A stretch of 64,000 nt of DNA from a virus. This document shows positions 1 through 64,000 of this stretch, one piece after another (within the stretch, counting starts at the first letter, position 1; the number at the start of each line of letters is the position of its first letter). Where the stretch lies: IMG/VR virus record IMGVR_UViG_3300045988_144418, positions 1 to 64,000 of that record, one strand, 5' to 3'. Made by a program: the position numbers and the translations under genes. The notes under the pieces were generated by a model. That model saw only the letters and a program-made list of their open reading frames with translations. It made no database searches and was not told where the DNA came from.

Positions 1-19
1 ATAATTACAGACATTCCAC

Positions 20-27
20 TATATTTG
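20..27 (+). promoter_or_regulatory. Bacteroidota-type -7 promoter box (TATATTTG) for 56..334
   Basis: Exact TAnnTTTG match 29 nt upstream of the ATG. The leader TAATCATTAAATCACA (33-48) recurs identically at 58966-58981. Confidence 0.5.
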
Positions 28-55
28 CCGTATAATCATTAAATCACATCACACC

Positions 56-334
56 ATGAACAGTAACATCACACTAAAGTCATTCAAATATCAGAACGGC
101 TCAGGATACGTCAAGACGGATTATGTGCAGATATGGTTCAAGGACAGAGAGGTGGGCTTCATCGCTCCAGAGGGCATCTTTCTACGTATGTATGATCCCA
201 AGTGTCCAGAGGGCATTCTTAGGCCAATAGGCTCCCCCAAGGTCAATGACGTGGCCGTTCTGGTGCAGTTCTTCAGGGATCACTTTGACGCCATCAATGA
301 TCGTTACATCACAGTATTCAGAAATGAACGATAG
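56..334 (+). CDS. hypothetical small protein (92 aa)
   Basis: ORF with its own promoter box and a downstream hairpin. No recognisable motifs. Confidence 0.5.
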   Translation: MNSNITLKSFKYQNGSGYVKTDYVQIWFKDREVGFIAPEGIFLRMYDPKCPEGILRPIGSPKVNDVAVLVQFFRDHFDAINDRYITVFRNER

Positions 335-358
335 GTTGCTTTTAAGATAGGCTAAATG

Positions 359-366
359 TATATTTG
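359..366 (+). promoter_or_regulatory. orphan -7 box TATATTTG with no downstream ORF
   Basis: Exact TAnnTTTG match. The next 190 nt contain no credible plus-strand ORF and end at the hairpin at 516-565. Confidence 0.25.
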
Positions 367-515
367 TCCAGTGAAAACGTTTCATAAGGATGAATTAGTT
401 TAGTTTTGTTAGTGTTTTTTAGGTTAAATCGGGGTTGACATTACGACTTACAAACTTCTCTTTTCCTGTTGTTTGATTGGTTGTTATGTATTTGCTTAAT
501 TCTTTTCAATGAGCA

Positions 516-565
516 GCCGAGGGGTACGGGCGTGACGCTTCTACTTCCTCGGCAATCCTTTTGTA
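516..565. terminator. hairpin between convergent genes (GCCGAGG ... CCTCGGC followed by AATCCTTTT)
   Basis: A 7-bp GC-rich stem (516-522 with 547-553) followed by a T-run. It lies between the 3' ends of 56..334 (+) and 588..1043 (-). Confidence 0.4.
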
Positions 566-587
566 TATGTGTCCCTGGAAACAATCC

Positions 588-1043
588 CTACACTATCGTG
601 AAGTCAAGATGGACATCATCCACGTCAATGAACCCCTGTTCCACAAGCAGGGTGACAATCGTGCGATTGTGTATGAATCGCACGTCAATGACTGGGTAAA
701 GATTGGTCACAACAGTAAACGAGCCGACTTTCTCTCTATGCAGGTTATCCCACACAGGCACGACAGGCGGTCTTCTATTCTGTGTGCGTACACCGAACGT
801 GCCGCCATCCTTGAGGATCGTTCTGGGCTGAATCAGAATCGTTTCCAGAGATCTGATATACTTGCGCTTCAGCAGACAGAAAGCAGTTCTACAGACATCT
901 CTGTTCAGCGTGATATAGTCAGCGGACACGTGGAATTCTTCACGCACCCTGTTGCGAAAGTAGTTTGTGTCCTCCCTCTGCATATCATCAAAGTCCATAC
1001 GAAGCAGATTCAACAGCCGCTCCTCTGTCTTAGCGCCACCCAT
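588..1043 (-). CDS. hypothetical protein (151 aa)
   Basis: Longest ORF in the region and tightly spaced with 1051..1446. The overlapping plus-strand ORFs are shorter or lack a start context. Confidence 0.5.
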   Translation of the reverse strand: MGGAKTEERLLNLLRMDFDDMQREDTNYFRNRVREEFHVSADYITLNRDVCRTAFCLLKRKYIRSLETILIQPRTILKDGGTFGVRTQNRRPPVVPVWDNLHREKVGSFTVVTNLYPVIDVRFIHNRTIVTLLVEQGFIDVDDVHLDFTIV

Positions 1044-1050
1044 GATTTCG

Positions 1051-1446
1051 CTATCTTATAATAAAATCATCAGCCATATCAATAAAGCCAAGCAGTCGCA
1101 GAGCATGTTGAAATTCATGTACAAATTCAACTTTTATATTCGCAACGTAAAAACAGTCATACTCTGAAACGTATTCTACTGTAAATTCTGGATCACCTAC
1201 GTCCCCTATAAGATAAAGAGTGTATTCTCCATAAACAACTTTTCTCCATCCATTGGCAAGCAGTATATTAGGAGTCAACCTTATAGGCTCAGCCACTGAA
1301 TCTGTAATCCACTTGCGAAGCCTACTATTGTCTGTATAACCAATAAGATTACATTTCAGATCACCCTTTAAAGCACACACCCTGTGAAGAGTGTTGTCAA
1401 AGGAGAACCAATCACCTATCATTAATTCATTAACTTTCATTGTCAC
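1051..1446 (-). CDS. hypothetical protein (131 aa)
   Basis: ORF in the minus-strand gene block. No recognisable motifs. Confidence 0.55.
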   Translation of the reverse strand: MTMKVNELMIGDWFSFDNTLHRVCALKGDLKCNLIGYTDNSRLRKWITDSVAEPIRLTPNILLANGWRKVVYGEYTLYLIGDVGDPEFTVEYVSEYDCFYVANIKVEFVHEFQHALRLLGFIDMADDFIIR

Positions 1447-1835
1447 ACCCTTTTCTAATTATTAAAAGAACACTTTAGCATAATCTTCTTTTATCATATG
1501 CAGCACTTCTTCATGATCAAAAGTGTCATATGCATCTAAGTCATACTTGTCATCATAAACAAATTCTTTACAAAACTCAAAAACTTGAGTTCTAATTGCT
1601 ACACGTCCTTCTGTTATCTTTCTTATTACATCTTTTAGTTGAGAACTGGCTCCCCTATTTCTATACTATTGGGGTAGCACATAAACCGTGCCAGCTCAAA
1701 ACAAAAATTCTTTTCTCTGTTTGTCATTATTACCTCCTTCTAAATCTTACTGTAGATTTTCCATTGGTTGTTTCCAACACTGATATCGTATATGTTTTAC
1801 ACTTAAACTCTACCCTACCTTAACCATCATAATCA

Positions 1836-2093
1836 TTAATTATTATCTGGCACATAAGGAGGGTATGAATCACATTCCTCCTTTGTTGCAAACACATTAG
1901 TATTACTTGGTTTTCCTACGATATTTACAATATGATTCTGGTCTTCTGTGTGGTATATGACACAGGAACTGCCATCACTATTGATTATGGCCTGATATGA
2001 CTTGATTTTTGTCTGAATCGCCTCATTGGTGACAAGATTCTTATGCCACACCACATCACCAACTTCAAATTGTACTTCTATTTCGTGTTTCAT
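1836..2093 (-). CDS. hypothetical small protein (85 aa)
   Basis: ORF whose start overlaps the stop of 2090..2605 by 4 nt, suggesting operon-style coupling. Confidence 0.5.
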   Translation of the reverse strand: MKHEIEVQFEVGDVVWHKNLVTNEAIQTKIKSYQAIINSDGSSCVIYHTEDQNHIVNIVGKPSNTNVFATKEECDSYPPYVPDNN

Positions 2094-2605
2094 AAATCGT
2101 AGTTATTGATTATCTTAACAGACTCTTCGTCTGTTATCGGACGAACATGCTCCCACCCGAGTATTTCCAGCATCCCCTGAGAAATGGGGTACTTTACCTC
2201 AATGTTATCATCCAGAGTACGATAGCACCTATGTTCATCATCACGAAACAACACAATGTCCGGATAGTTCTGTTCCCAGAATATTGGGTCAGAAAATGCC
2301 ACCATTACGTCCTGCCATTCAGCTTCCAGACCATGCTGTAACTCAACATCCTTTTGAGCATCCAGCAATGACTGAAATTCGCTCGCTGTTAGCTGTTTTG
2401 TGAGTGACTGTAAGGTATTAGACTGTTGACTGTCCAAAAGTCGCTGTAATTCGGCATTCTTGGCCGTTAGCTCATCTATCAGGGTACTGGCGTTGTCAAG
2501 TTCCTTCTGTAGATCCTTAACCTCACGTTCCTTGAAATAAAGTTTTCTCTCAAGACGGTCATTCTCCGCCTTGAGAGTCTGCATATTTTGTTCCACTATT
2601 GACAT
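2090..2605 (-). CDS. hypothetical coiled-coil protein (171 aa)
   Basis: The N-terminal 100 aa are heptad-like and rich in E, K, L and Q. Confidence 0.55.
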   Translation of the reverse strand: MSIVEQNMQTLKAENDRLERKLYFKEREVKDLQKELDNASTLIDELTAKNAELQRLLDSQQSNTLQSLTKQLTASEFQSLLDAQKDVELQHGLEAEWQDVMVAFSDPIFWEQNYPDIVLFRDDEHRCYRTLDDNIEVKYPISQGMLEILGWEHVRPITDEESVKIINNYDL

Positions 2606-2609
2606 TTTG

Positions 2610-3182
2610 TTAGTCCTTTAATGCAGTATCCTGATTTATTTCACCGATACCAAATTCCTTGTAGTCACGACCGATGAAGACAGTGTAGGTTCTTGAAGCA
2701 TAAGGCCTGTCCCAGAACTGATAATTGTATCTGAATGTATGCTGGTGTTCCGTAAGATATATAATTTCCTCTCGAGGGTTGCCGTCACTATGGTATTTGT
2801 AGAGCTCACAGTTCTTTTCCAGTATCTTACAGTATTCCTCTATGGCCTGTTGTCTGTTGGAGGTTACACCATCTTCCTTGAACAGAGGTATTGTCTTTAG
2901 CATTCGTGTGTCACTCCAGATAATGTTTCTACTGTTGGCCGCAAGCATGACTTCTCCTATGGACTTTAGGCCAACATCATTGCATCTACCGAAGTTGATA
3001 TAGACATGATTGTAGCCTATCACTTCATAGGATACATTTCCCTTGCGAAGTTCTGAGAGCAGAACTGTAAGATTACCGCCAACGTGCATTTCTGCAATGG
3101 AAAAGAAGTCAGTGGCATAAGCCGAGATTGATAAACAAAATGCTGCAATAGTAGCAGCGATGATTGTAATAAATCTTTTCAT
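2610..3182 (-). CDS. secreted or periplasmic protein with N-terminal signal peptide (190 aa)
   Basis: N-terminus MKRFITIIAATIAAFCLSISAYA|TD has a basic n-region, a hydrophobic core and an AxA-like cleavage site. The gene has its own strong promoter copy. Confidence 0.6.
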   Translation of the reverse strand: MKRFITIIAATIAAFCLSISAYATDFFSIAEMHVGGNLTVLLSELRKGNVSYEVIGYNHVYINFGRCNDVGLKSIGEVMLAANSRNIIWSDTRMLKTIPLFKEDGVTSNRQQAIEEYCKILEKNCELYKYHSDGNPREEIIYLTEHQHTFRYNYQFWDRPYASRTYTVFIGRDYKEFGIGEINQDTALKD

Positions 3183-3234
3183 AATACAAAATTATTTAAT
3201 GTAACAAACAAAGGCAACCAACCTGATTGCAGAA

Positions 3235-3266
3235 CAAAGGTAGTCATTTTTCTTGAATATCCAAGG
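3235..3266 (-). promoter_or_regulatory. promoter (-33 TTGG / -7 TACCTTTG) for 2610..3182
   Basis: The minus-strand sequence TTCCTTGGATATTCAAGAAAAATGACTACCTTTG is nearly identical to 58929-58960 and similar to 50005-50039. Confidence 0.55.
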
Positions 3267-3388
3267 AATTTATTAGGAATTCTTCAAAACTTTTTAATTA
3301 AGCAGTACACCTCTATTTGGGTGGTTTTATGCCCCGATTTGAGGGGTTTTACTAAATCGATTTACCCTTTTACTGAGAATACAAAACA

Positions 3389-4213
3389 CTATAAAATTAA
3401 GCCTTTTTCTTCACACCCCGATTTGGGGGTTTTATCCTGTACCTGTTTGAAAATCTCAAATTGAATGTGTGTAACAGGCTTTTGTCCGCGAGTTATAGGA
3501 CGACCAGGAACTTCTCTATAAAGAGGTGTAAAAGTAAAATTCAACACTGTCTGACAATCCATAAATGCTAATCTGGAAGTATCCAACCGTTGTCTTTTTA
3601 TAACATCCCAAGTTTCGTTTGTGTTTATATGTAGCAGTTCCCTTAATTTTTCTATGGAAATTACAATTTTTCCTTGCTGTTTACCTAAAGAATAGTATTT
3701 ACTGATAAATTCATACACATCCATAGTTGTTGTAGAATTCAACTTACATACGGATGGGATATGAACATTACGATAATTGTCTTTAATCACTTCTAAAAAG
3801 AATCTAACGGATTCAAGACCCATAACAATTTCATTTTTAGTTCCATCTGTTTCATCCCATTTAATTTTAATAAATGGGAAAAATATACGACCACGAGTCT
3901 TAGAACTTCCCTTTTCAAGAAAATAAGCATTTTTAGCCAAGGATAATAAAGCCTTTTTATAAGAAGTTCTAATTTTATTACGCACACTTAATAGACGGAT
4001 ATTCACCTTACAATGAAAATAACAATAGGAATCCAAATTAAGCTCCTTTTTCAGGAACTTGATATAGGTTTCCCAGTCTTCATCAAGTTTAGTGAAGTCT
4101 ATTTTACCCCAAAATGGCTGTAACTGTTGAGCAACAAGATACAAGCATTTTCGTTGAGCAACGTTCCATTCTGAAAGATCCACTTCCATAGGAAATCTTA
4201 CTGTTTCTATCAT
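3389..4213 (-). CDS. Rep_3-like (winged-helix, iteron-binding) replication initiator
   Basis: The 274-aa protein follows the Rep_3 pattern: SEWNVAQRKCLYLVAQQL, SYKKALLSLAKNAYF, IKWDETDG..IVMGLESVRFFLEV, TTTMDVYEFISKYYSLGKQQGKIVISIEKLRELL, and the C-terminal ...PVTHIQFEI. Tandem iterons lie directly upstream. Confidence 0.6.
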   Translation of the reverse strand: MIETVRFPMEVDLSEWNVAQRKCLYLVAQQLQPFWGKIDFTKLDEDWETYIKFLKKELNLDSYCYFHCKVNIRLLSVRNKIRTSYKKALLSLAKNAYFLEKGSSKTRGRIFFPFIKIKWDETDGTKNEIVMGLESVRFFLEVIKDNYRNVHIPSVCKLNSTTTMDVYEFISKYYSLGKQQGKIVISIEKLRELLHINTNETWDVIKRQRLDTSRLAFMDCQTVLNFTFTPLYREVPGRPITRGQKPVTHIQFEIFKQVQDKTPKSGCEEKGLIL

Positions 4214-4232
4214 AATTTCATCTATTTTACGG

Positions 4233-4264
4233 CAAATATAAATGTTTTATAGGTAAAGAACAAA
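4233..4264 (-). promoter_or_regulatory. promoter for the rep gene (-33 TTTG, 20-nt spacer, -7 TATATTTG)
   Basis: The minus strand reads AAATTTGTTCTTTACCTATAAAACATTTATATTTGCCG about 20 nt upstream of the ATG. It is adjacent to the iterons, a typical autoregulatory arrangement. Confidence 0.5.
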
Positions 4265-4294
4265 TTTATTATTCCGCACTTGGTAATTAGAAAT

Positions 4295-4373
4295 ATAGTT
4301 CATTGTGCAGAAAGTTATAGTTCATTGTGCAGAAAGTTATAGTTCATTGTGCAGAAAGTTATAGTTCATTGTT
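4295..4373. repeat. iterons: 3.5 tandem copies of the 22-bp unit ATAGTTCATTGTGCAGAAAGTT
   Basis: Perfect copies at 4295-4316, 4317-4338 and 4339-4360, with a partial copy at 4361-4373. The units are contiguous with no spacers and sit next to the rep promoter. Confidence 0.9.
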
Positions 4374-4420
4374 TCACACAACTTCCTGTGCCACAGGACA
4401 TTATCGGGGTTTTGCGGATG

Positions 4421-4515
4421 GGGTTATAGTATAGGGTTATAGCTTTGAATGGTTATATTTGATAGTATTACTCCTAAAGTCGTAATACATATCATAACCA
4501 TTCTTTTGGTTATAG
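4421..4515. repeat. five dispersed copies of a (G/T)GGTTATA(G/T) box, one inverted
   Basis: Copies at 4421-4429, 4434-4442, 4450-4458, 4494-4500 (inverted) and 4507-4515. They may be a second set of origin or operator sites. Confidence 0.6.
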
Positions 4516-4565
4516 TTTGAAGGGAAATATAGAAAAGGGAACCGAAACGCCACATCTGAAATAGA

Positions 4566-4628
4566 GGGCTTTGAAAGGGAGACTCCTCCCTATGGTCGGA
4601 GGTCTTGTCTTCTCCCTTTCTACCGCCC
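4566..4628 (+). other. long imperfect hairpin (possible structured RNA or origin element)
   Basis: GGGC (4566-69) pairs with GCCC (4625-28). GAAAGGGAGA (4573-82) pairs with TCTCCCTTTC (4611-20). CCTCC (4585-89) pairs with GGAGG (4598-4602). Confidence 0.45.
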
Positions 4629-4633
4629 AGTAG

Positions 4634-4660
4634 AGGGTCGACGGAGCGACCCTATTTTCT
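4634..4660 (+). terminator. intrinsic-terminator-like hairpin AGGGTCG-acggag-CGACCCT followed by ATTTTCTT
   Basis: A 7-bp GC-rich stem, a 6-nt loop and a U-rich tail immediately after the long hairpin. Confidence 0.45.
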
Positions 4661-4744
4661 TATAGGAGATTTCTCTATGAAAGACGTTATACAATCAGCG
4701 TTTGAAATGGATTAAATTCATGATCAGGTGTATAGATCAACGTT

Positions 4745-4827
4745 AGGTATATAGCATAAGGAAGTGCGCTCTCTGCCTTACGATATTTTGGCCTTGAGAA
4801 GTGGTGGTTCAATTCCACCTATACTGC
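4745..4827 (+). other. tRNA-like element with canonical T-arm and acceptor but no canonical anticodon arm
   Basis: T-arm GGTGG-TTCAATT-CCACC (4803-4819). Acceptor 3' strand TATACTG pairs with AGGTATA (4745-51) in 6 of 7 positions. U8 is present, as is the D-arm GCAT-aaggaa-GTGC. The central arm is only TCTC/GAGA plus GCC/GGC with a 12-nt loop. No CCA is encoded. Confidence 0.25.
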
Positions 4828-5065
4828 TAATTTCGGCCTTGTGCCTGTAACGGTTTTATGTTTTTTGAATTGTAATTGGGTAAATTTGTCGGTTTTTAGA
4901 CGATTTAAGTGATGTTTAGTGTTTCTTTAGTGTGGTCTTAGATTTGTGATTGGTTTATTCTTATATTGCGTAGAATTTTAGCTTGCATATCATATTTACG
5001 AAAAATTGAGATTTATCAGTGATTTCAGGGTTTGTAGAGTTCTTTTCTTTTTCGTTTTGTAGTTA

Positions 5066-5108
5066 GTCCACCGTCTGGGAAGTAAGGTTCTCCACGGTGG
5101 ACATTTTA
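5066..5108 (+). terminator. hairpin GTCCACCGT ... ACGGTGGAC followed by ATTTTATAAAAAA
   Basis: A 9-bp stem (5066-5074 with 5094-5102) closes a roughly 350-nt ORF-free stretch just upstream of the next promoter. Confidence 0.4.
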
Positions 5109-5129
5109 TAAAAAATCGTGAAAAGTTCA

Positions 5130-5159
5130 TTGGAAATTATAGAAAGTCCATTATATTTG
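5130..5159 (+). promoter_or_regulatory. promoter (-33 TTGG, -7 TATATTTG)
   Basis: TTCATTGGAAATTATAGAAAGTCCATTATATTTGCAG has the same architecture as the 50009 and 58931 promoters. Confidence 0.5.
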
Positions 5160-5186
5160 CAGTATAGAAAGGTAGAACAATGGCTC

Positions 5187-5215
5187 TTTGGTAAATTTTT
5201 ACTTGTTTATATTTG
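5187..5215 (+). promoter_or_regulatory. second tandem promoter (-33 TTTG, 17-nt spacer, -7 TATATTTG) upstream of 5245
   Basis: TTTG at 5187-5190 and TATATTTG at 5208-5215, 30 nt before the ATG. Confidence 0.4.
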
Positions 5216-5244
5216 TATCATGAAAACTTTTAATTTTTTACGAT

Positions 5245-7014
5245 ATGACAACTAAAAAATTAGTTCCGATTGAGAAGTTTAGGGAGGTTGCCCTACTCAA
5301 TGGCTATGAAGTATTTGATGAGGCACAGGTGGCGGACTATGCCAAGGACGCCATGATGAAGTCTCAGGCAGGTGTTCTTTCACAGAAGGACAAGGATGAG
5401 TTTGTCGTGGAAATGGCAGGCCTTATGAAGGCTATCTGCACGAATGAGGACGGCAGTCAATGCACCCTTTATTATCGCAAGCCGCTTGTTGATTGGAAGA
5501 TTGACGGTAATGGTGTCGTGATGAAGGGAATCGCGGGAACGTACACTGACACTCCTGAGAACAGGAAGCTGGATCGTGTGGGTCAGGCCTATGTTTCAAG
5601 CCCTGACGTCATTAAGTCCATCTATAGTAATAATGAAGGGAGTTATGATGCAGAGCTGTCTAATAAGGCCGCTTCCATTAGAAAGTCTTGTGCTGTTGTT
5701 GTGTCTGACGCTGACAAAAGATTTGCAACGGGTGAGATTAGTGAAGAGCTTTGTAAGTCAGTGAAGACAGAGGTTGGTATGTACCTGACATCGTGGGGCG
5801 ACACACTTAATGAGTGCTGTGACGTTGTGAAGTCTGAGGACTTGTCTGACGTGCGTGAGGACTTGGCTGATGCAAGGGCGGCATTCGTCGATATTGTGAA
5901 GGCCGCTCACGGTCGCTATGCTGACAATGCCAAGAACAGGCGTCTGCATCGTGTGGGTCAGGAGTACGGCAAGGCGGCTCAGGAGAAGGACAAAGACGGA
6001 AAGAAGCAGGGTGCGGCTGACGGTGAGTCAGGTGAGAAGCCGTCTCGCAACGGTGACTCCGTGAAGCGTGATATCTCCATTCTTGAGGAGAACAAGGACA
6101 AGATTGTGGAGAAGTACGGTCAGGAGGCCTATGACAAGAAGATTGAAGCCCTGAAGAAGGAGGGTGAGGACTTTGAGCAGAAGGAGACCGTGAAGCAGCT
6201 CAAGGATCGCGCTGACAAGCAGGATGCCGAGGAGGAGGAGAGTAAAAAGGCTGAAAAGAGAGCCAAGCGACAGGAAAGGCGTAGAGCTCGTCATGCAGCC
6301 AAGAGGGAGGCAGCTGAAACAAAGGCAAAGGCAGAAGCCGAGGAGAAGAAGAAACAGGAATCTTCTAAAGCGAACATTGAGGGGCTAGTTCGTGCCTTTA
6401 TAAAGGATAGACCTGATGATAGTGATGAACTCAAGGCTAAAAAACTCGAAGCAAAATATAAGGAATTCAAAAGGTTGGAAGCCCTGAGAGATGGTGCAAC
6501 TGCCAAGGAAGCTGAAGATTTTGCTAATAAAGTTTATGCTGACACTATAGGTCGTGCAGATAAAGGGGATAAAGACGCATTGCTTGCTTTTAGTGATGCA
6601 AAGTTTACAGTAGATGAAAATGCTCGGAAACATGTTGCACTTCTCGTAACAAAGGCTGGTGCAAAGCAGTTTTTGTCTGGGAAAGTTGGTGATGACTATT
6701 ATAAGGCTGTGGCTGAGGTTTATGATGCTTTTAGACAGATTGGCAAAAATAAGAAAGTTACAACCATATTAAAGGAAGTAGGTAGTGGTAATCCGTCTAA
6801 GGATATGCAAGCCAGAAAATATGTTGAAGCTATCAATGGCGGTGCGTCTCATGAGGAAGCCAGTGAATTTGCTCAGAAGAGGTTTGAAGCTTTTAATCAT
6901 GATATTGAGGTGGCTCAAGCAGCTATGAATGGTGGACATCCTCAGGATATGGTGGATTATTTGTTGAGAAAGGCTTATGATACTTTTGATAAAGCGAAGT
7001 TTACAAAAGAATGA
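5245..7014 (+). CDS. large hypothetical protein (589 aa) with two NR[KR]LxRVGQxY motifs and a K/E-rich central region; candidate virion-internal protein
   Basis: Motifs GTYTDTPENRKLDRVGQAY (5536-5592) and GRYADNAKNRRLHRVGQEYG (5911-5970). A charged low-complexity segment spans aa 250-380. The gene lies two genes upstream (one intervening gene) of the portal. Confidence 0.6.
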   Translation: MTTKKLVPIEKFREVALLNGYEVFDEAQVADYAKDAMMKSQAGVLSQKDKDEFVVEMAGLMKAICTNEDGSQCTLYYRKPLVDWKIDGNGVVMKGIAGTYTDTPENRKLDRVGQAYVSSPDVIKSIYSNNEGSYDAELSNKAASIRKSCAVVVSDADKRFATGEISEELCKSVKTEVGMYLTSWGDTLNECCDVVKSEDLSDVREDLADARAAFVDIVKAAHGRYADNAKNRRLHRVGQEYGKAAQEKDKDGKKQGAADGESGEKPSRNGDSVKRDISILEENKDKIVEKYGQEAYDKKIEALKKEGEDFEQKETVKQLKDRADKQDAEEEESKKAEKRAKRQERRRARHAAKREAAETKAKAEAEEKKKQESSKANIEGLVRAFIKDRPDDSDELKAKKLEAKYKEFKRLEALRDGATAKEAEDFANKVYADTIGRADKGDKDALLAFSDAKFTVDENARKHVALLVTKAGAKQFLSGKVGDDYYKAVAEVYDAFRQIGKNKKVTTILKEVGSGNPSKDMQARKYVEAINGGASHEEASEFAQKRFEAFNHDIEVAQAAMNGGHPQDMVDYLLRKAYDTFDKAKFTKE

Positions 7015-7058
7015 GTCATAGACAACTAAAAGGCCAGTTAGAGTATTTTTGAAATGAC

Positions 7059-7066
7059 TATATTTG
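7059..7066 (+). promoter_or_regulatory. -7 box TATATTTG upstream of 7104
   Basis: The context GAAATGACTATATTTGTCG resembles that of the other promoter copies. Confidence 0.4.
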
Positions 7067-7103
7067 TCGTGTGGTCAATGAATGATTAAAAATTACATAA
7101 GAG

Positions 7104-7793
7104 ATGAAAAAGTACATTTACACCAAGGGGAGTGAATCAGTTACCGTGGAGACTGACGGTCTTGGCAGAATCGATAACTTTATGGTGACAGGTGTTATCG
7201 GAAAGAATTACAGCGGTCTTGTGCAGTCCGGATTCTGCTTCAAGATGGGTGATGCGGTGTCTATCGCTTCCATGTTGAATATGGCAAAGCTCTGCAAGGC
7301 CAAGGTTGAGTGCTTCGAGAGTGATGTTCTTGTTCAGGACGAGAGTGCTGACTATGTTGAGAACGAGCCGGAGCTTGATGGCACGATAGAGGGTCTTAAT
7401 CTTGCTATTGTCAAGGACAAGGCCACCTACGAGGCCAATATGTTTCCGGAGTATGTGGCGGCTCACCCTTATGAGGAGGGGCTCACCAACAGCAACTTTC
7501 CTTGGCTTGTAGCCAGATTCAAGAAGCAGACTGAGAAGCCTGACAGCACCTATGCAGTTCAGGTTCTGGCTGATGACAGGGTTCTTGACTTTGTTGGAAC
7601 GAGTGCCAATCTTGGTGAGATTTCTGTGGACAAGAAGACTCTCACCTGTAAGGCTAAGAACGGCCTGTCGTGGGAGATTGTTGCAGATCTTGGCATTGTT
7701 GAGCCTAAGAATGTGACTTGGTTCACAATTCGTATAACATACAGCGGTGTTCTCTACGAAGCGAAGCTCAATGTGATTCCAGACACAATCTAA
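7104..7793 (+). CDS. hypothetical protein (229 aa)
   Basis: ORF between a promoter box and the portal gene. No recognisable motifs. Confidence 0.55.
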   Translation: MKKYIYTKGSESVTVETDGLGRIDNFMVTGVIGKNYSGLVQSGFCFKMGDAVSIASMLNMAKLCKAKVECFESDVLVQDESADYVENEPELDGTIEGLNLAIVKDKATYEANMFPEYVAAHPYEEGLTNSNFPWLVARFKKQTEKPDSTYAVQVLADDRVLDFVGTSANLGEISVDKKTLTCKAKNGLSWEIVADLGIVEPKNVTWFTIRITYSGVLYEAKLNVIPDTI

Positions 7794-7807
7794 AAATTCT
7801 TCCGTTT

Positions 7808-9529
7808 ATGGGCAGGAAGAAGCATTCCATAAAGGGTCAGATGGGGGTTGATAAAGCAGCCCCCATAGACCGTTTAGACAGCATGTCTATTCATGAGTTG
7901 AGCCTGATGTCACAGGCCGCTCCGCTTGCTCTTCAGAATCGGCTGGAAAAGGCTCTTCGTTCAGAGAATGTTGAAGACGTGCTAAAGGCACAGGCGTTTA
8001 TCGCACAGCAGGAGAGGAACGGCAGAGCCGTCAAGCCTGACATCAAGTCCATTCTATGGAACCCATCTGACATCGGGTTTAACGGTCGTGGGTATCGTGA
8101 TCCGAACAATGGCATACCGTTCACCACGCTTCAGAGAATGGGTGACATCTATATCATTAAGGCCATCATTAACACTCGTATTGAGCAGATACAGAATTTT
8201 CTGCGTTATAGTGATGATGATCAGAAGCCTGGATTTCAGTTGCGATACAAGCGGATGTTCGGTGGTGACATTAAGGAGATATCCAAGAAGGATATGAAAG
8301 TCGTTGAGGGGCTTGTGCGCTTTCTTGAGGATGGCGGTGAGAATGATAAATGGTCTTCAGAGGACAACTTTCAGGATTTCACTCGCAAGACCATAAAGGA
8401 TTCTCTCTGTCTGGATCAGCTCTGCTTTGAGGTGGTTCGTAGTCGGAGCATGAAAGTGAATAAGTTCAGGGCTGTTGATGCCTCCCTTATACGACAGCTT
8501 GACACGGATGACCCTCGCTATGCAAGTATGTTTGAACAATACAGATGGCACGGTTATCTTCCTCGTTATGCAATGGTGTATGATAGTCAGATTATACGCA
8601 ATCCGGCCACTGACGAGCTTGTCATCTATTATCCGTGGGAGCTTGGCTATGGTATTCGTAACAAGACGACCAACGTGTTTAAGAATGGCTATGGCTGTTC
8701 GGAGCTGGAGACGCTTATAGAGGTTGTGACATGGATATTGTGGGGTATGCAGTATAATGGCAACTTCTTCAAGCAGGGGTCTCAGCCAAAGGGATTCATT
8801 AACGTCAAGAACTCCAATATTGATCAAGGCACGTTGAATGAGTTCCGCCAGGACTGGAAGCAGACGATGTCCACCGTCTATAATGCTCACAAGATTCCTG
8901 TGATACAGGGTATTGATCTTGAGTGGATAGACTTGCAGCAGTCCAATAAGGACATGGAATTTACGGAGTGGATTAAGTTCCTCTTTGTTGTGACGTGCGC
9001 TGTATATCGCATTGATCCGTCAGAGTTGGGCTTTCAGTTTCAGGATGCGGCAAGGGTATTTGGGCAGGACGGTCAGAAGGAGCGTCTCGATCACTCTCAG
9101 AAGAAAGGTCTGTTTCCTCTGTTGGTGTTCTTCCAGAACATCGTGAATCGCTATATTATATCTGAGATAGATGATCGTTTTGAGTTTGTGTTTACAGGCG
9201 TGGACATTAAGGATGAGTCCGCTCAGGTAGATATTGATAAGAAGAAGCTGGATGCAGGTGTTGTTTCTCTGGAGGATATGTTCCGCAAGTATTCAGGGCG
9301 TGATCTTGATCCAGAGAAGGATACTATTCTCAACTCTATTTATCAGACTGCACAGAGCAACAAGATGATGGGTGGGGAGGATATGAATGGAGCCGTTGAT
9401 GAGATGAACGGTGAGGGTGGCAATGGTGATGACTTTGATATCGCAGATATGCTTATGCAGAAGTCACAGGGCAACCCTATTCTCGGCAAGGCACTGGAAT
9501 TTATTGACAATCAGTTATCGGCTAAATAA
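7808..9529 (+). CDS. portal protein
   Basis: About 570 aa, positioned upstream of MuF, protease, scaffold and capsid genes. Segments typical of Phage_portal-type proteins: YGCSELETLIEV, FFKQGSQPKGFINV, WKQTMS..HKIPV, and an acidic C-terminus. The start is set at the first ATG after the stop of 7104..7793, although the ORF is open from 7718. Confidence 0.65.
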   Translation: MGRKKHSIKGQMGVDKAAPIDRLDSMSIHELSLMSQAAPLALQNRLEKALRSENVEDVLKAQAFIAQQERNGRAVKPDIKSILWNPSDIGFNGRGYRDPNNGIPFTTLQRMGDIYIIKAIINTRIEQIQNFLRYSDDDQKPGFQLRYKRMFGGDIKEISKKDMKVVEGLVRFLEDGGENDKWSSEDNFQDFTRKTIKDSLCLDQLCFEVVRSRSMKVNKFRAVDASLIRQLDTDDPRYASMFEQYRWHGYLPRYAMVYDSQIIRNPATDELVIYYPWELGYGIRNKTTNVFKNGYGCSELETLIEVVTWILWGMQYNGNFFKQGSQPKGFINVKNSNIDQGTLNEFRQDWKQTMSTVYNAHKIPVIQGIDLEWIDLQQSNKDMEFTEWIKFLFVVTCAVYRIDPSELGFQFQDAARVFGQDGQKERLDHSQKKGLFPLLVFFQNIVNRYIISEIDDRFEFVFTGVDIKDESAQVDIDKKKLDAGVVSLEDMFRKYSGRDLDPEKDTILNSIYQTAQSNKMMGGEDMNGAVDEMNGEGGNGDDFDIADMLMQKSQGNPILGKALEFIDNQLSAK

Positions 9530-9699
9530 TGGCTTATAGAGAAAGAGTTCCAAGGGTGCAGAGACACGTTGACCCTATGCGGTATCCAGCAGTACAGGGG
9601 CGATATGAGCGTGAAGCGATGAAGAGCTTTGCACCTGTGGAGCTGTTTGGTAACATTGTTGAGACGATGACGAGAATAGTTAAGGAGAAGCGAGGTTGA
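9529..9699 (+). CDS. small hypothetical protein (56 aa; MAYRERVPRVQRH...)
   Basis: The ORF is below the track cutoff. Its ATG overlaps the portal stop (TAATG), and its TGA ends 1 nt before the next ATG, so it fills the gap exactly. Confidence 0.4.
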   Translation: MAYRERVPRVQRHVDPMRYPAVQGRYEREAMKSFAPVELFGNIVETMTRIVKEKRG

Positions 9700-9700
9700 T

Positions 9701-10648
9701 ATGCTTTTTACTGACAAGGACATACAGCGTATTCTGAAGGAAGTGGACTTGTCCACGGCCAAGCTGATAGCTCGTGTTCTTGGCAGGAACTATCTCACGA
9801 AGTATGATCTGGACATTCTGAAGAAGCGTGGTGTTGATCTATTGAAGTTGATTCCGAAGTTTCCAGTACATTATCAGTCGTTTCTGTTTGGTCGTGTTTC
9901 GGCTGCACTGGGCGATTCCATCACCAGGACGATGGGTTATTCTGACCTGTTGCAGTTTCTTCCTAAAATGGGTGATTTTGTCCCGACTGCGATGGAACTG
10001 TCCTTCTATGATGTGGCGGCTAACAAGACATATACACATATAAAGGGCTTTGGTGACAGGCTAAAGAATGACGTGCGGAATGCCATCTCGGCGGAGGAGA
10101 TGTCCTATATTCAGACTGAACAGGCCGCAAGAGCGAATAAGGTCATTCACGACGAGATACTGAACGGCACTATTCAGAAGAGGACAGTGCAGAAGATTGC
10201 TTCCAACATAGCACATCAGATGGATGACTGGAACAGGGACTGGGGGCGCATTGTGGAGACGGAGTGTCAGGACGTGTTTAATCTCGGCAGGGCGCAGACG
10301 TTTATGCAGGATGAGGATGATCCCAAGGTGTTCTTTCAGGTGTACCCTGGAGCCTGTAAGCACTGCATTCGTCTCTATTTGACACACGGTGTGGGGTCAC
10401 AGCCGAGGATATTCAGGCTATCGGAGCTGTTGGCCAACGGCACAAACTATGGTGTGAAGTCGAAGGAATGGAAACCGACAGTACATCCTGTGCATCCATA
10501 TTGCCGCTGTTTAATAAACAGGCTTCCAGAGGGTTATGTGTGGAATGAAGAGAATCATAGGTTTGAGCCTCCTAAGAACTATGTTCGTAAGGTGCAGCGC
10601 AGAAGCAAGGTTCATATTGATATTGGTGATAAACATTATGACGTATAA
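9701..10648 (+). CDS. MuF / SPP1 gp7-like head morphogenesis protein
   Basis: Contains GACKHCIRLY and HPVHPYCRCL, the Cys-rich signature of the Phage_Mu_F domain. It lies immediately after the portal. Confidence 0.65.
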   Translation: MLFTDKDIQRILKEVDLSTAKLIARVLGRNYLTKYDLDILKKRGVDLLKLIPKFPVHYQSFLFGRVSAALGDSITRTMGYSDLLQFLPKMGDFVPTAMELSFYDVAANKTYTHIKGFGDRLKNDVRNAISAEEMSYIQTEQAARANKVIHDEILNGTIQKRTVQKIASNIAHQMDDWNRDWGRIVETECQDVFNLGRAQTFMQDEDDPKVFFQVYPGACKHCIRLYLTHGVGSQPRIFRLSELLANGTNYGVKSKEWKPTVHPVHPYCRCLINRLPEGYVWNEENHRFEPPKNYVRKVQRRSKVHIDIGDKHYDV

Positions 10649-10655
10649 AAATTAT

Positions 10656-11984
10656 ATGATTATGAGATTCAAGAAATGGCTTGGAATAATGACTCCACAG
10701 GAAAAGCTGGAGGAGTATCACGATCTTAGGAAGAGGCTTGCTCAGATAGAGGATGAGGGTAGGGAGCTTGCACATCAGTTTTCTATTCAGAAGTCCATTG
10801 TTGATAGCATCGGTGAGGGTGTGCCTGATTCCAGAAGAGCTGATGTGCTTGCGAAGCACGCTGACTTCATGAAAGGTCACACAAAGCGTGTCACAGCCTG
10901 TGTTAATGAGCGTGAGAAGATTCTGAAGGGAATTGACGTACTTGTTGAGGAGTGTCAGGAGGTGCGTGATGAGATTGAAAAGGGTCGCAAGTTGAACGGC
11001 TTGATGGAGCTTCGCAAGGCTGGCAGTTTGGATGAACGTCAGTATTTTAATCTTGTTAAGTCAGTGGACGGCAAGCCTGTTCGATACGCTGACATGGTTG
11101 TTATGCGTGAATCAGACGGTAAGATTCTTATTCTGCACCGTGTTGATGATGAGATGTGCCCTACTGGAGAAGTGTGCATTCCTGGAGGCCACGTTGAGCC
11201 TGATGAGGATTTTAAGACAGCGGCCTTGCGTGAGTTTAAGGAGGAAACCAATTTGGATCCTATTGTTTCCAGGGGTATTAGGTATCTTGGCGAACATAAG
11301 GACGAGAATGCACATATTCAGTATTATCAGGTGTACGTAGATGGTGGACAGCCTATTACCGTGGATGCGACGGAGGAGTGTTTTTCTGAATGGATTGACA
11401 TAAGTGAGATTCCGTTGAAGAATTTTATTTTTGATCAGGGTAAGATTGTCCTGAATCTTATGAACAGGATATATAGAATGGATTCTGTTGAGCCGCTTGA
11501 CACTGTTGTCAAGGCTGTTCAGGACGGTCGTATGTCTGTTCAGTGCTTTAAGGAAATCTGTTCCGACATTGTGAAAAAGGCACTGGCCACGGAGAACGCA
11601 GCAGCTGTCATTCCTGAAAGTATGGAGGGTGACGTGAAGAAGCTCACTATGCCTGTTCGTGACCCGATGTGTGGCGTTGAGACGCTTTTGAAGGGGATCA
11701 ACGGTGTTGATGAGGTGGTTGTGAATGGCACGGAGACAATTAAGTTTGTCAAGCCATTGTTCATTCATAGTGTTTCCTATGAGGAAAATCCAGAGACAAA
11801 TAGGCTTGTTCAGTGTGCAGTGAGCTATGTTGGTGAAGATTCTGATATGAGCAAGTTAATTGATGTCTTGCGGAATGGTCTGCGGAATGGTTCGGTGAAT
11901 TTCAGAATTAAGGAGGAGGAATTTATCTCCGTTAATGAGAATGGCACGGACTATGTTGGTGACCCCATCTTTGCTGTTATGTAA
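10656..11984 (+). CDS. Nudix hydrolase domain protein (442 aa) with N-terminal coiled coil and an unknown C-terminal domain
   Basis: Nudix box GGHVEPDEDFKTAALREFKEETNL matches GX5EX7REUXEEXGU. The start is set at the ATG after the upstream stop, although the ORF is open from 10536. Confidence 0.75.
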   Translation: MIMRFKKWLGIMTPQEKLEEYHDLRKRLAQIEDEGRELAHQFSIQKSIVDSIGEGVPDSRRADVLAKHADFMKGHTKRVTACVNEREKILKGIDVLVEECQEVRDEIEKGRKLNGLMELRKAGSLDERQYFNLVKSVDGKPVRYADMVVMRESDGKILILHRVDDEMCPTGEVCIPGGHVEPDEDFKTAALREFKEETNLDPIVSRGIRYLGEHKDENAHIQYYQVYVDGGQPITVDATEECFSEWIDISEIPLKNFIFDQGKIVLNLMNRIYRMDSVEPLDTVVKAVQDGRMSVQCFKEICSDIVKKALATENAAAVIPESMEGDVKKLTMPVRDPMCGVETLLKGINGVDEVVVNGTETIKFVKPLFIHSVSYEENPETNRLVQCAVSYVGEDSDMSKLIDVLRNGLRNGSVNFRIKEEEFISVNENGTDYVGDPIFAVM

Positions 11985-12020
11985 GTTTCTGATTATTTTT
12001 GTCCATAATTATTGACGTGA

Positions 12021-12683
12021 ATGAGTGGAATGAATGACTTCAATTTCTTTCTTCCAGCTGATCTTGTAAAGGCGGAGGATTCAACTCGGTATCCTCGTGG
12101 TGACGAAAGACGCTACGAGAATATGGTGTTTGAAGGAATTGCGAGTGATGATAGCAAGGACTATGAGGGGGAGAGTATGGAGCCGAAAGGCTTTGACTTG
12201 AGTCACTTTCTGAAGCACGGGCTGTTGAATCTTGATCATCTTACCATAAGGGCGAAGGAACTTAAATCCCGATTTTGGATCGGTGAGCCGCTGGAGGCCA
12301 AGATTGTTGACAATAAACTTTGGGTTAAGGGAAAGCTCTGGAAGGACAGCCCTGAGGCAAGGGCGTTCTGGGATAAGTGCATTGAAATGGCTGAGAGTGG
12401 CTCGACACGCAAGCCAGGAATGTCTATTGAGGGGCGTGCTCTGGAACGTGACCCTAAGAACCCGAAGCACATTCTTAAGGCTATAATCAATAACATAGCG
12501 ATGACGTTCACTCCTGTGAACTTCAATTCCTATATTGAGATTGCAAAGGGCATTCAATCTCAGGATTTTTATCCTACTGATGGCTCAATGGCAATCAGTG
12601 ATGATGTGATGCTGGAGATTGTGCGTGGCGGCAGGAAGTTTATCATTAAATCAGATTTTACAACGGTGGAAGAAAGCATCTAA
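12021..12683 (+). CDS. prohead serine protease (HK97 / S78-like)
   Basis: The pattern FEGIASDDSKDYEGESMEPKGFDL..LLNLDH...IGEP...VKGKL...MSIEG matches the His/Ser arrangement of caudoviral prohead proteases. It lies upstream of the scaffold and capsid genes. Confidence 0.65.
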   Translation: MSGMNDFNFFLPADLVKAEDSTRYPRGDERRYENMVFEGIASDDSKDYEGESMEPKGFDLSHFLKHGLLNLDHLTIRAKELKSRFWIGEPLEAKIVDNKLWVKGKLWKDSPEARAFWDKCIEMAESGSTRKPGMSIEGRALERDPKNPKHILKAIINNIAMTFTPVNFNSYIEIAKGIQSQDFYPTDGSMAISDDVMLEIVRGGRKFIIKSDFTTVEESI

Positions 12684-12728
12684 TTGGCTGCGATTTCAGT
12701 AGAATGTAAACAATAAATTTTTAGAGTT

Positions 12729-13493
12729 ATGTTAGAATTGACAGAAAACCAGAAGAAAGATGAGCTCGTGAAGTCTCTGTTGGACAGTGGCTTTTCTGAG
12801 GAGACCATCGCAGGTTGGATCAACTCTGGTGACATTACCCTGAAGTCTGAGGAAGCCGAGGGTGACGGTGGTGAGGGAGACGAGCCACAGAATGATCCTG
12901 ACAACGGTTCCGAGGGTGACGGTGGTGAGGGAGACCCTGAGGGAGAGAACGACAAGGACAAGAAGGAGAAGTCCGAGGGCTGTGGTGGTGATGGTAAGGA
13001 GGGTGAGGGTACTGACCCTGAACCACCTATTGCCAAGAGCTTTGACAAGGAGGAATTGATGAAGAGTCTTACTTCCGTGCTTGATGAGCGTGATGACGTT
13101 CTGAAGTCCATGGTGGCAGATTCCTTCAAGGATGTTCTCGCAAAAGTTGACGGACTTGCGAAGTCCATTGACGGTCTTGTTGCCAAGATTGATGCAATCG
13201 GTGATCAGGCTCCAGCGTTTAAGTCAGCCGGATTGAATCGTGCGGTGCTTGAGAAGTCCATTGGCGGTGGCGTAAAGGACGACAATGACAAGACCATTCT
13301 CAGTGTCAGCCGTGATCGTGTGGTCGTTAGAGCGCTGATTGAGAAGGCCATTGATGAGGAGAAGGATGAGGCTATTCAGAAGTCACTTCGTGATGAGACC
13401 CTGAACTATCTTATTGATCCTGTTGGTGGTGCAATCGGTGAGACAGCCGCACGCTATATGTATAACAACAAGAACGTGCGTCTTGTGAAATAA
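12729..13493 (+). CDS. scaffolding protein (acidic, helical)
   Basis: Contains an acidic EGDGGEGD repeat region and predicted helical segments. It lies between the protease and the capsid gene. Confidence 0.55.
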   Translation: MLELTENQKKDELVKSLLDSGFSEETIAGWINSGDITLKSEEAEGDGGEGDEPQNDPDNGSEGDGGEGDPEGENDKDKKEKSEGCGGDGKEGEGTDPEPPIAKSFDKEELMKSLTSVLDERDDVLKSMVADSFKDVLAKVDGLAKSIDGLVAKIDAIGDQAPAFKSAGLNRAVLEKSIGGGVKDDNDKTILSVSRDRVVVRALIEKAIDEEKDEAIQKSLRDETLNYLIDPVGGAIGETAARYMYNNKNVRLVK

Positions 13494-13530
13494 TTTCGCA
13501 GTTATAAACTACTTAATTTTATAGTTCATT

Positions 13531-15048
13531 ATGGATTTGTTCAACTACACAGGCAACGAAAATGCCAATCCGCTTGAGTCAATGTCCTCAGAGGAGATTC
13601 TCAAAGCGATGGAAGCTGGTCTGCTGACTGGAATGCAGTATGGCAATCAGTTTAACAACGGTGGCGGCTTGAAGCCGGAATCTCTGGATGGAGTTCTCAA
13701 GAATCTCGAGAACAGGCTTGATCAGCTTGTTTTCTGGAATGAACTCGGAAGACAGAGGATCGAGAACACCGTACATCAGTACAATCAGCTTTACAAGTAC
13801 GGCCAGGAGGTCGGTATCTTCAACGTTGAGGGTGAGACCCCTACCGAGACTGATTCCATCTACAGACGTAAGTCGGTAGTTGTGAAGTTCACAGGTGTTA
13901 CTGGACAGGTAACTCATCCTGGAATGATTGTGAAGACCGTTGTTGGCTCACTCTACACCAAGGAGGTCGAGAACAAGACTATTCTTCTTCAGACGATTCT
14001 GGACAAGAAAGTCATCGACGCTGACTCCAACAAGGTTCCGGAGGAGTTTGACGGTGTGTTCGTACAGCACGTTGCAGGTATCAATGACATCACAGGCGGT
14101 CTGCTTGGCAAGACATCAGAGCAGGTGCTTGATGCCTACTTCGGTGATGTTGCGGTTATCAATGCAAACGGTTCAGTCCTTACTGACGCTCTTGTTGAGG
14201 ATGCTGCACAGGCTGTTGTCAACGACCGAAACGGTATCATCGATCGCATTGTTTCCTCCCCAGTCGTATTCAACAATTATGTCAAGCTCTTCCACGAATC
14301 AAAGCGTGTCATTGTCGGAATGCAGGGTGGCGTCGTAGGTGCTACTATGGGTCAGTCCGTTAATGATATCACGACACAGTTCGGTAAGGTTGCCATCAAG
14401 GCCGACAAGTACTTTGATTGGAATGCTCCAGTTAAACTTGGTCGTGGCAAGACCTCTGACAAGGCTCCAAACGCTCCAGTTAAGGATGGTGCAGCAGCCG
14501 TGTCAGTGGCCGTTGATGCAAAGGGTCAGTTTGGTACAATGCACGCTGGAAACTACTTCTATGCAGTTGCAGCCGTCAATAGATATGGTGAGTCAGAGCT
14601 CGTGCTTTTCAACGATGACGCACAGGCGGTAGGCGCGACACAGTCTGTGGCATTAAAGTTTACAGGGGCTGTATCATCCGCATATCCTGAGACCTGTTAT
14701 GTTATCTACCGTACCGAGGCCAATCCAGCGGACAAGAATGTTGCTGACTTCTATCCTATCTTTAAGGTGTCCAAGACCGAGCTTGTAGCAGGTTGGGACG
14801 GTGCGGAGGCAGGTTCAGTTCATGACCGTAATAGGTGGATCGCTGGAACAAAGTCCGCTCTCGTTTACTTTAACGGCTCCGAGATGCTTGAATATCTTGA
14901 ACTTGGTGGCACGATGAAGCTCGACTATGCCATTGTCGGGCCGAGAAGGTCATTCTCCGTGTTGAATTATGGTACTCCAGTGCTCTATCAGCCAGGAAAG
15001 ATCGCTCGTATTATCAATATCGGTGAGATTGGTCTTCCTACCCTTTAG
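13531..15048 (+). CDS. major capsid protein
   Basis: A 505-aa ORF directly after protease and scaffold, followed by a strong intrinsic terminator. The call rests on position and composition. Confidence 0.65.
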   Translation: MDLFNYTGNENANPLESMSSEEILKAMEAGLLTGMQYGNQFNNGGGLKPESLDGVLKNLENRLDQLVFWNELGRQRIENTVHQYNQLYKYGQEVGIFNVEGETPTETDSIYRRKSVVVKFTGVTGQVTHPGMIVKTVVGSLYTKEVENKTILLQTILDKKVIDADSNKVPEEFDGVFVQHVAGINDITGGLLGKTSEQVLDAYFGDVAVINANGSVLTDALVEDAAQAVVNDRNGIIDRIVSSPVVFNNYVKLFHESKRVIVGMQGGVVGATMGQSVNDITTQFGKVAIKADKYFDWNAPVKLGRGKTSDKAPNAPVKDGAAAVSVAVDAKGQFGTMHAGNYFYAVAAVNRYGESELVLFNDDAQAVGATQSVALKFTGAVSSAYPETCYVIYRTEANPADKNVADFYPIFKVSKTELVAGWDGAEAGSVHDRNRWIAGTKSALVYFNGSEMLEYLELGGTMKLDYAIVGPRRSFSVLNYGTPVLYQPGKIARIINIGEIGLPTL

Positions 15049-15072
15049 TCGGGTAATGACCGTAGAATTATC

Positions 15073-15105
15073 GGGGAGGGGTGAACAACTTCCTCCCCAT
15101 TTTTA
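15073..15105 (+). terminator. intrinsic terminator GGGGAGG ... CCTCCCC followed by ATTTTT
   Basis: A 7-bp G/C stem (15073-79 with 15092-98) and a T-tract right after the capsid gene. Confidence 0.7.
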
Positions 15106-15123
15106 ATTAAAACAGATTTAGTT

Positions 15124-15744
15124 ATGAAACTTTTTGACAAGAAAATAGGCAATCAGACAGTAAATTTCAACGGAAGAAAGGTTACGTTTGTCAATTCAGT
15201 GGCTGAGGTAGATGACTTCTTTGGTGCTGAGATACTGAAGATGGGTTTTGCAGATCTCTACGAACTGGGTAAGCAGCCTGTGTACGAGACACCGAAGGAG
15301 ATTCAGATGAAGACAGACTTTTCTGAGAAGGAGGAATGGTATAAGGGCGAGTGCGCTCGACTTCGCAATATAGCGGATTCTCGCAAGAAGCAGGTTGAGG
15401 ATCTGGAATCGGAGGTGAAACTCTGGAAGGAGGAGTACGAGAAGGAAAAGGCGGCACGCTTGGCTCTTGTTGAGAATCTTTCGAGAGCCACCGAATCAGC
15501 ACCTGAGGTTCCTGATAAAACCGAGCCAGAGCAGCCTAAAAACGACGAGCAGGGTGGTGAAGAGGAAGTCGCAGATGAAGCCGTTCCGGAGGAGACATCT
15601 GATGAGGCCTTGCGTGAAGAACTCGCCTCTCTGACGAAGGATGAGCTTCTTGTCTTTGCAAAGGACAACGGTCTGGAAATTGACGGTCTTGAGAAGAAAA
15701 CAAAGGCCGACATCATAGAGTTTATTGTGGAATCTACAAAATAG
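15124..15744 (+). CDS. hypothetical protein with coiled coil, acidic linker and C-terminal Rho_N/SAP-like helix-extended-helix motif
   Basis: The C-terminus LTKDELLVFAKDNGLEIDGLEKKTKADIIEFI matches the Rho-N/SAP motif pattern. Confidence 0.55.
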   Translation: MKLFDKKIGNQTVNFNGRKVTFVNSVAEVDDFFGAEILKMGFADLYELGKQPVYETPKEIQMKTDFSEKEEWYKGECARLRNIADSRKKQVEDLESEVKLWKEEYEKEKAARLALVENLSRATESAPEVPDKTEPEQPKNDEQGGEEEVADEAVPEETSDEALREELASLTKDELLVFAKDNGLEIDGLEKKTKADIIEFIVESTK

Positions 15745-15750
15745 TTGGAG

Positions 15751-16551
15751 ATGGGACAGCTTGTCTTGACATTGAAAACCAGAAAGAATGACGGCATGAT
15801 GTTTAATCCGTCAGAGATATTTGCGCTGTACCTGTATGGTATAACCATTCAGGGCGGTGATGGAACGTCATTCAGCAATGAGAGTATGCGCTTCTACATA
15901 CAGTCAGCGCAGCAGGAGGTGGAGAGCTTCTTCAACCTCAAGCTTCTGAAGCAGTTCATCAGTCAGGAAAAGCTAACATTCTATCGTGCTGATTATTGGC
16001 AACAGTTCCCTATATTGTTTACGAATTACCCTGTCAACAAGCCTATATCGTTGACAGGGCGATTCAATAACATTGAGCAGATTTCCTATCCTACAGAGTG
16101 GCTTACCACGCATCAGAATAGTTATGGTCTTTACAAGAGGAGGGTATCTCTTGTTCCTACTGGAAGCGCCACCTGTCAGGCTAATGCTGAAGTTATTCTT
16201 TCAGGTATTACTACACAGCTTGGAAGTCAGCGATTTAGGATGATTCCAGATTACTGGTCGTTCCAATATATAACTGGTTTTGATCTTGACACGATGCCTT
16301 TGGACTTGATTAATCTGACAGGAAAATTAGCGTGTTTCGGGCCGCTTAACATTGCAGGAGACTTGATTTTGGGTGCAGGTATTGCAAGCCAGAGTCTTGG
16401 TGTTGATGGGTTGAGTCAGGGTATATCATCAACTTCCTCGGCCACGAACGCTGGTTACGGAGCTCGTATTACCGCTTATCAGAAGGAAATTGCTGATTCT
16501 GTCAAGCGTTTGAAGTTAGTATATGATGAAATAAAGATGGTTGTATGCTAA
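15751..16551 (+). CDS. putative head-tail connector / head completion protein
   Basis: The position after the capsid gene is the only evidence. The first ATG is at 15751; the track start at 15745 is TTG. Confidence 0.35.
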   Translation: MGQLVLTLKTRKNDGMMFNPSEIFALYLYGITIQGGDGTSFSNESMRFYIQSAQQEVESFFNLKLLKQFISQEKLTFYRADYWQQFPILFTNYPVNKPISLTGRFNNIEQISYPTEWLTTHQNSYGLYKRRVSLVPTGSATCQANAEVILSGITTQLGSQRFRMIPDYWSFQYITGFDLDTMPLDLINLTGKLACFGPLNIAGDLILGAGIASQSLGVDGLSQGISSTSSATNAGYGARITAYQKEIADSVKRLKLVYDEIKMVVC

Positions 16552-18008
16552 CACTGACTGAAATATTCCTAAAGGCACGTTCTGGTGTATATGCCAATAC
16601 ATCCGAGAATCGTAGGCTTGGACGTGTTGGTCAGCGTTATGGTGTGTCTGAGCAGAGAATGCAACAGGAGCAGGATGAACGTTTGGCACGACGTAGGGCA
16701 CAGGAACGTGTTTCTGATCAGCAGTACGTCAAGGCTCAGGGATTGCTTTCAGCGTTGAAGAAACGTGGTCTTGATGAATTCTATATCAGCCGTTCGATTA
16801 CTGATTTTGGTGTTAGCACCTATGTTCAGGGTTATGGTCTAAAGTTTAGAATCAGTGATCATTCAGTTACGAATATACATCGTGTAATGAATGAGGATTT
16901 CTTTACCTATGATTCAGATGTGGAGAAACTTGCTGATTATGCGAAGGAACATTATGATGCTATTCAGGAGCGAGCTCGAAAGCGTGAGGAAGAAATGGAT
17001 AGGCGTCGTCAGAAGGAGCAGGAACTGGATAACTACTGGGAATCAATTTCAGGTGATTTTGACGGTAAGGGATTTGGAAGAAATGAGCGCACCTATGCCA
17101 AACCTGAGGAATTTGCAGCAAAGCACCCTGAATGGACTGATATCTATGCAGTTGATTTAGGCGGTGGAGCCTATGCTTATGAATGGGCGCAGAAGAAGAA
17201 TGGTTATGGCAGAACGAAGCCGTCCTATGCTTGGCTGGAATGGCATTGTAAAGAGCATGAAGTGAAGAAGTCCGTGTTCCTAAATCTTACGGAGCGATAC
17301 CTGATGAAGTCCTATAAGTACATTCGTCGTGAGTGGCGTAATGGGCGGTGGAGGTATTGGTATGATACTGTGTCTCCGAAGGAACGTTGGTATAAAGGTG
17401 GGTTTAAGGATATTCATGAGGGGTATTGGCACAATATTCACGGTGCGTTTGATAAATTGATGAAGGAACAAAGGGGTCAGGTTGAGGATGTCTTTAGTAT
17501 TAAATTGCCGTTTGTGTATATTGATGAAAACACTGGAAACTGGACTATTGCGAAGGATAGGAGCGGCAAGGTGATAAATCAGAAAGTCGGGGTTGATTTG
17601 GTATGGGGTGATAGACGGTTTGATGTCGGGCTTGATCATATTATTGATAAACATTTTCAGAAGTATGACCACTATCATAACATAGATGATATTGTTGATG
17701 CCTTGGATGATTCTGTAAAGGAAATGAATTCATCATTCAATGTGAACGTGGAGCCTTGTTTTGTTGATGAGAATGGTGCTAATTTAAGGAATCCAAATTT
17801 TGTTGTGACCACACCTAACGGCAATAGAATGGTGGTTGGTGTGAGGAAGTTTGATGATGGTAGCGGACATATTGCTGTGAAGCATTTTATATTGACATCA
17901 TTTGTGGTTGATGAAGACTGGATGAGTAGGCGTAATGATGCTTTTGAAAGAAACAGGCGTGTAACACAACAAAGGCAGCGGATGAATGATCCACTGCCTG
18001 TTGAGTGA
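16545..18008 (+). CDS. multi-domain hypothetical protein (487 aa) with an N-terminal NRRLGRVGQRYG motif; polyvalent-protein-like
   Basis: GVYANTSENRRLGRVGQRYG (16584-16643) is the same motif as in 5245..7014. Also contains an R/E/Q-rich linker, a W/Y/R-rich middle region and a C-terminal region with GLDHIIDKHF. Confidence 0.6.
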   Translation: MLTLTEIFLKARSGVYANTSENRRLGRVGQRYGVSEQRMQQEQDERLARRRAQERVSDQQYVKAQGLLSALKKRGLDEFYISRSITDFGVSTYVQGYGLKFRISDHSVTNIHRVMNEDFFTYDSDVEKLADYAKEHYDAIQERARKREEEMDRRRQKEQELDNYWESISGDFDGKGFGRNERTYAKPEEFAAKHPEWTDIYAVDLGGGAYAYEWAQKKNGYGRTKPSYAWLEWHCKEHEVKKSVFLNLTERYLMKSYKYIRREWRNGRWRYWYDTVSPKERWYKGGFKDIHEGYWHNIHGAFDKLMKEQRGQVEDVFSIKLPFVYIDENTGNWTIAKDRSGKVINQKVGVDLVWGDRRFDVGLDHIIDKHFQKYDHYHNIDDIVDALDDSVKEMNSSFNVNVEPCFVDENGANLRNPNFVVTTPNGNRMVVGVRKFDDGSGHIAVKHFILTSFVVDEDWMSRRNDAFERNRRVTQQRQRMNDPLPVE

Positions 18009-18214
18009 TGAAAAAGCCTTGCCAACTCTCTGTGGCCGTCCGATAGGGGCGTTAAACCACTCGCAAACACATTCTTTGGCAAGTTTGACAAAGGAGAACC
18101 TTTTAAGGGGAGAGTTACCCTTTGACTTTCACCACCGCAAATATAACGTGATTTCTTGGAATCACAATGAACAAGATAGAAAATTCGTGAAAATTATTAT
18201 AAAATATCCAGAAT

Positions 18215-19009
18215 ATGCTAAAGGATAGAAACATAATCGATGCTCCGGAGGCCTCCCTCTATGGACAGCCTCAGGTTCAGTTTAGACCGAACGACTTTGA
18301 TGCGGCCATCTGGTCACACGGATATGATGTTGTCTGTGAACAGGCTGTTAGATGTCCTTGCTGTGGAAGTTCTGATGCAGCACTTCCGGACTGTGAGAAC
18401 TGTCACGGATTTGGCTACTTCTTCATCAATCCAGTGCGTACCAAGGCTCTTATAACAGGCTTGAATCGTTCCACCAACTATGTTCAATGGAATCCAGAGT
18501 TGATGGGAACAGCGGCCATTACGGTTCGTGATGAGGATAAACGGCTTGTATCCTTTCTCAACAGAGTGACTGTTGAGGATGAAATTGCGACCTTTACGGA
18601 GTCACGGCTTGTTACCGAGACCGTTGATGAGAGCGTGATATGTTTCCTTTCCTATGCGCCTGTAACAATTGAAAGGGTGTATAAGTTCTATGGTTCCGAT
18701 CAGAAGTTGTATCGGCTGGATGATTTTTGTTATGAGATTATGGAGGATAATCCTTATTGTCTTAGATTCACGAAGGGAAACGTTGCGCCTGACACGGCTA
18801 TTTCCATAGTCTATACACATAGAGTTGAATATCATATAATAGATATGCCGCACGAGATAAGGGCTTCACTTGGCAGGGATAAGATGTCTGGACAGTTTCA
18901 GATATTGAAGATGCCTGTTCAAAGTATTGGCAGGAGAACTCATTTACTCGTGGGGAAGCCTAACTATGGCGGTGGCGGTCTGTTGATTAATGACGATATA
19001 GAGAGATGA
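18215..19009 (+). CDS. hypothetical virion protein with CxxC...CxxCxGxG zinc-finger-like motif
   Basis: VRCPCCGSSDAALPDCENCHGFGYFF is a DnaJ-type Cys-rich pattern. The gene lies in the head-tail joining region. Confidence 0.5.
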   Translation: MLKDRNIIDAPEASLYGQPQVQFRPNDFDAAIWSHGYDVVCEQAVRCPCCGSSDAALPDCENCHGFGYFFINPVRTKALITGLNRSTNYVQWNPELMGTAAITVRDEDKRLVSFLNRVTVEDEIATFTESRLVTETVDESVICFLSYAPVTIERVYKFYGSDQKLYRLDDFCYEIMEDNPYCLRFTKGNVAPDTAISIVYTHRVEYHIIDMPHEIRASLGRDKMSGQFQILKMPVQSIGRRTHLLVGKPNYGGGGLLINDDIER

Positions 19010-19779
19010 TGCCTTTGAATATAGATCTCAGTGAGGTGGTTGAGGAGTTTGCTCTTACGGCTACACAGTCAATGGAGCTGAGTGATGCTATCATTGACAG
19101 AATAGTCGTGGAGTACACTTCCAAATGGGAGAATCTTGTTGACAATAATCTAAAGGGGCTTCGCAATGTCTATAAGAATGCGATGTATGTTGACAAAAAG
19201 AGTTCCACGGAGGTTATATTTGGGTTGCGTGAGGGTGAGAATGGTCTTGCTATGGCCTTGGAGGAGGGCAAGGGGGCTTGGGATGAGAAGCCGTTCTTTA
19301 AGGCCTCTCCACGGAAGCGTCTTAAGGCTATGGGTGACGGCTGGTATTTGACAGTTCCGTTTAGACATGCCACTCCTGAAGCGGTCGCTGAATCAGGCAT
19401 ATTTCAAAGCGTTCTGCCGAAGGAGATTTACGATATAGCGAAGAATAATGGCGGTCGTGGAGTGTCTATGGCACAGCTTCCGGAGCAGTATAGGCAGCTT
19501 GGTAGCAGAAAGGAGATTGTTACAGCGAGGGGTGTTATACCAGAGTACACCCATAAGGCTCCGAAGTATCTCGGTTTGGTGCGTGTGAATGTTTCATCCA
19601 CTGACAAGGAGAACCGAGGCAGCTATATGACATTTAGGCGTGTGAGTGATAGAAGTGATCCTAACTCGTGGATTCATCCGGGGTTTGATGCTCATAAGTT
19701 TATGGATAAGGCATTGGATCAGGCTGACATCTATATTGTGGCGGATATGGCGATTGATAATTTTTTGGCGCAATTATGA
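19006..19779 (+). CDS. hypothetical virion (neck / tail completion region) protein
   Basis: Start and stop overlap the neighbouring genes by 4 nt. The call is positional only. Confidence 0.5.
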   Translation: MMPLNIDLSEVVEEFALTATQSMELSDAIIDRIVVEYTSKWENLVDNNLKGLRNVYKNAMYVDKKSSTEVIFGLREGENGLAMALEEGKGAWDEKPFFKASPRKRLKAMGDGWYLTVPFRHATPEAVAESGIFQSVLPKEIYDIAKNNGGRGVSMAQLPEQYRQLGSRKEIVTARGVIPEYTHKAPKYLGLVRVNVSSTDKENRGSYMTFRRVSDRSDPNSWIHPGFDAHKFMDKALDQADIYIVADMAIDNFLAQL

Positions 19780-20654
19780 TACTTGTAGCGAGAATTAAGA
19801 GACTTGTCTTAGGGCTGATTGACTATATTCAGCGAGATTATAACAGTGGAATTCCTGAGACACAGACATTTCTATATCAGATGTTCTGGGGTGCTCGGGA
19901 CGGGAGCTTTGATTTCTATGAACAGGCCAGAAAGATGTTTCTGCGAACCAATGAGAGCTCTCGTAAGGTGGCTGTCACACTGGAATATCCGAAGGATAAG
20001 GTGGCTCTTCCGTGTATTGTGGTTCGAGAGCCGTCACGTCAGCAGACACAGCCCAACCCACTGGGAGGAATCGGTGATCCGGAGAGTTCGTTTGGTGCTC
20101 CTGGATACCAGAGGGAAGCATTTAGTGTGACAAGCAATTCAAAGGTGAACCTGATGTGCTTTAGTGACAATCCTATGGAATCACTGTTGATGGGGGAGGT
20201 GCTTTATGCCTTGTTGCAGGGGGCGAGGAACACTTTTGAGGATGAGTTTCTGAACTTTTCGTTCTCCACGTCTGAGCTTGTGGCTGAGAATAGTTTGTTT
20301 CCTCTGCCTGTTATTATAAAGACGGTCTCCATAGATGTTACTGAGAGTGAGGATTGTGCTTCACTTATACGTCAGGACTTGATGTCGTGTGTGAAGTTTG
20401 AGTCACCTATTCCTGTCAGTGATTTTGAAAGGCCGGAGCCGGAGCCGATTGGAAAGTATTTCTTCTTTATCAATCCATATTTGTGGCTGGACGCCTTGGT
20501 GGCAGAGGGTGATATGGGTATTTTGTCGAACACGGACTGGGTTCTGGAATATGGTGGTGAACTATTCAACTTTGGCGTGGACATTCTTTATTTGAACAAT
20601 GAGAATTATGGTGAGCAGACAGTGATGGCGCAGACAACATGGACGCTTGAGTAG
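19776..20654 (+). CDS. hypothetical virion protein ending in a BACON first-half-like segment (...TTWTLE-stop)
   Basis: The C-terminus ELFNFGVDILYLNNENYGEQTVMAQTTWTLE parallels the C-termini of the next three BACON-type proteins. Confidence 0.55.
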   Translation: MILVARIKRLVLGLIDYIQRDYNSGIPETQTFLYQMFWGARDGSFDFYEQARKMFLRTNESSRKVAVTLEYPKDKVALPCIVVREPSRQQTQPNPLGGIGDPESSFGAPGYQREAFSVTSNSKVNLMCFSDNPMESLLMGEVLYALLQGARNTFEDEFLNFSFSTSELVAENSLFPLPVIIKTVSIDVTESEDCASLIRQDLMSCVKFESPIPVSDFERPEPEPIGKYFFFINPYLWLDALVAEGDMGILSNTDWVLEYGGELFNFGVDILYLNNENYGEQTVMAQTTWTLE

Positions 20655-20674
20655 TGAGGAATATGTTTTATAAC

Positions 20675-20682
20675 TATATTTG
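20675..20682 (+). promoter_or_regulatory. -7 box TATATTTG upstream of 20748
   Basis: Exact TAnnTTTG match in the 93-nt gap between 19776..20654 and 20748..21380. Confidence 0.4.
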
Positions 20683-20747
20683 CCTTATATAAAGGAAGGA
20701 ACTTTTTACAAGTTTTATTATAGTGTTTAATTAAATCTTTTTGTTCT

Positions 20748-21380
20748 ATGGCAAAAGCAGCTTGGTTGACTCTAAGTCCTACATCAGGACAGGGTAACGC
20801 AACCGTACAGAACACAGCTACTGTCCACACTGGACGTGTGCAGAGAACTACAACTGTTACAGGTGTAGCCACTGGAGTATCTCCTAACAAGACCTACTCC
20901 GCAATTCAGAAGCCGAAGCCTGAGTTCGTGTCCTTTGACAACGGCACGGAGATTACCGTCGGCAAGGATGGTGGTTCTCTCACCATTAAGGGTAAGTCCA
21001 ATTCCGCTAAACTTGCGTTCAGTCTTGTTGACAACGCAGAGGGTACGGTCAACGATCTTTCCCTTACTCTTCCTAAATCCTACACCGCAGCAGGTGCAGA
21101 CACCACCAACAATGTGGACATCACAGGCGACCCAGGAGCGGCAGCAGAGTATGAGTTTAGCATTACCTTTACAGGTATCGCTGAGAACCTTACTATCAAT
21201 GATCTTCAATGTGCTCTTGCTGTTACGGCAGGTGACAATGCAGCCACCGCTCAGATCACCATTAAGCAGACAGCCGGAGATCCTACCTTCAGCTTCGACA
21301 ATGAAAGCATCACTATCGAGGCAAGCGGTGAGGCTGTATCTCAGGGCATCAAGTCCAACACCGCCTGGACACTCTCGTAG
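20748..21380 (+). CDS. BACON/Ig-like repeat protein (210 aa), candidate virion decoration or whisker protein
   Basis: The N-terminus MAKAAWLTLSPTSGQGNATVQNTATVHTGRVQRTTTVTG is a BACON second-half signature. The C-terminus is ...IKSNTAWTLS. It is a paralog of the N-terminal part of 22232..24490, and a 21-nt identical stretch occurs at 21120-21140 and 22580-22600. Confidence 0.65.
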   Translation: MAKAAWLTLSPTSGQGNATVQNTATVHTGRVQRTTTVTGVATGVSPNKTYSAIQKPKPEFVSFDNGTEITVGKDGGSLTIKGKSNSAKLAFSLVDNAEGTVNDLSLTLPKSYTAAGADTTNNVDITGDPGAAAEYEFSITFTGIAENLTINDLQCALAVTAGDNAATAQITIKQTAGDPTFSFDNESITIEASGEAVSQGIKSNTAWTLS

Positions 21381-21415
21381 TGCCTTTGGGAATAGGTGTT
21401 TATTCGACAAAAATG

Positions 21416-21445
21416 GGGGTGGGGCATATTACCCCACCCCTTTTT
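21416..21445 (+). terminator. intrinsic terminator GGGGTGGGG-catatta-CCCCACCCC followed by TTTTT
   Basis: A perfect 9-bp G/C stem with flanking A- and T-tracts, so it may act in both directions. Confidence 0.8.
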
Positions 21446-21462
21446 AATTAAGGAGGGGAACC

Positions 21463-21648
21463 ATGATAAATGAGGAATTTGACAGAGAGGTGAAAATCAC
21501 AGGCAGATTGACTGAAGGAACTCTTCCAGCGGAGGATTCTTTTGTTGTTGTTCATCTTGGTCTGCGTGAGCCGTTTATACCTATGGGTGATGAAGATTCG
21601 ATGCTTGTGGCTGATGATTCCCCCTATGGGGTGCTGAAAGAGCAGTAA
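21463..21648 (+). CDS. small hypothetical protein (61 aa)
   Basis: ORF preceded by AAGGAGGGG, an unusual SD-like sequence for this genome. No recognisable motifs. Confidence 0.3.
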   Translation: MINEEFDREVKITGRLTEGTLPAEDSFVVVHLGLREPFIPMGDEDSMLVADDSPYGVLKEQ

Positions 21649-21690
21649 CACTATAATTTTTAATGAAAAATTGTTTTAATATCTTAGATT

Positions 21691-21906
21691 ATGGCATACA
21701 AATCAAAATTTACTGGAGCTGAAGTGGATGCTGCAATTGAGCAGGTTCGCAGTTGGAAGAATAATCCTTCCAGCATTATGACCTCAGAGCAGATTCTGGC
21801 GAATCTTACAGGTCAACAGATTATTGATAAGATCAACTCTGTGTCCGGGAACATTGTTTTCACCAAGTTTGTCGATGCACAGGGTGGGGCTGGAAACACG
21901 AAGTAG
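21691..21906 (+). CDS. small fibre-like N-terminal protein (71 aa)
   Basis: The MAYKSKFTGAEVDAAI start is fibre-like. The ORF ends at a TAG that is in frame with the next ORF. Confidence 0.45.
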   Translation: MAYKSKFTGAEVDAAIEQVRSWKNNPSSIMTSEQILANLTGQQIIDKINSVSGNIVFTKFVDAQGGAGNTK

Positions 21907-21909
21907 CGT

Positions 21910-22221
21910 ATGGCGGAACTTAGACCTTTCGCGACGGCCAAGCAAGCGGCTGATATCGGGGGCATCACTCCGACTGATATCGGCGTGTCTGCGACGGCCT
22001 TTGTTCGCAAGAGCGAGCTTGTCAGAACAGGCAAGTTCGACGAGACGAGCCTTGCTTCCTATCAAGGGGCTTGGTTCGTGAATCTGGATGCTGTTAAAAA
22101 GGCTTCTGGAGGATCCGTTGATACTTTGGAAGTCAGTCCTACTTCATTGAGTTTTACAGATGATCCAACTTCTGGAAAGACCATTCAAATCACGACTACT
22201 GGCAATTGGACAATAGAATAA
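21910..22221 (+). CDS. fibre/whisker-like protein (103 aa) ending in a BACON first-half segment
   Basis: ITPTDIGVSATAF is a fibre-like motif. The C-terminus is LEVSPTSLSFTDDPTSGKTIQITTTGNWTIE. Confidence 0.5.
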   Translation: MAELRPFATAKQAADIGGITPTDIGVSATAFVRKSELVRTGKFDETSLASYQGAWFVNLDAVKKASGGSVDTLEVSPTSLSFTDDPTSGKTIQITTTGNWTIE

Positions 22222-22231
22222 GGGGTGTATT

Positions 22232-24490
22232 ATGGCAAAATCATCTTGGCTTACTGTATTTCCTATGTCCGGCTCAGGGAACGCCACCTTGACGAATACT
22301 GGAACGAATCACACAGGACGTAATACACGTTCCACGAGTGTGACGGCCACCGTTAAGGGGCTTTTCGTTAGTCGTTCATATACAGTGGTGCAGAAAGCAC
22401 TTGAAGAGTTTGTATCCATTACAGGTGATGCGTCTGTCTCTGTTGATAGGGAGGGGCAGACGCTTACCCTGAGTGGGTTATCGAATTCTTCCAAACTAAC
22501 ATTTGCTTCAAGCTCTACGGATGTTATTGTTTCGTCATCCTATACGGTCAATGGCTCGACAGCTACCAATGGGGTGGTTATCACAGGCGACCCAGGAGCG
22601 TCCTCTCAATATGAGTTCAGCATATCAGTGACAGTTCCTGTAAACACTGGAACATCAGCTCTTAGTTTCACGATTACGGCTACGACAGCAAGTGGTGCAA
22701 AGGCGACGTGGACATTGAATCAGGCCGCTTCTGTTGTCACCTATACACTTACGCTTTCACCGTCCGTGTCCACGATTGCCGCAAAGGGTGGTTCGTCCAC
22801 TATTTTAGGCACGTTACGGACGTACAGAAATGGTTCGCTTATTTTAACGGATAGCGTTATTCCGACATGTACTGTGTCAGGTGCTGTGTTTAGTGTGTCA
22901 TCCGGAAATGTTGTGTCAGTCGGCACGCGTGGAACTATCGTGGGTGACACTCTATCAACGACCGTGACAGGTTCATATAAGAGCTCCTCCATGGATTCAA
23001 CGGTCACAGCCACTGTAATGGTATCTCAAGAAGCTAACAAGGTTGAGAGTTCCGTTGATTCAGGTGGGGAGGTCACTTATGGTGGTGTGTCCATCGGAAC
23101 CATCACGAATGCCACTATTGCGGCAAGCGGTGGCACTGGAACGGCTACGGCTGGAAAGGGGTCTCAAGGTAAGACTATTGCAGCCACATATCGTACTGAC
23201 ACCTATACGTCAGAAGCCACCAACACAGTGCAGACGTCAGAGGCTGTGACGACAACTGAATCCATAGATCCATCAGTTTCTTCTATTTCTGGCACGGCTT
23301 CTTCCAAGGGGACGACTGTCTCTGAAATTACCTTGGTGAAGTCTCAGGCTGTTACCTGGACTGGAAATGGTGGGGAGTCAGCTTCAGGAATGATGTATGT
23401 CTATCAGGAAGCGAACGGTAAGACTTTGAAACTTAATTCACAGCCTGTTACCTATAGTGATATTGGTGCTGATGGAGGTGCGGCTATACCTACAATTAAG
23501 GACTATCCTTGTCACTGGAGTTATACATCTGGATCCTATGAGGCCATTCCTCGTGAATCTATGAGTATATCATATAGCAAGCACTGGGGTGGTGGTAGTT
23601 CGTATAGTAATGCCGTAGTTGACACGTCCAACGGTTATGTGACAGCAGATAGTCTGGGTACAAATATAAAATCCAGGAGGAATGTGATTGATGTTAAGGT
23701 GAGGTTTACCATCGAAGTTGGCGTTTACGAGACCGATGTCATTTATGTCTATCAACAGGCAAACCAGAAGACATCCATTGAGTATGACATTCCGTCTGTT
23801 TCACTTACTGTTAATGATGATATTCCAGCAAGTGGTGGTATGATTTCCAGTGGTATGGTTACTTATTCTCAAGGTCAGAATCAGTATTATACTTCTGGAG
23901 CGTCTGAAGTGCTGTCAACAATTACATCTGGAGGGGTGATTTCCTATGGAGCACCTGTGAGTGCTGACAGTCTTGGCACAACAGTAAAATTAAGGTCAAG
24001 CGTTGGAACATTAACAGCCACCGTGACGCTGAACGGCAAGTCTGGTTCTGATACCGCTGATGTTTATCAGGAGGCCAATGAGGCCACCTATGGGGATGTT
24101 TCTGTTACGGCCATAACTCCAGTCTCCATTCCAGCGTCTGGTGGTTCAAGCACGATATCACCTAATGCAAGTCAGACTGTAAGCTATACATCAGGCAGCA
24201 CTCGTGCAGGAAGTGTGTCATTTGCTTATGAGATTAAGACAAGCAAGACTGGATTTAGTCTTAGCGGTGCGACGGTGACTGTGACACAGAATACGTCAAC
24301 GTCCCCTCGAAATGGTTTTGTGGTTATGGTTACGGCCACTGGAGAGGGGTCAAAGTTGGCCACCACTGATGTCACGTTCAATCAGGCTGGAGCATCATTG
24401 GAAGTCACTCCGACAGAATTGTCCTTTGTAGCTAATGGAGAGGGTAAGACAATTACCATTGCATCCAATGTGGATTGGACGATTTCTTGA
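22232..24490 (+). CDS. large BACON/Ig-like repeat protein (752 aa), candidate glycan-binding virion decoration or fibre
   Basis: The N-terminus is MAKSSWLTVFPMSGSGNATLTNTGTNHTGRNTRSTSVTA. It is rich in S, T and G, with four internal repeats each ending in V(Y/S)Q(E/Q)AN. The C-terminus is LEVTPTELSFVANGEGKTITIASNVDWTIS. Confidence 0.65.
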   Translation: MAKSSWLTVFPMSGSGNATLTNTGTNHTGRNTRSTSVTATVKGLFVSRSYTVVQKALEEFVSITGDASVSVDREGQTLTLSGLSNSSKLTFASSSTDVIVSSSYTVNGSTATNGVVITGDPGASSQYEFSISVTVPVNTGTSALSFTITATTASGAKATWTLNQAASVVTYTLTLSPSVSTIAAKGGSSTILGTLRTYRNGSLILTDSVIPTCTVSGAVFSVSSGNVVSVGTRGTIVGDTLSTTVTGSYKSSSMDSTVTATVMVSQEANKVESSVDSGGEVTYGGVSIGTITNATIAASGGTGTATAGKGSQGKTIAATYRTDTYTSEATNTVQTSEAVTTTESIDPSVSSISGTASSKGTTVSEITLVKSQAVTWTGNGGESASGMMYVYQEANGKTLKLNSQPVTYSDIGADGGAAIPTIKDYPCHWSYTSGSYEAIPRESMSISYSKHWGGGSSYSNAVVDTSNGYVTADSLGTNIKSRRNVIDVKVRFTIEVGVYETDVIYVYQQANQKTSIEYDIPSVSLTVNDDIPASGGMISSGMVTYSQGQNQYYTSGASEVLSTITSGGVISYGAPVSADSLGTTVKLRSSVGTLTATVTLNGKSGSDTADVYQEANEATYGDVSVTAITPVSIPASGGSSTISPNASQTVSYTSGSTRAGSVSFAYEIKTSKTGFSLSGATVTVTQNTSTSPRNGFVVMVTATGEGSKLATTDVTFNQAGASLEVTPTELSFVANGEGKTITIASNVDWTIS

Positions 24491-24512
24491 TTCTTGCTAT
24501 AAATTTATATTG

Positions 24513-24548
24513 AACTGGAGTGAGAATTCTCACTCCAGTTTGATTTAT
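24513..24548 (+). terminator. terminator: 28-nt perfect palindrome AACTGGAGTGAGAATTCTCACTCCAGTT followed by TGATTT
   Basis: A perfect inverted repeat directly after the stop at 24490. Confidence 0.65.
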
Positions 24549-24631
24549 AGCGAGCTGATTTTGCAGGAAAGCACTACCTTTACATCGTAATAGTATGAAC
24601 GTAGAATTTTTCATAAAATTATAATTACAAT

Positions 24632-26266
24632 ATGGCGACAAGTGTTTATTTCAACGGTAAGATGAGAACACTCCCTGGGGTGTACTCCACTATTACTTCC
24701 GGAGATAACACCCAGACCAGAACTCTTGACTATGGCACGGTGCTCCTCATAGACACTGGAGTTTTTGGTAGCGGTTGGGGCGGTGGCTCCGGCGTGAATG
24801 GTGTTGACAAGCAGGGGAAGGATGCCGTCTACGAGTTTGATGACTTGCAGACATTCAGAGACTTTGTTAAGGGTGGTATGTACTGGAAAGCGACTGAAGC
24901 TCTTTTCACTCCAGACCCTTATAATCAGGATGCGGCTGGCATTAGCAGACTTTTGTTTGCTCGTGCCTGTACGACAACTCCTGCGAAGATGCAGTTTGCT
25001 TCCGGAAACAGCAAGTTTATCGTTAGGACGATTGACGAGGGCTTGAATGCCAACGGTGTTCTTGACGGTGAATATTTGAAGTTCGGTTATGCTTACACGG
25101 TAGAGCAGGGTACTGATGATGAATCAGCCTTTGTGGTGAAGTTTTGGAGAGGAACCTACACAGGCGACTACACTGATCCTGTGACAGGAGTGACGCTATC
25201 CTATGACGAGCTCACTGTTGCACAGGCGGAGCCATTGCTTATCTGTCAGTCTCCGGAAGTTCGGACTATTCAGGACTTGATTGCGTGGGCTAATGTTGAT
25301 GAAAACTTTGGTGCAAGGTTCATTCTTGATGCTGAATCTCGGTACACGGACGGTGATTCCATCACCAATCCAACACTGGACACCTATGTTTTTGCGGATG
25401 GTGGCACGGAAGACTACAAGCCTACTGATCTTGATGATCTTCTTAACGCCATTCCGGATGTGGACTACAACATTGTGTTCACGGATCAGATTGAGGCTAA
25501 TGCTAATTCCGCTCAGCAGAAAAAAGTGATTGCTCATCGTAACACACAGGCGAAGTTTGACAAATTTGTGTATGTCGGTGCGTACAGCACAAAGGCAAAA
25601 TTCAATGACTCTCTGAATGTGGCCAAGACTATGAACAATCAGTGGATTGTTGCTGTTCACGGTGGTGTGGCCACGGCTTCTGACGCCACGGCATCAGGGT
25701 TCAGGTGGTGGACAGTGTTCTACAATTTGTGTCAGATTGTTGGCAGGGTGTCTGGAAAACCACCTTACATTCCAGTGACGAACAAGACCATTGGTGGTGA
25801 TAAGCTTCAGCACATTCCTACTGAAAAGGAAATGGAGAAAGCTCTTAAGTTCGGTCTTGTGGTTGTTTATCCTAATCCATATCTCCAGAGGTTCGTGGTT
25901 CTTCAGGGTGTTACTACTCTTCAGGACAATACGTTGCTCTTCAACAAAAAGGGTGCGTCATTTAGCATTCAGTTTATGCGTATCATTGCACAACTGAATA
26001 AGGAGTGTGTTGTGAACGCTTCCATTGATCTCCTTGGGGACGAGAACGGTGTGAATATCAATACACTGTCAAAGGGTGCTCTTGAGACTTGGACAGCTAA
26101 TTTTCTCCAGACGAGGGTGGCCACGGATCAGCAGGACAACCTGATTCAGAGGTTCCAAAATGTTGTTGCCAAGAGGGTGGATGACTGTTATCACGTTTCC
26201 TATGAGGTTGTTCTCAACAATGAGGCGACGAAGATATTCTTTACGGGATTCCTTCTCAGAAACTAA
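24632..26266 (+). CDS. contractile tail sheath protein
   Basis: The N-terminus MATSVYFNGKMRTLPGVYSTI is typical of sheath proteins. The 544-aa protein is followed by tube, chaperone and tape measure genes. Confidence 0.6.
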   Translation: MATSVYFNGKMRTLPGVYSTITSGDNTQTRTLDYGTVLLIDTGVFGSGWGGGSGVNGVDKQGKDAVYEFDDLQTFRDFVKGGMYWKATEALFTPDPYNQDAAGISRLLFARACTTTPAKMQFASGNSKFIVRTIDEGLNANGVLDGEYLKFGYAYTVEQGTDDESAFVVKFWRGTYTGDYTDPVTGVTLSYDELTVAQAEPLLICQSPEVRTIQDLIAWANVDENFGARFILDAESRYTDGDSITNPTLDTYVFADGGTEDYKPTDLDDLLNAIPDVDYNIVFTDQIEANANSAQQKKVIAHRNTQAKFDKFVYVGAYSTKAKFNDSLNVAKTMNNQWIVAVHGGVATASDATASGFRWWTVFYNLCQIVGRVSGKPPYIPVTNKTIGGDKLQHIPTEKEMEKALKFGLVVVYPNPYLQRFVVLQGVTTLQDNTLLFNKKGASFSIQFMRIIAQLNKECVVNASIDLLGDENGVNINTLSKGALETWTANFLQTRVATDQQDNLIQRFQNVVAKRVDDCYHVSYEVVLNNEATKIFFTGFLLRN

Positions 26267-26283
26267 TTAAATGAGAGAATATT

Positions 26284-26772
26284 ATGAGCAGAGGAAAAGT
26301 TTTTACGGCTCCAAAGGCGTTCATCAAGATAGATAATCAGGTTGCGGGATATGTCCGCAACCTGACATTCTCCGAGAATGTACAGAGAGCCAATGTGCAG
26401 GGTCTTGGTAGTCTTACCTATCAGGAGGCTCCGCCTGTTGTTTATACCTGTAATTGGCAGGTTGATCAGTACTTCATCTCCTTTGACACTCCAGTGATGA
26501 GGAAGATGTTGAAAAAGTTCGGCACCATTGCTGAAATTAAGAATAGTTTGGTTCTCGGCGACATTGCCTTTGACATCACCGTTTATGCCAAGACTATTCA
26601 GTCAGAGGATCAGCAGACTAAACTTGTGACAGAGGTTGATAATACTGGTCAGACGATAGCTCGTCTTCAGGGGTGCTTGCTGAATTCACAGTCCTTCCAA
26701 CTGTCTGAAGCAGGGCTTGCAGGTGTGAATATTCAGGGTATTTATCTGGAGCCGATTTCGATGGCGAAGTAG
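26284..26772 (+). CDS. tail tube protein
   Basis: A 162-aa ORF immediately after the sheath gene. The call rests on size and position. Confidence 0.55.
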   Translation: MSRGKVFTAPKAFIKIDNQVAGYVRNLTFSENVQRANVQGLGSLTYQEAPPVVYTCNWQVDQYFISFDTPVMRKMLKKFGTIAEIKNSLVLGDIAFDITVYAKTIQSEDQQTKLVTEVDNTGQTIARLQGCLLNSQSFQLSEAGLAGVNIQGIYLEPISMAK

Positions 26773-26795
26773 CGTTATAAAAAGAAAAGAGGATT

Positions 26796-27155
26796 ATGTT
26801 ACAAGAGGAAGTAAAATTTGTCGTTAAGGGACATGAATATACGATTAAGTTTCCCACTGTGGGTCAGTATTACAGCATTGAAGCTTTGAAGCAGTCTTTG
26901 GGTCGTGGTAACTACAATATGATGGTTCAGAGTCCGCTTCGCAGTGTGCAGGATGCGTTGGATATGATTGATATCGAAGCTACCCTTACGATAATGTGTC
27001 CAGACCTTATTAAGGATTTGAAAGTTCCTATTACGGAGCTTGACATTCGGGATTATCTTGATGTTAAGTCTGCCTATATGAAGCAGGTTGCACCGTTCTT
27101 CAAGTCGGTGAATGACGTCTTGCACGGCATAACGGACGCTGAAAATGTGAAGTAA
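26796..27155 (+). CDS. putative tail assembly chaperone
   Basis: A small ORF between the tube and tape measure genes. Confidence 0.4.
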   Translation: MLQEEVKFVVKGHEYTIKFPTVGQYYSIEALKQSLGRGNYNMMVQSPLRSVQDALDMIDIEATLTIMCPDLIKDLKVPITELDIRDYLDVKSAYMKQVAPFFKSVNDVLHGITDAENVK

Positions 27156-27156
27156 T

Positions 27157-27474
27157 ATGGAACGTTCCGAACTGGAACAGGCAATCGTCAGTTGGAATAA
27201 TCGATTCCCTCTGGACAGGTGGTGGCGCAACAAGCATGAAGTCGCATTTATGTCTCCTGTTCACAGGGAATCTTCCTTCTTATATCAATTATTTGAGTTT
27301 GAGGAGGACAAACTGTTTTCCAAGGCGGTTACTGAAGCGGCCACTGTAAAGGACAACGAAGTCTATATTCCTGGAAGTGGTGACATATTTAGAACTTCAG
27401 CCACTCTGGAGGACTTTACAAAGGAGGCGCAGAGGGAAATTGATGAAATGTTAAAGGTGGAAGAAAATGGCTGA
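27157..27474 (+). CDS. putative second tail assembly chaperone / hypothetical
   Basis: A small ORF that starts 1 nt after the previous stop and overlaps the tape measure start. Confidence 0.35.
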   Translation: MERSELEQAIVSWNNRFPLDRWWRNKHEVAFMSPVHRESSFLYQLFEFEEDKLFSKAVTEAATVKDNEVYIPGSGDIFRTSATLEDFTKEAQREIDEMLKVEENG

Positions 27475-29632
27475 CAAACAGATTAGAGTAACCACGGATA
27501 CTTCCGGCATTGAGCGATTCAGGACGGAGGTAAACAATCTGTACAGAGATCTTGAGAAGATTCAACAAAGCCAGGAGCGAATTACAGGCCAGGATGCTGA
27601 TAGAATATATCGGCAGTTTAATGATCTGACACGCACCTATAATGAGGTTGGTGCAGATAATAATCGACAGGCCAATGATGATTACTTTAATCTTACTCGG
27701 TTGTATTATCAGAATAGTTATAATCGAGTGGTTGAGAATCAGCGTAATCAGTATCTTGCACAACAGAGAAGTCAACAACTTGATAATCAGCGTGGGGTGG
27801 TTGATAATTCTAATGTTATTGGCAATGACTCTAATTCACGAAAGTCCATTCTTGAGCAGATTCGTGATACGCTGAATAAGATATTTAATAAGAATCAGAC
27901 TGTTGGTGGAAGACCTTTACAACAGAAAGGGGGTATGCAGGGCGAGGAAGATAGTGAAAGGAGTGATTCTTTTTTAAGATCCGATGTTCAGGGTGGTCTT
28001 CAGTCTATTGCTTCCGGGGATTTTGTTGGTGGTTTTGGAAAGTTGATGGGTCTGGCTGGACTTGGTATTGCCGGAGCTGGATTGATTAAGGCTTTTCAGG
28101 ATACATATCGTGCACAGACAAATGTTTATAGGGCAGGTTCTTCTATTGAACGAGAACTTGAGCGCTTGGATGTCTGGAGTTGGCTTCCGTTTAGTAGTAG
28201 GGGTCGAAATGTGGAAACTACTCGTGAAAATTTAGCTGCCTATTGGAACAATCGTAATGCTCAATATCAGGCGGCCTTGATGAATGGTATTGGTATTGAT
28301 GAAGCCTTTAATTATCAAATAAGAGGGTCTCAGGTTCTTGGGAAGGATGACGATCCTAAATATTCTCGTGCAATGTCAAAAGCCATTCAATTAGCTGGAT
28401 CTTTTGGTGCTGGAGGGGCTGCATTAGGTACAGCAGTGGTTCCAGGAATAGGTAGTGCAATAGGTGGTGGAATAGGTGCTTTTGCTGGATTTTTAGGTGG
28501 TGCTGGATTAGGAGCCTGGAATGAATATATGACTCACAAAGTTCCGGAGATGGAAGTTCATAATAGGGGTTCTATTGTTCTTGGAAAGAATATTTCAGAA
28601 ATGGCTTCTGATCTCTATGACTACAGAAGAGCGGCTGTTTCATCAAGAAATGCTGACAATGAATCAATCTGGCAGACGATGCTTGCTGAAAAGACGTATG
28701 GTCTGGATAAAGGTGTTTTGTCAGGTGTGTATGCGGCCAATAGGTATCAGAATGGATCATTAAGCGCTGATAAGGTTGCTGGAGGGTTACTTGCATCATT
28801 GCAGAGGCAGACAAGTGATCCATTTGAAAGGTCAGTTCGTCTTCAGGAGGATCTTGGTGCATATACGCAGGTTGCGAATTCGACCATTGAACAGACAGGT
28901 GCGCTTGATTCAGAGCTGTTGCGTAACATTATTCAAGGGTTGACGGCCAGAGGTGTTCAGGGGCAGAATCTTTCTTCGATGGCTCAATCTTTTGCAGGCA
29001 ATACGATGTCAGGCTCTCAGTTATCCCGTGCCTTGATTATGCAAGCGGCTACTATGTCGGGAAAAGGTGGTTCCTTGCTTGACTTACAGGCTGAACTGGA
29101 ACATCCAGAAGGAGCGACAATGAAGACCTTGATAAGTAATCTATGGAATATGTCCGGAGGTAATAAGGATTTCTTCGAGACCACACTTTCATCCACACTG
29201 GGAATAAGTGCATCACAGTTGCGAACAGCCAAGCGTAATGCAGCGAGAAATGGAACCAATTTCTTATATGATAAGAATGGAAATCTTGATATAGATTCAA
29301 TCTATAAGAGTGGTATTCTTGGAAAGGAATTTTTTGAGGATGAAGCGGCTGCAATGGTGACAGATCAGGAGCGGAGTGAGGCAGGAACGGCCAATAGAAA
29401 CATCATTGCAGGTAAATTGCAGCAGGATGCCTATCAGAATGGTGATAGTGATTGGTTTAAGTCATTTAAGCAGATAGAAAAGAATCTGGATACATTGCTA
29501 CAAATGATGTATAGCGGTGTTGATGTTAATATAAAGAGTGTATCTGCCAGAGCAGCAGGACAGGGGTCAACGTCAAGTTATGTTAGTGGTAGAGGAGCCT
29601 CGGGCTATTCTGCCGGAGGTGGTGGTAGGTAA
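27467..29632 (+). CDS. tail tape measure protein
   Basis: The 721-aa protein has an N-terminal Q/N/R-rich helical region and Gly-rich hydrophobic segments (GLAGLGIAGAGLIKAF, GSFGAGGAALGTAVVPGIGSAIGGGIGAFAGFLGGAGLGAW). Its position is canonical. Confidence 0.7.
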   Translation: MADKQIRVTTDTSGIERFRTEVNNLYRDLEKIQQSQERITGQDADRIYRQFNDLTRTYNEVGADNNRQANDDYFNLTRLYYQNSYNRVVENQRNQYLAQQRSQQLDNQRGVVDNSNVIGNDSNSRKSILEQIRDTLNKIFNKNQTVGGRPLQQKGGMQGEEDSERSDSFLRSDVQGGLQSIASGDFVGGFGKLMGLAGLGIAGAGLIKAFQDTYRAQTNVYRAGSSIERELERLDVWSWLPFSSRGRNVETTRENLAAYWNNRNAQYQAALMNGIGIDEAFNYQIRGSQVLGKDDDPKYSRAMSKAIQLAGSFGAGGAALGTAVVPGIGSAIGGGIGAFAGFLGGAGLGAWNEYMTHKVPEMEVHNRGSIVLGKNISEMASDLYDYRRAAVSSRNADNESIWQTMLAEKTYGLDKGVLSGVYAANRYQNGSLSADKVAGGLLASLQRQTSDPFERSVRLQEDLGAYTQVANSTIEQTGALDSELLRNIIQGLTARGVQGQNLSSMAQSFAGNTMSGSQLSRALIMQAATMSGKGGSLLDLQAELEHPEGATMKTLISNLWNMSGGNKDFFETTLSSTLGISASQLRTAKRNAARNGTNFLYDKNGNLDIDSIYKSGILGKEFFEDEAAAMVTDQERSEAGTANRNIIAGKLQQDAYQNGDSDWFKSFKQIEKNLDTLLQMMYSGVDVNIKSVSARAAGQGSTSSYVSGRGASGYSAGGGGR

Positions 29633-29642
29633 TTGAAAGATT

Positions 29643-32360
29643 ATGGGTGATATAAGTAAGAATTATTCCTATGCCGAGTTTTCACGTTCTGGAACAGCGG
29701 CGAAAAAGGGGTGGAACAATTCCATTCCAGAGCAATATAAGTCAAATATTCAAAGGCTTTGTGTATCTACTTTGCAACCCATAAATGATGCGACAGGGTG
29801 GATTAATATAATTTCATCGGGCTATAGGTCAAAGCAGTTAAATAAGGAGGTTGGTGGGGTTGGTTCATCTCATCATCTAACAGGCTGTGCGGCTGACTGT
29901 AATTTTTATAAGATTACAAACGGGAAGAAGGAGCGAGTACCTTGTAAGGAGGTGAAAGATAAGGTCAATGAGCTTGGGCTTCCATACACTGAATTGATCG
30001 TCTATGAAAAACAGGGTTTTGTTCATATCGCCTATACTGGAATAGCGAAGAAGAAAGTGAAGATGAGTGATCCAGCTGATGGTGCGGATATTCAGGTTGA
30101 ATACCCTGTGAATGAAATTGTGGGTCAGTATTGTTTTTATACGACACAGAAGATAGACGGTGCTGATGAACAGGGTAATATCACGATTGAGAATCTGAAC
30201 GAAGCCTTGAAAAATCTTGGATTTACTTTTGGTGATGGCGGTAAACCGAATAAGGATTGGCTGGAGTTTACTGATGGTAATCAGACAAATCTGGAGCGTA
30301 TTGTGGAGATGTTCTCTCCTACGGAAAAGGTTAAGTATAAGGATGATATTGAAAATGGTCAAGTGCCTTATATTAAGGTCGGGACACGGCTATTAGTTAA
30401 GTCTGTGGATTTGGAAGCTCAGAGGATAAAGTTTGAAAATTCTGACGTGTTTGAGGTTCCTGACAAGACGGCTGTGATGTACTGGACTGATAATATAAGG
30501 AAGATAACAAGTGACCCATTGTATCAGTCTGTGTGGAAGAACCCACTTGGAAATGTTGTGGTGCAGCAGAAGAATCTTAATGCCAAGATTTGGGTTTGGA
30601 GTAGGGCATTTGGGCGGCTTGTGGACATTTCACCCTATGTTCTTTCCATTTCCACAAATAAGAGCGGTTTTAATGGTTCATTTTCTATTCAGGTTAATCC
30701 AGTTAAGATAGCGAGAAATGTTACTGGGTTTAACTATGATGAAGTAAATAGGTTTAATGCCGATGTTGAACTTGAGGGCAGGGACAATGATTCTGATGCG
30801 GATAGAGCATTAGGCTATTCTAAGACACTGGATTGGTTTAGTGTTTTTATGCAGCAGAATGATATGGTCTGGCTTCGTTTTGAAGAGCTTCAGATGGAGG
30901 AGAAGTATCAGGCCGATGAGAATGATTCACTTGTTAAGGCCAGTACTGATTTGACGAGCTCTCTTATCTGGGATATGATTGGCTTTGTGGATAATGTTAC
31001 AAGCAGTATCAATTATGATGGCACCTCCTATGCTGTATCTATAGAGGGGAGGGATTTTTCCAAACTGTTTGAGGATGATGGCATAAGTTTCATTCCGTTT
31101 AATTCCATATTTGGTTCCGCTCATAATATGATGTTGATGGCGAGTGATGAAAGTCCTTGGCTTCGCAGAAACGGTGATGGAATGATTGCCTTTGGAATGT
31201 ATTTTCAGTCTATTAAGTCCAGTCTTGGGTTTATCTTTGAGAAGTGTTCTCAGATAGAGATGATCCCAATTGATTTGTTTCAGGCCTGTGACAGGTATTT
31301 AAGTTCAGATGGTGAGGGAACCTTTGATCCAAAGGGTGTCTGGCGGCTGTTTAAGATATGGTGTGATAATCAGCTTGATAACAGAATCTTCTATAATAAT
31401 GCTCTTGTGAATCCTGATGGCAGTATAGCGGATTTCATTCGTTCAACGTGCAAGGAGCCGTTTGTGGAGATACTTGGTGACACTTGGGGTGCAGGGTATG
31501 ATTTGATAGTTCGTAAGCCACCGTTTGACAAGTCTTCTATCCAGACAATGTATTACGCCAAGAACAGTCAGGGTGCTTCCGTTGATTCTTACATTGACAT
31601 TGTTGATGAGGACTTGTTTAGCTTTAATCTGGCATTTGATAATAGGGTTTATTCTTGGTATAAGATAGTTCCGGCTGATGGTCTTATTCCGGGACTGGAG
31701 GCTAATACGGTATCTATTATTATTCCAGTTTTTTATCTGGATGCTTATGTTAAGGTTTTTGGGAACAAGCGGTGTATCGTGCAGGATCCGTATGTGCTTT
31801 CCGCCTATCTTGGTGGCAATAAGTCGGAGGAGAAGACAAATTCACTGTTCACCACTTTGGCGGCTGATTATATTTATGCGATAGAAAGTACAGCGTATCT
31901 TCCGTTTACTCGAAAGGGAACGATAACCATTAACGGTGATAGGCGCATTAAGGTGGGGACATTTGTTCGGCTTGCAGCTACAAATGAGATTTTCTACGTT
32001 ACAGGTGTGCAGCAGAGTATTTCGTTTGGCGAATCCAGTGTTGATAGACAGACAGTGCTTACTGTTGAGCGAGGAATGGTGGTTGACTATATCACTAATG
32101 AGAAATATAACTATTTTAATATTGTGAATATAGATGGTCTTAAGGATGCACTTGAAAAAGCCTTGTCCTCTGGTGTAGCTAACACGGAGTTTAACACTAC
32201 TCTTACTCGTGAGGGTGATGTGTTTAACTTTTTCTTAAGACGTAGACAGTTCGTGAAAAATGTATGGAACGCTTCCATATCAACTGGAGCGTTGTTTGAA
32301 GGAGAGGGGAATCTGGCTGCATTTTCATCAGATAAGATTGTGAGTCGTAAGGAGATTTAG
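29643..32360 (+). CDS. tail/baseplate hub protein with N-terminal M15-family zinc peptidase (cell-wall hydrolase) domain
   Basis: SGYRSKQLNKEVGGVGSSHHLTGCAADCNF ... GFVHIAY matches the SxHxxGxAxD ... H motif of M15/VanY-type peptidases. The 905-aa protein follows the tape measure gene. Confidence 0.6.
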   Translation: MGDISKNYSYAEFSRSGTAAKKGWNNSIPEQYKSNIQRLCVSTLQPINDATGWINIISSGYRSKQLNKEVGGVGSSHHLTGCAADCNFYKITNGKKERVPCKEVKDKVNELGLPYTELIVYEKQGFVHIAYTGIAKKKVKMSDPADGADIQVEYPVNEIVGQYCFYTTQKIDGADEQGNITIENLNEALKNLGFTFGDGGKPNKDWLEFTDGNQTNLERIVEMFSPTEKVKYKDDIENGQVPYIKVGTRLLVKSVDLEAQRIKFENSDVFEVPDKTAVMYWTDNIRKITSDPLYQSVWKNPLGNVVVQQKNLNAKIWVWSRAFGRLVDISPYVLSISTNKSGFNGSFSIQVNPVKIARNVTGFNYDEVNRFNADVELEGRDNDSDADRALGYSKTLDWFSVFMQQNDMVWLRFEELQMEEKYQADENDSLVKASTDLTSSLIWDMIGFVDNVTSSINYDGTSYAVSIEGRDFSKLFEDDGISFIPFNSIFGSAHNMMLMASDESPWLRRNGDGMIAFGMYFQSIKSSLGFIFEKCSQIEMIPIDLFQACDRYLSSDGEGTFDPKGVWRLFKIWCDNQLDNRIFYNNALVNPDGSIADFIRSTCKEPFVEILGDTWGAGYDLIVRKPPFDKSSIQTMYYAKNSQGASVDSYIDIVDEDLFSFNLAFDNRVYSWYKIVPADGLIPGLEANTVSIIIPVFYLDAYVKVFGNKRCIVQDPYVLSAYLGGNKSEEKTNSLFTTLAADYIYAIESTAYLPFTRKGTITINGDRRIKVGTFVRLAATNEIFYVTGVQQSISFGESSVDRQTVLTVERGMVVDYITNEKYNYFNIVNIDGLKDALEKALSSGVANTEFNTTLTREGDVFNFFLRRRQFVKNVWNASISTGALFEGEGNLAAFSSDKIVSRKEI

Positions 32361-32361
32361 T

Positions 32362-33510
32362 ATGATGTTTGATCAGAAGATATATGTTGACCTTTCGGGT
32401 TATAAGGAGGGTGTTACACCTGTTACGGCTGATTTGGGTGGTCAGAGTGTGGGGCTTGCTCGTGTGATTGTTCCATCGGGTGTTGATAGGGATCAGTATG
32501 TTGCAGACTGTTATCGTACAGGTCGTATTGATCTTTATGATGAAAGTCAGGGGACATATTTGAAGCAGTGTTATGCCACCAATGAGGTTCTTGCCAATCT
32601 AAGATTTCCAAGAGGTGTCGGTGATATTGGTGATCCTGTTGTGTGGGTGGCACAGCCTATCATATTTAATAGGCCTATGGTTGTCGGTACGTTTCCGAGC
32701 GGTGATAGGATGCGTCTTGGCACTGATCAGACAATTGAGATTCACAAAGAATGGGATAAGGGGTATGTTGATGTTACGGCTGATGCCAAGGACGGTTCTT
32801 TGAATGTGGTGGTTCACGGTCAGGAAAAGAGTGGTGGAACGGTGCGTGTGTCAGTGCTTGGTGATGAGAAGTCCATCCTTGAGGTGAAGTCTGACGGTCT
32901 TGTGTCCGTTGAATCTGGAAAGGAGCTTCGAGTGCGCTCCTATGAGAAGATAGATATACAGTTGGAGAACCCTGATAATCTGGATCAGACAGGTGTTGTT
33001 GTCACAAAGGATAGTGTTGATATTGCGGCTAATTATTCCGTGGATGAGGAGAATGCTGAAAAGGTGAACTACACTAAGGCTCATATCACTAAGAATGGTG
33101 TGTCCTGTGAGGAGTACTTTTGTGAGAATGATGATGTAACGAAGTATAATGTTGACATCAACAAGGAGGGGTTTATCGCAAAATCGGCGATTAAGGATGA
33201 TAAAGTGCAGTTTACTCACACAATCACTGATGAAGAGTGCAAAATCGAATTTAAGGACATTATTTTCACCCTAAAGGAAAAGCTTGCGGTTCTTCAACAG
33301 GGTGAAGACACCAAGGTAGAGCTAAAGGAGGGTAAAGTGGCGATAATTAATTCCGGTACTGGAATGAATGATATTCTTTCCTTGCTTGTTGATACGATAG
33401 AAAAGTTGACGGTGGCGACCTCTATGGGTCCGAGTGGCACACCACTTCCTCCTACTATTCAAGCTACTACGCAGTTGAAGCAGAAATTGAATCAATTTTT
33501 TAACGAATAG
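32362..33510 (+). CDS. putative baseplate central spike (gp5/VgrG-like beta-helix)
   Basis: Repetitive V-x-V-x-x-D/G beta-strand-like segments, for example LNVVVHGQEKSGGTVRVSVLGDEKSILEVKSDGLVSVESGKELRVRS. The position after the hub supports the call. Confidence 0.4.
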   Translation: MMFDQKIYVDLSGYKEGVTPVTADLGGQSVGLARVIVPSGVDRDQYVADCYRTGRIDLYDESQGTYLKQCYATNEVLANLRFPRGVGDIGDPVVWVAQPIIFNRPMVVGTFPSGDRMRLGTDQTIEIHKEWDKGYVDVTADAKDGSLNVVVHGQEKSGGTVRVSVLGDEKSILEVKSDGLVSVESGKELRVRSYEKIDIQLENPDNLDQTGVVVTKDSVDIAANYSVDEENAEKVNYTKAHITKNGVSCEEYFCENDDVTKYNVDINKEGFIAKSAIKDDKVQFTHTITDEECKIEFKDIIFTLKEKLAVLQQGEDTKVELKEGKVAIINSGTGMNDILSLLVDTIEKLTVATSMGPSGTPLPPTIQATTQLKQKLNQFFNE

Positions 33511-33514
33511 AATT

Positions 33515-33736
33515 ATGGCACTTGTACCACAGAATCTGGCCACGCAGTTGTATGGGTTCTTTCAGGAGATGCGTAACGTCACTGAAGCTGACGATATGGC
33601 TATGGCTCAGAAGTTTGCTAATATCATAGACGGATACATTAAGACAGCACAGGTGGCTCCTGGAATTCCAGTGGCTACAGCCGGAACAGCAGCAGCTCAA
33701 ACGGGGGCGACCACTGCACCTGGAACTTTGATATAA
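33515..33736 (+). CDS. small hypothetical baseplate-region protein (73 aa)
   Basis: An ORF tightly packed among the baseplate genes. Confidence 0.4.
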   Translation: MALVPQNLATQLYGFFQEMRNVTEADDMAMAQKFANIIDGYIKTAQVAPGIPVATAGTAAAQTGATTAPGTLI

Positions 33737-33769
33737 TTTTGTATCTTTGCGTAAAAGAATGGGTGAATT

Positions 33770-34612
33770 ATGTCAGATGTGACGGAATACTTGCAGAATC
33801 GTGGAAACACCGTGATAAATGAGGCGATGCGGCTTGCCAAGAACATTGGTCTTCAGGCTATTGCGACAATGATGCCACACGAGTTTGAGTGGTATATGGT
33901 TGCCTTGGAGCTGGCCACGGCTGACAATAAGACGATAGACTATCTTACTTTTCCTATAATGCCTAATTCATTGTCCAAGGTGGAGCAAAATCGTACGTCC
34001 ATTAAGAAGTCCTTGAGTGGTGTGACTGTCTTGCAAAATTCAGCACTTCCACTCGGAGAGATTGTTCTCCAAGGTAATTTTGGGCGTGGGTTTAAGAATC
34101 TTGTAGGTATCAGTAATGATGTCTTTGGTGGTGCTCAGGCTTATAGTATGAAAGCAGGGAAGTACGATCTTTATTCCCTTCAGGAAGGAAGTGGTAGAAA
34201 GATTCCAAAGGTTAGGACATTTAATGCGGCTGTAAAGACAGGTTATGGTGTCGTAAAGATGCTTCAGGCTATGTTGAGCAAGAGCGTTGGGCACGATAAT
34301 CAGGGGAGACCGTTTCGCCTATTTTTCTATAATATGGCATTTGGAGAGTGTTATCAGGTTGTGGTTCCTTCCAACGGAATGCGATTCTATCAGGATCTTT
34401 CTAACAATATGATATGGAACTACGACTTGCGATTGACTGTTGTGGCTCCGCTTGATGCAGTTGTTAAGGATTCCAGGAAGTGGAAGCAGCTTGCGGCTTC
34501 AGCCATTAAGGGGAGTGTGGATATTGTCAGCACTGAAGTTAGGGACGTTGTTGGTGATCTCGGTGAAAAGGCAAGTATGAAAATTGATGACTGGACTAAT
34601 ATAGGGAACTGA
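33770..34612 (+). CDS. hypothetical baseplate-region protein (280 aa)
   Basis: The call is positional only. Confidence 0.5.
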   Translation: MSDVTEYLQNRGNTVINEAMRLAKNIGLQAIATMMPHEFEWYMVALELATADNKTIDYLTFPIMPNSLSKVEQNRTSIKKSLSGVTVLQNSALPLGEIVLQGNFGRGFKNLVGISNDVFGGAQAYSMKAGKYDLYSLQEGSGRKIPKVRTFNAAVKTGYGVVKMLQAMLSKSVGHDNQGRPFRLFFYNMAFGECYQVVVPSNGMRFYQDLSNNMIWNYDLRLTVVAPLDAVVKDSRKWKQLAASAIKGSVDIVSTEVRDVVGDLGEKASMKIDDWTNIGN

Positions 34613-35526
34613 TGAACACGAGGGTTTTTGAAAGATTTCAGACTATTACAGGATATGATATTAAGTCATATCTTGAGAACTTTGTATTGTTCTGTCGGAA
34701 TTCCTTTCCTACGATTGTTCAGTATTATAACGGTAAGACTGTTGATACTAAAAAAGTGTTTAGTGAACTGGACTATCTTATACTCCAGTCTGAGACAATT
34801 GAATCTCTTTTTAGCTTGAAGGCTAATCAGATGGACACTATAGACTACTGGGAATTGCTGGATGTGTTTACAAATAGTCAGACAAAACTCTGGACTATAA
34901 ACAATTCTTCCAAGTGGTTTAGAAGTGCAATTATAGGGCGGTATGGGGGCAATACTGTGGTTCAGCGTACATTGAAGTCCAGGGAGACGTTTGAAAATGT
35001 TACGGAGTCACTTGGTATTTCTGAATCAGATGATTCGTGGGTTGATATAGCGAGACCGAACCAGATTGAGGAGGAAGACTACACACCTGATGACGGCTCC
35101 CCTATGTTTAAGATTAATATTAAGACAGGCGGTGTGTCACCGATTGATAACATTGTTGATTCATTGAGTGATAAGAGCATACTTGGCAAGGATGTTGACA
35201 AGAAGTTTGCGTTTGGCGGAAATGACTTGGTGACGGTTGAATATGATAATGCAGTTCGACAGGCACTTGATACAATTCTTAACAGCATACAGGGTTCAAT
35301 TCCGGAGTTTCCGGAATACGGCTTTGCTGACAGGGCGATAGGTGTGTCAATGAAAGCCCTTTCCTATCCTACCATTATAAAGAATATGATGGATATGTTT
35401 AGCAGAGATGGTCGGTGGGATGAGGTGAATATTCTTGATCTTTATGTTAAGGATGATAATGTGTTCTGCAAGATTAGCGCACGAACTGTTGTAAATAATT
35501 ATATTGTAACTAATGTTCAGATATGA
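34612..35526 (+). CDS. baseplate protein with C-terminal gp25-like (baseplate wedge W) region
   Basis: IQGSIPEFPEYGFADRAIG...DGRWDEVNILDLYVKDDNVFCKISA resembles the GPW/gp25 pattern. Its start overlaps the previous stop. Confidence 0.45.
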   Translation: MNTRVFERFQTITGYDIKSYLENFVLFCRNSFPTIVQYYNGKTVDTKKVFSELDYLILQSETIESLFSLKANQMDTIDYWELLDVFTNSQTKLWTINNSSKWFRSAIIGRYGGNTVVQRTLKSRETFENVTESLGISESDDSWVDIARPNQIEEEDYTPDDGSPMFKINIKTGGVSPIDNIVDSLSDKSILGKDVDKKFAFGGNDLVTVEYDNAVRQALDTILNSIQGSIPEFPEYGFADRAIGVSMKALSYPTIIKNMMDMFSRDGRWDEVNILDLYVKDDNVFCKISARTVVNNYIVTNVQI

Positions 35527-36725
35527 TAACGAAGACAGATAATACAATTAATAATCTGAAGAACCTGTTTTTGGAGGTGCTTTTGAACAAGACGGATAAG
35601 GTGTCTGACATTACGGATAATTCCGTCTTGAATGGTGTTGCCTATGGTGCAGCTAAGATTGCTCAAAAGGCGATTAAGGATGTAGCTATTGTGGAGACGC
35701 AGATATTTCCAGAGACAGCATCAGGTGAGTGGCTGGATCGTTCGGCCTTGTTGTTCGGTGTTACTCCGAGGAAATCCACACACGGTTCTTCCACCTATGT
35801 CTGTGTGTTTGCCAATCCTGGAACAGTGTATGACAAGGATGTTCAGATATTTACGAATACTAATGGGGTTCGTTTTCAACCTGAGGAGACAGTTGTTGTC
35901 GGTGATTACGGTTATGCCTACATAAAGGTTCGAAGTGTTGGTGAGGGTGCTTATACCAATGTGGCGGCAAACAGTATTCTTCGTGTTGCGCCTGTTCCTA
36001 CGGGACATATAGCCTGTACGAATGAATATTATGCGCAGGGCGGTCGTGATGAGGAGGACGATGACACTTTTAGGCGTAGGATTCTTAATCATCAGAATCT
36101 GTTTGCGACGGCTACTTTGGAAAAAATTACGCAGGTGTTTCAGAACTTTGATGATAGGATTCTTAAGATTCTGTGGGTTGGGGTTATGGAGGACGGTTTT
36201 CTTCATATTGAGGTTGCCACTCAGAACGGTCAGGATTTGTCGGAGAATGAACGATATACTTTGTTGGAACAGGCACGTCCATATTTTGGCTTGAGCGACT
36301 TGATTGTCAGCGGTCGGCTGATGGGCATTAAACTTGACAATGTTCAATGGTATGAGGTTGGAGGGAAAGCAGGGCTTGATTTCAGGTGTGAGCTGGAGGC
36401 AGGTTATGAGGTTGCTGACGTGCGCAGAAGAATTCAAATTGGTATCACTAAATATCTTGACTGGAGATACTGGACGGCAGGGTCAAAGGTGGAGTGGGAT
36501 AATATACTGGAGATAGTTAAGGCCACAGAGGGTGTGAAGTATGTGGCTTCAGAGTGGTTCTATCCAAACGAGGACGAGTATGTGTCCGAGTTTATGCTTC
36601 CTCGTGTGAAGAGGTTTATAATGAGGAATTTGGACGGTACTGTGATGGTGGATTCATCTACTTCCATTGCGATTGAACAACGATATAACGAGCTGTTCCC
36701 GTCGTATTATGCAGCGAATAACTAA
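35523..36725 (+). CDS. baseplate J-like (gp6/gpJ family) wedge protein
   Basis: The N-terminal pattern DNSVLNGVAYGAAKIAQKAIKDVAIVETQIFPETASGEWLDRSALLFGVTPR is typical of Baseplate_J. The protein is 400 aa. Confidence 0.6.
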   Translation: MITKTDNTINNLKNLFLEVLLNKTDKVSDITDNSVLNGVAYGAAKIAQKAIKDVAIVETQIFPETASGEWLDRSALLFGVTPRKSTHGSSTYVCVFANPGTVYDKDVQIFTNTNGVRFQPEETVVVGDYGYAYIKVRSVGEGAYTNVAANSILRVAPVPTGHIACTNEYYAQGGRDEEDDDTFRRRILNHQNLFATATLEKITQVFQNFDDRILKILWVGVMEDGFLHIEVATQNGQDLSENERYTLLEQARPYFGLSDLIVSGRLMGIKLDNVQWYEVGGKAGLDFRCELEAGYEVADVRRRIQIGITKYLDWRYWTAGSKVEWDNILEIVKATEGVKYVASEWFYPNEDEYVSEFMLPRVKRFIMRNLDGTVMVDSSTSIAIEQRYNELFPSYYAANN

Positions 36726-36748
36726 TTTTGTGTATAAAATATTTTGTT

Positions 36749-37048
36749 ATGGGACAGAATTATAATTTAGGCAATTATGCCCAGACAACAGGCACTAAAT
36801 TGAAGTCTGAGGACGGTTTGCGTGATCTTACTGTGCAGATAGGTGAACTCTGGGATATTTCTGGTGACTTTATGTCGACAGAGCCGTTTGCCATCAAGAA
36901 TATATCTGAGGACAATGTTACCTTGAGTGTGCGCCTTTATGGTATGATGGAGTTCATCGAGACAGTGTTTTATCCAGGATGGAACATTGAACTTGTGTGT
37001 GAGGTTAAGGCAGTTCCAGCTGGGATTATACAGGGAGGTCGTTTGTAA
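36749..37048 (+). CDS. hypothetical small baseplate/fibre-region protein
   Basis: The first ATG in the ORF is at 36749; the track start at 36728 is TTG. It is preceded by ATATTTTGTT. Confidence 0.45.
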   Translation: MGQNYNLGNYAQTTGTKLKSEDGLRDLTVQIGELWDISGDFMSTEPFAIKNISEDNVTLSVRLYGMMEFIETVFYPGWNIELVCEVKAVPAGIIQGGRL

Positions 37049-37260
37049 TGAATATCATCGGAAACATACACATTATCGGTAAGAAAGCCCTGAAGATTAT
37101 TCTTCGGTTTTTCTTCAGGAAGAGTGTTGTGTGGATTGATGATAATACACTGGAAGGAGATCAGGAGGTGATTTCCAACACTGATTGGAAACTTTATAAA
37201 GAAGGAGAACTTACTAATGATGAAGACACTGGAGTTGATTCTTTTGAGAACGAAGTTTAA
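37048..37260 (+). CDS. small hypothetical protein (70 aa), possibly membrane-active
   Basis: The N-terminal amphipathic hydrophobic stretch IIGNIHIIGKKALKIILRFFF. It overlaps the next ORF by 44 nt. Confidence 0.3.
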   Translation: MNIIGNIHIIGKKALKIILRFFFRKSVVWIDDNTLEGDQEVISNTDWKLYKEGELTNDEDTGVDSFENEV

Positions 37261-37687
37261 TGACAAGAGAACTATTGGGGAACTATTTGTCGATGGCGTA
37301 AAACTGGCGGACACGCTTGAGGACACGTTGCGTGAACTTCCTGAGAAGTGTCCATACACCCCTAAATTTAAGCCTTGTGCCTGTCCTGAAAAGGTTTATG
37401 GTCAGACCTGTATTCCAGCGGGACGATATAGGGTGAGATATCTTTATTCCAATCGGTTTAAGCGGAAGTATCCATGTGTTCAGGATGTTCCTCATTTTTT
37501 GGGTATTCTCATTCACGCAGGTTCTAATGAGGAACATTCAAAGGGGTGCATTCTTGTAGGCACTTTGGCTCAGGATGGACAGCATCTTGTGAACACATTT
37601 AAGGCTCGTGATAAGGTTTGTAACATTGTGGAAGACGCTGAGAAGAGTGGCGTGCAAGTGTGGATAACTATTAAAAATGAAAAGTGA
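37217..37687 (+). CDS. YkuD-like / DUF5675-like Cys-His enzyme, candidate endolysin
   Basis: IPAGRYRV...VPHFLGILIHAGSNEEHSKGCILVG resembles the H...S-x-G-C catalytic signature of the L,D-transpeptidase fold. A membrane protein gene follows. Confidence 0.4.
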   Translation: MMKTLELILLRTKFNDKRTIGELFVDGVKLADTLEDTLRELPEKCPYTPKFKPCACPEKVYGQTCIPAGRYRVRYLYSNRFKRKYPCVQDVPHFLGILIHAGSNEEHSKGCILVGTLAQDGQHLVNTFKARDKVCNIVEDAEKSGVQVWITIKNEK

Positions 37688-38328
37688 TTATGTGGAAAGT
37701 TGTCTGGAGATTTGTCTGTAGAAATTGGAAGTGGGTCATGATGGGGTTGCTTGTTGTGGCTTTGCTTGCTTCTATGACTTATTCCAGAAACATGCGGTTG
37801 CGGTGGCTTCGTGAAAAGGGTAATACGGAGGCACTTACCATGAAATATCGGTTGTCCGAGACAAAGCGGGGTGAAGCAGTGACCACCATTCAGGAGTTGC
37901 AATATACGGTTGATGAGTTTAAGAAGCGTCAAGCAGATGATGCTGCAACCATAAAAGAACTAAAGATTCGTGCAAGTGAGGTGCGTGAGGTGGTGAAGAC
38001 GGTCGTTGAGACGAAGATTATGTATAAAGATACAGTGATTTTGATGCGACCTGATTCTATTCTACACTGGAATCGTGATACAAAGTGGTGGTCAGTGCAA
38101 CAGACGATAGATTTGGCAAAAAATCCGCCTATTACGGAATTTAATCTACATACTCGGGATAGTTTGACACATTACCTGTATTGTGTCCCTAAATGTCGGT
38201 TTTTAGGTTTGCATTTTGGTGCTAAAAGGTATGAGATAAAGGTTGTGAATCACAACCCTAATTCTACGATAAGCTATGCGAGGTGGATTTCTGTGTCAAA
38301 GGATAAACAAAAAAGGTATAGAGAATAG
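37684..38328 (+). CDS. membrane-anchored protein (N-terminal TM helix plus coiled coil), candidate spanin/holin-type lysis component
   Basis: WKWVMMGLLVVALLASMTY is a TM segment. The gene overlaps the upstream candidate lysin by 4 nt. Confidence 0.35.
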   Translation: MIMWKVVWRFVCRNWKWVMMGLLVVALLASMTYSRNMRLRWLREKGNTEALTMKYRLSETKRGEAVTTIQELQYTVDEFKKRQADDAATIKELKIRASEVREVVKTVVETKIMYKDTVILMRPDSILHWNRDTKWWSVQQTIDLAKNPPITEFNLHTRDSLTHYLYCVPKCRFLGLHFGAKRYEIKVVNHNPNSTISYARWISVSKDKQKRYRE

Positions 38329-40866
38329 ATGGCTTCATTTGTATTGGCGGAGTTTCCGCAGGTCGGGACAGGATTCACGGTAAAGACACAGTCAATTCCA
38401 TTGGCTGGACTTGTCTGTGTTATGCGTATGGCGAGAGCTAACTCCGGAAGCCTATTTAGATATTCGCTTGATGGTGGGCTGACATACACTGAATGGTTCA
38501 CTGTCAATGATGAATCTCTAAAGGCGTGTCTTGATATGAAGGATACGTTTGAGGTGGTGCTTGACTATGTAACCAAGGTTAAGGGTTCAGATCCTTCAGG
38601 AAGGATAGTTTTTAATAAGGACATTTTGAATATGCCGTCCAGCGGTGCTCCAGTACAGAATGGCATATCTTCCAGTGATGAGTGGGAGATAACCATTGGT
38701 GCTGAAAGTGAATCTACCGAGCCTATTGAAGATGGAATGCAGCCTGTTGATTCAGTGGTGTATGACAGAACAGGCTTTAAAAGTTTCTTTGATGTAAATG
38801 ATCTGGATGTTGTTGGGTGGGCTTGGAACGTTCTCGAAAAGATGTATATACATGGAGTTGTTCCCATCTATATTTCCAGAATTAATGCTGATGACTTTAA
38901 TTCCTTCTTTTTGGCCATTACCCATTTATTTGCGATAATAGTGGTCTATGGACGAAAGTATCGCAGAATAGAGGACAGTGAGGTTTTGATGAAGACGTTT
39001 CTGGAGCAGTGGGGTATTGTATATGAGACAATATTCACTCAAGAGGAACGAACCAATATTTTCAATGATTGGATAGGGGTCTTCAGCGAGAGGGGCACTT
39101 CGCAGATTGCTGACGAGGGTGTGCCCAATAGAGAGCTTCGCAGATTGCTTGGATATGGTAGGCCAAGTGAGTTTCTATTTGCCGTTCTGGAACCTTGTAA
39201 TGTTGGGTGGTGTGTCGGTTATTCCTCTCCTATGTGGTACGGCACGGAATCAGTGAATGCCGTTTCAAAAGGGTGGGACTATGGTTTGGATTGGCTTCGT
39301 GGTAGTGAGATGAGAGGTGTTGGTTCTATGCAGCACTATCCTGTTGTTGGCAGTATTTCCAGAATCAACACGACTGATGGGTATGTTTTTCAGACAGGTT
39401 CCGGACGATGCGGTCTATATTCCACTAACAAGTCCAAGGCTATTGAGGTTTATTCCGGAATGGACTATGAAGTGACTGTTTGGGTTAAGGCTTTATCAAG
39501 TGGTGCGCAGAATATTGACTTTGGTGTCAACTGTTTTGATGCCAATGGTGGAGTTTTGAAACAGGTCGGCCTTACCGATCTCCGAATCTCGGATAGCTTT
39601 TTTGATAGGGATGCTGATCATAGCCCTTGCCTTGTTCCTAACGTGTGGTATAGGTTACGGGGTGTTATTTATAACGTGCTTGCTGACAGGGATTTAAATT
39701 TAGCATTGAATTTTAAGGGTGGGAGACCTTTGAAGTTTGCCAACGGTACGGCATATCTGGCTCCATACATTATTCAAGATGGTCAGTCCAGTGTCACGAT
39801 GCAGATTGGCGGTGTGACGGTGAAGCCGTTGTATCTTTTTCCAAGACACCAGACATACAATGTATCTATTGGTGATTCAGTTCCTATGCTGATGGATGGA
39901 TATCCAGTGCAGGAACATTCGTGGAAGAACGGTGCTGGAAATGATATGGTTACGACCATATCTCCAGTGGGGCAGGGTTTTTTGGGGTCAAAGGATGTTG
40001 TAGCCATTTATTCGCAGATTAATTCCGCCAGAACCAAGAAGGATGTAGAGTTATTTATTAGGAATTATCTTCTCTCCTATAAGGAGGTCTTCTGGGGTGC
40101 ATGGCTTGATTATATTCGTCGTTCATCCTATTATCTTACATTTGCCGTGACAAAGGCAATTAATGGGGTTCCTCTTGAGGGTGTTGTTGTTACATTAAGT
40201 AATGGTTTGTCGGGAACAACGGATGAGGAGGGTTATATTCGATTTGAGGTTGAGACAGGCGTCACAGTGAACTGGGATGCTGTGATGAAGGGTGTTCGTG
40301 AGGTTGGCACAGTACAGATGACTGATGATAGGCTGGTGGAGGTGGCCTTGAATTTGCCTGTGAATGTGAATGTTTCCATTTATCAGGACGGTTGGGGTAC
40401 GGTTAAGGTTGGAGGTTCTCTTATTCCTGGATCCATTATGACGTTGACAGCTGTTGGTAAGAAAGGGTTCACGTTTAAGTCCTGGGAGGTGAACTATGAA
40501 GGGTTTACGGTTAATCCATTGAATTATCCTATTACAGGTTATGTGGATCCTATTGATGTGCTTGCCATTTTTGAGCGAAGTGGTGAGTTTGTGTTTGTTC
40601 CTCATAGGGTTGAGATTCCTTATGATGGGGGAACTGCTATTGTTCAGGCCTTATCATCCAAGAAGTGGGCTTTGGATGCTATTGATGCAGATTGGGTGTC
40701 TGTAAGTCCGAAGTCAGGAGGGGCAGGGGCGACTGAGATAAGAATTAATGTAAGTGACACTACCTATGACAAGTTCACTGTAAAGTCTGAGGGTTCTGAT
40801 GGCTATGAAGCCTTTACCTGTGAGACCGGAGGAAGTATTGCTGATGAATTGTTTGTAAAAAAATAA
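38329..40866 (+). CDS. tail fibre / receptor-binding protein with CBM-like core and one intact C-terminal BACON-like domain
   Basis: 845 aa. YSGMDYEVTVWVKALSSGAQNIDFGVNCFDANG is a jelly-roll/CBM-like segment. The C-terminus VEIPYDGGTAIVQALSSKKWALDAIDADWVSVSPKSGGAGATEIRINV (40609-40758) is a BACON-like domain. Confidence 0.55.
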   Translation: MASFVLAEFPQVGTGFTVKTQSIPLAGLVCVMRMARANSGSLFRYSLDGGLTYTEWFTVNDESLKACLDMKDTFEVVLDYVTKVKGSDPSGRIVFNKDILNMPSSGAPVQNGISSSDEWEITIGAESESTEPIEDGMQPVDSVVYDRTGFKSFFDVNDLDVVGWAWNVLEKMYIHGVVPIYISRINADDFNSFFLAITHLFAIIVVYGRKYRRIEDSEVLMKTFLEQWGIVYETIFTQEERTNIFNDWIGVFSERGTSQIADEGVPNRELRRLLGYGRPSEFLFAVLEPCNVGWCVGYSSPMWYGTESVNAVSKGWDYGLDWLRGSEMRGVGSMQHYPVVGSISRINTTDGYVFQTGSGRCGLYSTNKSKAIEVYSGMDYEVTVWVKALSSGAQNIDFGVNCFDANGGVLKQVGLTDLRISDSFFDRDADHSPCLVPNVWYRLRGVIYNVLADRDLNLALNFKGGRPLKFANGTAYLAPYIIQDGQSSVTMQIGGVTVKPLYLFPRHQTYNVSIGDSVPMLMDGYPVQEHSWKNGAGNDMVTTISPVGQGFLGSKDVVAIYSQINSARTKKDVELFIRNYLLSYKEVFWGAWLDYIRRSSYYLTFAVTKAINGVPLEGVVVTLSNGLSGTTDEEGYIRFEVETGVTVNWDAVMKGVREVGTVQMTDDRLVEVALNLPVNVNVSIYQDGWGTVKVGGSLIPGSIMTLTAVGKKGFTFKSWEVNYEGFTVNPLNYPITGYVDPIDVLAIFERSGEFVFVPHRVEIPYDGGTAIVQALSSKKWALDAIDADWVSVSPKSGGAGATEIRINVSDTTYDKFTVKSEGSDGYEAFTCETGGSIADELFVKK

Positions 40867-40878
40867 ATAGATTGCGAT

Positions 40879-41763
40879 ATGAGCAGAATTAATATTCACA
40901 GAGGAACATTCTTGGAGAAAGAGGAGCTTGTGCGAATGTTGTCATTCCTGGAGGACAGAGATGATATATCAGCGGTTCTTTCCTCCTCTTTGACATACGG
41001 CATTGTTTCTCCAGGAGCAAAGGCAGGAACGGCATTTTCTATCTCTATTTCGGCGAAGGGTAATGCGGTCGACGTTGTAGGAGGATACATTATTACATCA
41101 GCTAATAAGGCCTTTAGATTACCTGATACGACAGAGTTTGCTATTCCAGAGGACAATCAGTTCTATTGGCTGAAGATTAGTCCAAGGGAACGGAACTATG
41201 AGGATGGAACTGTTCAAGTGGATGTGTCTGGAAATGTTTCCGGAAGTGTATCCTTTAATGGTGTTGTTCGTAGTCAGTCATCGGGTGTTCCTACGTGTAT
41301 TAAGTTTGTGAAGGATAATGGTTTCACACCGAAGAACAGTCAGGTTTATCAGGTTGTGGATATTGTGGATGATAATAATATCATTCTATCTGGCGGTCAG
41401 GCGTTTGTGAAGGAATCTGATCTCAAGGTTGTGGTGCTTGGTTCCATTCCGATGGGTAGGAGGTTTACTGATGAACAGTTGGAGGGTCTTTATACCTTTA
41501 CTGATGTAGAGATTAGTCTTGTTGAGGAAGTGGTTACTGGGGAAGCTCCACAGAAAGACAATGATGAATACTATATTGCCAGAATAAAGAACAACGGTGG
41601 AAATATTGTGTGGAGTGATGAACGTTCTGAATTTTGGAGTCTTGGAGGTGGTGGGGGTGTTCCAGTACCACAAGGATATGAAAGTTTTCAGGTTCTTACC
41701 GAAACTGGCTTGTATGAGAACTTTGAGGTTATTGACGGGATTTTGCAGGTGGTTGAACAGTAA
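40879..41763 (+). CDS. putative tail fibre-associated protein (294 aa)
   Basis: The call is positional only. Confidence 0.4.
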   Translation: MSRINIHRGTFLEKEELVRMLSFLEDRDDISAVLSSSLTYGIVSPGAKAGTAFSISISAKGNAVDVVGGYIITSANKAFRLPDTTEFAIPEDNQFYWLKISPRERNYEDGTVQVDVSGNVSGSVSFNGVVRSQSSGVPTCIKFVKDNGFTPKNSQVYQVVDIVDDNNIILSGGQAFVKESDLKVVVLGSIPMGRRFTDEQLEGLYTFTDVEISLVEEVVTGEAPQKDNDEYYIARIKNNGGNIVWSDERSEFWSLGGGGGVPVPQGYESFQVLTETGLYENFEVIDGILQVVEQ

Positions 41764-41775
41764 AGGAAGTGAATT

Positions 41776-42351
41776 ATGCAACTCTACTATACAACGACAA
41801 CAGGCTATAATGCTATTCAGACAAATCCAAGCAGGTCACTTGGAGGATTTAAGTCATCAACGCTTGTTATTAATGATGATTTTTCTAATCTTTTTGATGA
41901 CGTGTCCATTATGACGGTGCGTAATGCACGTCCGGAATATAGGGCTATCATTCTGAGGAATGAATTTATGAGTCAGGTTCGCAAGGTGAAAGTGTCGGTG
42001 AAGAATGCGGCAGATTCTATATGCCGATATAAGATGGCTGTGGAATATCTTGTTACGACTGACAAGTATGGTACAAAGAAAATGAGTAACGTTCAGTCGG
42101 CTCAGAGTAGGCCGTTTGCCGCACAGTTTGTGGATATGTCAGAGGGTGTGGTGCTTGATCTTGCAGAAACGCTTAATTCGGGTCAGGAAGTTGGTATCTG
42201 GATATGTCGTGAAATTGACAAAGTAAAGGCTAAAGAGCAATATGACAATGTCTGCAAGCCTGATCCGACAGATCCTACTGGAAGACGCTATGTGGCGGTG
42301 GAACGACTAACCGAGGAAGCCGTTGATATAGTGGTTGACTGGAAAGGTTAG
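41776..42351 (+). CDS. hypothetical protein (191 aa)
   Basis: ORF at the end of the structural module. Confidence 0.5.
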   Translation: MQLYYTTTTGYNAIQTNPSRSLGGFKSSTLVINDDFSNLFDDVSIMTVRNARPEYRAIILRNEFMSQVRKVKVSVKNAADSICRYKMAVEYLVTTDKYGTKKMSNVQSAQSRPFAAQFVDMSEGVVLDLAETLNSGQEVGIWICREIDKVKAKEQYDNVCKPDPTDPTGRRYVAVERLTEEAVDIVVDWKG

Positions 42352-42382
42352 TCAGTCTGATTAAGTTAGAAATGATTTCGTT

Positions 42383-42910
42383 ATGTTGTATGACACAGAC
42401 ATTTATCAGAACATTGTTCTGACTCTATATGATTATCTTCAACGAAGTGTGAAGAAGATGCCACGTTCCATAAAGTGGGAAAAACCGTCTCATCGAAAGA
42501 CGGTTATTTCTTTTATAGAAAGTCTTCCTGATACAGCAGGGGTACAGTTTATTTGGGATTTTCTGGTTTTCCAGTTTTACATCTATAATTTTCAGGATCA
42601 AAAGTTGCGACCTCTTCCCGCTTGGTTTATGGGTAAGGAAGCGTGGGATCGGTGGAAATCTTATGATAGTGGTGCAAGGTATCACGCTTTTGAATGGGCA
42701 GGTGAACATCATATAGAAAATCCATTGAGAAATGTAAATTATAAAAATGTTGCACAGAGTGTGTTGGAAGCGGAAAGGCTGAGAATGTCTCGTATATCTG
42801 GGCCGAATTATTGTGGTTTGAAGTATGATAACCCCTATGATGGATCCAGTAGAATGTGCATGTCATGTCCATTTGTATGGGACTGTGATACTCTTTATGG
42901 AGGGAAATGA
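42383..42910 (+). CDS. hypothetical protein (175 aa)
   Basis: ORF preceded by the AGAAATGATTTCGTT element. It has a Cys-rich C-terminus (CMSCPFVWDC). Confidence 0.5.
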   Translation: MLYDTDIYQNIVLTLYDYLQRSVKKMPRSIKWEKPSHRKTVISFIESLPDTAGVQFIWDFLVFQFYIYNFQDQKLRPLPAWFMGKEAWDRWKSYDSGARYHAFEWAGEHHIENPLRNVNYKNVAQSVLEAERLRMSRISGPNYCGLKYDNPYDGSSRMCMSCPFVWDCDTLYGGK

Positions 42911-42911
42911 T

Positions 42912-43307
42912 ATGGGTGTAAAGGGAGTTTGTCGTAAGTGTGGACGTGAGACAGTGATAGTTAATAAGACGCACTGTTTGTGTAGTGGCTGTAATTATAG
43001 GCGACTGCATAATGGTCTGTCACGGTTTGAATATAAGTTTATGACGATGAAGTTTCCGGAGCGAGCACGGAAAAAGCGTACTGGGGAGGCGGAGCTTTTT
43101 AGGGAGATATGGGCGGAGCGACCACACATTTGTTCACATTGTGGCCGACAGCTTCCTCCTCCTATGCGAGCAGGTTATTTCAGCCATATTCATTCCAAGG
43201 GGGCAAGACCTGACTTGCGGCTTTGCAAGGATAATATAGAATTGTTATGTCTGGAGTGTCATTCACGGCACGAATTTGGATTTAATTATGAAAGAGATTC
43301 TCATTAA
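42912..43307 (+). CDS. HNH endonuclease (zinc-ribbon plus HNH)
   Basis: CRKCGRE..CLCSGC and CSHCGRQ zinc-ribbon motifs are followed by HIHSKGARPDLRLCKDNIELLCLECHSRHE, an H-N-H pattern. The start could also be 42897. Confidence 0.65.
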   Translation: MGVKGVCRKCGRETVIVNKTHCLCSGCNYRRLHNGLSRFEYKFMTMKFPERARKKRTGEAELFREIWAERPHICSHCGRQLPPPMRAGYFSHIHSKGARPDLRLCKDNIELLCLECHSRHEFGFNYERDSH

Positions 43308-43677
43308 GTTAAAGTTACTGGCTGACTCCTTAGGAATAGGTGCTGTGTCAGCGGAGGTTGAAAAGATTATGCTTCAGGAACAGCAGGTGTCAACGGAAAC
43401 GGTTCTTCGTCTGCTTGGCGAGTTGCTGTCAATGCTGTCCACTATGGGCAGAAGGATGATGCACTTTAGGGACAGGACAGGCCAGATTCTTTCCAAGGGC
43501 TTTATCATTATGTTCCGTAAGAGTGAGACAGTTGAGGGTGAGCCTACTATTGTTATCAATGACTTTGGTGCAGGACTAAAGGCGGAGAACAACCCTGTTA
43601 TAGAACTGGAGCTTGTTTATGACGATGTTGACGTGCGTGATGAGGACTTTGACACGTTATTATTAATGAAAAACTAA
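43288..43677 (+). CDS. hypothetical protein (129 aa)
   Basis: The first ATG is at 43288; the track start at 43276 is TTG. A small terminase subunit role is possible but unsupported. Confidence 0.45.
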   Translation: MKEILIKLKLLADSLGIGAVSAEVEKIMLQEQQVSTETVLRLLGELLSMLSTMGRRMMHFRDRTGQILSKGFIIMFRKSETVEGEPTIVINDFGAGLKAENNPVIELELVYDDVDVRDEDFDTLLLMKN

Positions 43678-43690
43678 AAATGATTTTGTT

Positions 43691-44350
43691 ATGAATTCCA
43701 CGATTAGGTACATAATTGTTGGTGACAGTGAGACTGGAGGGCTTCCTAATAAGGGCAAACAGGCTTTCTATGACATTGCACTGTGTGAATTTGCCTTTGT
43801 CGTTATAGATATTCAGGAAATGAAAGTGGTGGAGGAATGGAGTACACTCTTTAGACCCTATAAGGACAATCTTGAGTATAACCCCCAGGCACTTGAGGTC
43901 AATGGTCTTACGGTTGAACAGTTGCAGAAAAGCGGTGATGACCTGAAGAACATCTATAAGGAAATGATCATGTTGTTTAAGAAGTATAAGAATCCTCGTA
44001 TAGGAGCGGTACTTGCAGGACATAATTTTCAGCCGTTTGATATGCCTTTTCTCACTAATATGTTTGAGTTTTGCGGTGATAGCATCTGGAATTATGTCAC
44101 GTTCGTGGAGGACACCATGAAGCTGGCTTGGTATCGTGCCAAGGAGCAGGAAAATTACAAGCTCGGAACGTGCTGTCGTATGGAGGGTGTTGATTTGGTT
44201 AACGCTCATCGTGCGCTTGCTGACACAAAGGCGAACGCCCTGTTGCTTTTGAAATACATTTCCTATATGCGTGGCTCTGGAGAGGGTTCGAGCGTTGCGA
44301 TTCCAAGAATGAAGCCGTCTTCCTTTAGAGAGACCTTTCAACTTGTGTAG
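43691..44350 (+). CDS. DEDDh 3'-5' exonuclease (DnaQ / Pol III epsilon-like)
   Basis: ExoI IVGDSETGGL, ExoII AGHNFQPFDMPFL, ExoIII HRALADTKAN. Confidence 0.75.
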   Translation: MNSTIRYIIVGDSETGGLPNKGKQAFYDIALCEFAFVVIDIQEMKVVEEWSTLFRPYKDNLEYNPQALEVNGLTVEQLQKSGDDLKNIYKEMIMLFKKYKNPRIGAVLAGHNFQPFDMPFLTNMFEFCGDSIWNYVTFVEDTMKLAWYRAKEQENYKLGTCCRMEGVDLVNAHRALADTKANALLLLKYISYMRGSGEGSSVAIPRMKPSSFRETFQLV

Positions 44351-46452
44351 TGATGATTGAGTTTAATGAGAATAACAGTCTTTCTTTTCGGCAGCTGGAT
44401 AGTATTATAGACACCACAACGAGAATAGTGCAGAATCTCCCTGTAAAAGCCATAAATCAGCTTATGGAGGGGTATAGGGGGGATCAGGATGCTATGTTGT
44501 CAGAGATGTTTCGTCAGACAGAGAATGTTCTGAAGTTGAACACTACATTGGAAACTGAACGTCTTTCCTATGTCGATCAGCTTATTGAGAGCATGGATGA
44601 GTCCTTGAAGATAATGTCATACAATTACTTCAAGACTACAATGCTTCCTAATTTTAGACAGGGGTGGAGAAATCTTGAGTGGGGTAATATGATTCAGCTG
44701 TACCCGAATAGTGCTTATCTTGCGGCTCGTTCTCATGGGAAGTGCTTTTTGGCTGGAACTCACATCTTGATGGCTGATTGGACAGTGAAGAATGTGGAGG
44801 ACATCTATCCTGGGATGGAGGTGATGGGTATGGACTTTACCCCAAGAAAGGTTTTCACACGGCATATTGGTCGGTCACAGATGTTTACGGTGCACCAGGA
44901 GAATGGCATTTCCTATACCGTGAATAGATTCCACATTCTCTGCCTATGGGATACAAAGAGGAAACACTATGTTGAGGTTCCGATGGGAAATTTTCTGAAA
45001 TATCCTCAAGAAAAACAGAATAGGTTTAGAGGGTACAGAGTGTTTTCGAGCGACAACCCTATACTGGAATATTCTCCTATAGCGGTTGAACCGTATGGTG
45101 ATGGATCCTACTATGGTTTTGCCTGTGACGGTGATCATAAGTTTCTTCTGGAGGACAATACTGTTGTTCATAATTCGTATGAATTTTGTATGGGGCTTCC
45201 TCTGTGGAGGATGTACTCCTATCGTAGACCAAATTTTATGAAGCCTGATATTCCGGACAATAGGAATAGAAAGGAAACTTGCATTATAACCAACACGGAG
45301 ACACTCGGTAAGGAGCATCTGGATAAGATTAAGGAGGAGATTCATACCAATGAAGCACTTTCAGCGGTGCTTAATCCGAACGGCAAGGCTTCGCTTGGAG
45401 CTACTGGCTTTGAGTGTGAGAATGGATCCAAACTGCATCTTAGAGGGAAGGACGGATTCATTCGAGGTCTTCACGTGGGTGCGGCTGTGTCTGATGACCT
45501 CCCTGATGATAGCTCCATCTATAGTCTGGAGCAGAGAGAGAAGTTGAGAGACCTGTTTAAGGGTGCTATCACCCCTATTGTAGAGCCGTATGGATATAAT
45601 ATCGTGGATGGCACACCGTATCAGGCACAGGATCTTTATTATGAGTTGAAGCAGGATCCGAAATTTATGGTGTTTGAGTATCCAGCCATATTTCCTGACG
45701 GCAGACTTTTGGCACCTGATCGTTTTACGTTTGACAAGTTGATGGAGGAAAAGAAGTCCGTGGGTACGCTTGTGTTTAGCCGTGAGTATCTTGTTGTTCC
45801 TATTTCTGACGATTCCACCATTTTTCCTATGGAGATATTAATGCGAAGCACGATAGGAATGGAGAATGTGCGACTTGTAGATAATATTGAATCGTTTCCA
45901 TTCAAGTTGTCCAGAGTGGTTGTAGGGTGTGATTTTGCCGTGTCAGGAAATGTGGGTGCTGACTACACTTGTTATACGGTATGGGGGAAGGATTTGAATG
46001 GTTCCTATTATCTTCTGTACATCTATCGGGAAAAAGGTTTGTCACATAATGAGCAGATAAACAAGATAGAGTACTTGAACACGGTGTTTAAGCCGAATGA
46101 GATTGTGGTGGAGAATAACGGTTTTCAGTCCATTCTTGCTGATATGTGTGTACAGAGAGGAATCAAAAATATATATCCGTTTACCACTACTTCAGGAAAC
46201 AAGAAGGACTTGCGAACAGGGTGGGCGTCGCTTGCAGCTCTATTTGAGAGAGGTGATATACGATGTCCGTATCATCCTGACACACGACAGAGGATAGACA
46301 CTATGTTTGGGGAGTTTACATCTATTGCGTTTCGTTCTGATAAAGGTACACTGGAATCCATTAGCGGTCACGATGACACAGTATCATCCTCGTTTATGGC
46401 AATAAATAGATTACGTGAATCAGCTGTTCAGATAAAGGTTGATGCAGTATAA
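44350..46452 (+). CDS. terL: terminase large subunit, interrupted by a mini-intein in the Walker A motif
   Basis: After removal of the intein, Walker A reads AARSHGK|SYEF. Walker B-like GAAVSDDLPDD. Nuclease-domain acidic motifs VVGCDFAVSG, IVVENNGFQ and GHDDTVSS. The start is GTG 44350 or ATG 44353. Confidence 0.75.
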   Translation: MMIEFNENNSLSFRQLDSIIDTTTRIVQNLPVKAINQLMEGYRGDQDAMLSEMFRQTENVLKLNTTLETERLSYVDQLIESMDESLKIMSYNYFKTTMLPNFRQGWRNLEWGNMIQLYPNSAYLAARSHGKCFLAGTHILMADWTVKNVEDIYPGMEVMGMDFTPRKVFTRHIGRSQMFTVHQENGISYTVNRFHILCLWDTKRKHYVEVPMGNFLKYPQEKQNRFRGYRVFSSDNPILEYSPIAVEPYGDGSYYGFACDGDHKFLLEDNTVVHNSYEFCMGLPLWRMYSYRRPNFMKPDIPDNRNRKETCIITNTETLGKEHLDKIKEEIHTNEALSAVLNPNGKASLGATGFECENGSKLHLRGKDGFIRGLHVGAAVSDDLPDDSSIYSLEQREKLRDLFKGAITPIVEPYGYNIVDGTPYQAQDLYYELKQDPKFMVFEYPAIFPDGRLLAPDRFTFDKLMEEKKSVGTLVFSREYLVVPISDDSTIFPMEILMRSTIGMENVRLVDNIESFPFKLSRVVVGCDFAVSGNVGADYTCYTVWGKDLNGSYYLLYIYREKGLSHNEQINKIEYLNTVFKPNEIVVENNGFQSILADMCVQRGIKNIYPFTTTSGNKKDLRTGWASLAALFERGDIRCPYHPDTRQRIDTMFGEFTSIAFRSDKGTLESISGHDDTVSSSFMAINRLRESAVQIKVDAV
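44743..45174 (+). mobile_element. class-1-type mini-intein (144 aa, no homing endonuclease domain) within terL
   Basis: It begins CFLAGTHILMADW (Cys1, Hint block A) right after GK of the P-loop. It ends LLEDNTVVHN, followed by Ser+1, which restores GKS. Confidence 0.75.
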
Positions 46453-46472
46453 TAAAATAGAAATGATTTTGT

Positions 46473-48011
46473 ATGCAGACAAAGAAATTTGATGCGGTCT
46501 TGAGTCCGACATTTGTTGAAGAAATGCTTCGGCTCGCATATTCCAACAAGACATTCGCAGGGCTTGTGGTTGAGAATGTTAATGTAAGCAATTTTCCTCG
46601 TGAGCTTGGTGCGTGTAAGGCAATGCTCAAGGTACTGGCTGATAACTATCGTAATGGAGTATTTGCCACCTTGGGAATGGTTGAGATGGCCTTTCCGAAG
46701 AGTGATGAAGTAGCCAAGAAGATTTCTGAAATTAAGAATATGCCTGTTCCTCCCTATGATGGGATGGTTAAGCAGTTGGAAACATTCATTCGTCGGCAGA
46801 CATTTGTGGCTGTGCAGCATGAAGTGAGTGATATGTATAATGAGGGTAAGCCTGACGAAGCGATGGACTTGTTGGGGCGCAGGATGTCTGAAATACTGTC
46901 CTTTTCTTTGAAGCAGGGTGCAAAGGGGAAATTTTCCAGAATATATAGGGACTTTGTGCGTAACATAGCGATTGCACAGCAGAAGCAGGATGATGAGGTT
47001 AAGCGTCCAAAGATTCCTCTTGGCATCACGTCTTTGGATGATTTAACTGACGGTGGTGTTCCTCGGCAGGATACTGTTCTTTGGATTATGCGTTCCGGAG
47101 TGGGAAAATCCACGGCCTTGAAATATCATGCTTGGTACAATACGTCAATATCACATAATCACTGTCTTCACATCCAGCTGGAGGGTGGTGAGCAGGAGGC
47201 AGTGGTGAAGTTTGATCAGATGCTTGCACAGACAACCTATGCAAAGGTTTTGCGAGGTGATATTACGTCTGACACTCAGAAGCGTGTGCAGTCACTTATC
47301 AGAAGGGCTGTTACGGTGAATTCTGATATAGACGTGTATGCTTCCGAGGAGATGATGGAAATGACGATAGCTGACATTGTCAAGGTGGTGGAGGATTATT
47401 ATCTGGAGTATGGCTATTATCCTGATCTGATAACAGTTGATTCCATTGATCTTTTGCTTACAGGGCAGAACAGCAAGATAGACTATGATCCTAACTTTAT
47501 TAAGTATAGACTACAGAAGTGTGCACAGCGGTTAAAGGATCTTGCCACGAAGTATGATTGTGTCGTGATGACAGCCACTCAGACCTGTGATGTTCCTATG
47601 GAACTATGGAACGATCCATCTCGTGTCATAACACGTCAGCACACAGAGGGTGATAGAACACTGGTCAAGCCGTTTTCCTTTGTGTTTACAGGTAATGTAA
47701 CCATTGAGGAGGGTGCTCAGAACGTTATGCGTATATTCTGTGATAAGTTTCGAAATTATCGAAATAACGGAATAATTGTGAAGATACCGACCAACTATGA
47801 GAACGGCTTCTTTTACGACCTAAAACGTTCCGTAAAGGAGGAACAGGTACTTGATATGAACGCTATGCTGAAGATGGATGGCGCTCCTACACGCAGAAGA
47901 CGCACAAGTGATGGCAGACAGACGGAGACAAAGACGGTTGAGGTGTCAAGCGGTGTGTTCGTGACTCAGAATGTTGAGAAGAAGAAAGTGCCGCAGAAAA
48001 GGGGTGTCTGA
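46473..48011 (+). CDS. DnaB-like replicative helicase
   Basis: Walker A IMRSGVGKST, Walker B LITVDSIDLL, and MTATQT. The protein is 512 aa and the primase gene follows. Confidence 0.6.
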   Translation: MQTKKFDAVLSPTFVEEMLRLAYSNKTFAGLVVENVNVSNFPRELGACKAMLKVLADNYRNGVFATLGMVEMAFPKSDEVAKKISEIKNMPVPPYDGMVKQLETFIRRQTFVAVQHEVSDMYNEGKPDEAMDLLGRRMSEILSFSLKQGAKGKFSRIYRDFVRNIAIAQQKQDDEVKRPKIPLGITSLDDLTDGGVPRQDTVLWIMRSGVGKSTALKYHAWYNTSISHNHCLHIQLEGGEQEAVVKFDQMLAQTTYAKVLRGDITSDTQKRVQSLIRRAVTVNSDIDVYASEEMMEMTIADIVKVVEDYYLEYGYYPDLITVDSIDLLLTGQNSKIDYDPNFIKYRLQKCAQRLKDLATKYDCVVMTATQTCDVPMELWNDPSRVITRQHTEGDRTLVKPFSFVFTGNVTIEEGAQNVMRIFCDKFRNYRNNGIIVKIPTNYENGFFYDLKRSVKEEQVLDMNAMLKMDGAPTRRRRTSDGRQTETKTVEVSSGVFVTQNVEKKKVPQKRGV

Positions 48012-49045
48012 TGAAGTACGATAAGGAGAATATTATTGACGAGCTTGGGCTTGTTCCGTTCGGTTCTCAGGGGTGGTTATCGAACAAGGAGATGGTCTGT
48101 CCGTTTTGTGGTAAGTCCGGAAAATGGGGTGTTATATTTAATGATACTGGAGGGGCGACATTTCATTGCTGGAAGTGTCCACGTAAGACTTCTTTGTATG
48201 AATTTCTTAAAAAGATAGGTAGAACGGATCTTGCAAGGGTTACATACACGGCCAAGCCTGATGAGGTGTGCCCAAGGATAGGTGAGGAGCAGACGGAGGA
48301 ATCACAGTGGATGACCTCCATGGAGTTGCAGCCTTTGGAGTTGCAGCCTGTTGCGCTTCCATTGCGACTGAAACCACTTGTGGGGGATGAGTATCTTGAA
48401 AGCAGGGGGTTCAATGACTATCACTATAGACTATTTGAACCATCCTACACAAATACACCACTGGAGCCGAAGTTGAAAAACTATATTGTGTTTAAGATGA
48501 AGATGAACGGTGTGTGTGTGGCTTGGTGGGCGAGAAGTCGTTATTCAAAGGAATGGCATAAGGAGAATCTGGAACTTTATAAGCAGCATAAGGCTGAGCT
48601 TGTGCTTCGGTATAGGAACTCAGAAAGCAATTTTCAGGACTTGCTTGGTGGTTATGATCAACTTGTTGAGGGTGTTACACAGACAGTGATTCTGGTGGAA
48701 GGCATTTTTGATATGATTAATATCACGAACATTCTTGGACTTGCTGATGTGAATGATGTTAAGTGCTGTTTTACATTCGGTAATAGCATAGGAAAGGGAC
48801 AGATAGAGTCATTGTTGAGGAAAAAAGTTAGGAATATAGTACTTTTGTATGATGATGGGACAATAGACGAAAGTCGTGAAGCGGCCTTGCGGATGAGGGA
48901 ACTGTTTGATACTGTGATGGTGGCGGCTATACGACGCAGAGGTGTTGATCCTGGAAACATAGACATAGACTATCTGATGGAGGTGTTGGAGTCAGCGTGT
49001 GATTCTCTAACATTCTCTTACAATAGGCTTGAAATGAAGATTTGA
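48011..49045 (+). CDS. DNA primase (zinc finger plus TOPRIM)
   Basis: Zinc finger CPFCGKSGKW...FHCWKCPRK. TOPRIM VILVEGIFDMINI and VLLYDDG. Confidence 0.65.
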   Translation: MKYDKENIIDELGLVPFGSQGWLSNKEMVCPFCGKSGKWGVIFNDTGGATFHCWKCPRKTSLYEFLKKIGRTDLARVTYTAKPDEVCPRIGEEQTEESQWMTSMELQPLELQPVALPLRLKPLVGDEYLESRGFNDYHYRLFEPSYTNTPLEPKLKNYIVFKMKMNGVCVAWWARSRYSKEWHKENLELYKQHKAELVLRYRNSESNFQDLLGGYDQLVEGVTQTVILVEGIFDMINITNILGLADVNDVKCCFTFGNSIGKGQIESLLRKKVRNIVLLYDDGTIDESREAALRMRELFDTVMVAAIRRRGVDPGNIDIDYLMEVLESACDSLTFSYNRLEMKI

Positions 49046-49048
49046 GGT

Positions 49049-49507
49049 ATGAGCAAGGAAATGATTAGGTCTCAGAAGGAATTTATTCACAAGTTGGAAA
49101 TGGAGTATCTTACACACAAGTTGAGATCACTTGTGTATCGTAAGATGAAGTACATAAAGCTCTCCAGAGATATGGCTGTGAAGAAGAAGGAAAAGATTCA
49201 GGCACTCGGCATGAAGTTTGGCATTTCTACAATGTTTGATACAGGTGTAGAGAAGTTCGTGAATGAGCATTTCTGGAATAAGTGTGGGCTTCCAAATTTT
49301 TCCTATAAGGATAGTGAGCAGAAGCGTGTGCAGGGTAATTATGACGCTTGGTATCTTCTCTATCGTGGGGTTGTGATAATGTATAATGGTGAGCCTTATA
49401 CTGTTGTAAGCAACAACCCTTCGACAAGGACAGTTCAGGTGCTTGATGGTTGTTTTGCAATGAGTTATGATGAGATATCTCTTGTGAACGATTATGACTG
49501 GGAATAA
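49049..49507 (+). CDS. hypothetical protein (152 aa)
   Basis: ORF in the replication module. No recognisable motifs. Confidence 0.5.
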   Translation: MSKEMIRSQKEFIHKLEMEYLTHKLRSLVYRKMKYIKLSRDMAVKKKEKIQALGMKFGISTMFDTGVEKFVNEHFWNKCGLPNFSYKDSEQKRVQGNYDAWYLLYRGVVIMYNGEPYTVVSNNPSTRTVQVLDGCFAMSYDEISLVNDYDWE

Positions 49508-49534
49508 CGTTTTACTAAAAAGACAAAATAAAAG

Positions 49535-49990
49535 ATGATTAAGGTAAGGATTTTTAATGAAAGTAAGTTTCTGGGGTCGGAGTATTTTCCAGAATATAAG
49601 AGTTTGGGTGCGTCAGGCGTGGATCTTAGGGCTGACATCGGTGAGGATATTGTGCTTCATCCAATGCAGCGAATGTTGATTTCAACAGGTCTGCGAATAG
49701 CTATTCCTCAGAATTATGAGGCACAGGTTCGCTCTCGTTCAGGGCTTACAGTGAAGAACGGTGTTATTGTTCTTTCTCCAGGTACCATAGATAGTGATTA
49801 TAGAGGGGTTATTGGTGTTCCTTTGGCCAATCTGGGTGATGAGGATTTTGTAATTCATAGAGGGGATTGTATTGCACAGCTTGTTTTTCAGAAAGTGGAA
49901 AGAGTTTGGTTTGAGGGTGTCAGCTCTATTGAAGCACTTGGTCTAACTGATCGCGGTGAAGGAGGCTTTGGTCATACAGGCGTGAAATAG
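49535..49990 (+). CDS. dut: dUTP diphosphatase (trimeric dUTPase)
   Basis: The five dUTPase motifs are present: GASGVDLRA, RSRSGL, GTIDSDYRGVIGV, GDCIAQLVF and RGEGGFGHTG. Confidence 0.9.
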   Translation: MIKVRIFNESKFLGSEYFPEYKSLGASGVDLRADIGEDIVLHPMQRMLISTGLRIAIPQNYEAQVRSRSGLTVKNGVIVLSPGTIDSDYRGVIGVPLANLGDEDFVIHRGDCIAQLVFQKVERVWFEGVSSIEALGLTDRGEGGFGHTGVK

Positions 49991-50008
49991 AAATTTTCAA
50001 GAATATTC

Positions 50009-50039
50009 TTTGGATATCTAAGATAAGTGACTATATTTG
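50009..50039 (+). promoter_or_regulatory. promoter (-33 TTTG, 19-nt spacer, -7 TATATTTG)
   Basis: TTCTTTGGATATCTAAGATAAGTGACTATATTTGCACTG belongs to the conserved promoter family. Confidence 0.55.
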
Positions 50040-50075
50040 CACTGTGAAATTTTAACAATTAAATCAAAAACGTTT

Positions 50076-50669
50076 ATGGAACAGAAAGAATTGTCCGTAA
50101 GGATGAAAATTCGTAAGTTTAAGAATGACGCTGCCAAGCTGTCAGAAATCATTGAGTCAGAGGCTTCCACCGAACTGGAAAAGAAAGTGGCTTCGGAGTA
50201 TCTTGCCAAGTTGCAGGAACTCCCGCAGTCTGAACAGCCAGAAGCACCGCAAGCTCCGGAGGAGACGACACTTTTTCCTGAGGAAGAGGAGAAGTCAGCC
50301 CCTAAGAAGGAAGAGTCTATCAGTTCCGAGCTTACTCCTGAGGAAGTCGCTCGTCTTGATGCAGCGGAGAAGAAGTTCGATGAGCGTCAGGCCAGTCGTA
50401 AGACACCATCAAAGGGTGACAAGAATATGCGTGAGGAGCGTAAGAAGAAAAGTTCAACGGCTAATCTGCATGAGGGCAAACGTGAGAATCTTGAAGAATC
50501 CACGGAGGTTCCTGGTCTGAAGGTTGGTTCTACTGTAAAGGTGGGTAATGAGGAAGGCTCTGTCATTCGTGTCTATCGTAGCACCGACGGCAAGGAGAAG
50601 TGTATGGTCAAGATCGGAGACGGCAAGCCTGTCAAGAAGCGTGTTACTTCCGTGGAACTTGTAAAATAG
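50076..50669 (+). CDS. hypothetical charged/disordered protein with C-terminal small beta (KOW/SH3-like) domain
   Basis: The first ATG after the promoter. The centre is rich in E, K and P. The C-terminus is KVGSTVKVGNEEGSVIRVYRSTDGKEKCMVKIGDGKPVKKRV. Confidence 0.5.
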   Translation: MEQKELSVRMKIRKFKNDAAKLSEIIESEASTELEKKVASEYLAKLQELPQSEQPEAPQAPEETTLFPEEEEKSAPKKEESISSELTPEEVARLDAAEKKFDERQASRKTPSKGDKNMREERKKKSSTANLHEGKRENLEESTEVPGLKVGSTVKVGNEEGSVIRVYRSTDGKEKCMVKIGDGKPVKKRVTSVELVK

Positions 50670-50678
50670 TCGGGATTT

Positions 50679-51413
50679 ATGGTTACGGATTCAGGAACCA
50701 TAATTCTTATCAAGGGGGTCAGTGGAAGCGGTAAATCCACAAGGGTTTATTGCTTCCTTGATTTCCTGGAAAGCATTGGAATGAAACTGAAGCCATATCA
50801 GTTTGTGAATATACTTGGACAGACACAGGAGATAGGCTTGTATTCAGAGGAGTTGAATATGCTTTTTCTGGGAAAGTTCTATGACGACAATGGTGTTCGT
50901 AGGTGGCAGGGGTTGGATGCTGTTACAGGGCGATTGCACACGGCTGAGGGTCTTTCCTATTTCCTGAAGTGGGCTGGTCAGCGGAAGTTGAATGTTGTGC
51001 TGGAGGGGGCTGGAACGTCCGTGACGTGGCGATTGCGTCCGATGGAGATATGTGCCGAGTATGAGTATCTAAATATTCTCTATTTGGTCTATACGTTCAA
51101 ACTGGAGCAGTATGATGACTATATCAGGAGAATAGAGTATCGCTCGGGCAAGGCTCCGAAAAGCGACGCTATGTGGCGGAAGCGCAAGGGGTTTGAATCA
51201 GACTATACTCAGACTGTTGCGGAAGCGAAGGACTTGAATGCAGCAGGAGCGGACATTGTCATCAAGTACAATCTTTTCGATGTTGAAGCATGGGATCTCG
51301 GTGTAAGCATTATGCAGTATTTCGGTCTTGACGAGTTGTGCGATGAGTTCAAGCTGTTTGTGGAGGGTGGTGGTTATATTGGGCAGAATTCCTATGAAAA
51401 CATTGGTAGATGA
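50679..51413 (+). CDS. P-loop kinase-like protein (candidate nucleotide or 5-hmdU DNA kinase)
   Basis: Walker A IKGVSGSGKST. The gene sits within the nucleotide-metabolism cluster. The substrate is unknown. Confidence 0.45.
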   Translation: MVTDSGTIILIKGVSGSGKSTRVYCFLDFLESIGMKLKPYQFVNILGQTQEIGLYSEELNMLFLGKFYDDNGVRRWQGLDAVTGRLHTAEGLSYFLKWAGQRKLNVVLEGAGTSVTWRLRPMEICAEYEYLNILYLVYTFKLEQYDDYIRRIEYRSGKAPKSDAMWRKRKGFESDYTQTVAEAKDLNAAGADIVIKYNLFDVEAWDLGVSIMQYFGLDELCDEFKLFVEGGGYIGQNSYENIGR

Positions 51414-52423
51414 GTAAAATAGTTCCAAATGACAATTTGACGTACCTCTTCTATTGGTGCTGTGAACGAATGAACATATTCTGGAAGCGGTATAATGGAG
51501 AGCAGTATCCATGGACTGATGATGAGATATTACAGCAGTATAAGTTCACAAATGTGTATCGGGTGCTGGATAGGTCAAGTCAGTATATGCTTCGTAACGT
51601 TATCTATAATGGTAAGCAGTATTCTCCGGAGGATATGTTTTTTCGTATTTTACTTTATAAGCATTTTAATCTTCCTGACACGTGGGGTGCCCTGATTAAG
51701 GAGTTTGGTGATATTACATACGACACCGGATGGGAGAACATTGCACGTTTTCTGGATGATAGAGGTAGACAGGACATCACCATCTATTCTAATGCCTTTA
51801 TGTTGACAGGGTGGTTTTATTCTCTTCCGGAGTATGCTAATATTCGTGGGACTTCAAAACATCGTGGATATTTTGAGGTGTTTAAGCGTCGAATTTTTGA
51901 TAATGGTAAGATTGATGCTTTTCTCAGTGCTGCAAGTTTTGAAGAGCTTTTTGGTATGTTTAAGGAGCTTGAACCATTTAGCGACTTCATGTCACAGCAG
52001 TATTGTCTTGACATGAATTATTCCCCTTTATACAACTTTACTGAGAATGACTTTGTGGTTGTCGGCCCTGGAAGTAAAAGGGGGATTCAATTTGCATTTA
52101 AGGGGGATCATAGAGATGACGGTGAAGTTGTTATCAGGTGGATGCAGGAGCACTTTGAGGAACTGATGACAAAGTTCTGTCAGGATTCAGGTATGATTTG
52201 GAATCCATTGCCGTGGGAGCCAGTGCCTACACTGACGAACATTCAAAATTGTTTTTGTGAGCTATCAAAGTATGCTAAATGTATGGGTGTGCAGTTTAAG
52301 AAGAATACTAAAGGTAGGATGAAAAATCTTTATACTACACCAAAATCAGAAATTTCTTATATGTTTCCACGGAAATGGAATGTTAAGATGCCGTTAAAAG
52401 GGCAGATAGAAACTTATAAATAA
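51410..52423 (+). CDS. candidate aGPT-Pplase-like DNA base hypermodification protein (alpha-glutamyl/putrescinyl thymine pyrophosphorylase family)
   Basis: PWTDDEILQQYKFTNVYRVLDR and PFSDFMSQQYCLDMNY..FVVVGPGSKRG resemble my recollection of that family. The assignment has not been verified by a search. Confidence 0.4.
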   Translation: MSKIVPNDNLTYLFYWCCERMNIFWKRYNGEQYPWTDDEILQQYKFTNVYRVLDRSSQYMLRNVIYNGKQYSPEDMFFRILLYKHFNLPDTWGALIKEFGDITYDTGWENIARFLDDRGRQDITIYSNAFMLTGWFYSLPEYANIRGTSKHRGYFEVFKRRIFDNGKIDAFLSAASFEELFGMFKELEPFSDFMSQQYCLDMNYSPLYNFTENDFVVVGPGSKRGIQFAFKGDHRDDGEVVIRWMQEHFEELMTKFCQDSGMIWNPLPWEPVPTLTNIQNCFCELSKYAKCMGVQFKKNTKGRMKNLYTTPKSEISYMFPRKWNVKMPLKGQIETYK

Positions 52424-52432
52424 AAAACGATT

Positions 52433-53560
52433 ATGGATTTTGTATTTGATAATCTTAGTCAGGCTTTTGTTGGGCTTTTAAGGGATCTTAAGGCTTTTGG
52501 TACTTGGACACAGAGGGGAACCAATTCAGCAGGAAATATGTGCTTGGAATTTCCAGAGCCAGTGCTTATAAAGATATATAATCCACTGAATAGATATGTT
52601 TTTGTTCCGGAGCGCAAGTGGAACAAGACGTTGGGGTGGATTGAATCACTCTGGATTGCCAGAGGTGACAACTCGCTTGAAATGCCGTCAGCCTATGTCA
52701 AGAACCTGTTGACGTTCTCCGATGACGGTGAGACAATGCGTGCAGGATACGGCCCGAGGATTCGTGCCTTTGGTGGTCATCTGTGGAAGAAAGGTGTTCG
52801 ATTTGAAGAGGGTTCACCGCTATACTGGATGAAGCAGCAGTATGATTCCAGATATGGGAATGGTACGGTTGCCGTTGTGGATCAGTTGAAATTTGTGATT
52901 GACAAATTTAAGCAGGATCCAACCACGAGGGAGGCTGTCATTACGATTCATGACCCTATGGCTGATGACTTCAGTGGCAAGGAGATTCTTAGAACGAAGG
53001 ACACCCCTTGCACACGCTCCATTCACTTTATGATCGTAGATGGCAAGATGAACTGTTACGTGGATATGAGATCTAATGATCTGTTCTGGGGCTTCAGTGC
53101 TGTCAATGTCTTCAATTTCACTTTGATGCAGGAGTATGTCGCCGCGATGGTGGGTGTGCCTGTGGGGGTATATTATCACAAAGTTGATAATTTGCACATG
53201 TACGAAGGATCTTTGCCTATGGCTAGGAATATTACTTCTATTTATGGAACAATGGCAGCAGTTGAAAAATGGTCTGACTTATATAGTTTTGATGAGGAAT
53301 TAGATTGGCACGGTTATAAACATACATTTACCACATTGGAGGTCTTTGACAATCTAATAGCGTTGCTATCTGAGTTTGAGCGTGGGATGCGTGGTGTCGA
53401 TGATTTGCCGTACAGCAAGGATGAAGCTCTGGAAACAATGAACATGATGTTTGGGGGTGAGCCGATGTTTATGGACTGGGCAAAGGTTATCTATCGTAAG
53501 TGGTCAAAGGACACGACCGTGACATTTGACAATCCGTATCTGACAAAGTTATTTGTCTGA
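52433..53560 (+). CDS. thymidylate synthase-fold enzyme (ThyA family; dUMP hydroxymethylase or thymidylate synthase) with a C-terminal extension of about 110 aa
   Basis: ESLWIARGDN; TPCTRSIHFMIVDGKMNCYVDMRSNDLFWGFSAVNVFNFTLM; DNLHMY. These align with the E. coli ThyA catalytic Cys146, R166, S167, D169, N177, H207 and Y209. Confidence 0.8.
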   Translation: MDFVFDNLSQAFVGLLRDLKAFGTWTQRGTNSAGNMCLEFPEPVLIKIYNPLNRYVFVPERKWNKTLGWIESLWIARGDNSLEMPSAYVKNLLTFSDDGETMRAGYGPRIRAFGGHLWKKGVRFEEGSPLYWMKQQYDSRYGNGTVAVVDQLKFVIDKFKQDPTTREAVITIHDPMADDFSGKEILRTKDTPCTRSIHFMIVDGKMNCYVDMRSNDLFWGFSAVNVFNFTLMQEYVAAMVGVPVGVYYHKVDNLHMYEGSLPMARNITSIYGTMAAVEKWSDLYSFDEELDWHGYKHTFTTLEVFDNLIALLSEFERGMRGVDDLPYSKDEALETMNMMFGGEPMFMDWAKVIYRKWSKDTTVTFDNPYLTKLFV

Positions 53561-53680
53561 AGTTACTTTGTAGAAACCATAAGAACAGCCGTGCAACCTC
53601 TGGTCGGGAAGCCTGTGATAGGTAAGGAGGAAGTTCGAGACTTCTCACGGCTGCAAGAACTAAATAAAAATGATTTCGTT

Positions 53681-54220
53681 ATGAACTACAAAAAGATTGA
53701 CTATCTACTTCAGATGAAGCAGATACAGAGACTTCCAAATGTCCCCCATCATAGAAGTTATAATATTCTTGAGCACAGCTTTGTAGTCGGTATGCTTTTC
53801 AGGTGGTTTGCTTCCGCCTGTGATGTCTCCTACGATATAAATGTGTGGGATAAGGTGCTTATGCACGACTATCTTGAAGCATTTACAGGGGATTTGAACT
53901 TTGTTGTTAAGAATTTGACAGAGAAGACATCAAGTGCGTGGGCGACGATAGAGAAGGAGGTCTGTGATCATGACACTGTTTTGAATCATTATTCTGATGA
54001 AGCCATAAAGTCCGCCATGACGGAGGAGCAGCGCATTCTCTTTAAGGTGTGTGACTATCTTGATTTGTGGATTTTCTGCAAGCAGGAGGAGGCACTTGGT
54101 AATACCACGATTGGAAACAAGACCGTTATAGATAACTGTAAGAAGCTCATCTATGGTCTCTGTGGGCAGGATAGAAAGTGGTTTCCTATCTTTGATTTTA
54201 TGTGCAAATATACAGCGTAG
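53681..54220 (+). CDS. HD-domain phosphohydrolase (YfbR-like 5'-deoxynucleotidase candidate)
   Basis: ILEHSFVV ... LMHDYLEAFTGDL gives the H...HD...E..D metal-binding pattern. The start is set at the ATG after the AAAAATGATTTCGTT element. Confidence 0.6.
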   Translation: MNYKKIDYLLQMKQIQRLPNVPHHRSYNILEHSFVVGMLFRWFASACDVSYDINVWDKVLMHDYLEAFTGDLNFVVKNLTEKTSSAWATIEKEVCDHDTVLNHYSDEAIKSAMTEEQRILFKVCDYLDLWIFCKQEEALGNTTIGNKTVIDNCKKLIYGLCGQDRKWFPIFDFMCKYTA

Positions 54221-54222
54221 CT

Positions 54223-54885
54223 ATGGATGAAAGAACCCCAGTTGAGATATATGCCTTTGTCGGGGTGATTGGCTCCGGCAAGAGCTATCGGCTTGAGCAG
54301 ATGAAGAGAGAATACAATGGTGTCGGTCAGGTTGTCATTACCGCTGACTTTTCAGATGGTATTCGAGATCTAACACGTCAGCTTTTGGGGTATGGTGCTA
54401 ACTTCGGTGATGTGAATTCACAGGAATATCGTGACTGGAAGGAGAACGTGGCCTGTGTGACAGTTCACAATGGAGCGGTGGTGAATTCTTTCACTGGACG
54501 TGATGTGTTGCGTAATGTGGGAGAGTCCACGAAGTGTATTGCAGGTCAGAACGTGTGGGCGAGATATACGACACAGTCCTTATATTCACGCATAGCGTAT
54601 CAGGCATTTCGCTCTGATTTATGTGTGAGTGGTGTTCGGGTGCTTATAGGGTCAGTGCGATTCAAGTGCGAGGCTCGGAGCATATTTGAGCTCTTTAGCG
54701 ATGTAGCAGCCAATATGGATAGCTTTATGAATCCGTCCTTGCACTTTATATTCTGCGACTATCACTCGTCGAGCTATGATGCGGCAAGTGGTCACGTCAG
54801 TGAGGCACTTGCACAGATCGTGTTGAATACAGGCAAGTACAAGGATGGTGATGATATCACCGAACTGATAGACACAATGGTATGA
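54223..54885 (+). CDS. deoxynucleoside monophosphate kinase (T4 gp1-like)
   Basis: P-loop FVGVIGSGKSYR. FSDGIRDLTRQLLGY and GRDVLRNVGESTKCIAGQNVWARY parallel the T4 gp1 segments PIKDALAYAWG and VRRLMQALGTDL..MYWVKLF, which I am recalling from memory. Confidence 0.5.
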   Translation: MDERTPVEIYAFVGVIGSGKSYRLEQMKREYNGVGQVVITADFSDGIRDLTRQLLGYGANFGDVNSQEYRDWKENVACVTVHNGAVVNSFTGRDVLRNVGESTKCIAGQNVWARYTTQSLYSRIAYQAFRSDLCVSGVRVLIGSVRFKCEARSIFELFSDVAANMDSFMNPSLHFIFCDYHSSSYDAASGHVSEALAQIVLNTGKYKDGDDITELIDTMV

Positions 54886-57800
54886 GACAGGAATTTGAAC
54901 AGTATCTACAGAGGAACCTGATGTCATATACGGAGGTCAGTCCTTATGTGTATGAAATAGATGGTAGGACATTCGAACTCTATAAGCCTGACAATGATGG
55001 CGCATTGTTTGACGATGACTTCAGGTTTACAGGCATTCCGGCCAATTTAGCGAGATACACCTCCACTGAGAAAACGGTGGACACACAGTGTGACTTTTAT
55101 GCCTATAAGTTTGGAGGAGTGTGGTATATGCTTCCAAGGGATGATAGAGACAAGGTTAAGTTGAAGCGCCTGAAATATCTTGGGGAAGCGGTGCAGGAGA
55201 TTCCAACACCTGTCTTTATGGGTGTTCATGGTCAGTATGAGATTATGTCGGGCTCCGGAACGTATGCTGATTGGTGTGCAAAGGCGAAGTTCTACGGTGT
55301 TACGACACTTGGTATCTGTGAGAAGAACACTTTGTCGGGTGTCTTGAAATTTCAGGTGGAATGTCAGAAGAACGGCCTGAAGCCTGTTATCGGGATGGAA
55401 TGCACTGTATATGATATTGTCAAGGACTTTAGGTTCACGGCCAAGGTGTTTGTCAGAAATGAGGTGGGTTGGCAGAGCATCCTCACTATGTCGGAAGCCA
55501 TTAACTGTGATAATCCTGGGTATATTCTCATTGACCAGTTTAGAGAGGAAATAAGCCGAAATGCGGAAGGATTGGTGGTGGTTGCAGACCCCAAGACGAC
55601 TGACTATGACAAGTTCGCTGAAATCGGTCTAAAAATAGATTACTATCAACTTGACCCTGTTAGATATGCGGAAGAATCTCGTGATGAAGTGTATTTGAAG
55701 AACCTGAGAAAATTTTATCATAGTGGTATGCTTGCTCTTCCTATGGCTGATGCTTGGTATCTGGACGAGGAGTATAGCTGTATCAGATCGAGACTTGCAA
55801 GCATAGGTGGATCTAACTTTTATGACAGTGATGATCAGTGGTTTAAGCCGAATGATGTATTGTTCTGTCAGCTTGCTGACATGTTTCCAAGCACGGATGA
55901 TGGTCTGGGGCTTGCGTACCAGGACTTTTTAGATGGGCTTGAAAGGTTGATGGATCTTGCTGATAGCATTGGCTTTATCGTGGACACAACCAAACGCCAT
56001 CTTCTACGCTACATTATGACAGAGGATGAAGCCGCTAAGTATGTCACCAATGAGGATATGTTCTGGGGGCTTATTGACGAGGGACTTCAGCGGCATCCTG
56101 AGCTGATTGAACAGTACGGTGAGGATGTGGTGATGGAACGCATTGATAGAGAAGTTGGTGTAATTAAGTTGGGGGATACAATCGATTACTTCCTAATTAC
56201 GAGGGATATTGTGAATTGGTGTCATCATAATGATATTATGACAGGTATATCCAGAGGTTCGGCAGGAGGGTGTCTTATCTCGTATCTTCTTGGGATCACA
56301 AAGTTGGATCCAATAGGCTATAATCTACTTTTTGAGAGGTTTTTGAACGAGGGTCGTGTAAAGAAAAGTCTTCCTGATATAGATACGGATTTCCCTGGAG
56401 AAGACCGAGGAAAAGTCAAGCAGTATATGGAACAACGATTTGGGGAGGTTAATGTCTGTTCTGTGGGTACTTATTCCGCCTTGCAGCTGAGAGCGGCTAT
56501 CAAGGACATGTCTCGTGTGTATGGGCTGGAGTTTCAAGAGGTGAATGATATGATGAAACTCTTTGCCGTGGATGATCGTAAGCCTGAAGACCTGTTTAGG
56601 ATAGCGTGTGCACAGCCACGTGTGAAGAAGTTTGTTAGAGAGCATTCTGACTTGGTGAATGAGGTGATGCTGATTATGCCAGCCCCCAAGGCACGTTCCG
56701 TTCACGCCTGTGCCACTATGATATTTCCGAAGGAGCACGATATGTTTCACTGGACACCTATTCGCAAACAGAACGGAGAGTATGTGACTGAGTGGGAGGG
56801 TGGTGAAATGGACGGTGCAGGATTTCTGAAGAATGATATCTTGGGTATTAAGCAGCTTGATAAATTTCAGAATATGGTGCGTCTTGTCAAGGAGAACGAG
56901 GGTGTTGATGTGGATATTTTCAATGTGCCGCTTGACGATTCAGAGGTGTATCGTTACTTTCAGAACGGCTGGACGGAGGATAATTTTCACTTCGGCTCTC
57001 GTGGTTTGACAGGCTACTGTAAGGAGATGAAGCCTGAAAACATAGAGGACTTGATTGTGGCCATCGCCCTGTATCGTCCTGGAGCAATGGAGAACGGCTT
57101 CCATACGGAGTATGTTAAGCGTAAGGAGGGTGCGCCTGTAAGTTACTTTGTAGGTTCCGAGGAAATTCTTTCCAATACTTATGGGATTTTCTGTTTTCAG
57201 GAACAGATCATGGAGTTGTGTAAGCATCTTGGGGGGCTTTCACTTGTGGAAGCTGATGACGTGCGAAAGGCGATGGTGAAGAAGAAGTACGAAGCACTTC
57301 ATCAGTATCATCCAAGATTTGTTGACAACTATGTGACACAGTTCGGTGTCACGAATGAATATGCTGAAAGTGTGTGGGATGCTATTGACAAGGCTTCCAC
57401 TTACCTGTTTAACCGTTCTCATGCTGTCGCCTATGCTCTTACTGGCTATATCTCGCAGTGGATGAAAGTACACTACCCAATAGAATACTGGAGTGTTGCG
57501 TTCAAGGAAGCGATGACGGAGGATTACCCTCGCTATATTGCTGAGATTAACAAGACAGGTGTCTGCACGGTGAGGTCTGTGGATATCAATCTGTCGGGAA
57601 CAGGCGTGTATATTGACTTTGCGGCCAGAACGCTCTATTGGTCTGTCACAGGCGTTAAGCAGGTGGCTGAAAAGGCGGCTACACAGATACTCAAGGAACG
57701 TGATGAGAATGGTAGGTATTGGTCTTTGGATGACTTTGTGACACGACATAAGTGGAAAGGGTCAGCGGTGAACACGAGGGTTGTGCAGAATCTTATTCTC

Positions 57801-58364
57801 GCAGGGGCATTTGATGACGTGGAGAACATCACTGATGCCTCTCAGAGGGTGGAACTATTGATATCCTATCTTGCTTCCACAAAAAACAAGTTGAATGAGA
57901 CTGATCCTATTATAGCAGGGTTTGACATTCACAGGAATGATGCTTGGTGGTGGCAGCTTATGCAGAAGAAACTTTCAGGGCTTGCATTCTTTGACTATGC
58001 AGGTCTTTATGACAAGGTGAAGCAGTTTTTCCCTGTTGACTATGAGTATTATACCTTTGAGGAATGTAGTGACGTGGAATATCGTCCTAACAGGGGATAT
58101 GTCATTGTTGGTGGGTATGTGTCAGCGATAGACCTGAAAAAAACCAAGAAAGGAGACATTCTATGCCGTATAACACTGGAGAACAACTATGAGTTTCTGG
58201 ACTTGGTTGTATTCCAGACGGAATATGAGCGGCTTCAGGAGGAGATTGCTGCAAGCAAGGATAATATCGTGCTTTTGAATGCAACACTTTACTATGACGC
58301 ACGGAATGATAAAAACGCCTTGCGTGCTGATATGGAGACATCCATTGTGACATTTAAGTTATAA
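54882..58364 (+). CDS. dnaE: DNA polymerase III alpha subunit (DnaE-type replicative polymerase)
   Basis: 1160 aa. PHP region FMGVHGQYE..LGICEKNTLSG. Palm signature GISRGSAGGCLISYLLGITKLDPIGYNLLFERFLNEGRVKKSLPDIDTDF. Also ALYRPGAME and FNRSHAVAYA. Confidence 0.9.
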   Translation: MRQEFEQYLQRNLMSYTEVSPYVYEIDGRTFELYKPDNDGALFDDDFRFTGIPANLARYTSTEKTVDTQCDFYAYKFGGVWYMLPRDDRDKVKLKRLKYLGEAVQEIPTPVFMGVHGQYEIMSGSGTYADWCAKAKFYGVTTLGICEKNTLSGVLKFQVECQKNGLKPVIGMECTVYDIVKDFRFTAKVFVRNEVGWQSILTMSEAINCDNPGYILIDQFREEISRNAEGLVVVADPKTTDYDKFAEIGLKIDYYQLDPVRYAEESRDEVYLKNLRKFYHSGMLALPMADAWYLDEEYSCIRSRLASIGGSNFYDSDDQWFKPNDVLFCQLADMFPSTDDGLGLAYQDFLDGLERLMDLADSIGFIVDTTKRHLLRYIMTEDEAAKYVTNEDMFWGLIDEGLQRHPELIEQYGEDVVMERIDREVGVIKLGDTIDYFLITRDIVNWCHHNDIMTGISRGSAGGCLISYLLGITKLDPIGYNLLFERFLNEGRVKKSLPDIDTDFPGEDRGKVKQYMEQRFGEVNVCSVGTYSALQLRAAIKDMSRVYGLEFQEVNDMMKLFAVDDRKPEDLFRIACAQPRVKKFVREHSDLVNEVMLIMPAPKARSVHACATMIFPKEHDMFHWTPIRKQNGEYVTEWEGGEMDGAGFLKNDILGIKQLDKFQNMVRLVKENEGVDVDIFNVPLDDSEVYRYFQNGWTEDNFHFGSRGLTGYCKEMKPENIEDLIVAIALYRPGAMENGFHTEYVKRKEGAPVSYFVGSEEILSNTYGIFCFQEQIMELCKHLGGLSLVEADDVRKAMVKKKYEALHQYHPRFVDNYVTQFGVTNEYAESVWDAIDKASTYLFNRSHAVAYALTGYISQWMKVHYPIEYWSVAFKEAMTEDYPRYIAEINKTGVCTVRSVDINLSGTGVYIDFAARTLYWSVTGVKQVAEKAATQILKERDENGRYWSLDDFVTRHKWKGSAVNTRVVQNLILAGAFDDVENITDASQRVELLISYLASTKNKLNETDPIIAGFDIHRNDAWWWQLMQKKLSGLAFFDYAGLYDKVKQFFPVDYEYYTFEECSDVEYRPNRGYVIVGGYVSAIDLKKTKKGDILCRITLENNYEFLDLVVFQTEYERLQEEIAASKDNIVLLNATLYYDARNDKNALRADMETSIVTFKL

Positions 58365-58380
58365 CTAATACACACGAATT

Positions 58381-58911
58381 ATGATAATTACAACACACTT
58401 TGCGAATGTTCCGGTGGAACTGGAGACAAACGGCTTTGACGGTCGAATAGACATAGACCGCCTGACAAGTATTGACTATCAGAATCTGTTCGGAGAGGCC
58501 GTCACCGTAAGTGCCCTCCTTAACAAGGTGGGTCTCCTGAGAGCGGAAGCCGAAAAGGCTGTGGCTGAGAAGAAACTGGAGAAGGACATCTATGAAGCCG
58601 ACAGGAAGAAATTCTATCGTAGACAGGCGCAGAAGAACGGTGGTAAGTTCTTCTTTGACAATGACGAGATAAAGATGTCAGAAAAGGCTCTTGAGGAGGT
58701 TATTCTCCTTGATGAGGACTATCAGCAGCTGTCCTGTGAACTTATAGAAGCCCAGAAGAACTTCGCCATTCTGGACACGTTACAGTGGTCAGTGCAGGAC
58801 AAGAGCCGCAAGCTGAACAATCTCCTGAAGCCTGTCACTCCAGCGGAGTTTCTGCAGGAGCTTGTGGAGGGTGAAGTGAACTCCTTCCTAATACGTAAGA
58901 AAGGATTTTGA
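58381..58911 (+). CDS. hypothetical coiled-coil protein (176 aa)
   Basis: ORF after dnaE. No recognisable motifs. Confidence 0.5.
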   Translation: MIITTHFANVPVELETNGFDGRIDIDRLTSIDYQNLFGEAVTVSALLNKVGLLRAEAEKAVAEKKLEKDIYEADRKKFYRRQAQKNGGKFFFDNDEIKMSEKALEEVILLDEDYQQLSCELIEAQKNFAILDTLQWSVQDKSRKLNNLLKPVTPAEFLQELVEGEVNSFLIRKKGF

Positions 58912-58930
58912 AGAATTCCTGATAAACTTC

Positions 58931-58960
58931 TTGGATATTCAAGAAAATTGACTACCTTTG
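58931..58960 (+). promoter_or_regulatory. promoter (-33 TTGG, 18-nt spacer, -7 TACCTTTG)
   Basis: TTCTTGGATATTCAAGAAAATTGACTACCTTTGCAG is nearly identical to the minus-strand copy at 3235-3268. It shares the leader TAATCATTAAATCACA with the promoter at 20-48. Confidence 0.55.
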
Positions 58961-58985
58961 CAGTGTAATCATTAAATCACACGTT

Positions 58986-59249
58986 ATGAAAACACTTACA
59001 AGCAAAGAAATTGCACAGTTGATTCAGGAAAAGGTTCAGGATCGCAAGATTGAGTTAGGTGTTAACTTTACATATTACGATAAGATTCTTAAAAAGGATC
59101 GTTCAGATGTTCTTTGTGCAGTAGATTATTTATATAGAGGTAATTGCTGTCATGTCGGTGTTCAATTATTGAATGAAGGGTGGGTTAATTATAGGGACTT
59201 CAACTATTCAGATAGAAGACAGCTTGAACTGTTCATTAGGAATGCTTAA
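58986..59249 (+). CDS. hypothetical small protein (87 aa)
   Basis: ORF with its own promoter. Confidence 0.5.
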   Translation: MKTLTSKEIAQLIQEKVQDRKIELGVNFTYYDKILKKDRSDVLCAVDYLYRGNCCHVGVQLLNEGWVNYRDFNYSDRRQLELFIRNA

Positions 59250-59291
59250 TGAGAAATCGTTTATTTATTAACAAATTCATAACAACGAATT

Positions 59292-60707
59292 ATGGCAAGT
59301 TTTAACAGAGACAGATTTAGGGCTACTCCCCTGTCAACGGTGAATTCAACTGTCACCGAGACGAAGCAGTACGACACCTTTTACGGTGGAAACAGTGATT
59401 ATGCACCGTTCTTTAAGAATGTGGAGGGCGTGACCGTCAAGAGGGTGCTTCCAGCGCACGAGCCTGGAGACAGCCCGTATGTTCCTATGATGACCTCAAT
59501 GCTTGAGTGTGAGGTTGAGGACAAGAAGGACGGTGTGGTTATTGGCAAGAAGATTGCCAAGAAGAAGATCTTCATCGCCACGCTTCATGCAGGGTCAAAG
59601 TATGACATCATTGATGAGTACATCAAGAGGGTCTATGCCCTTGCAGAGCAGTATCAGGACAAGGACGAGCGTAGCCGCTTCCTTAACCCCATAACTGGGT
59701 ATCGTATGGGCAAGCAGTGGGTGTCAGGAATTCGTCCACAGCTGGAGTACGTTTACTATGCGCTTATCAACGGTCAGATCTATAGGGACAGCCTGAAGCC
59801 GAAGCAGATGGAAGCCCTCAACAAGGAATCCGCTGAGATGTGTGCTCAGGATGACACAGCCGCAATCGACATCTTCAGTGACCCTACGACTGGATATCCT
59901 ATTCAGTGGTCACGTGAAAAGGATGAGAACGGCAAGACGGTTGAGGTGCTCAAGGCATTGCCGCTCCCTCGTACAATGTCCTGGGATCAGTACTTTGAGA
60001 AGTATGCCGTTCCTGACAGGGTGCTGGAGGATCTTCTCAAGCTTCCTTCCCTGAAAAGCCTGTATGTCGGCTCCTATCGCAAGAAGGACTTTGAGTATGC
60101 ACTGGATGGTCTGAAGAGGTTTGATCAGAACAATAACTACAACATCTTCGCTGATGAGGACTATCTGGACTACATCGAGCGAGCGGAAGCCGAGCTTTCC
60201 AAGAAGTGGGGGTCAGAGGGTGATGATTCAGCCTCACAGCCACAGGCAACATCTCAGGTGGAAACTTCAGTGAAGCCGAAGCCTCTTGCAAAGAAGCCGA
60301 CGGCTAAAAAGGCCGCTCCGGAGGAGACGAAGGAGCCGACGCTGGAGGAGAAGTTGAAAGTAATCAACGAGGAGTTCGTTAGGCAGTACGGCAACGAGTA
60401 TGAGGACATCACCGCTGATGTCCTTGGTGATGACCTTGATTCCACCTATGCTCTTGCAGTCAAGAAGGAGGATCTCGGTTACGACCTTGACCATGTTCCT
60501 GGATGGGACGCAAAGCCTGAAGTTCCTGCAAAGCCGAAGCCAAAGGCAGCACCAAAGGTGGAGGAACCGAAGTCGGAACCTGAAGCAGCCCCAGAACCAC
60601 AGCCGCAGACAGCAGCCGCTCCACAGCCATCAGGCAACGCAACGGCACAGTCCGCTCTTGAACGAATCAAGGCTATGCGTGAGAGAGCCAAGCAGAACAA
60701 GCAGTAA
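59292..60707 (+). CDS. putative ssDNA-binding protein (gp32-like) with P/E/K/A-rich C-terminal tail
   Basis: It lies between the replisome and recombination genes. The 471-aa protein has a low-complexity C-terminus (PKPKAAPKVEEPKSEPEAAPEPQPQ) and is followed by a terminator. The function is inferred from context only. Confidence 0.3.
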   Translation: MASFNRDRFRATPLSTVNSTVTETKQYDTFYGGNSDYAPFFKNVEGVTVKRVLPAHEPGDSPYVPMMTSMLECEVEDKKDGVVIGKKIAKKKIFIATLHAGSKYDIIDEYIKRVYALAEQYQDKDERSRFLNPITGYRMGKQWVSGIRPQLEYVYYALINGQIYRDSLKPKQMEALNKESAEMCAQDDTAAIDIFSDPTTGYPIQWSREKDENGKTVEVLKALPLPRTMSWDQYFEKYAVPDRVLEDLLKLPSLKSLYVGSYRKKDFEYALDGLKRFDQNNNYNIFADEDYLDYIERAEAELSKKWGSEGDDSASQPQATSQVETSVKPKPLAKKPTAKKAAPEETKEPTLEEKLKVINEEFVRQYGNEYEDITADVLGDDLDSTYALAVKKEDLGYDLDHVPGWDAKPEVPAKPKPKAAPKVEEPKSEPEAAPEPQPQTAAAPQPSGNATAQSALERIKAMRERAKQNKQ

Positions 60708-60726
60708 CAAAGTGATGGTATGATTG

Positions 60727-60755
60727 AGGGGTGGCTGAAACCACCCCTTTATTTC
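60727..60755 (+). terminator. intrinsic terminator AGGGGTGG-ctgaaa-CCACCCCT followed by TTATTT
   Basis: An 8-bp G/C stem and a T-rich tail after the stop at 60707. Confidence 0.7.
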
Positions 60756-60762
60756 AATTCTT

Positions 60763-61788
60763 ATGAAACAACCTTTAGCGATAATCAGCACCGATTGGCA
60801 TCTCAAGACTGACAACAAGGAATCTATTTTGAGCATTGCGAAGCAGGAGATTCAGTCGGCTCAGGATCGTGGTGTGGACACGGTTATATGGCTTGGTGAT
60901 ATGTTTGACAGCAGAACAAGCCAGAGTCAGGAACTTCTTACCTTTATGGATAGCATTCTGAATATGTACTATCTTGCAGGGTTGACCGTACACTGCATTC
61001 CTGGAAACCACGATAAGACAGACTATGGGGATGACAGAAGTTTTTTGACAGTGTTCAAGTATCATCCTGACTTTCATCTTCATGAAACGCCTGATATGGT
61101 GGATTTTGGTGGCGTGAAGTTCTGGTTTATGCCGTTTTATCGGCAGGATGTGTATCTGGATAGATTTCAGATGTGTATGCCGTTGGGTCGATGTGTTCTG
61201 TTTAGTCATACGGCTATCTCAGGTTCAATTAACAATGACGGCAGTAAGGTGGAATCACCTATCAATGCTTCACTGTTTAAGGGGTTTGAAAAGGTCTTTC
61301 TTGGGCACTATCATAATAGACAGCAGCCAGCGAAGAATATCTTTCATCTACCGAGTGTTCAGCAGAACAATTTTGGGGAGGATGAGGATAAGGGTTTTAC
61401 CGTGCTATATGATGACTTATCCTTTGAACTTGTAAGGTCGGTTTTTAAGCCTTACAAAGAGATTGTGGTTGATGCACGGACAGTCACCTCGGAGGAACTT
61501 GTGGAACTCTCTAAATCGTCCGTTGATGGGGTGAACTTGCGTCTTACATTCACGGGAGATCAACAGGCGGTGAAGAAGATTGATCGTAAGAAGTTTACAG
61601 CCGTCGGCATAAGTGTGCAGGTCAAGTATGATGATGTTGATGTGGATGAAGTGGATAGACAGCAGGACATTGTTGCTATGACTGGAACAAATATTGCAGA
61701 GAAATTTGAGGAATTCTGTAAGGAAAAAGGTTATGATTATGTAAGGGGCTATGAATTATTAAAGGAGGTAATGAAATGGCAGGAATAG
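60763..61788 (+). CDS. sbcD: SbcD/Mre11-type nuclease (T4 gp47-like)
   Basis: Calcineurin-like phosphoesterase motifs: STDWH, WLGDMFD, IPGNHD, FSHTAISG and LGHYH. Confidence 0.75.
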   Translation: MKQPLAIISTDWHLKTDNKESILSIAKQEIQSAQDRGVDTVIWLGDMFDSRTSQSQELLTFMDSILNMYYLAGLTVHCIPGNHDKTDYGDDRSFLTVFKYHPDFHLHETPDMVDFGGVKFWFMPFYRQDVYLDRFQMCMPLGRCVLFSHTAISGSINNDGSKVESPINASLFKGFEKVFLGHYHNRQQPAKNIFHLPSVQQNNFGEDEDKGFTVLYDDLSFELVRSVFKPYKEIVVDARTVTSEELVELSKSSVDGVNLRLTFTGDQQAVKKIDRKKFTAVGISVQVKYDDVDVDEVDRQQDIVAMTGTNIAEKFEEFCKEKGYDYVRGYELLKEVMKWQE

Positions 61789-62738
61789 AAGAACTTGTAT
61801 CAACATTGCAGAAGAAGTTCGGCAAGGAGATTGTGGCTGGAAACACTTCACAGGAGGTAACTTTCATATCATCAGGCAGTATGGGTCTTGACTTGGCTCT
61901 GGGTGGTGGATACCCTCTCGGCAGAATAGTGGAACTCAGAGGGTATGAATCCAGTGGCAAGACAACGCTTGCTCTGACAGCTTGTGCAAGCATACAGAAA
62001 CAGACAGGCAAGGCGATTGTCTATGTGGACAGAGAGAACGCCATTGATATGGACTATGTTAAGGCACTGGGTGTGGATATTTCACCACAGATGTTCATTC
62101 TTACACAGGCCGGAACGGCTGAGGAGTGTCTGGAGATTATACGTGAATCAGCGAAGTCTGATGCAGTGGGTGGCATCGTTATGGATTCAGTGGCCGCTAT
62201 GTTTCCACGATGCTATCTGGAAGCGGAGGTGGGGGATGCCAAGATGGGTGTTCTGGCACGTCTGATGTCAGCGTGGCTTCCAGGGATTGTGGGTGACTTG
62301 AAAAGAAACAACATTATCGCTTTATTTATCAATCAGTATCGTGAAAAGATAGGTGTGATGTATGGTTCGCCTAAGACAACCCCAGGAGGAAAGAGTTTGG
62401 GTTTTTACGCAAGTCAGATTCTGGATATTGCCAAGTCAGGTGTTATTGGTGACAAGGGTGAGGAATCAGCCATTCACGTTAAGGTGCGTGTGGAAAAGAA
62501 CAAGGTTGCTCCACCGTTGCGTAAGGCGGAGTTTGATATTCGCTTCGGTGAGGGTGTGGACAGAGCGTCCGAGGTGCTTGACCTTGCCGTTGAATATGGT
62601 GTTGTGGACAAGAAAGGATCGTTCTTCCGTTATAACGGTGACTTAATCGGTCAGGGTTCGGAAAAGGCAAGGACTTTTCTTGCTGACAATCTTGAACTGA
62701 TGCAGGAGATAGAAGCAAAGGTGACTGAAAAGATTTAG
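61776..62738 (+). CDS. recA: RecA-family recombinase
   Basis: GRIVELRGYESSGKTTLAL (Walker A), VMDSVAAM, and FINQYREKIGVMYGSPKTTPGGKSLGFYAS, which is very close to the bacterial RecA L2 region. Confidence 0.9.
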   Translation: MAGIEELVSTLQKKFGKEIVAGNTSQEVTFISSGSMGLDLALGGGYPLGRIVELRGYESSGKTTLALTACASIQKQTGKAIVYVDRENAIDMDYVKALGVDISPQMFILTQAGTAEECLEIIRESAKSDAVGGIVMDSVAAMFPRCYLEAEVGDAKMGVLARLMSAWLPGIVGDLKRNNIIALFINQYREKIGVMYGSPKTTPGGKSLGFYASQILDIAKSGVIGDKGEESAIHVKVRVEKNKVAPPLRKAEFDIRFGEGVDRASEVLDLAVEYGVVDKKGSFFRYNGDLIGQGSEKARTFLADNLELMQEIEAKVTEKI

Positions 62739-62742
62739 GCTT

Positions 62743-64000
62743 ATGAGGCTGGAAACGTTAAGATTAAAGAATTTTCTCTCTTTTAAGGAATTGAACCATA
62801 CATTTCGTAATGGGGCAATCCTTATACAGGGGCGCAACCTTACGGAGGACAGTAAGGAGACAAACGGTGCAGGAAAGTCAACGATGGAAGCAGGAATCTC
62901 CTATGCGTTGATGGCCACACCACTTCGTAAGCAGACACTTGATAGAGATTTGATAAGGTGGGGTGAGGATGAAGCGGAGATTGAACTGACGGTGTTCTGT
63001 CCAGTGCGTAGTCAGCGACTACGTATATTTAGGAGGATACGTGTTAAGGGGTCAGCGACACTGGAACTGTACCTGAATGAACAGTCTGTGCAGTTTGCTT
63101 CCGTGCTGGAGGGTAATAGGTATATTCTGGACTGGATAGCGATAACACCTGAGGACTTGAAGTCCTTTTACATCCTGAACAAGGAGAACTACAAGTCATT
63201 TTTGAGCGCATCCAACACGGACAAGCTCGCTTTGATCAATCGTTTTATGAAAGCGGAGCGACTGGAGGCGGCTGATGATGTCATAAAGGAGCAAAGTGCT
63301 CCTTATGTTGAGAAGCGTGATGCGGCTCAGAGAAAGGTCTTTTCCATTGAAGGCGAATTAAACGCCTATAAGGGTCAGTTGGTCTATGAGCAGTCCCGTA
63401 ACCTTGATGAGGAGCTGGAGCAGCAGGTGGCGACGATTAACGAGCAAATAGAGCAGTATGGGCGGAAGATTCAGGCATGTGATGATGATAGTAGGCGAGT
63501 GGAGAAATCCAGGGGTGAAGTTGAAGCCGATATCACGCAGAGGAGGGAAAGCCTGGACACGGTGAAGCGGTCACTCGAAGCGATGGTCGCCGACAACAGC
63601 CTTGAACGGCAGAAGGAATCCATTAGGCAGGAGCGTCAAGGGTTGGACAATGCCGCCTTTGAAGCCAGAAACTTTCGCAGTGAGGAACATAGACAACTTG
63701 ATGAAACGAACAGAAAGTTGGCTGAACTAAACAAAATGCTTGCAGGTGTGGTCACGTGTCCACACTGTCATCACAGATTCCTACTTAATGATACGGAACG
63801 TTCTGTTGCTGAACTGGAGAATGAGAAAGTTGCTGTAACATACGATGTGGACGCTCACAGTAGTGCAATAGAGGAGGTTAATGCGGTGCTTGATGAACTT
63901 GCGGCTGATCTTTCCACTTATGACTGCAAGGAAAAGGAGCTTGCTGAAGCGATGAACAGGCGTGATGCTGAGATGTCAACATTGCGTAGGCAGGTGGCTG
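62743..64000 (+). CDS. sbcC: SbcC/Rad50-type ATPase (T4 gp46-like), 3'-truncated by the window end
   Basis: The ORF was translated by hand and is absent from the track because it has no stop. It begins MRLETLRLKNFLSFKE...NGAGKSTM (Walker A), continues as a long coiled coil, and contains a CPHC zinc-hook motif near 63760. Confidence 0.7.
   Translation, partial: MRLETLRLKNFLSFKELNHTFRNGAILIQGRNLTEDSKETNGAGKSTMEAGISYALMATPLRKQTLDRDLIRWGEDEAEIELTVFCPVRSQRLRIFRRIRVKGSATLELYLNEQSVQFASVLEGNRYILDWIAITPEDLKSFYILNKENYKSFLSASNTDKLALINRFMKAERLEAADDVIKEQSAPYVEKRDAAQRKVFSIEGELNAYKGQLVYEQSRNLDEELEQQVATINEQIEQYGRKIQACDDDSRRVEKSRGEVEADITQRRESLDTVKRSLEAMVADNSLERQKESIRQERQGLDNAAFEARNFRSEEHRQLDETNRKLAELNKMLAGVVTCPHCHHRFLLNDTERSVAELENEKVAVTYDVDAHSSAIEEVNAVLDELAADLSTYDCKEKELAEAMNRRDAEMSTLRRQVA

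Follow-up and report, generated by a model that had tools for sequence, protein, structure and literature searches.

A divergent Rep_3 initiator and its co-varying iterons as the probable replication-origin module of ~100-kb Bacteroidota phages

A 64,000-nt stretch of viral DNA (hereafter the window, meaning the whole stretch that was analysed) probably carries the replication-origin module of its phage at positions 3296-5215, with a Rep gene and the adjoining 22-bp repeats, the Rep-iteron cassette, as the specificity unit. The phage itself is most likely a virulent-looking myovirus of Bacteroidota of ~101-105 kb. The evidence is drawn from the protein and its predicted fold, from the arrangement of the non-coding region, and from the joint variation of repeats and protein among relatives.

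Results

As listed in Table 1, rep lies on the minus strand, and its 274-aa product had been described in a first-pass annotation of this DNA as Rep_3-patterned. Profile searches and structure prediction agreed with this description, and the protein is, as far as both can tell, a divergent member of the Rep_3 initiators and has two winged-helix domains, called WH1 and WH2 (Rep_3 class here denotes Pfam PF01051 plus PF21205, i.e. Rep3_N and Rep3_C). Taken alone, the window Rep scored 22.3 bits against Rep3_N, 0.1 bit under the cut-off of 22.4 (E = 1.8e-4); the profile matched 7/7 members of the Rep family, with a best E of 2.8e-9. Rep3_C matched 4/7 members and gave no direct Pfam match in the window Rep itself, and the Rep3_C domain of the relatives falls on its residues 186-254. 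PHROG 4402, 'replication initiation protein', matched Rep at 6e-7. In a search of 1.84 billion representative proteins, the nearest further relatives were proteins of ~255 aa with both Rep3_N and Rep3_C, above the Pfam threshold for Rep3_N, one of which, an outgroup protein, matched RepE of mini-F at 1e-8. No match to Rep was obtained in INPHARED phages (megablast and tblastn), in the 72,556 plasmids of PLSDB (tblastn) or among PDB sequences (single sequence and profile), and a word-indexed protein search with the Rep profile returned nothing outside six close clusters.

The AlphaFold model of Rep (pLDDT 71, pTM 0.70) has its winged-helix elements in canonical order (H161-180, E183-186, H187-194, H202-219, E224-232, E247-256). 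The best Foldseek matches of the model were pi (2nra) and RepE (2z9o, 1rep, 8ac8), with probability 1.00 to pi/RepE. Against the PDB, the top 43 matches were pi-iteron and RepE complexes with iteron, operator or unwinding-element DNA, and RctB came next.

Table 1 Features of the putative origin module and of the replication genes in the window (nucleotide positions unless residues are stated).
Feature	Position	Strand	Description
Hypervariable Rep-iteron island	3296-4386		Seen by blastn comparison with loci L001-L015
Heterologous iteron remnants	3306-3375		Downstream of rep; two E-type units at 3306-3352, D-like fragment at ~3353-3375
rep	3389-4213	minus	274 aa; divergent Rep_3-class initiator (predicted)
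WH1 of Rep	residues ~1-160
WH2 of Rep	residues ~161-257
Specificity-variable segment of Rep	residues 195-245		Recognition helix and wing of WH2 (predicted)
E-like 22-bp unit	3413-3433		Overlaps the rep 3' end; encodes the divergent C-terminal tail of Rep
rep promoter, Bacteroidota-type	4233-4264	minus	-33 TTTG at 4264-4261; -7 TATATTTG at 4240-4233
Iteron array, type A	4294-4372		3.6 perfect copies of TATAGTTCATTGTGCAGAAAGT; unit in rep orientation AATGAACTATAACTTTCTGCAC
Palindrome TCCTGTG-C-CACAGGA	4384-4398		At the boundary of variable island and conserved flank
Conserved A+T-rich stretch	4422-4515		Boxes and hairpin; candidate DNA-unwinding element
Imperfect long hairpin	arms 4450-4471 and 4482-4500		Folds better than shuffles, z = -2.6
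G+C-rich structured element	4536-4664	plus	Terminator-like hairpin 4634-4653, then T-run
Divergent Bacteroidota-type promoter	5187-5215	plus	Upstream of the gene starting at 5245 (589-aa gene, portal onwards)
RNase_T/DnaQ-like exonuclease	43691-44350		Located by way of the 219-aa L169 gene
DnaB-like helicase	46473-48011
Primase	48011-49045
DnaE	54882-58364
SbcD-like	60763-61788
RecA	61776-62738
SbcC-like	start just past RecA

The array upstream of rep is the strongest tandem repeat within the 64 kb. Tandem Repeats Finder gave it a period of 22, 100% matches and a score of 158, and its 3.6 copies are close to the 3.5 perfect repeats counted at first. With up to three mismatches allowed, the type-A 22-mer occurred in the window only at the array (0.00 expected from shuffles). 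It is 80 bp from the rep start codon; the repeats had been said to abut the rep promoter, which proved incorrect, as 29 bp separate the array from the -33 element. The promoter itself was recovered at the place proposed, as an exact minus-strand match to TTTG-N17-23-TAnnTTTG, which we take to be the Bacteroidota -33/-7 consensus; the pattern occurs 6 times in the window, where 2.1 occurrences are expected. Its -7 box stands 19 nt ahead of the ATG and is present in every Rep type. A sigma-70 promoter scan (5 sites against 9.2 expected) is uninformative for Bacteroidota, and the -33/-7 pattern was used instead. Together with the promoter of the rightward operon, the rep promoter brackets the non-coding origin region as a divergent pair. 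At the type-A rep promoter, the best inverted iteron-like operator agreed at 9/12 positions, which 56-58% of shuffles equalled; for types C, D and F, the palindrome seen at the -33 element, TGGATATATCCA, is an unrelated one. Of the theta-replicon architecture put forward earlier, the initiator, the iterons and the promoter are supported, and autoregulation of the promoter is at most putative; no iteron-like inverted operator is detectable in type A.

Read towards the gene, the locus has A+T-rich repeats, iterons, promoter and rep, which is also the order of mini-F ori2 and pPS10. The A+T-rich stretch has 70-75% A+T from ~4434. It holds the sole three exact copies of GGTTATAG in the whole window, at 4422, 4435 and 4508; five such boxes had been listed. 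In addition, GGTTATAT occurs at 4451, and 4493-4499 carries GGTTATG in inverted orientation. Rep types A, B, C, D and F share the stretch with ~95% conservation, and in L090 the boxes are altered and the hairpin arms carry two compensatory changes. We infer that it is a candidate DNA-unwinding element. The palindrome CCTGTG-C-CACAGG, noted before at 4385-4397, is present and is one base longer on each side (Table 1); its function is uncertain, since the arm nearer the iterons has degenerated in genomes of types B and C. No DnaA box with at most one mismatch was found in 4214-5244.

The fold of the G+C-rich element was no better than that of shuffles (z = -1.1), and the element may be a small RNA or a G+C-rich origin flank. 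Distant family members repeat the order of iterons, short A+T-rich repeats and G+C-rich hairpin element. ARAGORN called no tRNA, neither for the window nor for ten relatives, although Rfam scored a tRNA-like element. GC skew was set aside as origin evidence: it follows the coding strand, its cumulative minimum at ~4 kb reflects the small leftward operon, and it is positive again left of the 4-kb leftward rep operon.

By blastn against loci L001-L015, the island was 64-83% identical or unalignable, although both flanks were 89-97% identical. Its only plausible gene is rep; apart from that, just three ORFs, 47-64 aa long, overlap the island. At this same position in ~100-kb relatives whose flanks are 89-97% identical, at least seven types of perfect 22/23-bp array (A-G) were found, and each type comes with its own version of the predicted recognition helix and wing (WH2 residues 195-245); WH1 is 84-100% identical inside each Rep lineage. 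Iterons and WH2 were compared in 29 genomes, giving 406 pairs. Pairs sharing the same iteron were at least 88% identical in residues 195-245, whereas pairs with WH1 at least 84% identical but clearly different arrays (unit identity 36-64%) were only 28-68% identical in this segment. The sole intermediate case was the clade of L093, L099 and L101, with imperfect arrays that are 68-81% alike and WH2 segments that are 85-92% identical. Judged from these comparisons, the array type tracks residues 195-245 of WH2, not WH1, and the view that the 22-bp repeats behave as cognate iterons of Rep is supported at the level of sequence.

The arrays of the relatives have 1.6-4.1 copies, perfectly identical within a genome. 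Copy number can differ with the same Rep (1.6 versus 3.6), which may be real or an assembly collapse and was not used as evidence. Four contigs start or end 55-62 nt into an array; they were considered as genome termini and read instead as assembler breaks at a repeat longer than the k-mer. Judged by a coordinate offset, scaffold_130 also appears to start inside the array.

A wider set of 80 portal-anchored IMG/VR relatives was also surveyed. A Rep_3-like gene divergent from/upstream of the portal operon was present in 26 of them, 22 of these 26 loci have a 21-23-bp array at most 400 bp upstream of the gene, and at least 16 distinct repeat units occur across the set. More distant family members have no Rep_3 gene at the rep position, and the Rep-iteron module is therefore not universal.

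Downstream of rep, the window contains iteron units of other types (Table 1), E being the active upstream array in L090/L091 and D the active array in L001. By hand alignment, the first E-like unit differs from the active L090 unit at ~5/23 positions. All close-clade genomes examined had, on the downstream side of rep, one to three copies of other-type iterons, and all of these were directly oriented. A second Rep-iteron cassette of ~1.2 kb, with its own iterons, was found in two relatives and is missing from three. Since two relatives carry it, Rep cassettes can be accessory.

All replication genes named in the first-pass annotation (DnaE, DnaQ-like exonuclease, DnaB-like helicase, primase, RecA and SbcCD) were confirmed and located, and its remark that the window is without an integrase agrees with the precomputed Pfam annotation, which shows no integrase family there. 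For partition and integrase families, Pfam covered the window and, in part, the larger ORFs in the remaining ~34 kb of the relatives; over the full genome of the relatives, in which many phage ORFs are unannotated, it gave no ParA, ParB or integrase family and no ParAB, ParMR or TubZR partition system, and the Pfam tables listed no repressor-annotated family. Rep and the portal protein were absent, integrated or as contigs, from 185,579 GTDB species-representative bacterial genomes, a search of limited power with one genome per species. The phage encodes a polymerase of its own, functions of nucleotide metabolism and of probable DNA hypermodification and, in addition, an ECF sigma factor and a chaperonin. 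By gene content it resembles the proposed family 'Gratiaviridae', sharing a DnaG-family primase, a DnaE-family polymerase, SF1 and SF2 helicases, SbcCD, RecA and ferritin-like genes. The replication module matched here is that of the proposal by Benler et al. 2021 (PMC8008677), whose section on the replisome genes describes neither an initiator nor an origin. For the proposed family, CRISPR spacers point to Bacteroides and Parabacteroides as hosts. Indirect hints to the host of the window phage are the Bacteroidota-type promoters and a BACON-domain protein in a relative, and the nearest cultured portal proteins are those of B. thetaiotaomicron phages, at 35% identity. The Rep profile recognised no further initiator in the window; the many unannotated phage ORFs may still include an initiator or a maintenance system that escaped recognition.

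Discussion

A DnaE/DnaB/primase replisome does not recognise an origin, and an origin-binding initiator complements such a replisome. The most economical reading of our results is that Rep supplies the origin recognition wanting in the DnaB/primase/DnaE replisome of this phage. The first-pass annotation had held that an initiator next to a complete replisome needs a special explanation; because Rep would supply origin recognition, a plasmid-type Rep in a phage with a complete replisome would be no paradox.

The following course of events is proposed. Early after infection, host RNA polymerase would transcribe rep from its host-type promoter. The recognition helix and wing of WH2, as predicted in the model, would bind the 22-bp direct repeats, as the co-variation suggests. 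Bound Rep would then open the neighbouring conserved A+T-rich stretch with its GGTTATAG boxes, in analogy to RepE, TrfA and pi, and would pass the origin to the phage DnaB-like helicase, primase and DnaE polymerase. Later rounds may be driven by recombination via RecA and SbcCD, and, on the analogy of lambda, SPP1 and T4, a change from an early theta phase to a recombination-dependent one is plausible. Rep and iterons would be a specificity cassette that was swapped or re-evolved many times in one lineage, with the remaining origin kept constant.

More tentatively, origin specificity could be under strong diversifying selection, exerted by conflict with co-infecting relatives or by origin-targeting defences, so that the cassettes are mobile 'replication identity' modules and the foreign downstream iterons are functional; we regard this extension as speculative. 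If it is true, the foreign iterons would be either decoys that titrate a rival initiator or secondary sites fired by a rival Rep.

The first-pass annotation had suggested a phage-plasmid or carrier state. On this reading, Rep and iterons would be the replicon of a low-copy episome, and replisome and recombination would serve lytic growth only. A plasmid-type replication module does lie inside a phage genome, Rep_3 initiators are typical of plasmids, and no integrase was seen in the window or in the remainder of a relative's genome. The succession of iterons, rep and more iteron-like units also recalls P1, where the order is oriR-repA-incA, and F, where it is incB-repE-incC. Unlike incA and incC, the units that follow rep in the window are non-cognate to the array that precedes it. 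Extrachromosomal prophages using RepA-like proteins are known among mycobacteriophages, as described in PMC7157519. The idea was not sustained by the genomes: ParA and ParB were not detected in the relatives, nor any other partition family or annotated repressor family in the Pfam tables, and no second, lytic initiator for the switch was found. In its gene content the phage looks like a large myovirus of virulent type, and the search of 185,579 bacterial genomes, within its limited power, returned nothing. We therefore consider an episomal lifestyle unlikely.

It could also be argued that Rep-iteron cassettes are mobile accessory modules for competition between co-infecting phages, not the essential primary origin, acting through incompatibility, through decoy iterons that titrate a rival initiator, or through escape from origin-targeting nucleases. 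The sharp bounds of the variable island, the optional second cassette and the foreign-type iterons in direct orientation downstream of rep would suit such a role, and there are precedents, since ectopic lambda origins block lambda replication (PMC4488673) and PLE RepA/ori modules swap under the pressure of the ICP1 origin-directed nuclease (PMC8263062). Every close relative seen has at least one Rep cassette at the same locus. The remnants are partly degenerate, which suits decaying recombination scars as well as maintained decoys; they do not adjoin an A+T-rich unwinding region, and no origin-directed nuclease was identified. A mainly competitive role is quite improbable in our view. A role of Rep as no more than a winged-helix regulator of transcription, with the repeats as its operator and no part in an origin, is highly improbable: Rep_3 proteins do also autorepress, as the RepE dimer does on its operator (PDB 2z9o), and the array is near the -33 element, but both winged-helix domains and a monomer-type initiator fold are present in the model, 22-bp direct repeats (two helical turns) beside A+T-rich repeats mark an origin and do not mark an operator, no inverted iteron-like operator could be told from shuffles at the type-A promoter, and no alternative initiator candidate was detected for the phage replisome.

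With the origin-module reading preferred, the likely origin and initiator have been located for abundant uncultured ~100-kb Bacteroidota phages. At least seven Rep/iteron pairs are available in near-identical backgrounds and differ mainly in a single helix and a single wing, so that the DNA-recognition code of Rep_3 WH2 becomes directly testable. The same series is a ready source of orthogonal origin/initiator pairs for Bacteroides genetics. If the diversity reflects conflict with phages or host defences, the RepA/ori/Odn arms race of Vibrio satellites would extend to gut phages.

Among known systems, iteron plasmids (RepE of mini-F, pi of R6K, RepA of pPS10, RepM of Acinetobacter) share the two-winged-helix fold and the family-level Pfam domains with the window Rep, and likewise have their repeats flanked by an A+T-rich repeat region on one side and by the rep promoter on the other. 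Plasmid iterons are spaced at 22 bp, as in the window array. In contrast, the window Rep is very divergent from them, with a borderline Pfam score and no BLAST-level match in 72,556 plasmids, and it belongs to a ~100-kb phage with its own helicase, primase and polymerase; a DnaA box was not found, nor, at the type-A promoter, an iteron-like inverted operator distinguishable from shuffles; the arrays are short, at 1.6-4.1 copies that are identical within a genome, and heterologous units lie downstream of rep.

P1 is similar to the window phage in being a large myovirus without chromosomal integration and in having a winged-helix RepA with iterons upstream and downstream of the gene. It differs in its ParAB/parS, its C1 repressor circuit and its lytic replicon RepL, none of which was detected in the window phage, whose downstream units are moreover non-cognate to the upstream array.

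In lambdoid phages, initiator specificity and iteron sequence differ between close relatives. Their O/ori-lambda system (also in phi80, P22 and Stx phages, the iterons of the last being treated in PMC7466680) combines a phage initiator with about four direct repeats and recruits the replicative helicase, as is proposed here. O is of a different protein family, and the O gene itself contains the iterons; for helicase and polymerase, lambda depends on its host, whereas the window phage encodes its own; and lambdoid phages are temperate with an integrase, which was not seen in the window.

The RepA/ori modules of the PLE satellites of Vibrio cholerae and the Rep/ori of SaPIs differ in context from the window cassette. 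The PLE initiator is of the RepA_N family with an N-terminal variable domain, whereas Rep is of the Rep_3 class with a variable WH2, and the PLE element is a satellite and not a phage, with the Odn nuclease as its selective agent. In both PLE and SaPI, the remainder of the protein and of the element is conserved, as here, and in PLE module swapping has been inferred several times (PMC8263062), as we propose for the Rep-iteron cassette.

A divergent Rep_3 initiator with an iteron array

The feature as a whole is real, and its parts had been correctly identified in the first-pass annotation. It adds to the Rep_3 and iteron class of origins a new and highly diverged member, from a phage family that is uncultured. 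The tandem repeats had been described as 3.5 perfect 22-bp copies at 4295-4373, and Tandem Repeats Finder placed 3.6 copies one base earlier, 80 bases upstream of the rep ATG. This type-A array outscored every other tandem repeat of the 64-kb window, and all the others fell in coding sequence; even when as many as 3 mismatches were tolerated, its unit had no other site there (shuffles gave 0.00). The rep promoter proposed earlier was confirmed as an exact match to the Bacteroidota -33/-7 promoter consensus, a pattern matched six times in the window against 2.1 expected. Another match lies on the plus strand, and the non-coding 1 kb thus has a host-type promoter at either end, the two facing outwards. 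The array had been said to abut its promoter, and it does not, because 29 bp separates the array end from the -33 element. Autoregulation of rep is putative.

The assembled copy number of the array, which may be collapsed in short-read assemblies, ranged from 1.6 to 4.1 across near-identical genomes. Four ~100-kb contigs (behind the related loci L009, L010, L011 and L091) start or stop within the iteron array, 55-62 nt into it, and by coordinate offset scaffold_130 of ERZ28572370 also appears to break there. Breaking or collapse by the assembler at a perfect repeat most likely accounts for both the breaks and the spread; real heterogeneity of copy number between near-identical genomes is possible.

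The open reading frame of the Rep_3-patterned protein was present, and its assignment to Rep_3 is firm at the family level. Window Rep alone was borderline against Pfam Rep3_N (22.3 bits; gathering score 22.4); Rep3_N was matched by all seven family sequences (best E 2.8e-9) and Rep3_C by 4 of the 7, and PHROG 4402 'replication initiation protein' matched window Rep at 6e-7. Searches of PDB sequences, 50,697 phage records and 72,556 plasmids gave no match to it. Homologues formed six clusters in a 5.8-billion-protein collection, and a profile search of 1.84 billion representatives returned only 46 proteins; the closest beyond the family were Rep3_N plus Rep3_C proteins of ~255 aa, one of which matches RepE of mini-F at 1e-8. 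The AlphaFold model (pLDDT 71, pTM 0.70) showed two winged-helix domains, WH1 and WH2. The 43 best PDB matches were DNA complexes of two initiators, pi (bound to iteron DNA) and RepE (bound to an iteron, an operator or an unwinding element); RctB came next, all at a probability of at least 0.98. In three large proteins from the profile search, P0014 (1264 aa), P0021 (1058 aa) and P0047 (976 aa), the N-terminal helices that are conserved in Rep (residues ~19-60) were matched 4-7 times over.

Features of the Rep-iteron locus and associated genes (window coordinates unless a related locus, L, is named)
Feature	Location	Strand	Details
rep ORF	3389-4213	-	274 aa
rep promoter	4233-4264	-	exact TTTG-N17-23-TAnnTTTG match
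Iteron array, type A	4294-4372		3.6 perfect copies of 22-bp unit; Tandem Repeats Finder score 158
Palindrome	4385-4397		13 bp
GGTTATAG boxes, exact	4422, 4435, 4508		sole three in window
Imperfect long hairpin	4450-4500		amid boxes; folds better than shuffles, z = -2.6
Box variant GGTTATAT	4451
Inverted box copy	4493-4499
G+C-rich structured element	4536-4664	+	closes with terminator-like hairpin and T-run
tRNA-like gene	4745-4827	+	inside origin region
tRNA-like gene, relatives	L014 1867-1973	-	equivalent positions in L001, L005, L006
Divergent promoter	5187-5215	+	same Bacteroidota pattern; for gene starting at 5245
Large terminase subunit	44350-46452	+	Hint (intein/homing-endonuclease-associated) domain
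5-hmdU DNA kinase beside thymidylate-synthase-like gene	51410-53560	+	kinase Pfam E 4e-74
Genes outside window	L086 3393-3938, 1982-2596, 8272-9186; L025 14204-15817, 20683-21132		relatives
Type A unit (rep orientation)	window, L009, L010, L014, L021		AATGAACTATAACTTTCTGCAC; foreign units downstream of rep: E, D, E
Type B unit (rep orientation)	L005, L011-L013		AATAAAAACCCATCCTTGGACG; foreign: F, A
Type C unit (rep orientation)	L006, L015		TGACAACAACCCAAGGATGGTCG, 23 bp; foreign: B, A (L006); E (L015)
Type D unit (rep orientation)	L001, L002		AAAGGGGTAAAATGAGTCCGAT; foreign: F, A
Type E unit (rep orientation)	L090, L091		AATAGAGGTGTAAAACCCCCCA; foreign: B
Type F unit (rep orientation)	L016-L018		AAAACCCCAAGTCAGAAACGAT; foreign: E, D, E
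Type G unit (rep orientation)	L019		TGAAACGATTTAGCCCCCGATG; truncated contig
Foreign units	3306-3375, 3413-3433
Foreign units, relatives	L001 10769-10867; L005 3778-3877; L006 3773-3850; L015 3271-3307; L016 1498-1643
Second cassette	L086 ~11693-12902		IMGVR_UViG_3300045988_142699; array ACTTCCAAAACGATACCTATTA x3.3
Second cassette	L087 ~11463-12700		IMGVR_UViG_3300012662_000001; array CAGAAACGAGGTGTATTACATA x2.2
TTGGATAT(A)TCCAA palindromes	3252-3266; L086; rep promoters of types C, D, F		downstream of rep1; upstream of rep2; over -33 element

Co-variation of Rep and iterons among relatives

Contigs of 98-106 kb from metagenomes and from IMG/VR carried the same phage. Compared with the window, the flanks of these relatives were 89-97% identical, and across ~3296-4386 identity was 64-83% or the DNA was unalignable. 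No plausible gene besides rep was found in this variable island, only three short overlapping ORFs of 47-64 aa. At the exact position of the window's array, the relatives had arrays of different units that were 98-100% perfect.

WH1 (residues 1-160) was 84-100% identical within each Rep backbone lineage, and for residues 195-245 identity was only 22-60% when the array types differed and 88% or more when they were the same. Across 29 genomes (406 pairs), every pair sharing an iteron had at least 88% identity in residues 195-245; where WH1 was at least 84% identical and the arrays were clearly different (unit identity 36-64%), the same residues were 28-68% identical. An intermediate clade (L093, L099 and L101) showed imperfect graded arrays, with units 68-81% alike and residues 195-245 85-92% identical. 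In the model this segment comprises the third helix of WH2 (202-219), the next strand and the wing loop, which are the DNA-reading elements of the winged-helix fold, and Rep3_C of the relatives maps onto residues 186-254 of window Rep. Co-variation is the pattern that a cognate protein-DNA pair leaves in genomes, and, judged from these alignments, Rep and its repeats would be such a pair; no evidence available here comes closer to a binding assay. More widely, a Rep_3-like gene occupied the same divergent position in 26 of 80 portal-anchored IMG/VR relatives, with an array just upstream in 22 of the 26.

Foreign iterons and a second cassette

In every close-clade genome, the rep 3' end and the next spacer held 1-3 iteron units of other types, the types that form the active upstream arrays of other Reps, always in direct orientation. 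The first foreign unit often overlaps the rep stop codon, encoding the variable C-terminal tail of Rep. Such units may have been left behind as cassettes replaced one another in series, or they may function as decoys or as secondary sites.

Two relatives carried a second Rep_3-like gene (rep2) with its own perfect 22-bp array, as a ~1.2-kb indel ~10 kb from the first rep; thus some of these phages hold two initiator-iteron pairs. The indel was absent from L021, L085 and L001. Since the Rep of L021 is identical to that of the window, the second cassette, whose site lies outside the window, is probably missing from the window's genome too. Palindromes of the TTGGATAT(A)TCCAA form, seen in three places, may be operators of a common phage regulator.

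The rest of the probable origin region

Beyond the array, 4387-4689 was ~95% conserved across types A, B, C, D and F and contained the box region, the hairpin and the G+C-rich element with a terminator-like hairpin at its end. The CCTGTG-C-CACAGG palindrome reported earlier was present; three of the five proposed GGTTATAG boxes were exact, and the other two turned out to be variants, one of them inverted. L090, whose Rep belongs to a third backbone, differs in the corresponding region (~3140-3200): the direct boxes read GGTAATAG instead of GGTTATAG, one box is inverted, and the outer hairpin arms are TGATTGT/ACAATCA versus TGGTTAT/ATAACCA in the window, two compensatory changes. Distant family members shared the order of rep, 21-23-bp array, short A+T-rich repeats and G+C-rich hairpin element. 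Iteron plasmids have the same order of parts, and their Rep also touches one strand of the unwinding element. PMC4081077 and PMC10602881 treat this subject. We infer that 4422-4515 is a candidate unwinding element. A search of the origin region gave no DnaA box, and GC skew gave no independent support for an origin.

The single-sequence fold of 4536-4664 was no better than shuffles; this element, followed by TTATAGGAG and a 12-codon ORF, could be a small RNA or leader. The tRNA-like gene scored 34.8 and 40.1 bits against Rfam tRNA (threshold 29) and was not called by ARAGORN, because its anticodon arm holds an insertion of 24 nt or longer. Sequences of relatives, read by eye, showed compensatory acceptor/T-stem changes (e.g. 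GGTGG/CCACC versus GACAG/CTGTC) and varying insertion lengths. This may be a tRNA gene with an intron, or one for a tRNA-like RNA.

Phage identity and the role of Rep

Gene content was read from the window and its extensions in relatives. It included an SU10-like capsid protein, tail and baseplate genes and a terminase with an intein, together with RNase_T exonuclease, DnaB-like helicase, primase, dUTPase, DnaE, SbcCD-like proteins, RecA, NAD-dependent ligase, SNF2 helicase, two UvrD helicases, RNase H and a BACON-domain protein. Beyond the window, relatives encoded a GroEL-like chaperonin, ferritin, an ECF sigma factor, Dam methylase and a protein of 181 aa that consists of the DnaA domain-IV helix-turn-helix. 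This content agrees with the published account of 'Gratiaviridae' (PMC8008677), a proposed family predicted to infect Bacteroides and Parabacteroides; the section on the family in that paper names no initiator and no origin. Among cultured phages, the closest portal proteins were 35% identical and came from B. thetaiotaomicron myophages. The 5-hmdU DNA kinase gene, near which a dUTPase and an HD-domain protein were also seen, is probably the HipA-like kinase of the 2021 family description. This group of genes suggests phage DNA with hypermodified thymidine, in which case Rep would need to read iterons containing modified bases.

All mechanistic steps past the fold assignment and the co-variation are inferred from the Rep_3 literature. 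In the simplest reading, Rep recognises the origin on behalf of the phage's own replisome, as the O protein does for lambda. The first-pass annotation had proposed a phage-plasmid or carrier-state lifestyle, with Rep and the iterons used for episomal persistence; this is possible but without positive support. Integrase, ParA and ParB families were absent from the annotation covering the window and its relatives' extensions, and neither Rep nor the portal protein was found in 185,579 species-representative genomes. The most interesting aspect is the hypervariable specificity cassette itself. Among known systems, it comes closest to the O and ori types of lambdoid phages and to the RepA and ori modules of PLE.

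Follow-up and report, generated by a model that had tools for sequence, protein, structure and literature searches.

The gene for the large terminase subunit (TerL) in the window, that is, the whole stretch of 64,000 nucleotides of viral DNA analyzed here, is interrupted by an intein at 44743..45174, and a chance match is far excluded. Taken together, the sequence and the structural models make us confident that this element is a class 1 mini-intein of the VMA1/Prp8-like Hom_end_hint family, which separates Lys from Ser in the Walker A motif of TerL and is very probably splicing-competent and apparently deprived of its endonuclease by deletion. A 144-aa mini-intein in the Walker A motif of TerL had been claimed for positions 44743-45174 in the first-pass annotation, and these coordinates proved exact to the base. 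The insert is an in-frame segment of 432 nt (144 codons) and divides the Walker A stretch as AARSHGK/S, with the flanks reading ...YLAARSHGK / C...VVHN / SYEFCMGLPLW.... The layout proposed for it, with Cys1, a terminal His-Asn and Ser+1, was also found at the DNA level, in the codons TGC, CAT AAT and TCG. The features of the gene are as follows.

44353..46452, plus strand: terL precursor gene, 699 aa from the ATG at 44353; stop codon at 46450-46452
44350, plus strand: GTG, alternative terL start, giving a 700-aa protein
44353..44742, plus strand: N-extein, 130 aa, ending with the first seven residues of Walker A, AARSHGK
44743..45174, plus strand: predicted class 1 mini-intein, Hint domain only, 144 aa (PF05203, AF2 model, Foldseek, absence in homologues)
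44743..44781, plus strand: block A, CFLAGTHILMADW; Cys1, the first nucleophile, is the TGC codon at 44743-44745
44911..44952, plus strand: block B, SYTVNRFHILCLWD; N61 (44923-44925) and H64 (44932-44934), an NxxH variant of TxxH
44953..45096, plus strand: linker remnant, residues 71-118, as aligned to full-length inteins (P0092, P0096, Salmonella phage Segz_1)
45097..45174, plus strand: blocks F and G, GDGSYYGFACDGDHKFLLEDNTVVHN; the last two residues are His143 and Asn144 (CAT AAT, 45169-45174)
45175..46449, plus strand: C-extein, 425 aa; Ser+1 (TCG, 45175-45177), which doubles as splice nucleophile and Walker A Ser, then the remaining ATPase domain and the RNase H-like nuclease domain

The terL product is identical to a 699-aa database protein (P0001), and its identity as TerL is indicated by matches to phrog_38 (terminase large subunit; E 3e-51) and to Terminase_6C (PF17289; E 2e-9, above the cut-off), the latter covering residues 526-687 and corresponding to the RNase H-like nuclease domain. 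In addition, a profile of intein-less homologues matched the TerL nuclease domains 5tge and 5m1f in the PDB. The ATPase domain was recognized by neither Pfam nor phmmer against the PDB in the in-silico spliced extein, and T7 gp19 was reached only with a profile built from the intein-less homologues. In this alignment, which has an E value of 8.7e-7 over the whole sequence and is locally weak over the Walker A stretch (4.5 bits), AARSHGKS is collinear with AFRGIGKS of T7 gp19, which follows the same Walker A pattern, and a Walker B-like segment, GAAVSDDLPDD, also aligns with T7 gp19. As had been claimed, the in-silico spliced sequence contains A-x4-GKS, in agreement with the general Walker A pattern [AG]x4GK[ST]. 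Residues R126, G129 and K130 of TerL are invariant in alignment A4, and S275, that is, Ser+1, is at least 90% conserved there, with Thr in its place in some empty alleles. When the whole precursor was modeled with AF2, the intein (pLDDT 75-91) and the nuclease domain were modeled, and residues 62-129 and 276-498 had pLDDT below 50. As the ATPase domain is thus poorly defined in the precursor model, the putative Walker A assignment is based on the motif, on the fact that it is invariant and on the weak but collinear alignment with T7 gp19.

The boundaries of the insert were examined by alignment with intein-less TerL homologues, as the first-pass annotation had suggested, and a precise 144-aa insertion was found. 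The segment is exactly missing from 28 of the 120 best TerL homologues and from TerL of Bacteroides phage DAC19, so it is not an integral part of the ATPase in homologues, an outcome that had been named as a possible refutation. The intein-less TerL proteins are 550-567 aa long and comprise those of DAC19, the metagenomic P0090 and P0093-P0120, excluding P0096, which carries a full-length intein. Their junctions read AARGHSKSFCF in DAC19, AARSHGKSFEF in P0090 and AARASGKSYEF in P0093. The insertion is therefore in frame and faced by collinear intein-less alleles, as in class 1 inteins, and among relatives an insertion that is exact at the DNA level is seen when L003 is compared with L004 and L005. 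A homologue search with the intein alone returned three fragments only, owing to a word-index limit, and the wider intein family was reached by using the extein as query and by tblastn against phages.

The Hint-domain profile search that had been proposed as a check gave 61.9 bits (E 1.2e-16) for Pfam Hom_end_hint PF05203, against a curated cut-off of 32.1. Searches of the PDB with phmmer matched the PI-SceI/VMA1 intein (E 1.6e-9) and Prp8 inteins (E 4.5e-6). The AF2 model of the intein has a mean pLDDT of 95.3, and with this model Foldseek placed Prp8 inteins at the top (TM 0.86-0.89, E 3e-14) and domain I of PI-SceI next, all 50 of the 50 matches listed being Hint folds (inteins, BIL or Hedgehog Hint domains). 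The 144-aa insert matched no endonuclease family, PF05204 and PF14528 included, in line with its description as a mini-intein lacking a homing endonuclease domain, whereas both families were detected in the 345-349-aa inteins at the same site in P0092 (on L004) and P0096.

At the level of motifs, block A aligns with residues 1-13 of PI-SceI, CFAKGTNVLMADG, and has Cys at intein residue 1, where class 1 inteins carry Cys, Ser or Thr; C1, T6 and M10 are invariant among 92 mini-inteins. Block B had been described as substituted, and Asn61 does occupy the Thr position of TxxH, but this is not a defect, since the active, splicing-proficient yeast VMA1 intein has the same variant (N76/H79, with N76 replacing Thr; PMC6805012) and NxxH is kept in 91 of 92 relatives in the database set, with Ser at the Asn61 position in the more distant L002. 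Blocks F and G align with the C-terminus of PI-SceI, YYGITLSDDSDHQFLLANQVVVHN, and G125, F126, D129, D131, H132, H143 and N144 are invariant among the 92 mini-inteins. Gly125 stands at F:4 in place of the usual Asp, as it does in the active yeast VMA1 intein, and in block G H143-N144 is followed by Ser+1, an arrangement invariant in relatives. A class 3 intein (WCT triplet) was rejected because residue 1 is Cys and because Val142, not Thr, precedes His-Asn.

BIL domains are found in the variable parts of non-conserved proteins, not in catalytic motifs; they typically cleave rather than splice and usually have no +1 nucleophile. The insert was not assigned to them: the motif it interrupts is the most conserved one of an essential enzyme, a +1 nucleophile follows it, and alleles without it exist. 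A Hint domain that cannot splice or that only cleaves, whether BIL-like or a decaying intein, and that persists as a tolerated insertion or in a terL pseudogene, is likewise an extremely improbable reading of the insert. Blocks B and F are non-consensus, as this reading would predict, but a folded 16-kDa domain between the P-loop Lys and Ser is incompatible with nucleotide binding, and C1, H64, H143, N144 and Ser+1 are invariant across the 92 mini-inteins, which diverge down to 34% identity. In addition, dN/dS of the intein is only ~0.03-0.045, this is the sole terL in the window, and the phages that carry the intein are abundant.

A splicing-competent mini-intein would act as follows. The 699-aa precursor would be translated with its ATP-binding loop broken; an N-S acyl shift at Cys1, helped by N61 and H64 of block B, would produce a thioester, which would be attacked by Ser+1 to give a branched ester. 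Cyclization of Asn144, with His143 assisting, would then free the 16-kDa intein, and an O-N shift would form the Lys-Ser peptide bond, recreating AARSHGKS and an active 555-aa terminase of ~64 kDa. No second TerL and no second intein were found within the window, which holds one TerL and one Hint domain only. We infer this splicing chemistry and also, since terL is single in the window, that DNA packaging must depend on protein splicing of TerL. The mycobacteriophage TerL inteins tested by Kelley et al. (2016; PMC5050341), with P-loop inteins included but site a not among them, splice efficiently in a reporter, and the authors argue that ATPase and pentamer formation of mycobacteriophage TerL require splicing (PMC5050341).

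The origin of the mini-intein is suggested by a sister lineage in which exteins 99.8-100% identical occur in three states: P0090 is empty, P0092 carries a 349-aa LAGLIDADG intein, and P0091 carries a 138-aa mini-intein. At the DNA level, the full-length intein of this lineage is exactly 1047 nt between AAG and AGT. The sister-lineage alleles (P0092 on L004, P0091 on L005, P0096, and MT835760 on L002) share the site GK/S with the window intein and belong to the same family, at 34-50% identity. P0092 and P0096 have the ancestral architecture with the LAGLIDADG endonuclease, unlike the window intein, and alignment with these full-length inteins places a deletion scar after ...FRGYRV, where the LAGLIDADG core is missing. 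The linker remnant includes two short helices homologous to the segment N-terminal of the LAGLIDADG domain in full-length relatives; these helices (81-86 and 89-92) appear in the AF2 model. The empty, full-length and mini states on near-identical exteins thus identify the window element, as judged from sequence comparison, as a probable endonuclease-deleted descendant of a full-length intein, and its deletion boundary differs from that of P0091, suggesting that the endonuclease was lost independently.

The ancestor would accordingly have been an intein of ~345-350 aa with a LAGLIDADG homing endonuclease, which invaded the TerL site and whose endonuclease was deleted later. Neither an empty nor a full-length allele was seen in the clade of the window phage; the intein was found in every relative at at least ~70% extein identity, and intein and exteins diverge together in this clade, which points to vertical descent. 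The immobile remnant was therefore probably passed on by vertical descent within a large and abundant clade of human-gut myophages of ~100 kb, and it would persist because only an exact deletion removes the intein without destroying TerL.

A free-standing nuclease gene near terL had also been pointed out in the first-pass annotation.

42825/42912..43307: HNH endonuclease gene (phrog_144, E 2e-11), two genes upstream of terL and 1.4 kb upstream of the insertion site

The gene is genuine, but no specific tie to the intein was found. If its product homed the intein in trans, the intein could still be mobile, and the short distance to the insertion site would suit such a role. We consider this highly unlikely, as a syntenic orthologue (51% identical) occupies the same position both in L003, which has an empty site, and in L005, which has a mini-intein, and a 40% identical orthologue occurs in L002, so that the presence of the gene does not track the intein and an intein-linked homing function was rejected. 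Moreover, the homologous full-length inteins have their own LAGLIDADG endonuclease, and the joint divergence of intein and exteins speaks for vertical descent rather than mobility. HNH genes adjoining terminase genes are a common phage packaging accessory.

Selection on the immobile mini-intein was assessed from dN/dS between the window and L007 and L008, which is 0.045 and 0.030, respectively, for the intein and 0.066 and 0.041 for the exteins; the intein is under purifying selection, with dN/dS as low as that of the exteins. Such constraint, together with the presence of the intein in all the closer relatives, would fit a domesticated switch, in which conditional splicing (responding to redox, temperature, metal ions or timing) gates the packaging ATPase post-translationally. 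Besides Cys1, Cys67 and Cys128 are nearly invariant, and a conditional splicing or sensor role has been proposed for P-loop inteins (PMC5050341) and for the Prp8 intein (PMC6805012). If such a gate existed, for example, a redox- or metal-sensitive splice via these three Cys residues in an anaerobic gut host, it would explain the presence and the TerL-like conservation of the intein across a very abundant human-gut phage clade. However, we regard it as unlikely: an intein in any essential single-copy gene should be under strong purifying selection, since a failure to splice kills the phage, its persistence is already accounted for by how rarely an exact deletion occurs, and relatives with an empty site are evidently viable.

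Intein-bearing alleles are found on ~100-kb contigs, with some clusters containing hundreds to 1279 member sequences, and the carriers are thus successful, abundant phages. A megablast search of window positions 40000-50000 against deposited phages gave no match, indicating that there is no close cultured or deposited relative at the DNA level. It had been suggested that an example from a Bacteroidota-type myophage would be worth documenting; the phage type is supported by a tail-sheath gene and by the closest cultured relatives, which infect Bacteroides, but the novelty is weak, as TerL inteins have already been published. The Lys|Ser/Thr position of the P-loop is a "classic" intein site (PMC5050341), and the mycobacteriophage TerL1-a inteins (Kelley et al., 2016; PMC5050341) occupy this same Walker A site between Lys and the Ser/Thr nucleophile. 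Their hosts are Terminase_1 family proteins of actinophages, whereas TerL of the window is T7/Terminase_6C-like and belongs to a gut Bacteroides-type myophage; in mycobacteriophage TerL of the Terminase_6 type, the intein is at the C-motif (site f) and not, as here, in the P-loop. Similarly, in the Delta-group crAss-like phages, gut phages described as infecting Bacteroidetes, "TerL typically contains an intein" (Yutin et al., 2021; PMC7886860). However, these are podovirus-like Crassvirales whose inteins belong to the Hint-Hop type, two per TerL in some genomes (PMC7886860), while a tail sheath is encoded by the window phage, whose TerL is no more than a distant relative of theirs. TerL mini-inteins down to 134 aa have also been catalogued (bioRxiv 10.1101/2025.01.02.630785).

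As inteins in the TerL P-loop, TerL mini-inteins and the TerL inteins of crAss-like phages have each been published before, the window intein is an ordinary, well-preserved example that leaves current understanding unchanged. Its practical bearing is on annotation: terL of this abundant ~100-kb human-gut myophage clade should be annotated as an intein-containing precursor, because the ATPase domain is otherwise unrecognizable and Pfam finds the nuclease domain only. In addition, the stages of the homing cycle form a clean natural series in this intein family, with empty, full LAGLIDADG and mini states on near-identical exteins and a large remnant-only clade, which may be used for dating endonuclease loss or for testing packaging regulation by retained P-loop mini-inteins. 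A compact 144-aa Cys1/Ser+1 intein from a phage infecting an anaerobe is also a possible splicing tool for biotechnology.

Among solved structures, the best sequence and structure matches to the intein are Saccharomyces cerevisiae VMA1 (PI-SceI) and Cryptococcus Prp8 (TM 0.84-0.89). The VMA1 intein shares the NxxH of block B and the YYG...DH.F of block F, and the Prp8 inteins are also endonuclease-less minis, of ~170 aa; by contrast, PI-SceI retains a LAGLIDADG domain, the hosts are nuclear fungal genes (Prp8 and V-ATPase A, the latter also a P-loop ATPase), and identity to the window intein is 18-27%. A special evolutionary link to fungal inteins was considered but not regarded as noteworthy, because tblastn against deposited phages found 234 records matching the window intein at 30-44% identity. 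These phage inteins sit in helicases, terminases and tape-measure proteins, and carriers of the same family include helicases of Salmonella FSL SP-031-like, Klebsiella and Bacteroides BS162P1 phages as well as TerL of Salmonella phage Segz_1 and Acinetobacter phage vB_AbaM_ABMM1. The last two, a full LAGLIDADG intein in Segz_1 and a mini-intein of ~149 aa in ABMM1, both lie in the TerL P-loop, but in other TerL families from phages of Proteobacteria hosts and three residues earlier (GGRG/SGKT and GHG/TGKT, versus GK/S in the window).

The large terminase (TerL, the DNA-packaging ATPase) is encoded in the window by a single long open reading frame:

44350/44353..46452, + strand, terL precursor, 700 or 699 aa

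The TAG at 44348-44350 is the stop codon of the upstream gene, and the ATG at 44353 is the probable start, the position at which a database protein identical over 699 aa (P0001) begins. In the window DNA, AAG (Lys) at 44740-44742 is followed by TGC (Cys) at 44743-44745, and CAT-AAT (His-Asn) at 45169-45174 by TCG (Ser) at 45175-45177. The insert proposed at 44743..45174 thus spans exactly 432 nt (144 in-frame codons) between ...YLAARSHGK and SYEFCMGLPLW.... Alignment with intein-less TerL homologues revealed a precise insertion: TerL of Bacteroides phage DAC19, a cultured relative, is 555 aa long and reads ...AARGHSKSFCFSYAYPLW..., and, of the 120 database proteins most similar to the extein spliced in silico, 28 (550-567 aa) carry GK and then S/T-Y/F-E, while 92 (692-903 aa) have Cys after GK. 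One TerL and one Hint domain are present in the window, with no second copy of either.

The insert is an intein. It matches Hom_end_hint (PF05203) in Pfam with 61.9 bits, over the curated cut-off of 32.1, and phmmer against PDB gave matches only to PI-SceI, the VMA1 intein of yeast (E 1.6e-9), and to Prp8 inteins from Cryptococcus (E 4.5e-6), the alignment taking in both intein ends (CFLAGTHILMAD to CFAKGTNVLMAD, SYYGFACDGDHKFLLEDNTVVHN to DYYGITLSDDSDHQFLLANQVVVHN). The intein was modelled with AF2 from 21 homologous inteins (mean pLDDT 95.3, pTM 0.87); in a Foldseek search of PDB the model was closest to the two Prp8 inteins (TM 0.86-0.89, E about 4e-14), followed by PI-SceI domain I, and only Hint-fold proteins were found among the 50 matches listed. 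The block B sequence VNRFH, previously read as a substituted TxxH, is not degenerate; it is an N-x-x-H variant, as in the splicing-proficient yeast VMA1 intein, which uses N76/H79 (PMC6805012), and block F is also like that of VMA1 (YYG...DH.F). The window's intein is predicted to undergo protein splicing. A special link to the fungal VMA1/Prp8 inteins was considered and rejected, since tblastn detected inteins 30-44% identical to that of the window in 234 deposited phage genomes, hosted by helicases, tape-measure proteins and terminases, which indicates that the likeness reflects a broad family common in phages.

The host protein was identified as TerL by matches to phrog_38 'terminase large subunit' (PHROGs, E 3e-51) and Terminase_6C (Pfam, E 2e-9). 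Pfam does not recognise the divergent ATPase domain at its N-terminus, even with the insert removed in silico; this domain has a pLDDT <50 in an AF2 model of the whole precursor, which gave no help in placing Walker A. A TerL profile built from 17 intein-less homologues and run against PDB matched T7 gp19 (4bij, E 8.7e-7) and TerL nuclease domains. In this alignment, the segment '..laarssgksyelsyafplW..' was paired with 'LQAFRGIGKSFITCAFVVW' of gp19, a local match that is weak alone but collinear with the remainder, and GAAVSDDLPDD was paired with the gp19 Walker B region. The family shows no variation at R126, G129 and K130 of the precursor and at least 90% conservation of Ser+1. Together, the collinear alignment and these conserved residues identify AARSHGK|S as Walker A, with the insert between its Lys and Ser, in line with the P-loop location suggested in the first-pass annotation.

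Several lines of evidence suggest that the intein still has to work, among them the single TerL. Across 92 mini-inteins, which diverge down to 34% identity, there is no variation at C1, N61, H64, G125, F126, D129, D131, H132, H143 and N144, and position +1 is Ser throughout. Comparison of the window with two IMG/VR relatives, L007 and L008, gave dN/dS values of 0.045 and 0.030 for the intein and 0.066 and 0.041 for the exteins, respectively. Comparison with more distant relatives showed saturation at synonymous sites, and intein pN (0.17-0.22) is only moderately above that of the exteins (about 0.14). Saturation of synonymous sites is complete (pS 0.75-0.98) between window 44353..46449 and relatives whose TerL is about 81% identical in amino acids (L009-L042), indicating that the mini-intein-only clade is old at the DNA level. 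Intein and extein identities drop in step, from 99%/97% down to 62%/72%, as would be expected for vertical descent. The contigs with intein-bearing alleles are about 100 kb, in clusters of up to 1279 member sequences; these are successful phages.

A sister lineage, with exteins about 68% identical to those of the window, contains three allelic states on syntenic contigs:

L003 6001..7665, terL with an empty site (P0090, 554 aa)
L004 1392..4103, terL with a 349-aa intein with PF05204 and PF14528 LAGLIDADG domains (P0092, 903 aa)
L005 6001..8079, terL with a 138-aa mini-intein (P0091, 692 aa)

The exteins of the three proteins are 99.8-100% identical, and the L004 insert is exactly 1047 nt at the DNA level, between AAG and AGT, with flanks 96-97% identical. 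Taken together, these three near-identical phage contigs capture the homing cycle of the intein as it runs in nature. A second empty/filled pair was found in the homologues P0094 (empty, GKT) and P0096 (345-aa intein, GK...S), with exteins 98.7% identical. The window intein was aligned with the full-length inteins of these lineages and with the one from Salmonella phage Segz_1. It is homologous to them in blocks A and B, in a short linker of helices (EVPMGNFLKYPQEKQNRFRGYRV versus ETPVKEFIKFSENKKNRCKSYRV) and in blocks F and G, but lacks the LAGLIDADG core, so the 144-aa insert has no homing endonuclease domain, as had been surmised from its length. Judging from this alignment, the window element is an endonuclease-deleted descendant. 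Its deletion boundaries are unlike those of P0091, indicating that the endonuclease was lost more than once.

Terminases have been described as a common phage intein target (PMC4760082). TerL hosts about 40% of all mycobacteriophage inteins, and the TerL inteins tested, from sites other than the P-loop one, splice readily (PMC5050341). A 2025 survey counted 293 actinophage TerL inteins, the shortest of 134 aa (bioRxiv 10.1101/2025.01.02.630785), and TerL of Delta-group crAss-like phages 'typically contains an intein' (PMC7886860). The tblastn matches in deposited phages include TerL P-loop inteins of Salmonella phage Segz_1 (full-length, at GGRG|C...HN|SGKT) and Acinetobacter phage ABMM1 (mini-intein, at GHG|C...HN|TGKT). 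The observation of a TerL mini-intein is confirmed and the interpretation given to it supported, and what is particular to this case is modest: a T7/Terminase_6C-type TerL with an intein at GK|S, an uncultured, abundant gut myophage clade with the endonuclease-less form only, and every stage of the homing cycle on display in sister lineages.

The genes around terL are as follows:

42825..43307, + strand, HNH endonuclease (phrog_144, E 2e-11; weak NinG-like Pfam match)
43691..44350, + strand, DEDDh/RNase T-type exonuclease adjoining terL (PF00929, E 1.6e-11)
46473..48011, DnaB-like helicase just downstream of terL (512 aa; phrog_19, E 8.5e-39)

The HNH gene noted upstream of terL is real, but its association with the intein did not hold, because orthologues are kept irrespective of intein state: at the same position in both L003 (empty site) and L005 (mini-intein), 51% identical, and in L002 (MT835760, from human faeces), 40% identical. 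A role as intein accessory was thus rejected for this conserved neighbour of packaging genes, which probably encodes a packaging-associated or other core nuclease. Exonuclease-terL synteny is kept out to phage DAC19 (30% identity). The window helicase reads RSGVGKSTALK, an empty intein site, and the L002 helicase (8116..10641) carries a P-loop intein (SGTGK|ALTLDS...FIVTHN|TTVLK) with a LAGLIDADG endonuclease. With Ala as first residue, Trp in block B, Cys in block F and Thr-His-Asn, it resembles class 3 inteins.

The designation as a myophage is reasonable given the tail sheath encoded at 24632..26263 (phrog_279, E 2e-26), as is 'Bacteroidota-type', given that all cultured relatives are phages of B. 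thetaiotaomicron, namely DAC16, DAC19, DAC20, DAC22, DAC23 and SJC03 (TerL identity 34%). Other genes in the window include:

13531..15048, SU10-like major capsid gene
15124..15744, + strand, 206-aa ORF with an endonuclease VII-like C-terminal domain (phrog_3281, E 2.9e-8)
50679..54217, + strand, likely thymidine-hypermodification cassette
54882..58364, + strand, DnaE-type DNA polymerase III alpha subunit (1160 aa)
61776..62738, + strand, RecA (320 aa)

DnaE-type polymerases and RecA are frequent intein hosts elsewhere; neither protein of the window gave a Hint-domain match. The cassette encodes 5-hmdU DNA kinase 2 (PF18747, E 5e-22), a 5-hmdU DNA kinase helical domain (PF18723, E 4e-74), a thymidylate-synthase-like enzyme and a YfbR-like 5'-deoxynucleotidase, and the virion DNA is probably base-modified; L003 and L005 encode TAGT (PF20691) besides. 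The 206-aa ORF lies in the structural module, between the major capsid gene and a tail-fibre gene, and possibly encodes a free-standing nuclease of the homing type.

Follow-up and report, generated by a model that had tools for sequence, protein, structure and literature searches.

Gene sets that modify thymidine in phage DNA have been described from several phage groups, and the closest analogue of the locus reported here is that of Bacillus phage SP10 (alpha-glutamylthymine plus T). The SP10 locus gp185–gp191 encodes, in the same order as here, a P-loop 5-hmdU DNA kinase, a clade-1 aGPT-Pplase, a dUMP hydroxymethylase of ~380 aa and a DNA polymerase. Salmonella phage ViI and its relatives (Kuttervirus; 5-NeOmdU) carry an operon for kinase gp67, a ThyA-like enzyme, dnk and a dUTPase, and 5-hmdU DNA kinase activity was reported for a further ViI protein, gp243 (PMC8989533). 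Pseudomonas phages M6 and PaMx11 and Acinetobacter phage SH-Ab 15599 (5-NedU, 5-AcNmdU, dapT) start from a dUMP hydroxymethylase and a 5-hmdU DNA kinase; in 15599, a dTTPase/dUTPase redirects the nucleotide pool (PMC13458397). The Bacillus 'hmU phages' SPO1, SP8 and phi-e end at 5-hmdU, without DNA kinase or aGPT-Pplase, and also have a dNMP kinase and hydrolases that deplete dTTP/dTMP (PMC8989533).

A clade-2 aGPT-Pplase (PF18724, 'amino acid:DNA transferase') performs the group transfer in all pathways characterised biochemically, and lysate reconstitutions needed only the kinase and the clade-2 enzyme (PMC8989533). The M6 reconstitution lacking gp55, a second aGPT-Pplase, still formed the glycinyl intermediate, and ViI gp160, part of the original five-lysate mix, is not among the proteins given a function (PMC8989533). 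SP10 makes alpha-glutamylthymine although it carries clade 1 only (PMC5889632 Table 3).

The DNA analysed here, a stretch of 64,000 nt (the window), belongs to an uncultured human-gut phage with a ~100-kb genome, whose host is probably a member of the Bacteroidota. The first-pass annotation had proposed that a cassette in this window replaces T with 5-hmdU and then hypermodifies it. It is well supported that the cassette is a compact set for replacing T with 5-hydroxymethyluracil and then phosphorylating it; hypermodification is not secured, clade 2 being absent.

Organisation and conservation of the locus

Seven tightly packed, co-directional ORFs lie directly 5' of the phage DnaE gene (Table 1), all at the positions first given for them, with intergenic distances of -4 to 120 nt and ATGA overlaps at two junctions; the DnaE start overlaps the stop of the 220-aa kinase gene. 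All quoted motifs (PWTDDEILQQYKFTNVYRVLDR, VVVGPGSKRG, PCTRSI and VNVFNF) were found in the translations. Gene calls on an independent ENA scaffold match except for the 5-hmdU kinase, which is 184 aa there and lacks the P-loop; the longer call of 244 aa is the correct one.

Table 1. Predicted genes of the cassette and the adjoining polymerase gene (positions in the 64,000-nt window).
Predicted product	Position	Strand	Size and basis
Trimeric dUTPase	49535..49990	+	151 aa; PF00692, NF001862, phrog_135
Highly charged conserved protein	50076..50669	+	197 aa; inside longer TTG ORF starting 50037
P-loop kinase belonging to family '5-hmdU DNA kinase 2' (ViI gp243 type)	50679..51413	+	244 aa; PF18747
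Clade-1 aGPT-Pplase, Pfam 'HMUDK_hel'	51410..52423	+	337 aa; PF18723; all-helical
ThyA-fold dUMP 5-hydroxymethylase (predicted), product 5-hmdUMP	52433..53560	+	375 aa; PF00303, tree, residues
YfbR-like HD-domain 5'-deoxynucleotidase (predicted)	53681..54220	+	179 aa; alternative starts 53591, 53615
P-loop small-molecule kinase	54223..54885	+	220 aa; phrog_139, remote ViI dnk relation
DnaE-type replicative polymerase (context)	54882..58364	+	Pfam PHP, DNA_pol3_alpha, finger, HHH_6 domains

The seven genes are intact and in unchanged order in five IMG/VR relatives (64-98% identity) and in one further relative (33-64%), and the kinase, Pplase1, ThyA-like and HD genes are retained in a still more distant one (35-42%). 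This conservation far exceeds chance.

Comparison with known systems

The ThyA-fold protein is 34% identical to SP10 gp188 (E = 4e-34), and the 337-aa protein is 25% identical to residues 318-635 of SP10 gp186 (E = 1e-19). SP10, too, has no detected clade-2 transferase (PMC5889632 Table 3). The two loci differ in that kinase and clade 1 are fused in SP10, with a family-1 kinase (PF18748), whereas here they are two overlapping genes with a family-2 kinase (PF18747), and in that the large gp185 next to the SP10 genes, reported to be radical SAM, has no counterpart here. SP10 is also a member of the Herelleviridae with a Firmicute host and a PolA-type polymerase, unlike this DnaE-encoding phage with a probable Bacteroidota host.

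Shared with ViI are the gp243-type kinase, a clade-1 protein (gp160 in ViI) and the relation of the 220-aa kinase to dnk; the present phage lacks ViI's family-1 kinase (gp67), clade-2 serine:DNA transferase (gp247) and PLP decarboxylase (gp226), and its dUTPase is of the trimeric type, whereas the one in ViI carries the annotation nucleoside triphosphate pyrophosphohydrolase. The starting steps of M6, PaMx11 and 15599 are common to the cassette, and PaMx11, as here, has an HD-domain gene directly 3' of the hydroxymethylase gene. These three phages, however, depend on a clade-2 transferase (structures solved: 8Z2M, PaMx11 gp46; YuA Pplase2), and M6 and PaMx11 carry tailoring enzymes that the present phage lacks. 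With the Bacillus hmU phages the pre-replicative stage is held in common (SPO1-type gp29, 383 aa, belongs to the same hydroxymethylase clade), but the cassette has both the DNA kinase and the aGPT-Pplase. In the uncharacterised Microbacterium phages (e.g. BouleyBill), a P-loop kinase gene likewise overlaps a clade-1 gene near a ThyA-fold enzyme, with no clade-2 match; their kinase is of a third family (PF18751), and their ThyA-fold enzyme, with Asp as its specificity residue, falls into a group with T4 gp42.

Proposed modification pathway

On balance, the cassette probably encodes a two-stage thymidine modification pathway in which clade 1 most likely adds a cellular metabolite, so that thymine ends up hypermodified as it is in SP10. 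In the pre-replicative stage, outlined from homology, dUMP supplied by the dUTPase would be converted to 5-hmdUMP by the ThyA-fold enzyme and then to 5-hmdUTP via the 220-aa kinase together with the NDP kinase of the host, with dTMP drained by the HD nucleotidase. The adjacent DnaE polymerase, which would have to incorporate 5-hmdUTP, would make phage DNA with 5-hmdU replacing T. After replication, the gp243-type kinase, judging from its family membership, would turn 5-hmdU in DNA into 5-phosphomethyl-dU (5-PmdU), whose base would be flipped out by the clade-1 aGPT-Pplase, the product of the overlapping next gene. By analogy with clade 2, Cys283, aided by Glu284, may attack C6, the phosphate leaving and an exocyclic methylene forming, to which a nucleophile would add; the most likely acceptor is a cellular metabolite, and the main alternative outcome would be reduction to plain thymine. 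No tailoring enzyme beyond these is encoded.

That 5-hmdU replaces T and is phosphorylated in DNA is well supported, and the same genes are adjacent in phages whose T modification is known (ViI, SP10, PaMx11). The final modification step, which rests on clade 1, is not secured: the gene set does not fix the final base, since the only proven final-group enzyme is absent and just a clade-1 relative is present. T-containing restriction-type palindromes are strongly avoided (CTAG, 2 observed vs 107 expected; CTGCAG, 1 vs 28; GTATAC, 0 vs 12), which would be unexpected if every T bore a bulky modification. Also weighing against the pathway are the Thr after the hydroxymethylase catalytic Cys, the differing clade-1 and clade-2 Cys motifs and the tentative nature of the dNMP-kinase and dTMPase roles.

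The predicted 5-hmdU DNA kinase and the clade-1 protein

Profile searches bore out the recognition of a 5-hmdU DNA kinase-like protein and an aGPT-Pplase in the first-pass annotation. The 244-aa kinase matches PF18747 (E = 5e-22, 78.9 bits vs cut-off 25) and a Kuttervirus gp243 orthologue (30% identity, E = 2e-20), and is found by phmmer with ViI gp243 as query (E = 2e-18); its likeness to gp67 and SP10 gp186N is confined to the P-loop (Walker A GVSGSGKST). It is predicted from its sequence to convert 5-hmdU in DNA to 5-PmdU by adding phosphate to the 5-hydroxymethyl group.

The 337-aa protein matches PF18723 (E = 4e-74, 250 bits), the former aGPT-Pplase clade 1, and its phage homologues are annotated accordingly. 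Its AlphaFold2 model (pLDDT 94) is all-helical with a weak resemblance to HhH DNA glycosylases. BFVD structure matches include SP10 gp186 (TM 0.76) and PhiW-14 gp72, while a PDB fold search gave no significant match and did not retrieve the solved clade-2 structure. Clade 1 has a fold-level link to the clade-2 proteins; comparison of their sequences detected no homology, and the Cys motifs are unlike (N-C-F-C-E-x-x-K in clade 1 vs E-[TS]-x-x-C-x-x-K in clade 2). An invariant Cys-Glu pair (Cys283-Glu284) is accompanied by ~20 further invariant polar or glycine positions, the invariant residues including D54, R55, Q58, R79, N87, Q197, D201, G221, G225, N280, C283, E284 and K287. At least four kinds of P-loop kinase are joined to clade 1 by fusion or by gene overlap (SP10 gp186, Microbacterium Ploopntkinase3, Tmk-like fusions and kinase 2 here). 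To our knowledge, no clade-1 protein has a demonstrated activity; the family has the look of a kinase-linked enzyme, and the 337-aa protein is predicted to act on 5-PmdU in DNA.

Possible fates of the phosphorylated base

Rather unlikely, though a real possibility, is that the clade-1 enzyme reduces 5-PmdU to ordinary thymine, the modification being transient and the mature DNA containing T with perhaps residual 5-hmdU. Remaining 5-hmdU becomes T in all four classical hypermodifying phages, by an enzyme yet to be identified (PMC5889632, PMC8989533), and Lee 2018 gives a clade-1-type paralogue for each of the four (PMC5889632 Table 3), which we confirmed for SP10 and PhiW-14. Hypermodifying transfer in M6 lysates needed just the kinase and the clade-2 enzyme (PMC8989533), and T is the product when a clade-2 enzyme is given 5-PmdU and borohydride, which shows that such chemistry can work. 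Palindrome avoidance fits a mature DNA that is largely unprotected, and the lack of encoded tailoring enzymes agrees with such an outcome. However, Pfam and NCBIfam searches revealed no reductant-binding domain or cofactor motif in the 337-aa protein, SP10 yields glutamylthymine besides T with clade 1 only, and a T-to-hmU-to-T round trip brings no obvious benefit. The fusion partners of clade 1 also include tailoring-type enzymes (radical SAM, glycosyltransferase, MT-A70), which suggests that its product is elaborated further.

Less probable again is a non-catalytic role of clade 1 as an accessory kinase subunit that, for instance, binds DNA, flips bases or directs the kinase to certain sequences, leaving 5-phosphomethyl-dU or 5-hmdU as the final base. 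The Pfam/UniProt name '5-hmdU DNA kinase, helical domain' implies it, the association with kinase genes fits it, and phosphorylation by itself shields DNA from NcoI (PMC8989533). Neither a clade-2 transferase nor a PLP, radical-SAM or glycosyltransferase partner is present in the window or in ~95% of the genome of a close relative, which upholds the first-pass observation on the latter three and extends it to almost the whole genome. Yet the kinase domain of SP10 needs no clade-1 domain for full activity (PMC8989533), a homing-endonuclease gene stands between the kinase and clade-1 genes in one relative, the invariant Cys-Glu-x-x-Lys motif and the numerous polar residues that do not vary would sooner be expected of an active site, and no report is known of 5-PmdU as an end product.

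Predicted hydroxymethylase and base specificity

The preferred pathway begins with the ThyA-fold protein, for which a uracil-specific hydroxymethylase function is predicted from sequence and well supported. It retains the catalytic C193, R213, S214, D216, H255 and Y257, and Asn225, cited in the first-pass annotation as favouring uracil, aligns with E. coli N177. In a tree its group (98.5% bootstrap) contains the dUMP hydroxymethylases from SPO1-type phages, SP10, ViI, PaMx11 and Montesquieu, with E. coli ThyA and a T4-like td falling outside. This position and the aGPT-Pplase profile match of the 337-aa protein are the opposite of what had been named as speaking against the modification reading. 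The C-terminal extension of ~110 aa is nothing exceptional: SPO1-type gp29 (383 aa) and SP10 gp188 (382 aa) have a comparable length, and the enzymes of ViI (346 aa) and PaMx11 (348 aa) likewise far exceed E. coli ThyA (264 aa).

An ordinary thymidylate synthase with salvage kinases and canonical DNA is very improbable: the protein exceeds the Pfam Thymidylat_synt cut-off (PF00303, E = 4e-17, residues 71-264 only) and its PHROGs family is labelled 'thymidylate synthase', but it falls far under the cut-off of all seven NCBIfam thymidylate-synthase equivalogs (e.g. 50 vs 108; 53 vs 327), sits inside the hydroxymethylase clade, does not conserve the Cys-His dyad or the Trp80/Trp83 folate-loop region, and has two neighbours from families exclusive to 5-hmdU modification systems. 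Equally remote is a cytosine pathway producing 5-hmdCMP, with downstream enzymes acting on 5-hmC: the best PDB relatives are the CMP hydroxymethylases MilA (E = 9e-24; thymidylate synthases E = 9e-11 or weaker), the Thr after the catalytic Cys (PCTRSI), correctly read at the outset, is shared with T4 gp42 and MilA where known dUMP enzymes have Asn, and clade 1 is paired with a gp42-like, Asp-bearing enzyme in Microbacterium phages, but the position of Asn225 is Asp in T4 gp42 and every other cytosine-specific enzyme aligned, the tree grouping is with dUMP enzymes, the first cassette gene is a dUTPase and not a dCTPase, and 5-hmdU is the demonstrated substrate of the kinase family.

Nucleotide-pool genes

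The 220-aa kinase had been called a T4 gp1-like dNMP kinase. Its match to phrog_139 'dNMP kinase' (E = 5e-6) and its relation to ViI 'dnk' (hhalign, 87% probability, E = 4e-6), whose gene adjoins the ViI hydroxymethylase gene, agree with the function, whereas the gp1 link is weak (E = 0.006). Pfam DNMK PF21448 is matched by three of 19 family members (best E = 9e-7), and Foldseek matches were generic P-loop kinases only. Tentatively, the protein is probably a dNMP kinase phosphorylating 5-hmdUMP. The YfbR-like HD assignment stands with PF12917 (E = 1.5e-16, 61.1 bits vs cut-off 25.9) and visible H...HD...D residues; the score is below the NCBIfam 5'-deoxynucleotidase equivalog cut-off (37 bits vs 122), and the protein may tentatively be considered a candidate dTMPase depleting the thymidine nucleotide pool. 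The charged 197-aa protein, which had no match in Pfam, PHROG or NCBIfam, keeps its position in relatives (44-96% identity).

The dUTPase is as first annotated (PF00692, E = 6e-27; phrog_135, E = 2e-46), passes the NCBIfam equivalog NF001862 (160.7 bits vs cut-off 103) and shows the motifs GVDLRA, GTIDSDYRG and RGEGGFGHTG. It would supply dUMP, the hydroxymethylase substrate, and exclude dUTP from DNA. In three relatives (L006, L007 and L009), an HNH-endonuclease insertion splits the dUTPase gene inside the GTIDSDYRG motif.

Cassette organisation and relatives

The seven plus-strand open reading frames (ORFs) proposed in the first-pass annotation were recovered in the window at exactly the same coordinates (listed in the table), with intergenic gaps of -4 to 120 nt and ATGA stop/start overlaps at two junctions, between the 244-aa kinase and the 337-aa gene and between the last kinase and DnaE. 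The same genes are present on an independent human-gut scaffold of 101.6 kb from ENA, where the 244-aa kinase is called as a 184-aa product that has lost the P-loop; the longer call should be kept, since residue 7 is already within the Pfam match. Protein-seeded scans of IMG/VR recovered the cassette without stop codons in five contigs of 60-107 kb (64-98% protein identity), all seven genes on a 109-kb contig (33-64% identity), and the kinase, 337-aa, ThyA-like and HD genes on an 84-kb contig (35-42% identity). No match to the cassette was found by Megablast among 50,697 phage records, nor did an exact-pattern scan of IMG/VR recover the same genome, and a sigma-70 promoter and terminator scan, which models no Bacteroidota promoters, gave fewer matches than shuffled sequence. 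The cassette of a distant relative (L088, 39% identity) holds three extra ORFs of 363, 393 and 252 aa, which returned no match in a Pfam search and are candidate new tailoring enzymes.

Coordinates of the cassette genes and of other features in the window and in compared sequences
Feature	Sequence	Coordinates	Strand
dUTPase	window	49535-49990	+
Charged 197-aa protein	window	50076-50669	+
Predicted 5-hmdU DNA kinase (244 aa)	window	50679-51413	+
Clade-1 aGPT-Pplase (337 aa)	window	51410-52423	+
Predicted ThyA-fold hydroxymethylase (375 aa)	window	52433-53560	+
YfbR-like HD protein	window	53681-54220	+
P-loop kinase (220 aa)	window	54223-54885	+
DnaE	window	54882-58364	
Left-end genes	window	1-4316	-
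NUDIX-domain protein (482 aa)	window	10536-11984	
Large terminase subunit	window	44350-46452	
Deamidase-like, RelA/SpoT-like and HD_4 genes	L001	14790-17702	
Interrupted dUTPase gene	L006	7284-8581	
Accessory genes of a close relative	L072	1381-2292	-
Accessory genes of a close relative	L014	14227-15840	
BouleyBill kinase, clade-1 and ThyA-fold genes	L076	1357-2830, 4367-5179	
GIY-YIG/NUMOD3 homing endonuclease	L086	6394-7011	
Extra cassette ORFs	L088	5785-8038, 9110-9868	
MA9V-3 locus	L090	16834-17958	

Predicted hydroxymethylase and nucleotide supply

In a neighbour-joining tree built on a 12-sequence alignment, the 375-aa ThyA-fold enzyme joined the hydroxymethylases of an SPO1-type phage, SP10, ViI, PaMx11 and Montesquieu (98.5% bootstrap), apart from E. 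coli ThyA, T4-like PS2 td and T4 gp42, in agreement with its initial description as a pyrimidine hydroxymethylase. It is 34% identical to SP10 gp188, and its top cultured-phage matches belong to SPO1-like, ViI-like and M6/PaMx11/Ab18-like lineages, known for 5-hmdU or hypermodified T. Among PDB entries it is closest to MilA pyrimidine hydroxymethylases (E = 9e-24), true synthases following at E = 9e-11 or weaker, and the match to Pfam Thymidylat_synt is weak and limited to residues 71-264. A bona fide thymidylate synthase was rejected, as the enzyme lies far under every NCBIfam equivalog cut-off (best thymidylate-synthase scores of 66, 52.6 and 50 against 174.6, 327 and 108, respectively).

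A dCMP/CMP hydroxymethylase of the T4 gp42 or MilA type was rejected as well, given that Asn225 stands where both of these carry Asp; this residue aligns with E. coli N177, as predicted for a uracil-favouring site. Asp at the N177 position is also found in two Bacteroides-phage enzymes. A one-residue insertion ahead of Asn225 is common to four of the five dUMP-hydroxymethylase-type references, being absent from SP10 gp188. Thr, and not His, does follow the catalytic Cys (Cys193-Thr194), and the Cys-His dyad of thymidylate synthase is absent; known dUMP enzymes have Asn after this Cys, thymidylate synthase has His, and gp42 and MilA have Thr, which makes Thr194 a minor point against the dUMP-enzyme pattern. 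The C-terminal extension singled out at first is present but ordinary for the hydroxymethylase clade, because the SPO1-type and SP10 enzymes have 382-383 aa and those of ViI and PaMx11 346-348 aa, all much longer than E. coli ThyA.

The trimeric dUTPase was confirmed by Pfam (E = 6e-27) and by the NCBIfam equivalog NF001862 (dUTP diphosphatase; 160.7 against a cut-off of 103). The window copy of its gene is whole; in three close relatives (L006, L007 and L009) the gene is broken within GTIDSDYRG by a ~0.8-kb insertion, which encodes a 220-aa HNH-type endonuclease and thus resembles a group I intron or similar mobile element. The YfbR-like HD assignment also held (PF12917, 61.1 bits against a cut-off of 25.9), with H...HD...D legible in the translation, while the score against the NCBIfam 5'-deoxynucleotidase equivalog is 37, under the cut-off of 122. 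In PaMx11, as in the cassette, an HD gene directly follows the hydroxymethylase gene.

The 220-aa protein, described as a T4 gp1-like dNMP kinase, is a P-loop kinase that matches the dNMP-kinase family phrog_139 (E = 5e-6), but its link to T4 gp1 proved marginal (hhalign E = 0.006, 6% probability). By the same method the probability for ViI dnk, which adjoins the ViI hydroxymethylase, is 87%. Pfam DNMK (PF21448) matches 3 of 19 homologues and gave no match in the window's own kinase, and Foldseek recovered generic P-loop kinases and no T4 gp1 fold. Among the head genes, a 482-aa protein with a NUDIX hydrolase domain (Pfam E = 2e-16) and weak NCBIfam MutT and pyrimidine-dNTPase matches might also act on nucleotide pools.

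Predicted DNA kinase and clade-1 protein

The expectation that the 244-aa protein would be a 5-hmdU DNA kinase was borne out by PF18747, "5-hmdU DNA kinase 2" (E = 5e-22, 78.9 bits against a cut-off of 25), hereafter kinase 2. It is 30% identical (E = 2e-20) to a 300-aa Kuttervirus kinase, the syntenic orthologue of ViI gp243, and gp243 itself matches it by phmmer at E = 2e-18; with the family-1 kinases (PF18748) ViI gp67 and SP10 gp186N it has the P-loop alone in common. Conversion of 5-hmdU in DNA to 5-phosphomethyl-dU (5-PmdU) has been reported for gp243, gp67, PhiW-14 gp37, SP10 gp186 and the lone gp186 kinase domain (Lee 2022; PMC8989533). Near-identical genus-by-genus counts suggested an exclusive module of kinase 2 and clade 1, which was rejected because in both ViI and Cygsa01 the neighbour of kinase 2 is the clade-2 transferase.

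The initially noted resemblance of the 337-aa protein to aGPT-Pplase corresponds to a PF18723 match (E = 4e-74; score 250 bits, cut-off 25), in which residues 11-292 align with positions 5-275 of the 281-position profile. This family, formerly aGPT-Pplase clade 1, the label that homologues bear in phage records, is currently named "5-hmdU DNA kinase, helical domain" (HMUDK_hel) in Pfam. The AlphaFold2 model is all-helical (pLDDT 94, pTM 0.91), and its strong structural matches in BFVD are to clade-1 proteins, among them SP10 gp186 (TM 0.76) and PhiW-14 gp72; PhiW-14 gp72 and SP10 gp186C are listed as "aG/PT-PPlase1" in Table 3 of Lee 2018 (PMC5889632). Foldseek of the model against the PDB gave nothing below E = 0.4, with weak HhH-GPD glycosylases only, and our literature search found no paper giving clade 1 a function.

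Clade 1 comprises 5,031 representatives at 50% identity (3,443 at E ≤ 1e-10), and certain homologues on related ~100-kb gut contigs represent hundreds to thousands of identical metagenome sequences. The typical member is a standalone protein of ~330 aa. Recurrent fusions carry N-terminal P-loop kinases, C-terminal MazG/MazG_C (MazG plus MazG_C in proteins P0200, P0202 and P0213), or a radical-SAM (P0118), group-1 glycosyltransferase (P0154) or MT-A70 (P0288) domain; P0169 and P0172 are fusions to Tmk-like kinases. An alignment of 38 sequences, the most distant at 38% identity, has 22 invariant columns, including D54, R55, Q58, R79, N87, Q197 and D201, a G-x-G-x-x-x-G hairpin (G219/G221/G225) and N280-x-x-C283-E284-x-x-K287 in a QNCFCE motif, of which Cys-Glu-x-x-Lys is retained in SP10 gp186.

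The invariant polar residues and the fusions to tailoring-type enzymes argue against clade 1 being a passive kinase domain, as its Pfam name might be read, and so do the activity of the SP10 kinase without its clade-1 domain (PMC8989533) and the separation of the kinase and clade-1 genes by a GIY-YIG/NUMOD3 homing-endonuclease gene in a relative of 56% identity (L086). A second homing-endonuclease gene follows DnaE in L086.

Clade-2 enzymes (PF18724, now named "amino acid:DNA transferase") depend on a conserved Cys, which attacks C6 of 5-PmdU, and on a Glu close to it (PMC8989533); the Cys is Cys247 in PMC11472151. The clade-2 motif, E-[TS]-x-x-C-x-x-K, is like the clade-1 Cys-Glu-x-x-Lys in character without being identical to it. 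No homology was found by hhalign between the clade-1 profile and ViI gp247, hmmsearch of clade 1 against PDB sequences gave no match, and Foldseek with the 337-aa model did not recover the solved clade-2 structure 8Z2M; BFVD gave weak matches to "amino acid:DNA transferase" proteins (probability ≥ 0.99, TM 0.42-0.45).

Absence of clade-2 and tailoring partners

To our knowledge, a clade-2 transferase is central to every thymidine-hypermodification pathway solved to date. The Pfam scan covered all sizeable window ORFs, and a downstream walk continued for 8.7 kb on the ENA scaffold and then ~30 kb on a 102.5-kb IMG/VR relative, which is 91-98% identical in six of the seven cassette proteins and has an interrupted dUTPase copy. 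Over the window and all but ~5.5 kb of the tiled relative, Pfam detected no PF18724 clade-2 transferase (the positive control, ViI gp247, matches at E = 3e-58), no FAD lyase or acetyltransferase and, as the first-pass annotation had reported for the window, no PLP, radical-SAM or glycosyltransferase partner. In phmmer --max searches of all six-frame ORFs, ViI gp247, gp226 and gp67 and SP10 gp185 gave no match, the sole match being that of gp243 to the 244-aa kinase. Of the components of 5-hmdU-based thymidine modification systems, the hydroxymethylase, DNA kinase and clade 1 are present in the cassette, and no clade-2 transferase or tailoring enzyme was detected in the sequence covered.

Clade 1 without detectable clade 2 also occurs in cultured SP10-like Bacillus, Microbacterium, Nodularia and Brevibacterium phages, among which SP10 DNA alone has been chemically characterised, containing alpha-glutamylthymine plus T (PMC5889632). 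The SP10 locus is the closest known system, and the pre-replicative stage of the cassette equals that of SPO1-type hmU phages. In Microbacterium phage BouleyBill, a PF18751 P-loop kinase gene overlaps the clade-1 gene, and the ThyA-fold enzyme, whose specificity residue is Asp, clusters with T4 gp42 (99% bootstrap), so that a role for clade 1 in 5-hydroxymethylcytosine contexts is possible too.

Proposed pathway and alternatives

Homology and the gene neighbourhoods of ViI, SP10 and PaMx11 provide good support for a scheme in which the cassette enzymes would convert dUTP to dUMP, 5-hmdUMP and 5-hmdUTP, the adjacent DnaE would insert 5-hmdUTP into phage DNA, and the gp243-type kinase would phosphorylate 5-hmdU in the DNA to 5-PmdU. 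We infer that the HD protein would serve as dTMPase and the 220-aa kinase as 5-hmdUMP kinase. More speculatively, clade 1 would act through Cys283 and Glu284, expelling the phosphate of 5-PmdU and adding a nucleophile; this is the reading we prefer, with the caution that kinase and clade-2 enzyme sufficed for transfer in M6/ViI lysate reconstitutions (PMC8989533). Its main rival is that clade 1 turns 5-PmdU into plain thymine, a conversion known in SP10, PhiW-14, ViI and M6 and never assigned to an enzyme.

Thymidine hypermodification protects phage DNA against nucleases, restriction enzymes among them, and it offers new enzymes and new DNA chemistry. Palindromes were counted in window 1-64000 plus 12300-20963 of the compared sequence L001, and the strong avoidance of T-containing restriction sites that persists there calls for caution over adduct formation by clade 1. 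The avoidance is extreme, with observed against expected counts of 2 vs 107 for CTAG, 8 vs 68 for CGCG and 84 vs 296 for CATG among 4-mers, and 1 vs 28 for CTGCAG, 0 vs 12 for GTATAC and 0 vs 12 for GC-only sites among 6-mers. GC-only sites are more depleted than those containing A/T (0.52 vs 0.74 for 4-mers), and several T-containing sites are nearly absent; as a proxy for DNA protection, palindrome avoidance is ambiguous.

We advance only tentatively, as a rather doubtful proposition, that an abundant ~100-kb human-gut phage lineage, probably with Bacteroidota hosts, installs an undescribed thymine modification with kinase 2 and clade 1 and without clade 2, and that clade 1 (about 5,000 clusters) is a second independent DNA-base transferase family, or else the long-sought 5-hmdU-to-thymine enzyme. 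We did not find described the combination of kinase 2 and clade 1 as overlapping separate genes, without clade 2, with DnaE, in a gut Bacteroidota-type phage. The metavirome survey of Lee 2022 queried family-1 kinases only (PMC8989533), so this cassette type was probably missed; its domain families are already in Pfam, and it is thus no new category. With 5-hmdU supply, a DNA-base kinase and clade 1 only, the cassette would be a natural minimal system and a clean route to clade-1 function, and it possibly also informs the conversion of 5-hmdU to thymine in DNA, a question dating from 1970s-80s studies of SP10 and PhiW-14. Modification of the DNA, if present, may bias the sequencing and cloning of gut viromes and affect phage-host dynamics in Bacteroidota.

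Host and genomic context

The nearest cultured phages by DnaE (30-39% identity) infect the Bacteroidota Tenacibaculum, Cellulophaga, Chryseobacterium and Bacteroides, and the cassette is absent from them; BACON domains in structural proteins fit a Bacteroidota host. Among cultured phages of ~100 kb, the closest by DnaE is Chryseobacterium phage MA9V-3, which encodes deazaguanine-type queE and folE and a 374-aa "thymidylate synthase 2", with no kinase or clade-1 gene near DnaE; related phages may use different DNA modifications.

At the left end of the window, the first 4.3 kb, with minus-strand genes and negative GC skew, is missing from the 101.6-kb ENA scaffold, on which the remainder of the window lies, and look-up of a left-end gene returned 2-kb contigs only; this segment may be a genome end or a variable module. 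A Hint/intein-like insert (PF05203, E = 9e-15) precedes the RNaseH-like nuclease domain of the large terminase subunit. A close relative (L072 and L014) encodes a Dam-like D12 N6-adenine methyltransferase, a GroEL-type chaperonin, an ECF-type sigma factor, a Dps/ferritin-like protein and RNase H. Downstream of SbcCD, L001 encodes papain-fold "glutamine deamidase"-like (377 aa), RelA/SpoT-like (242 aa) and HD_4 (158 aa) proteins, which could form an alarmone-type module.
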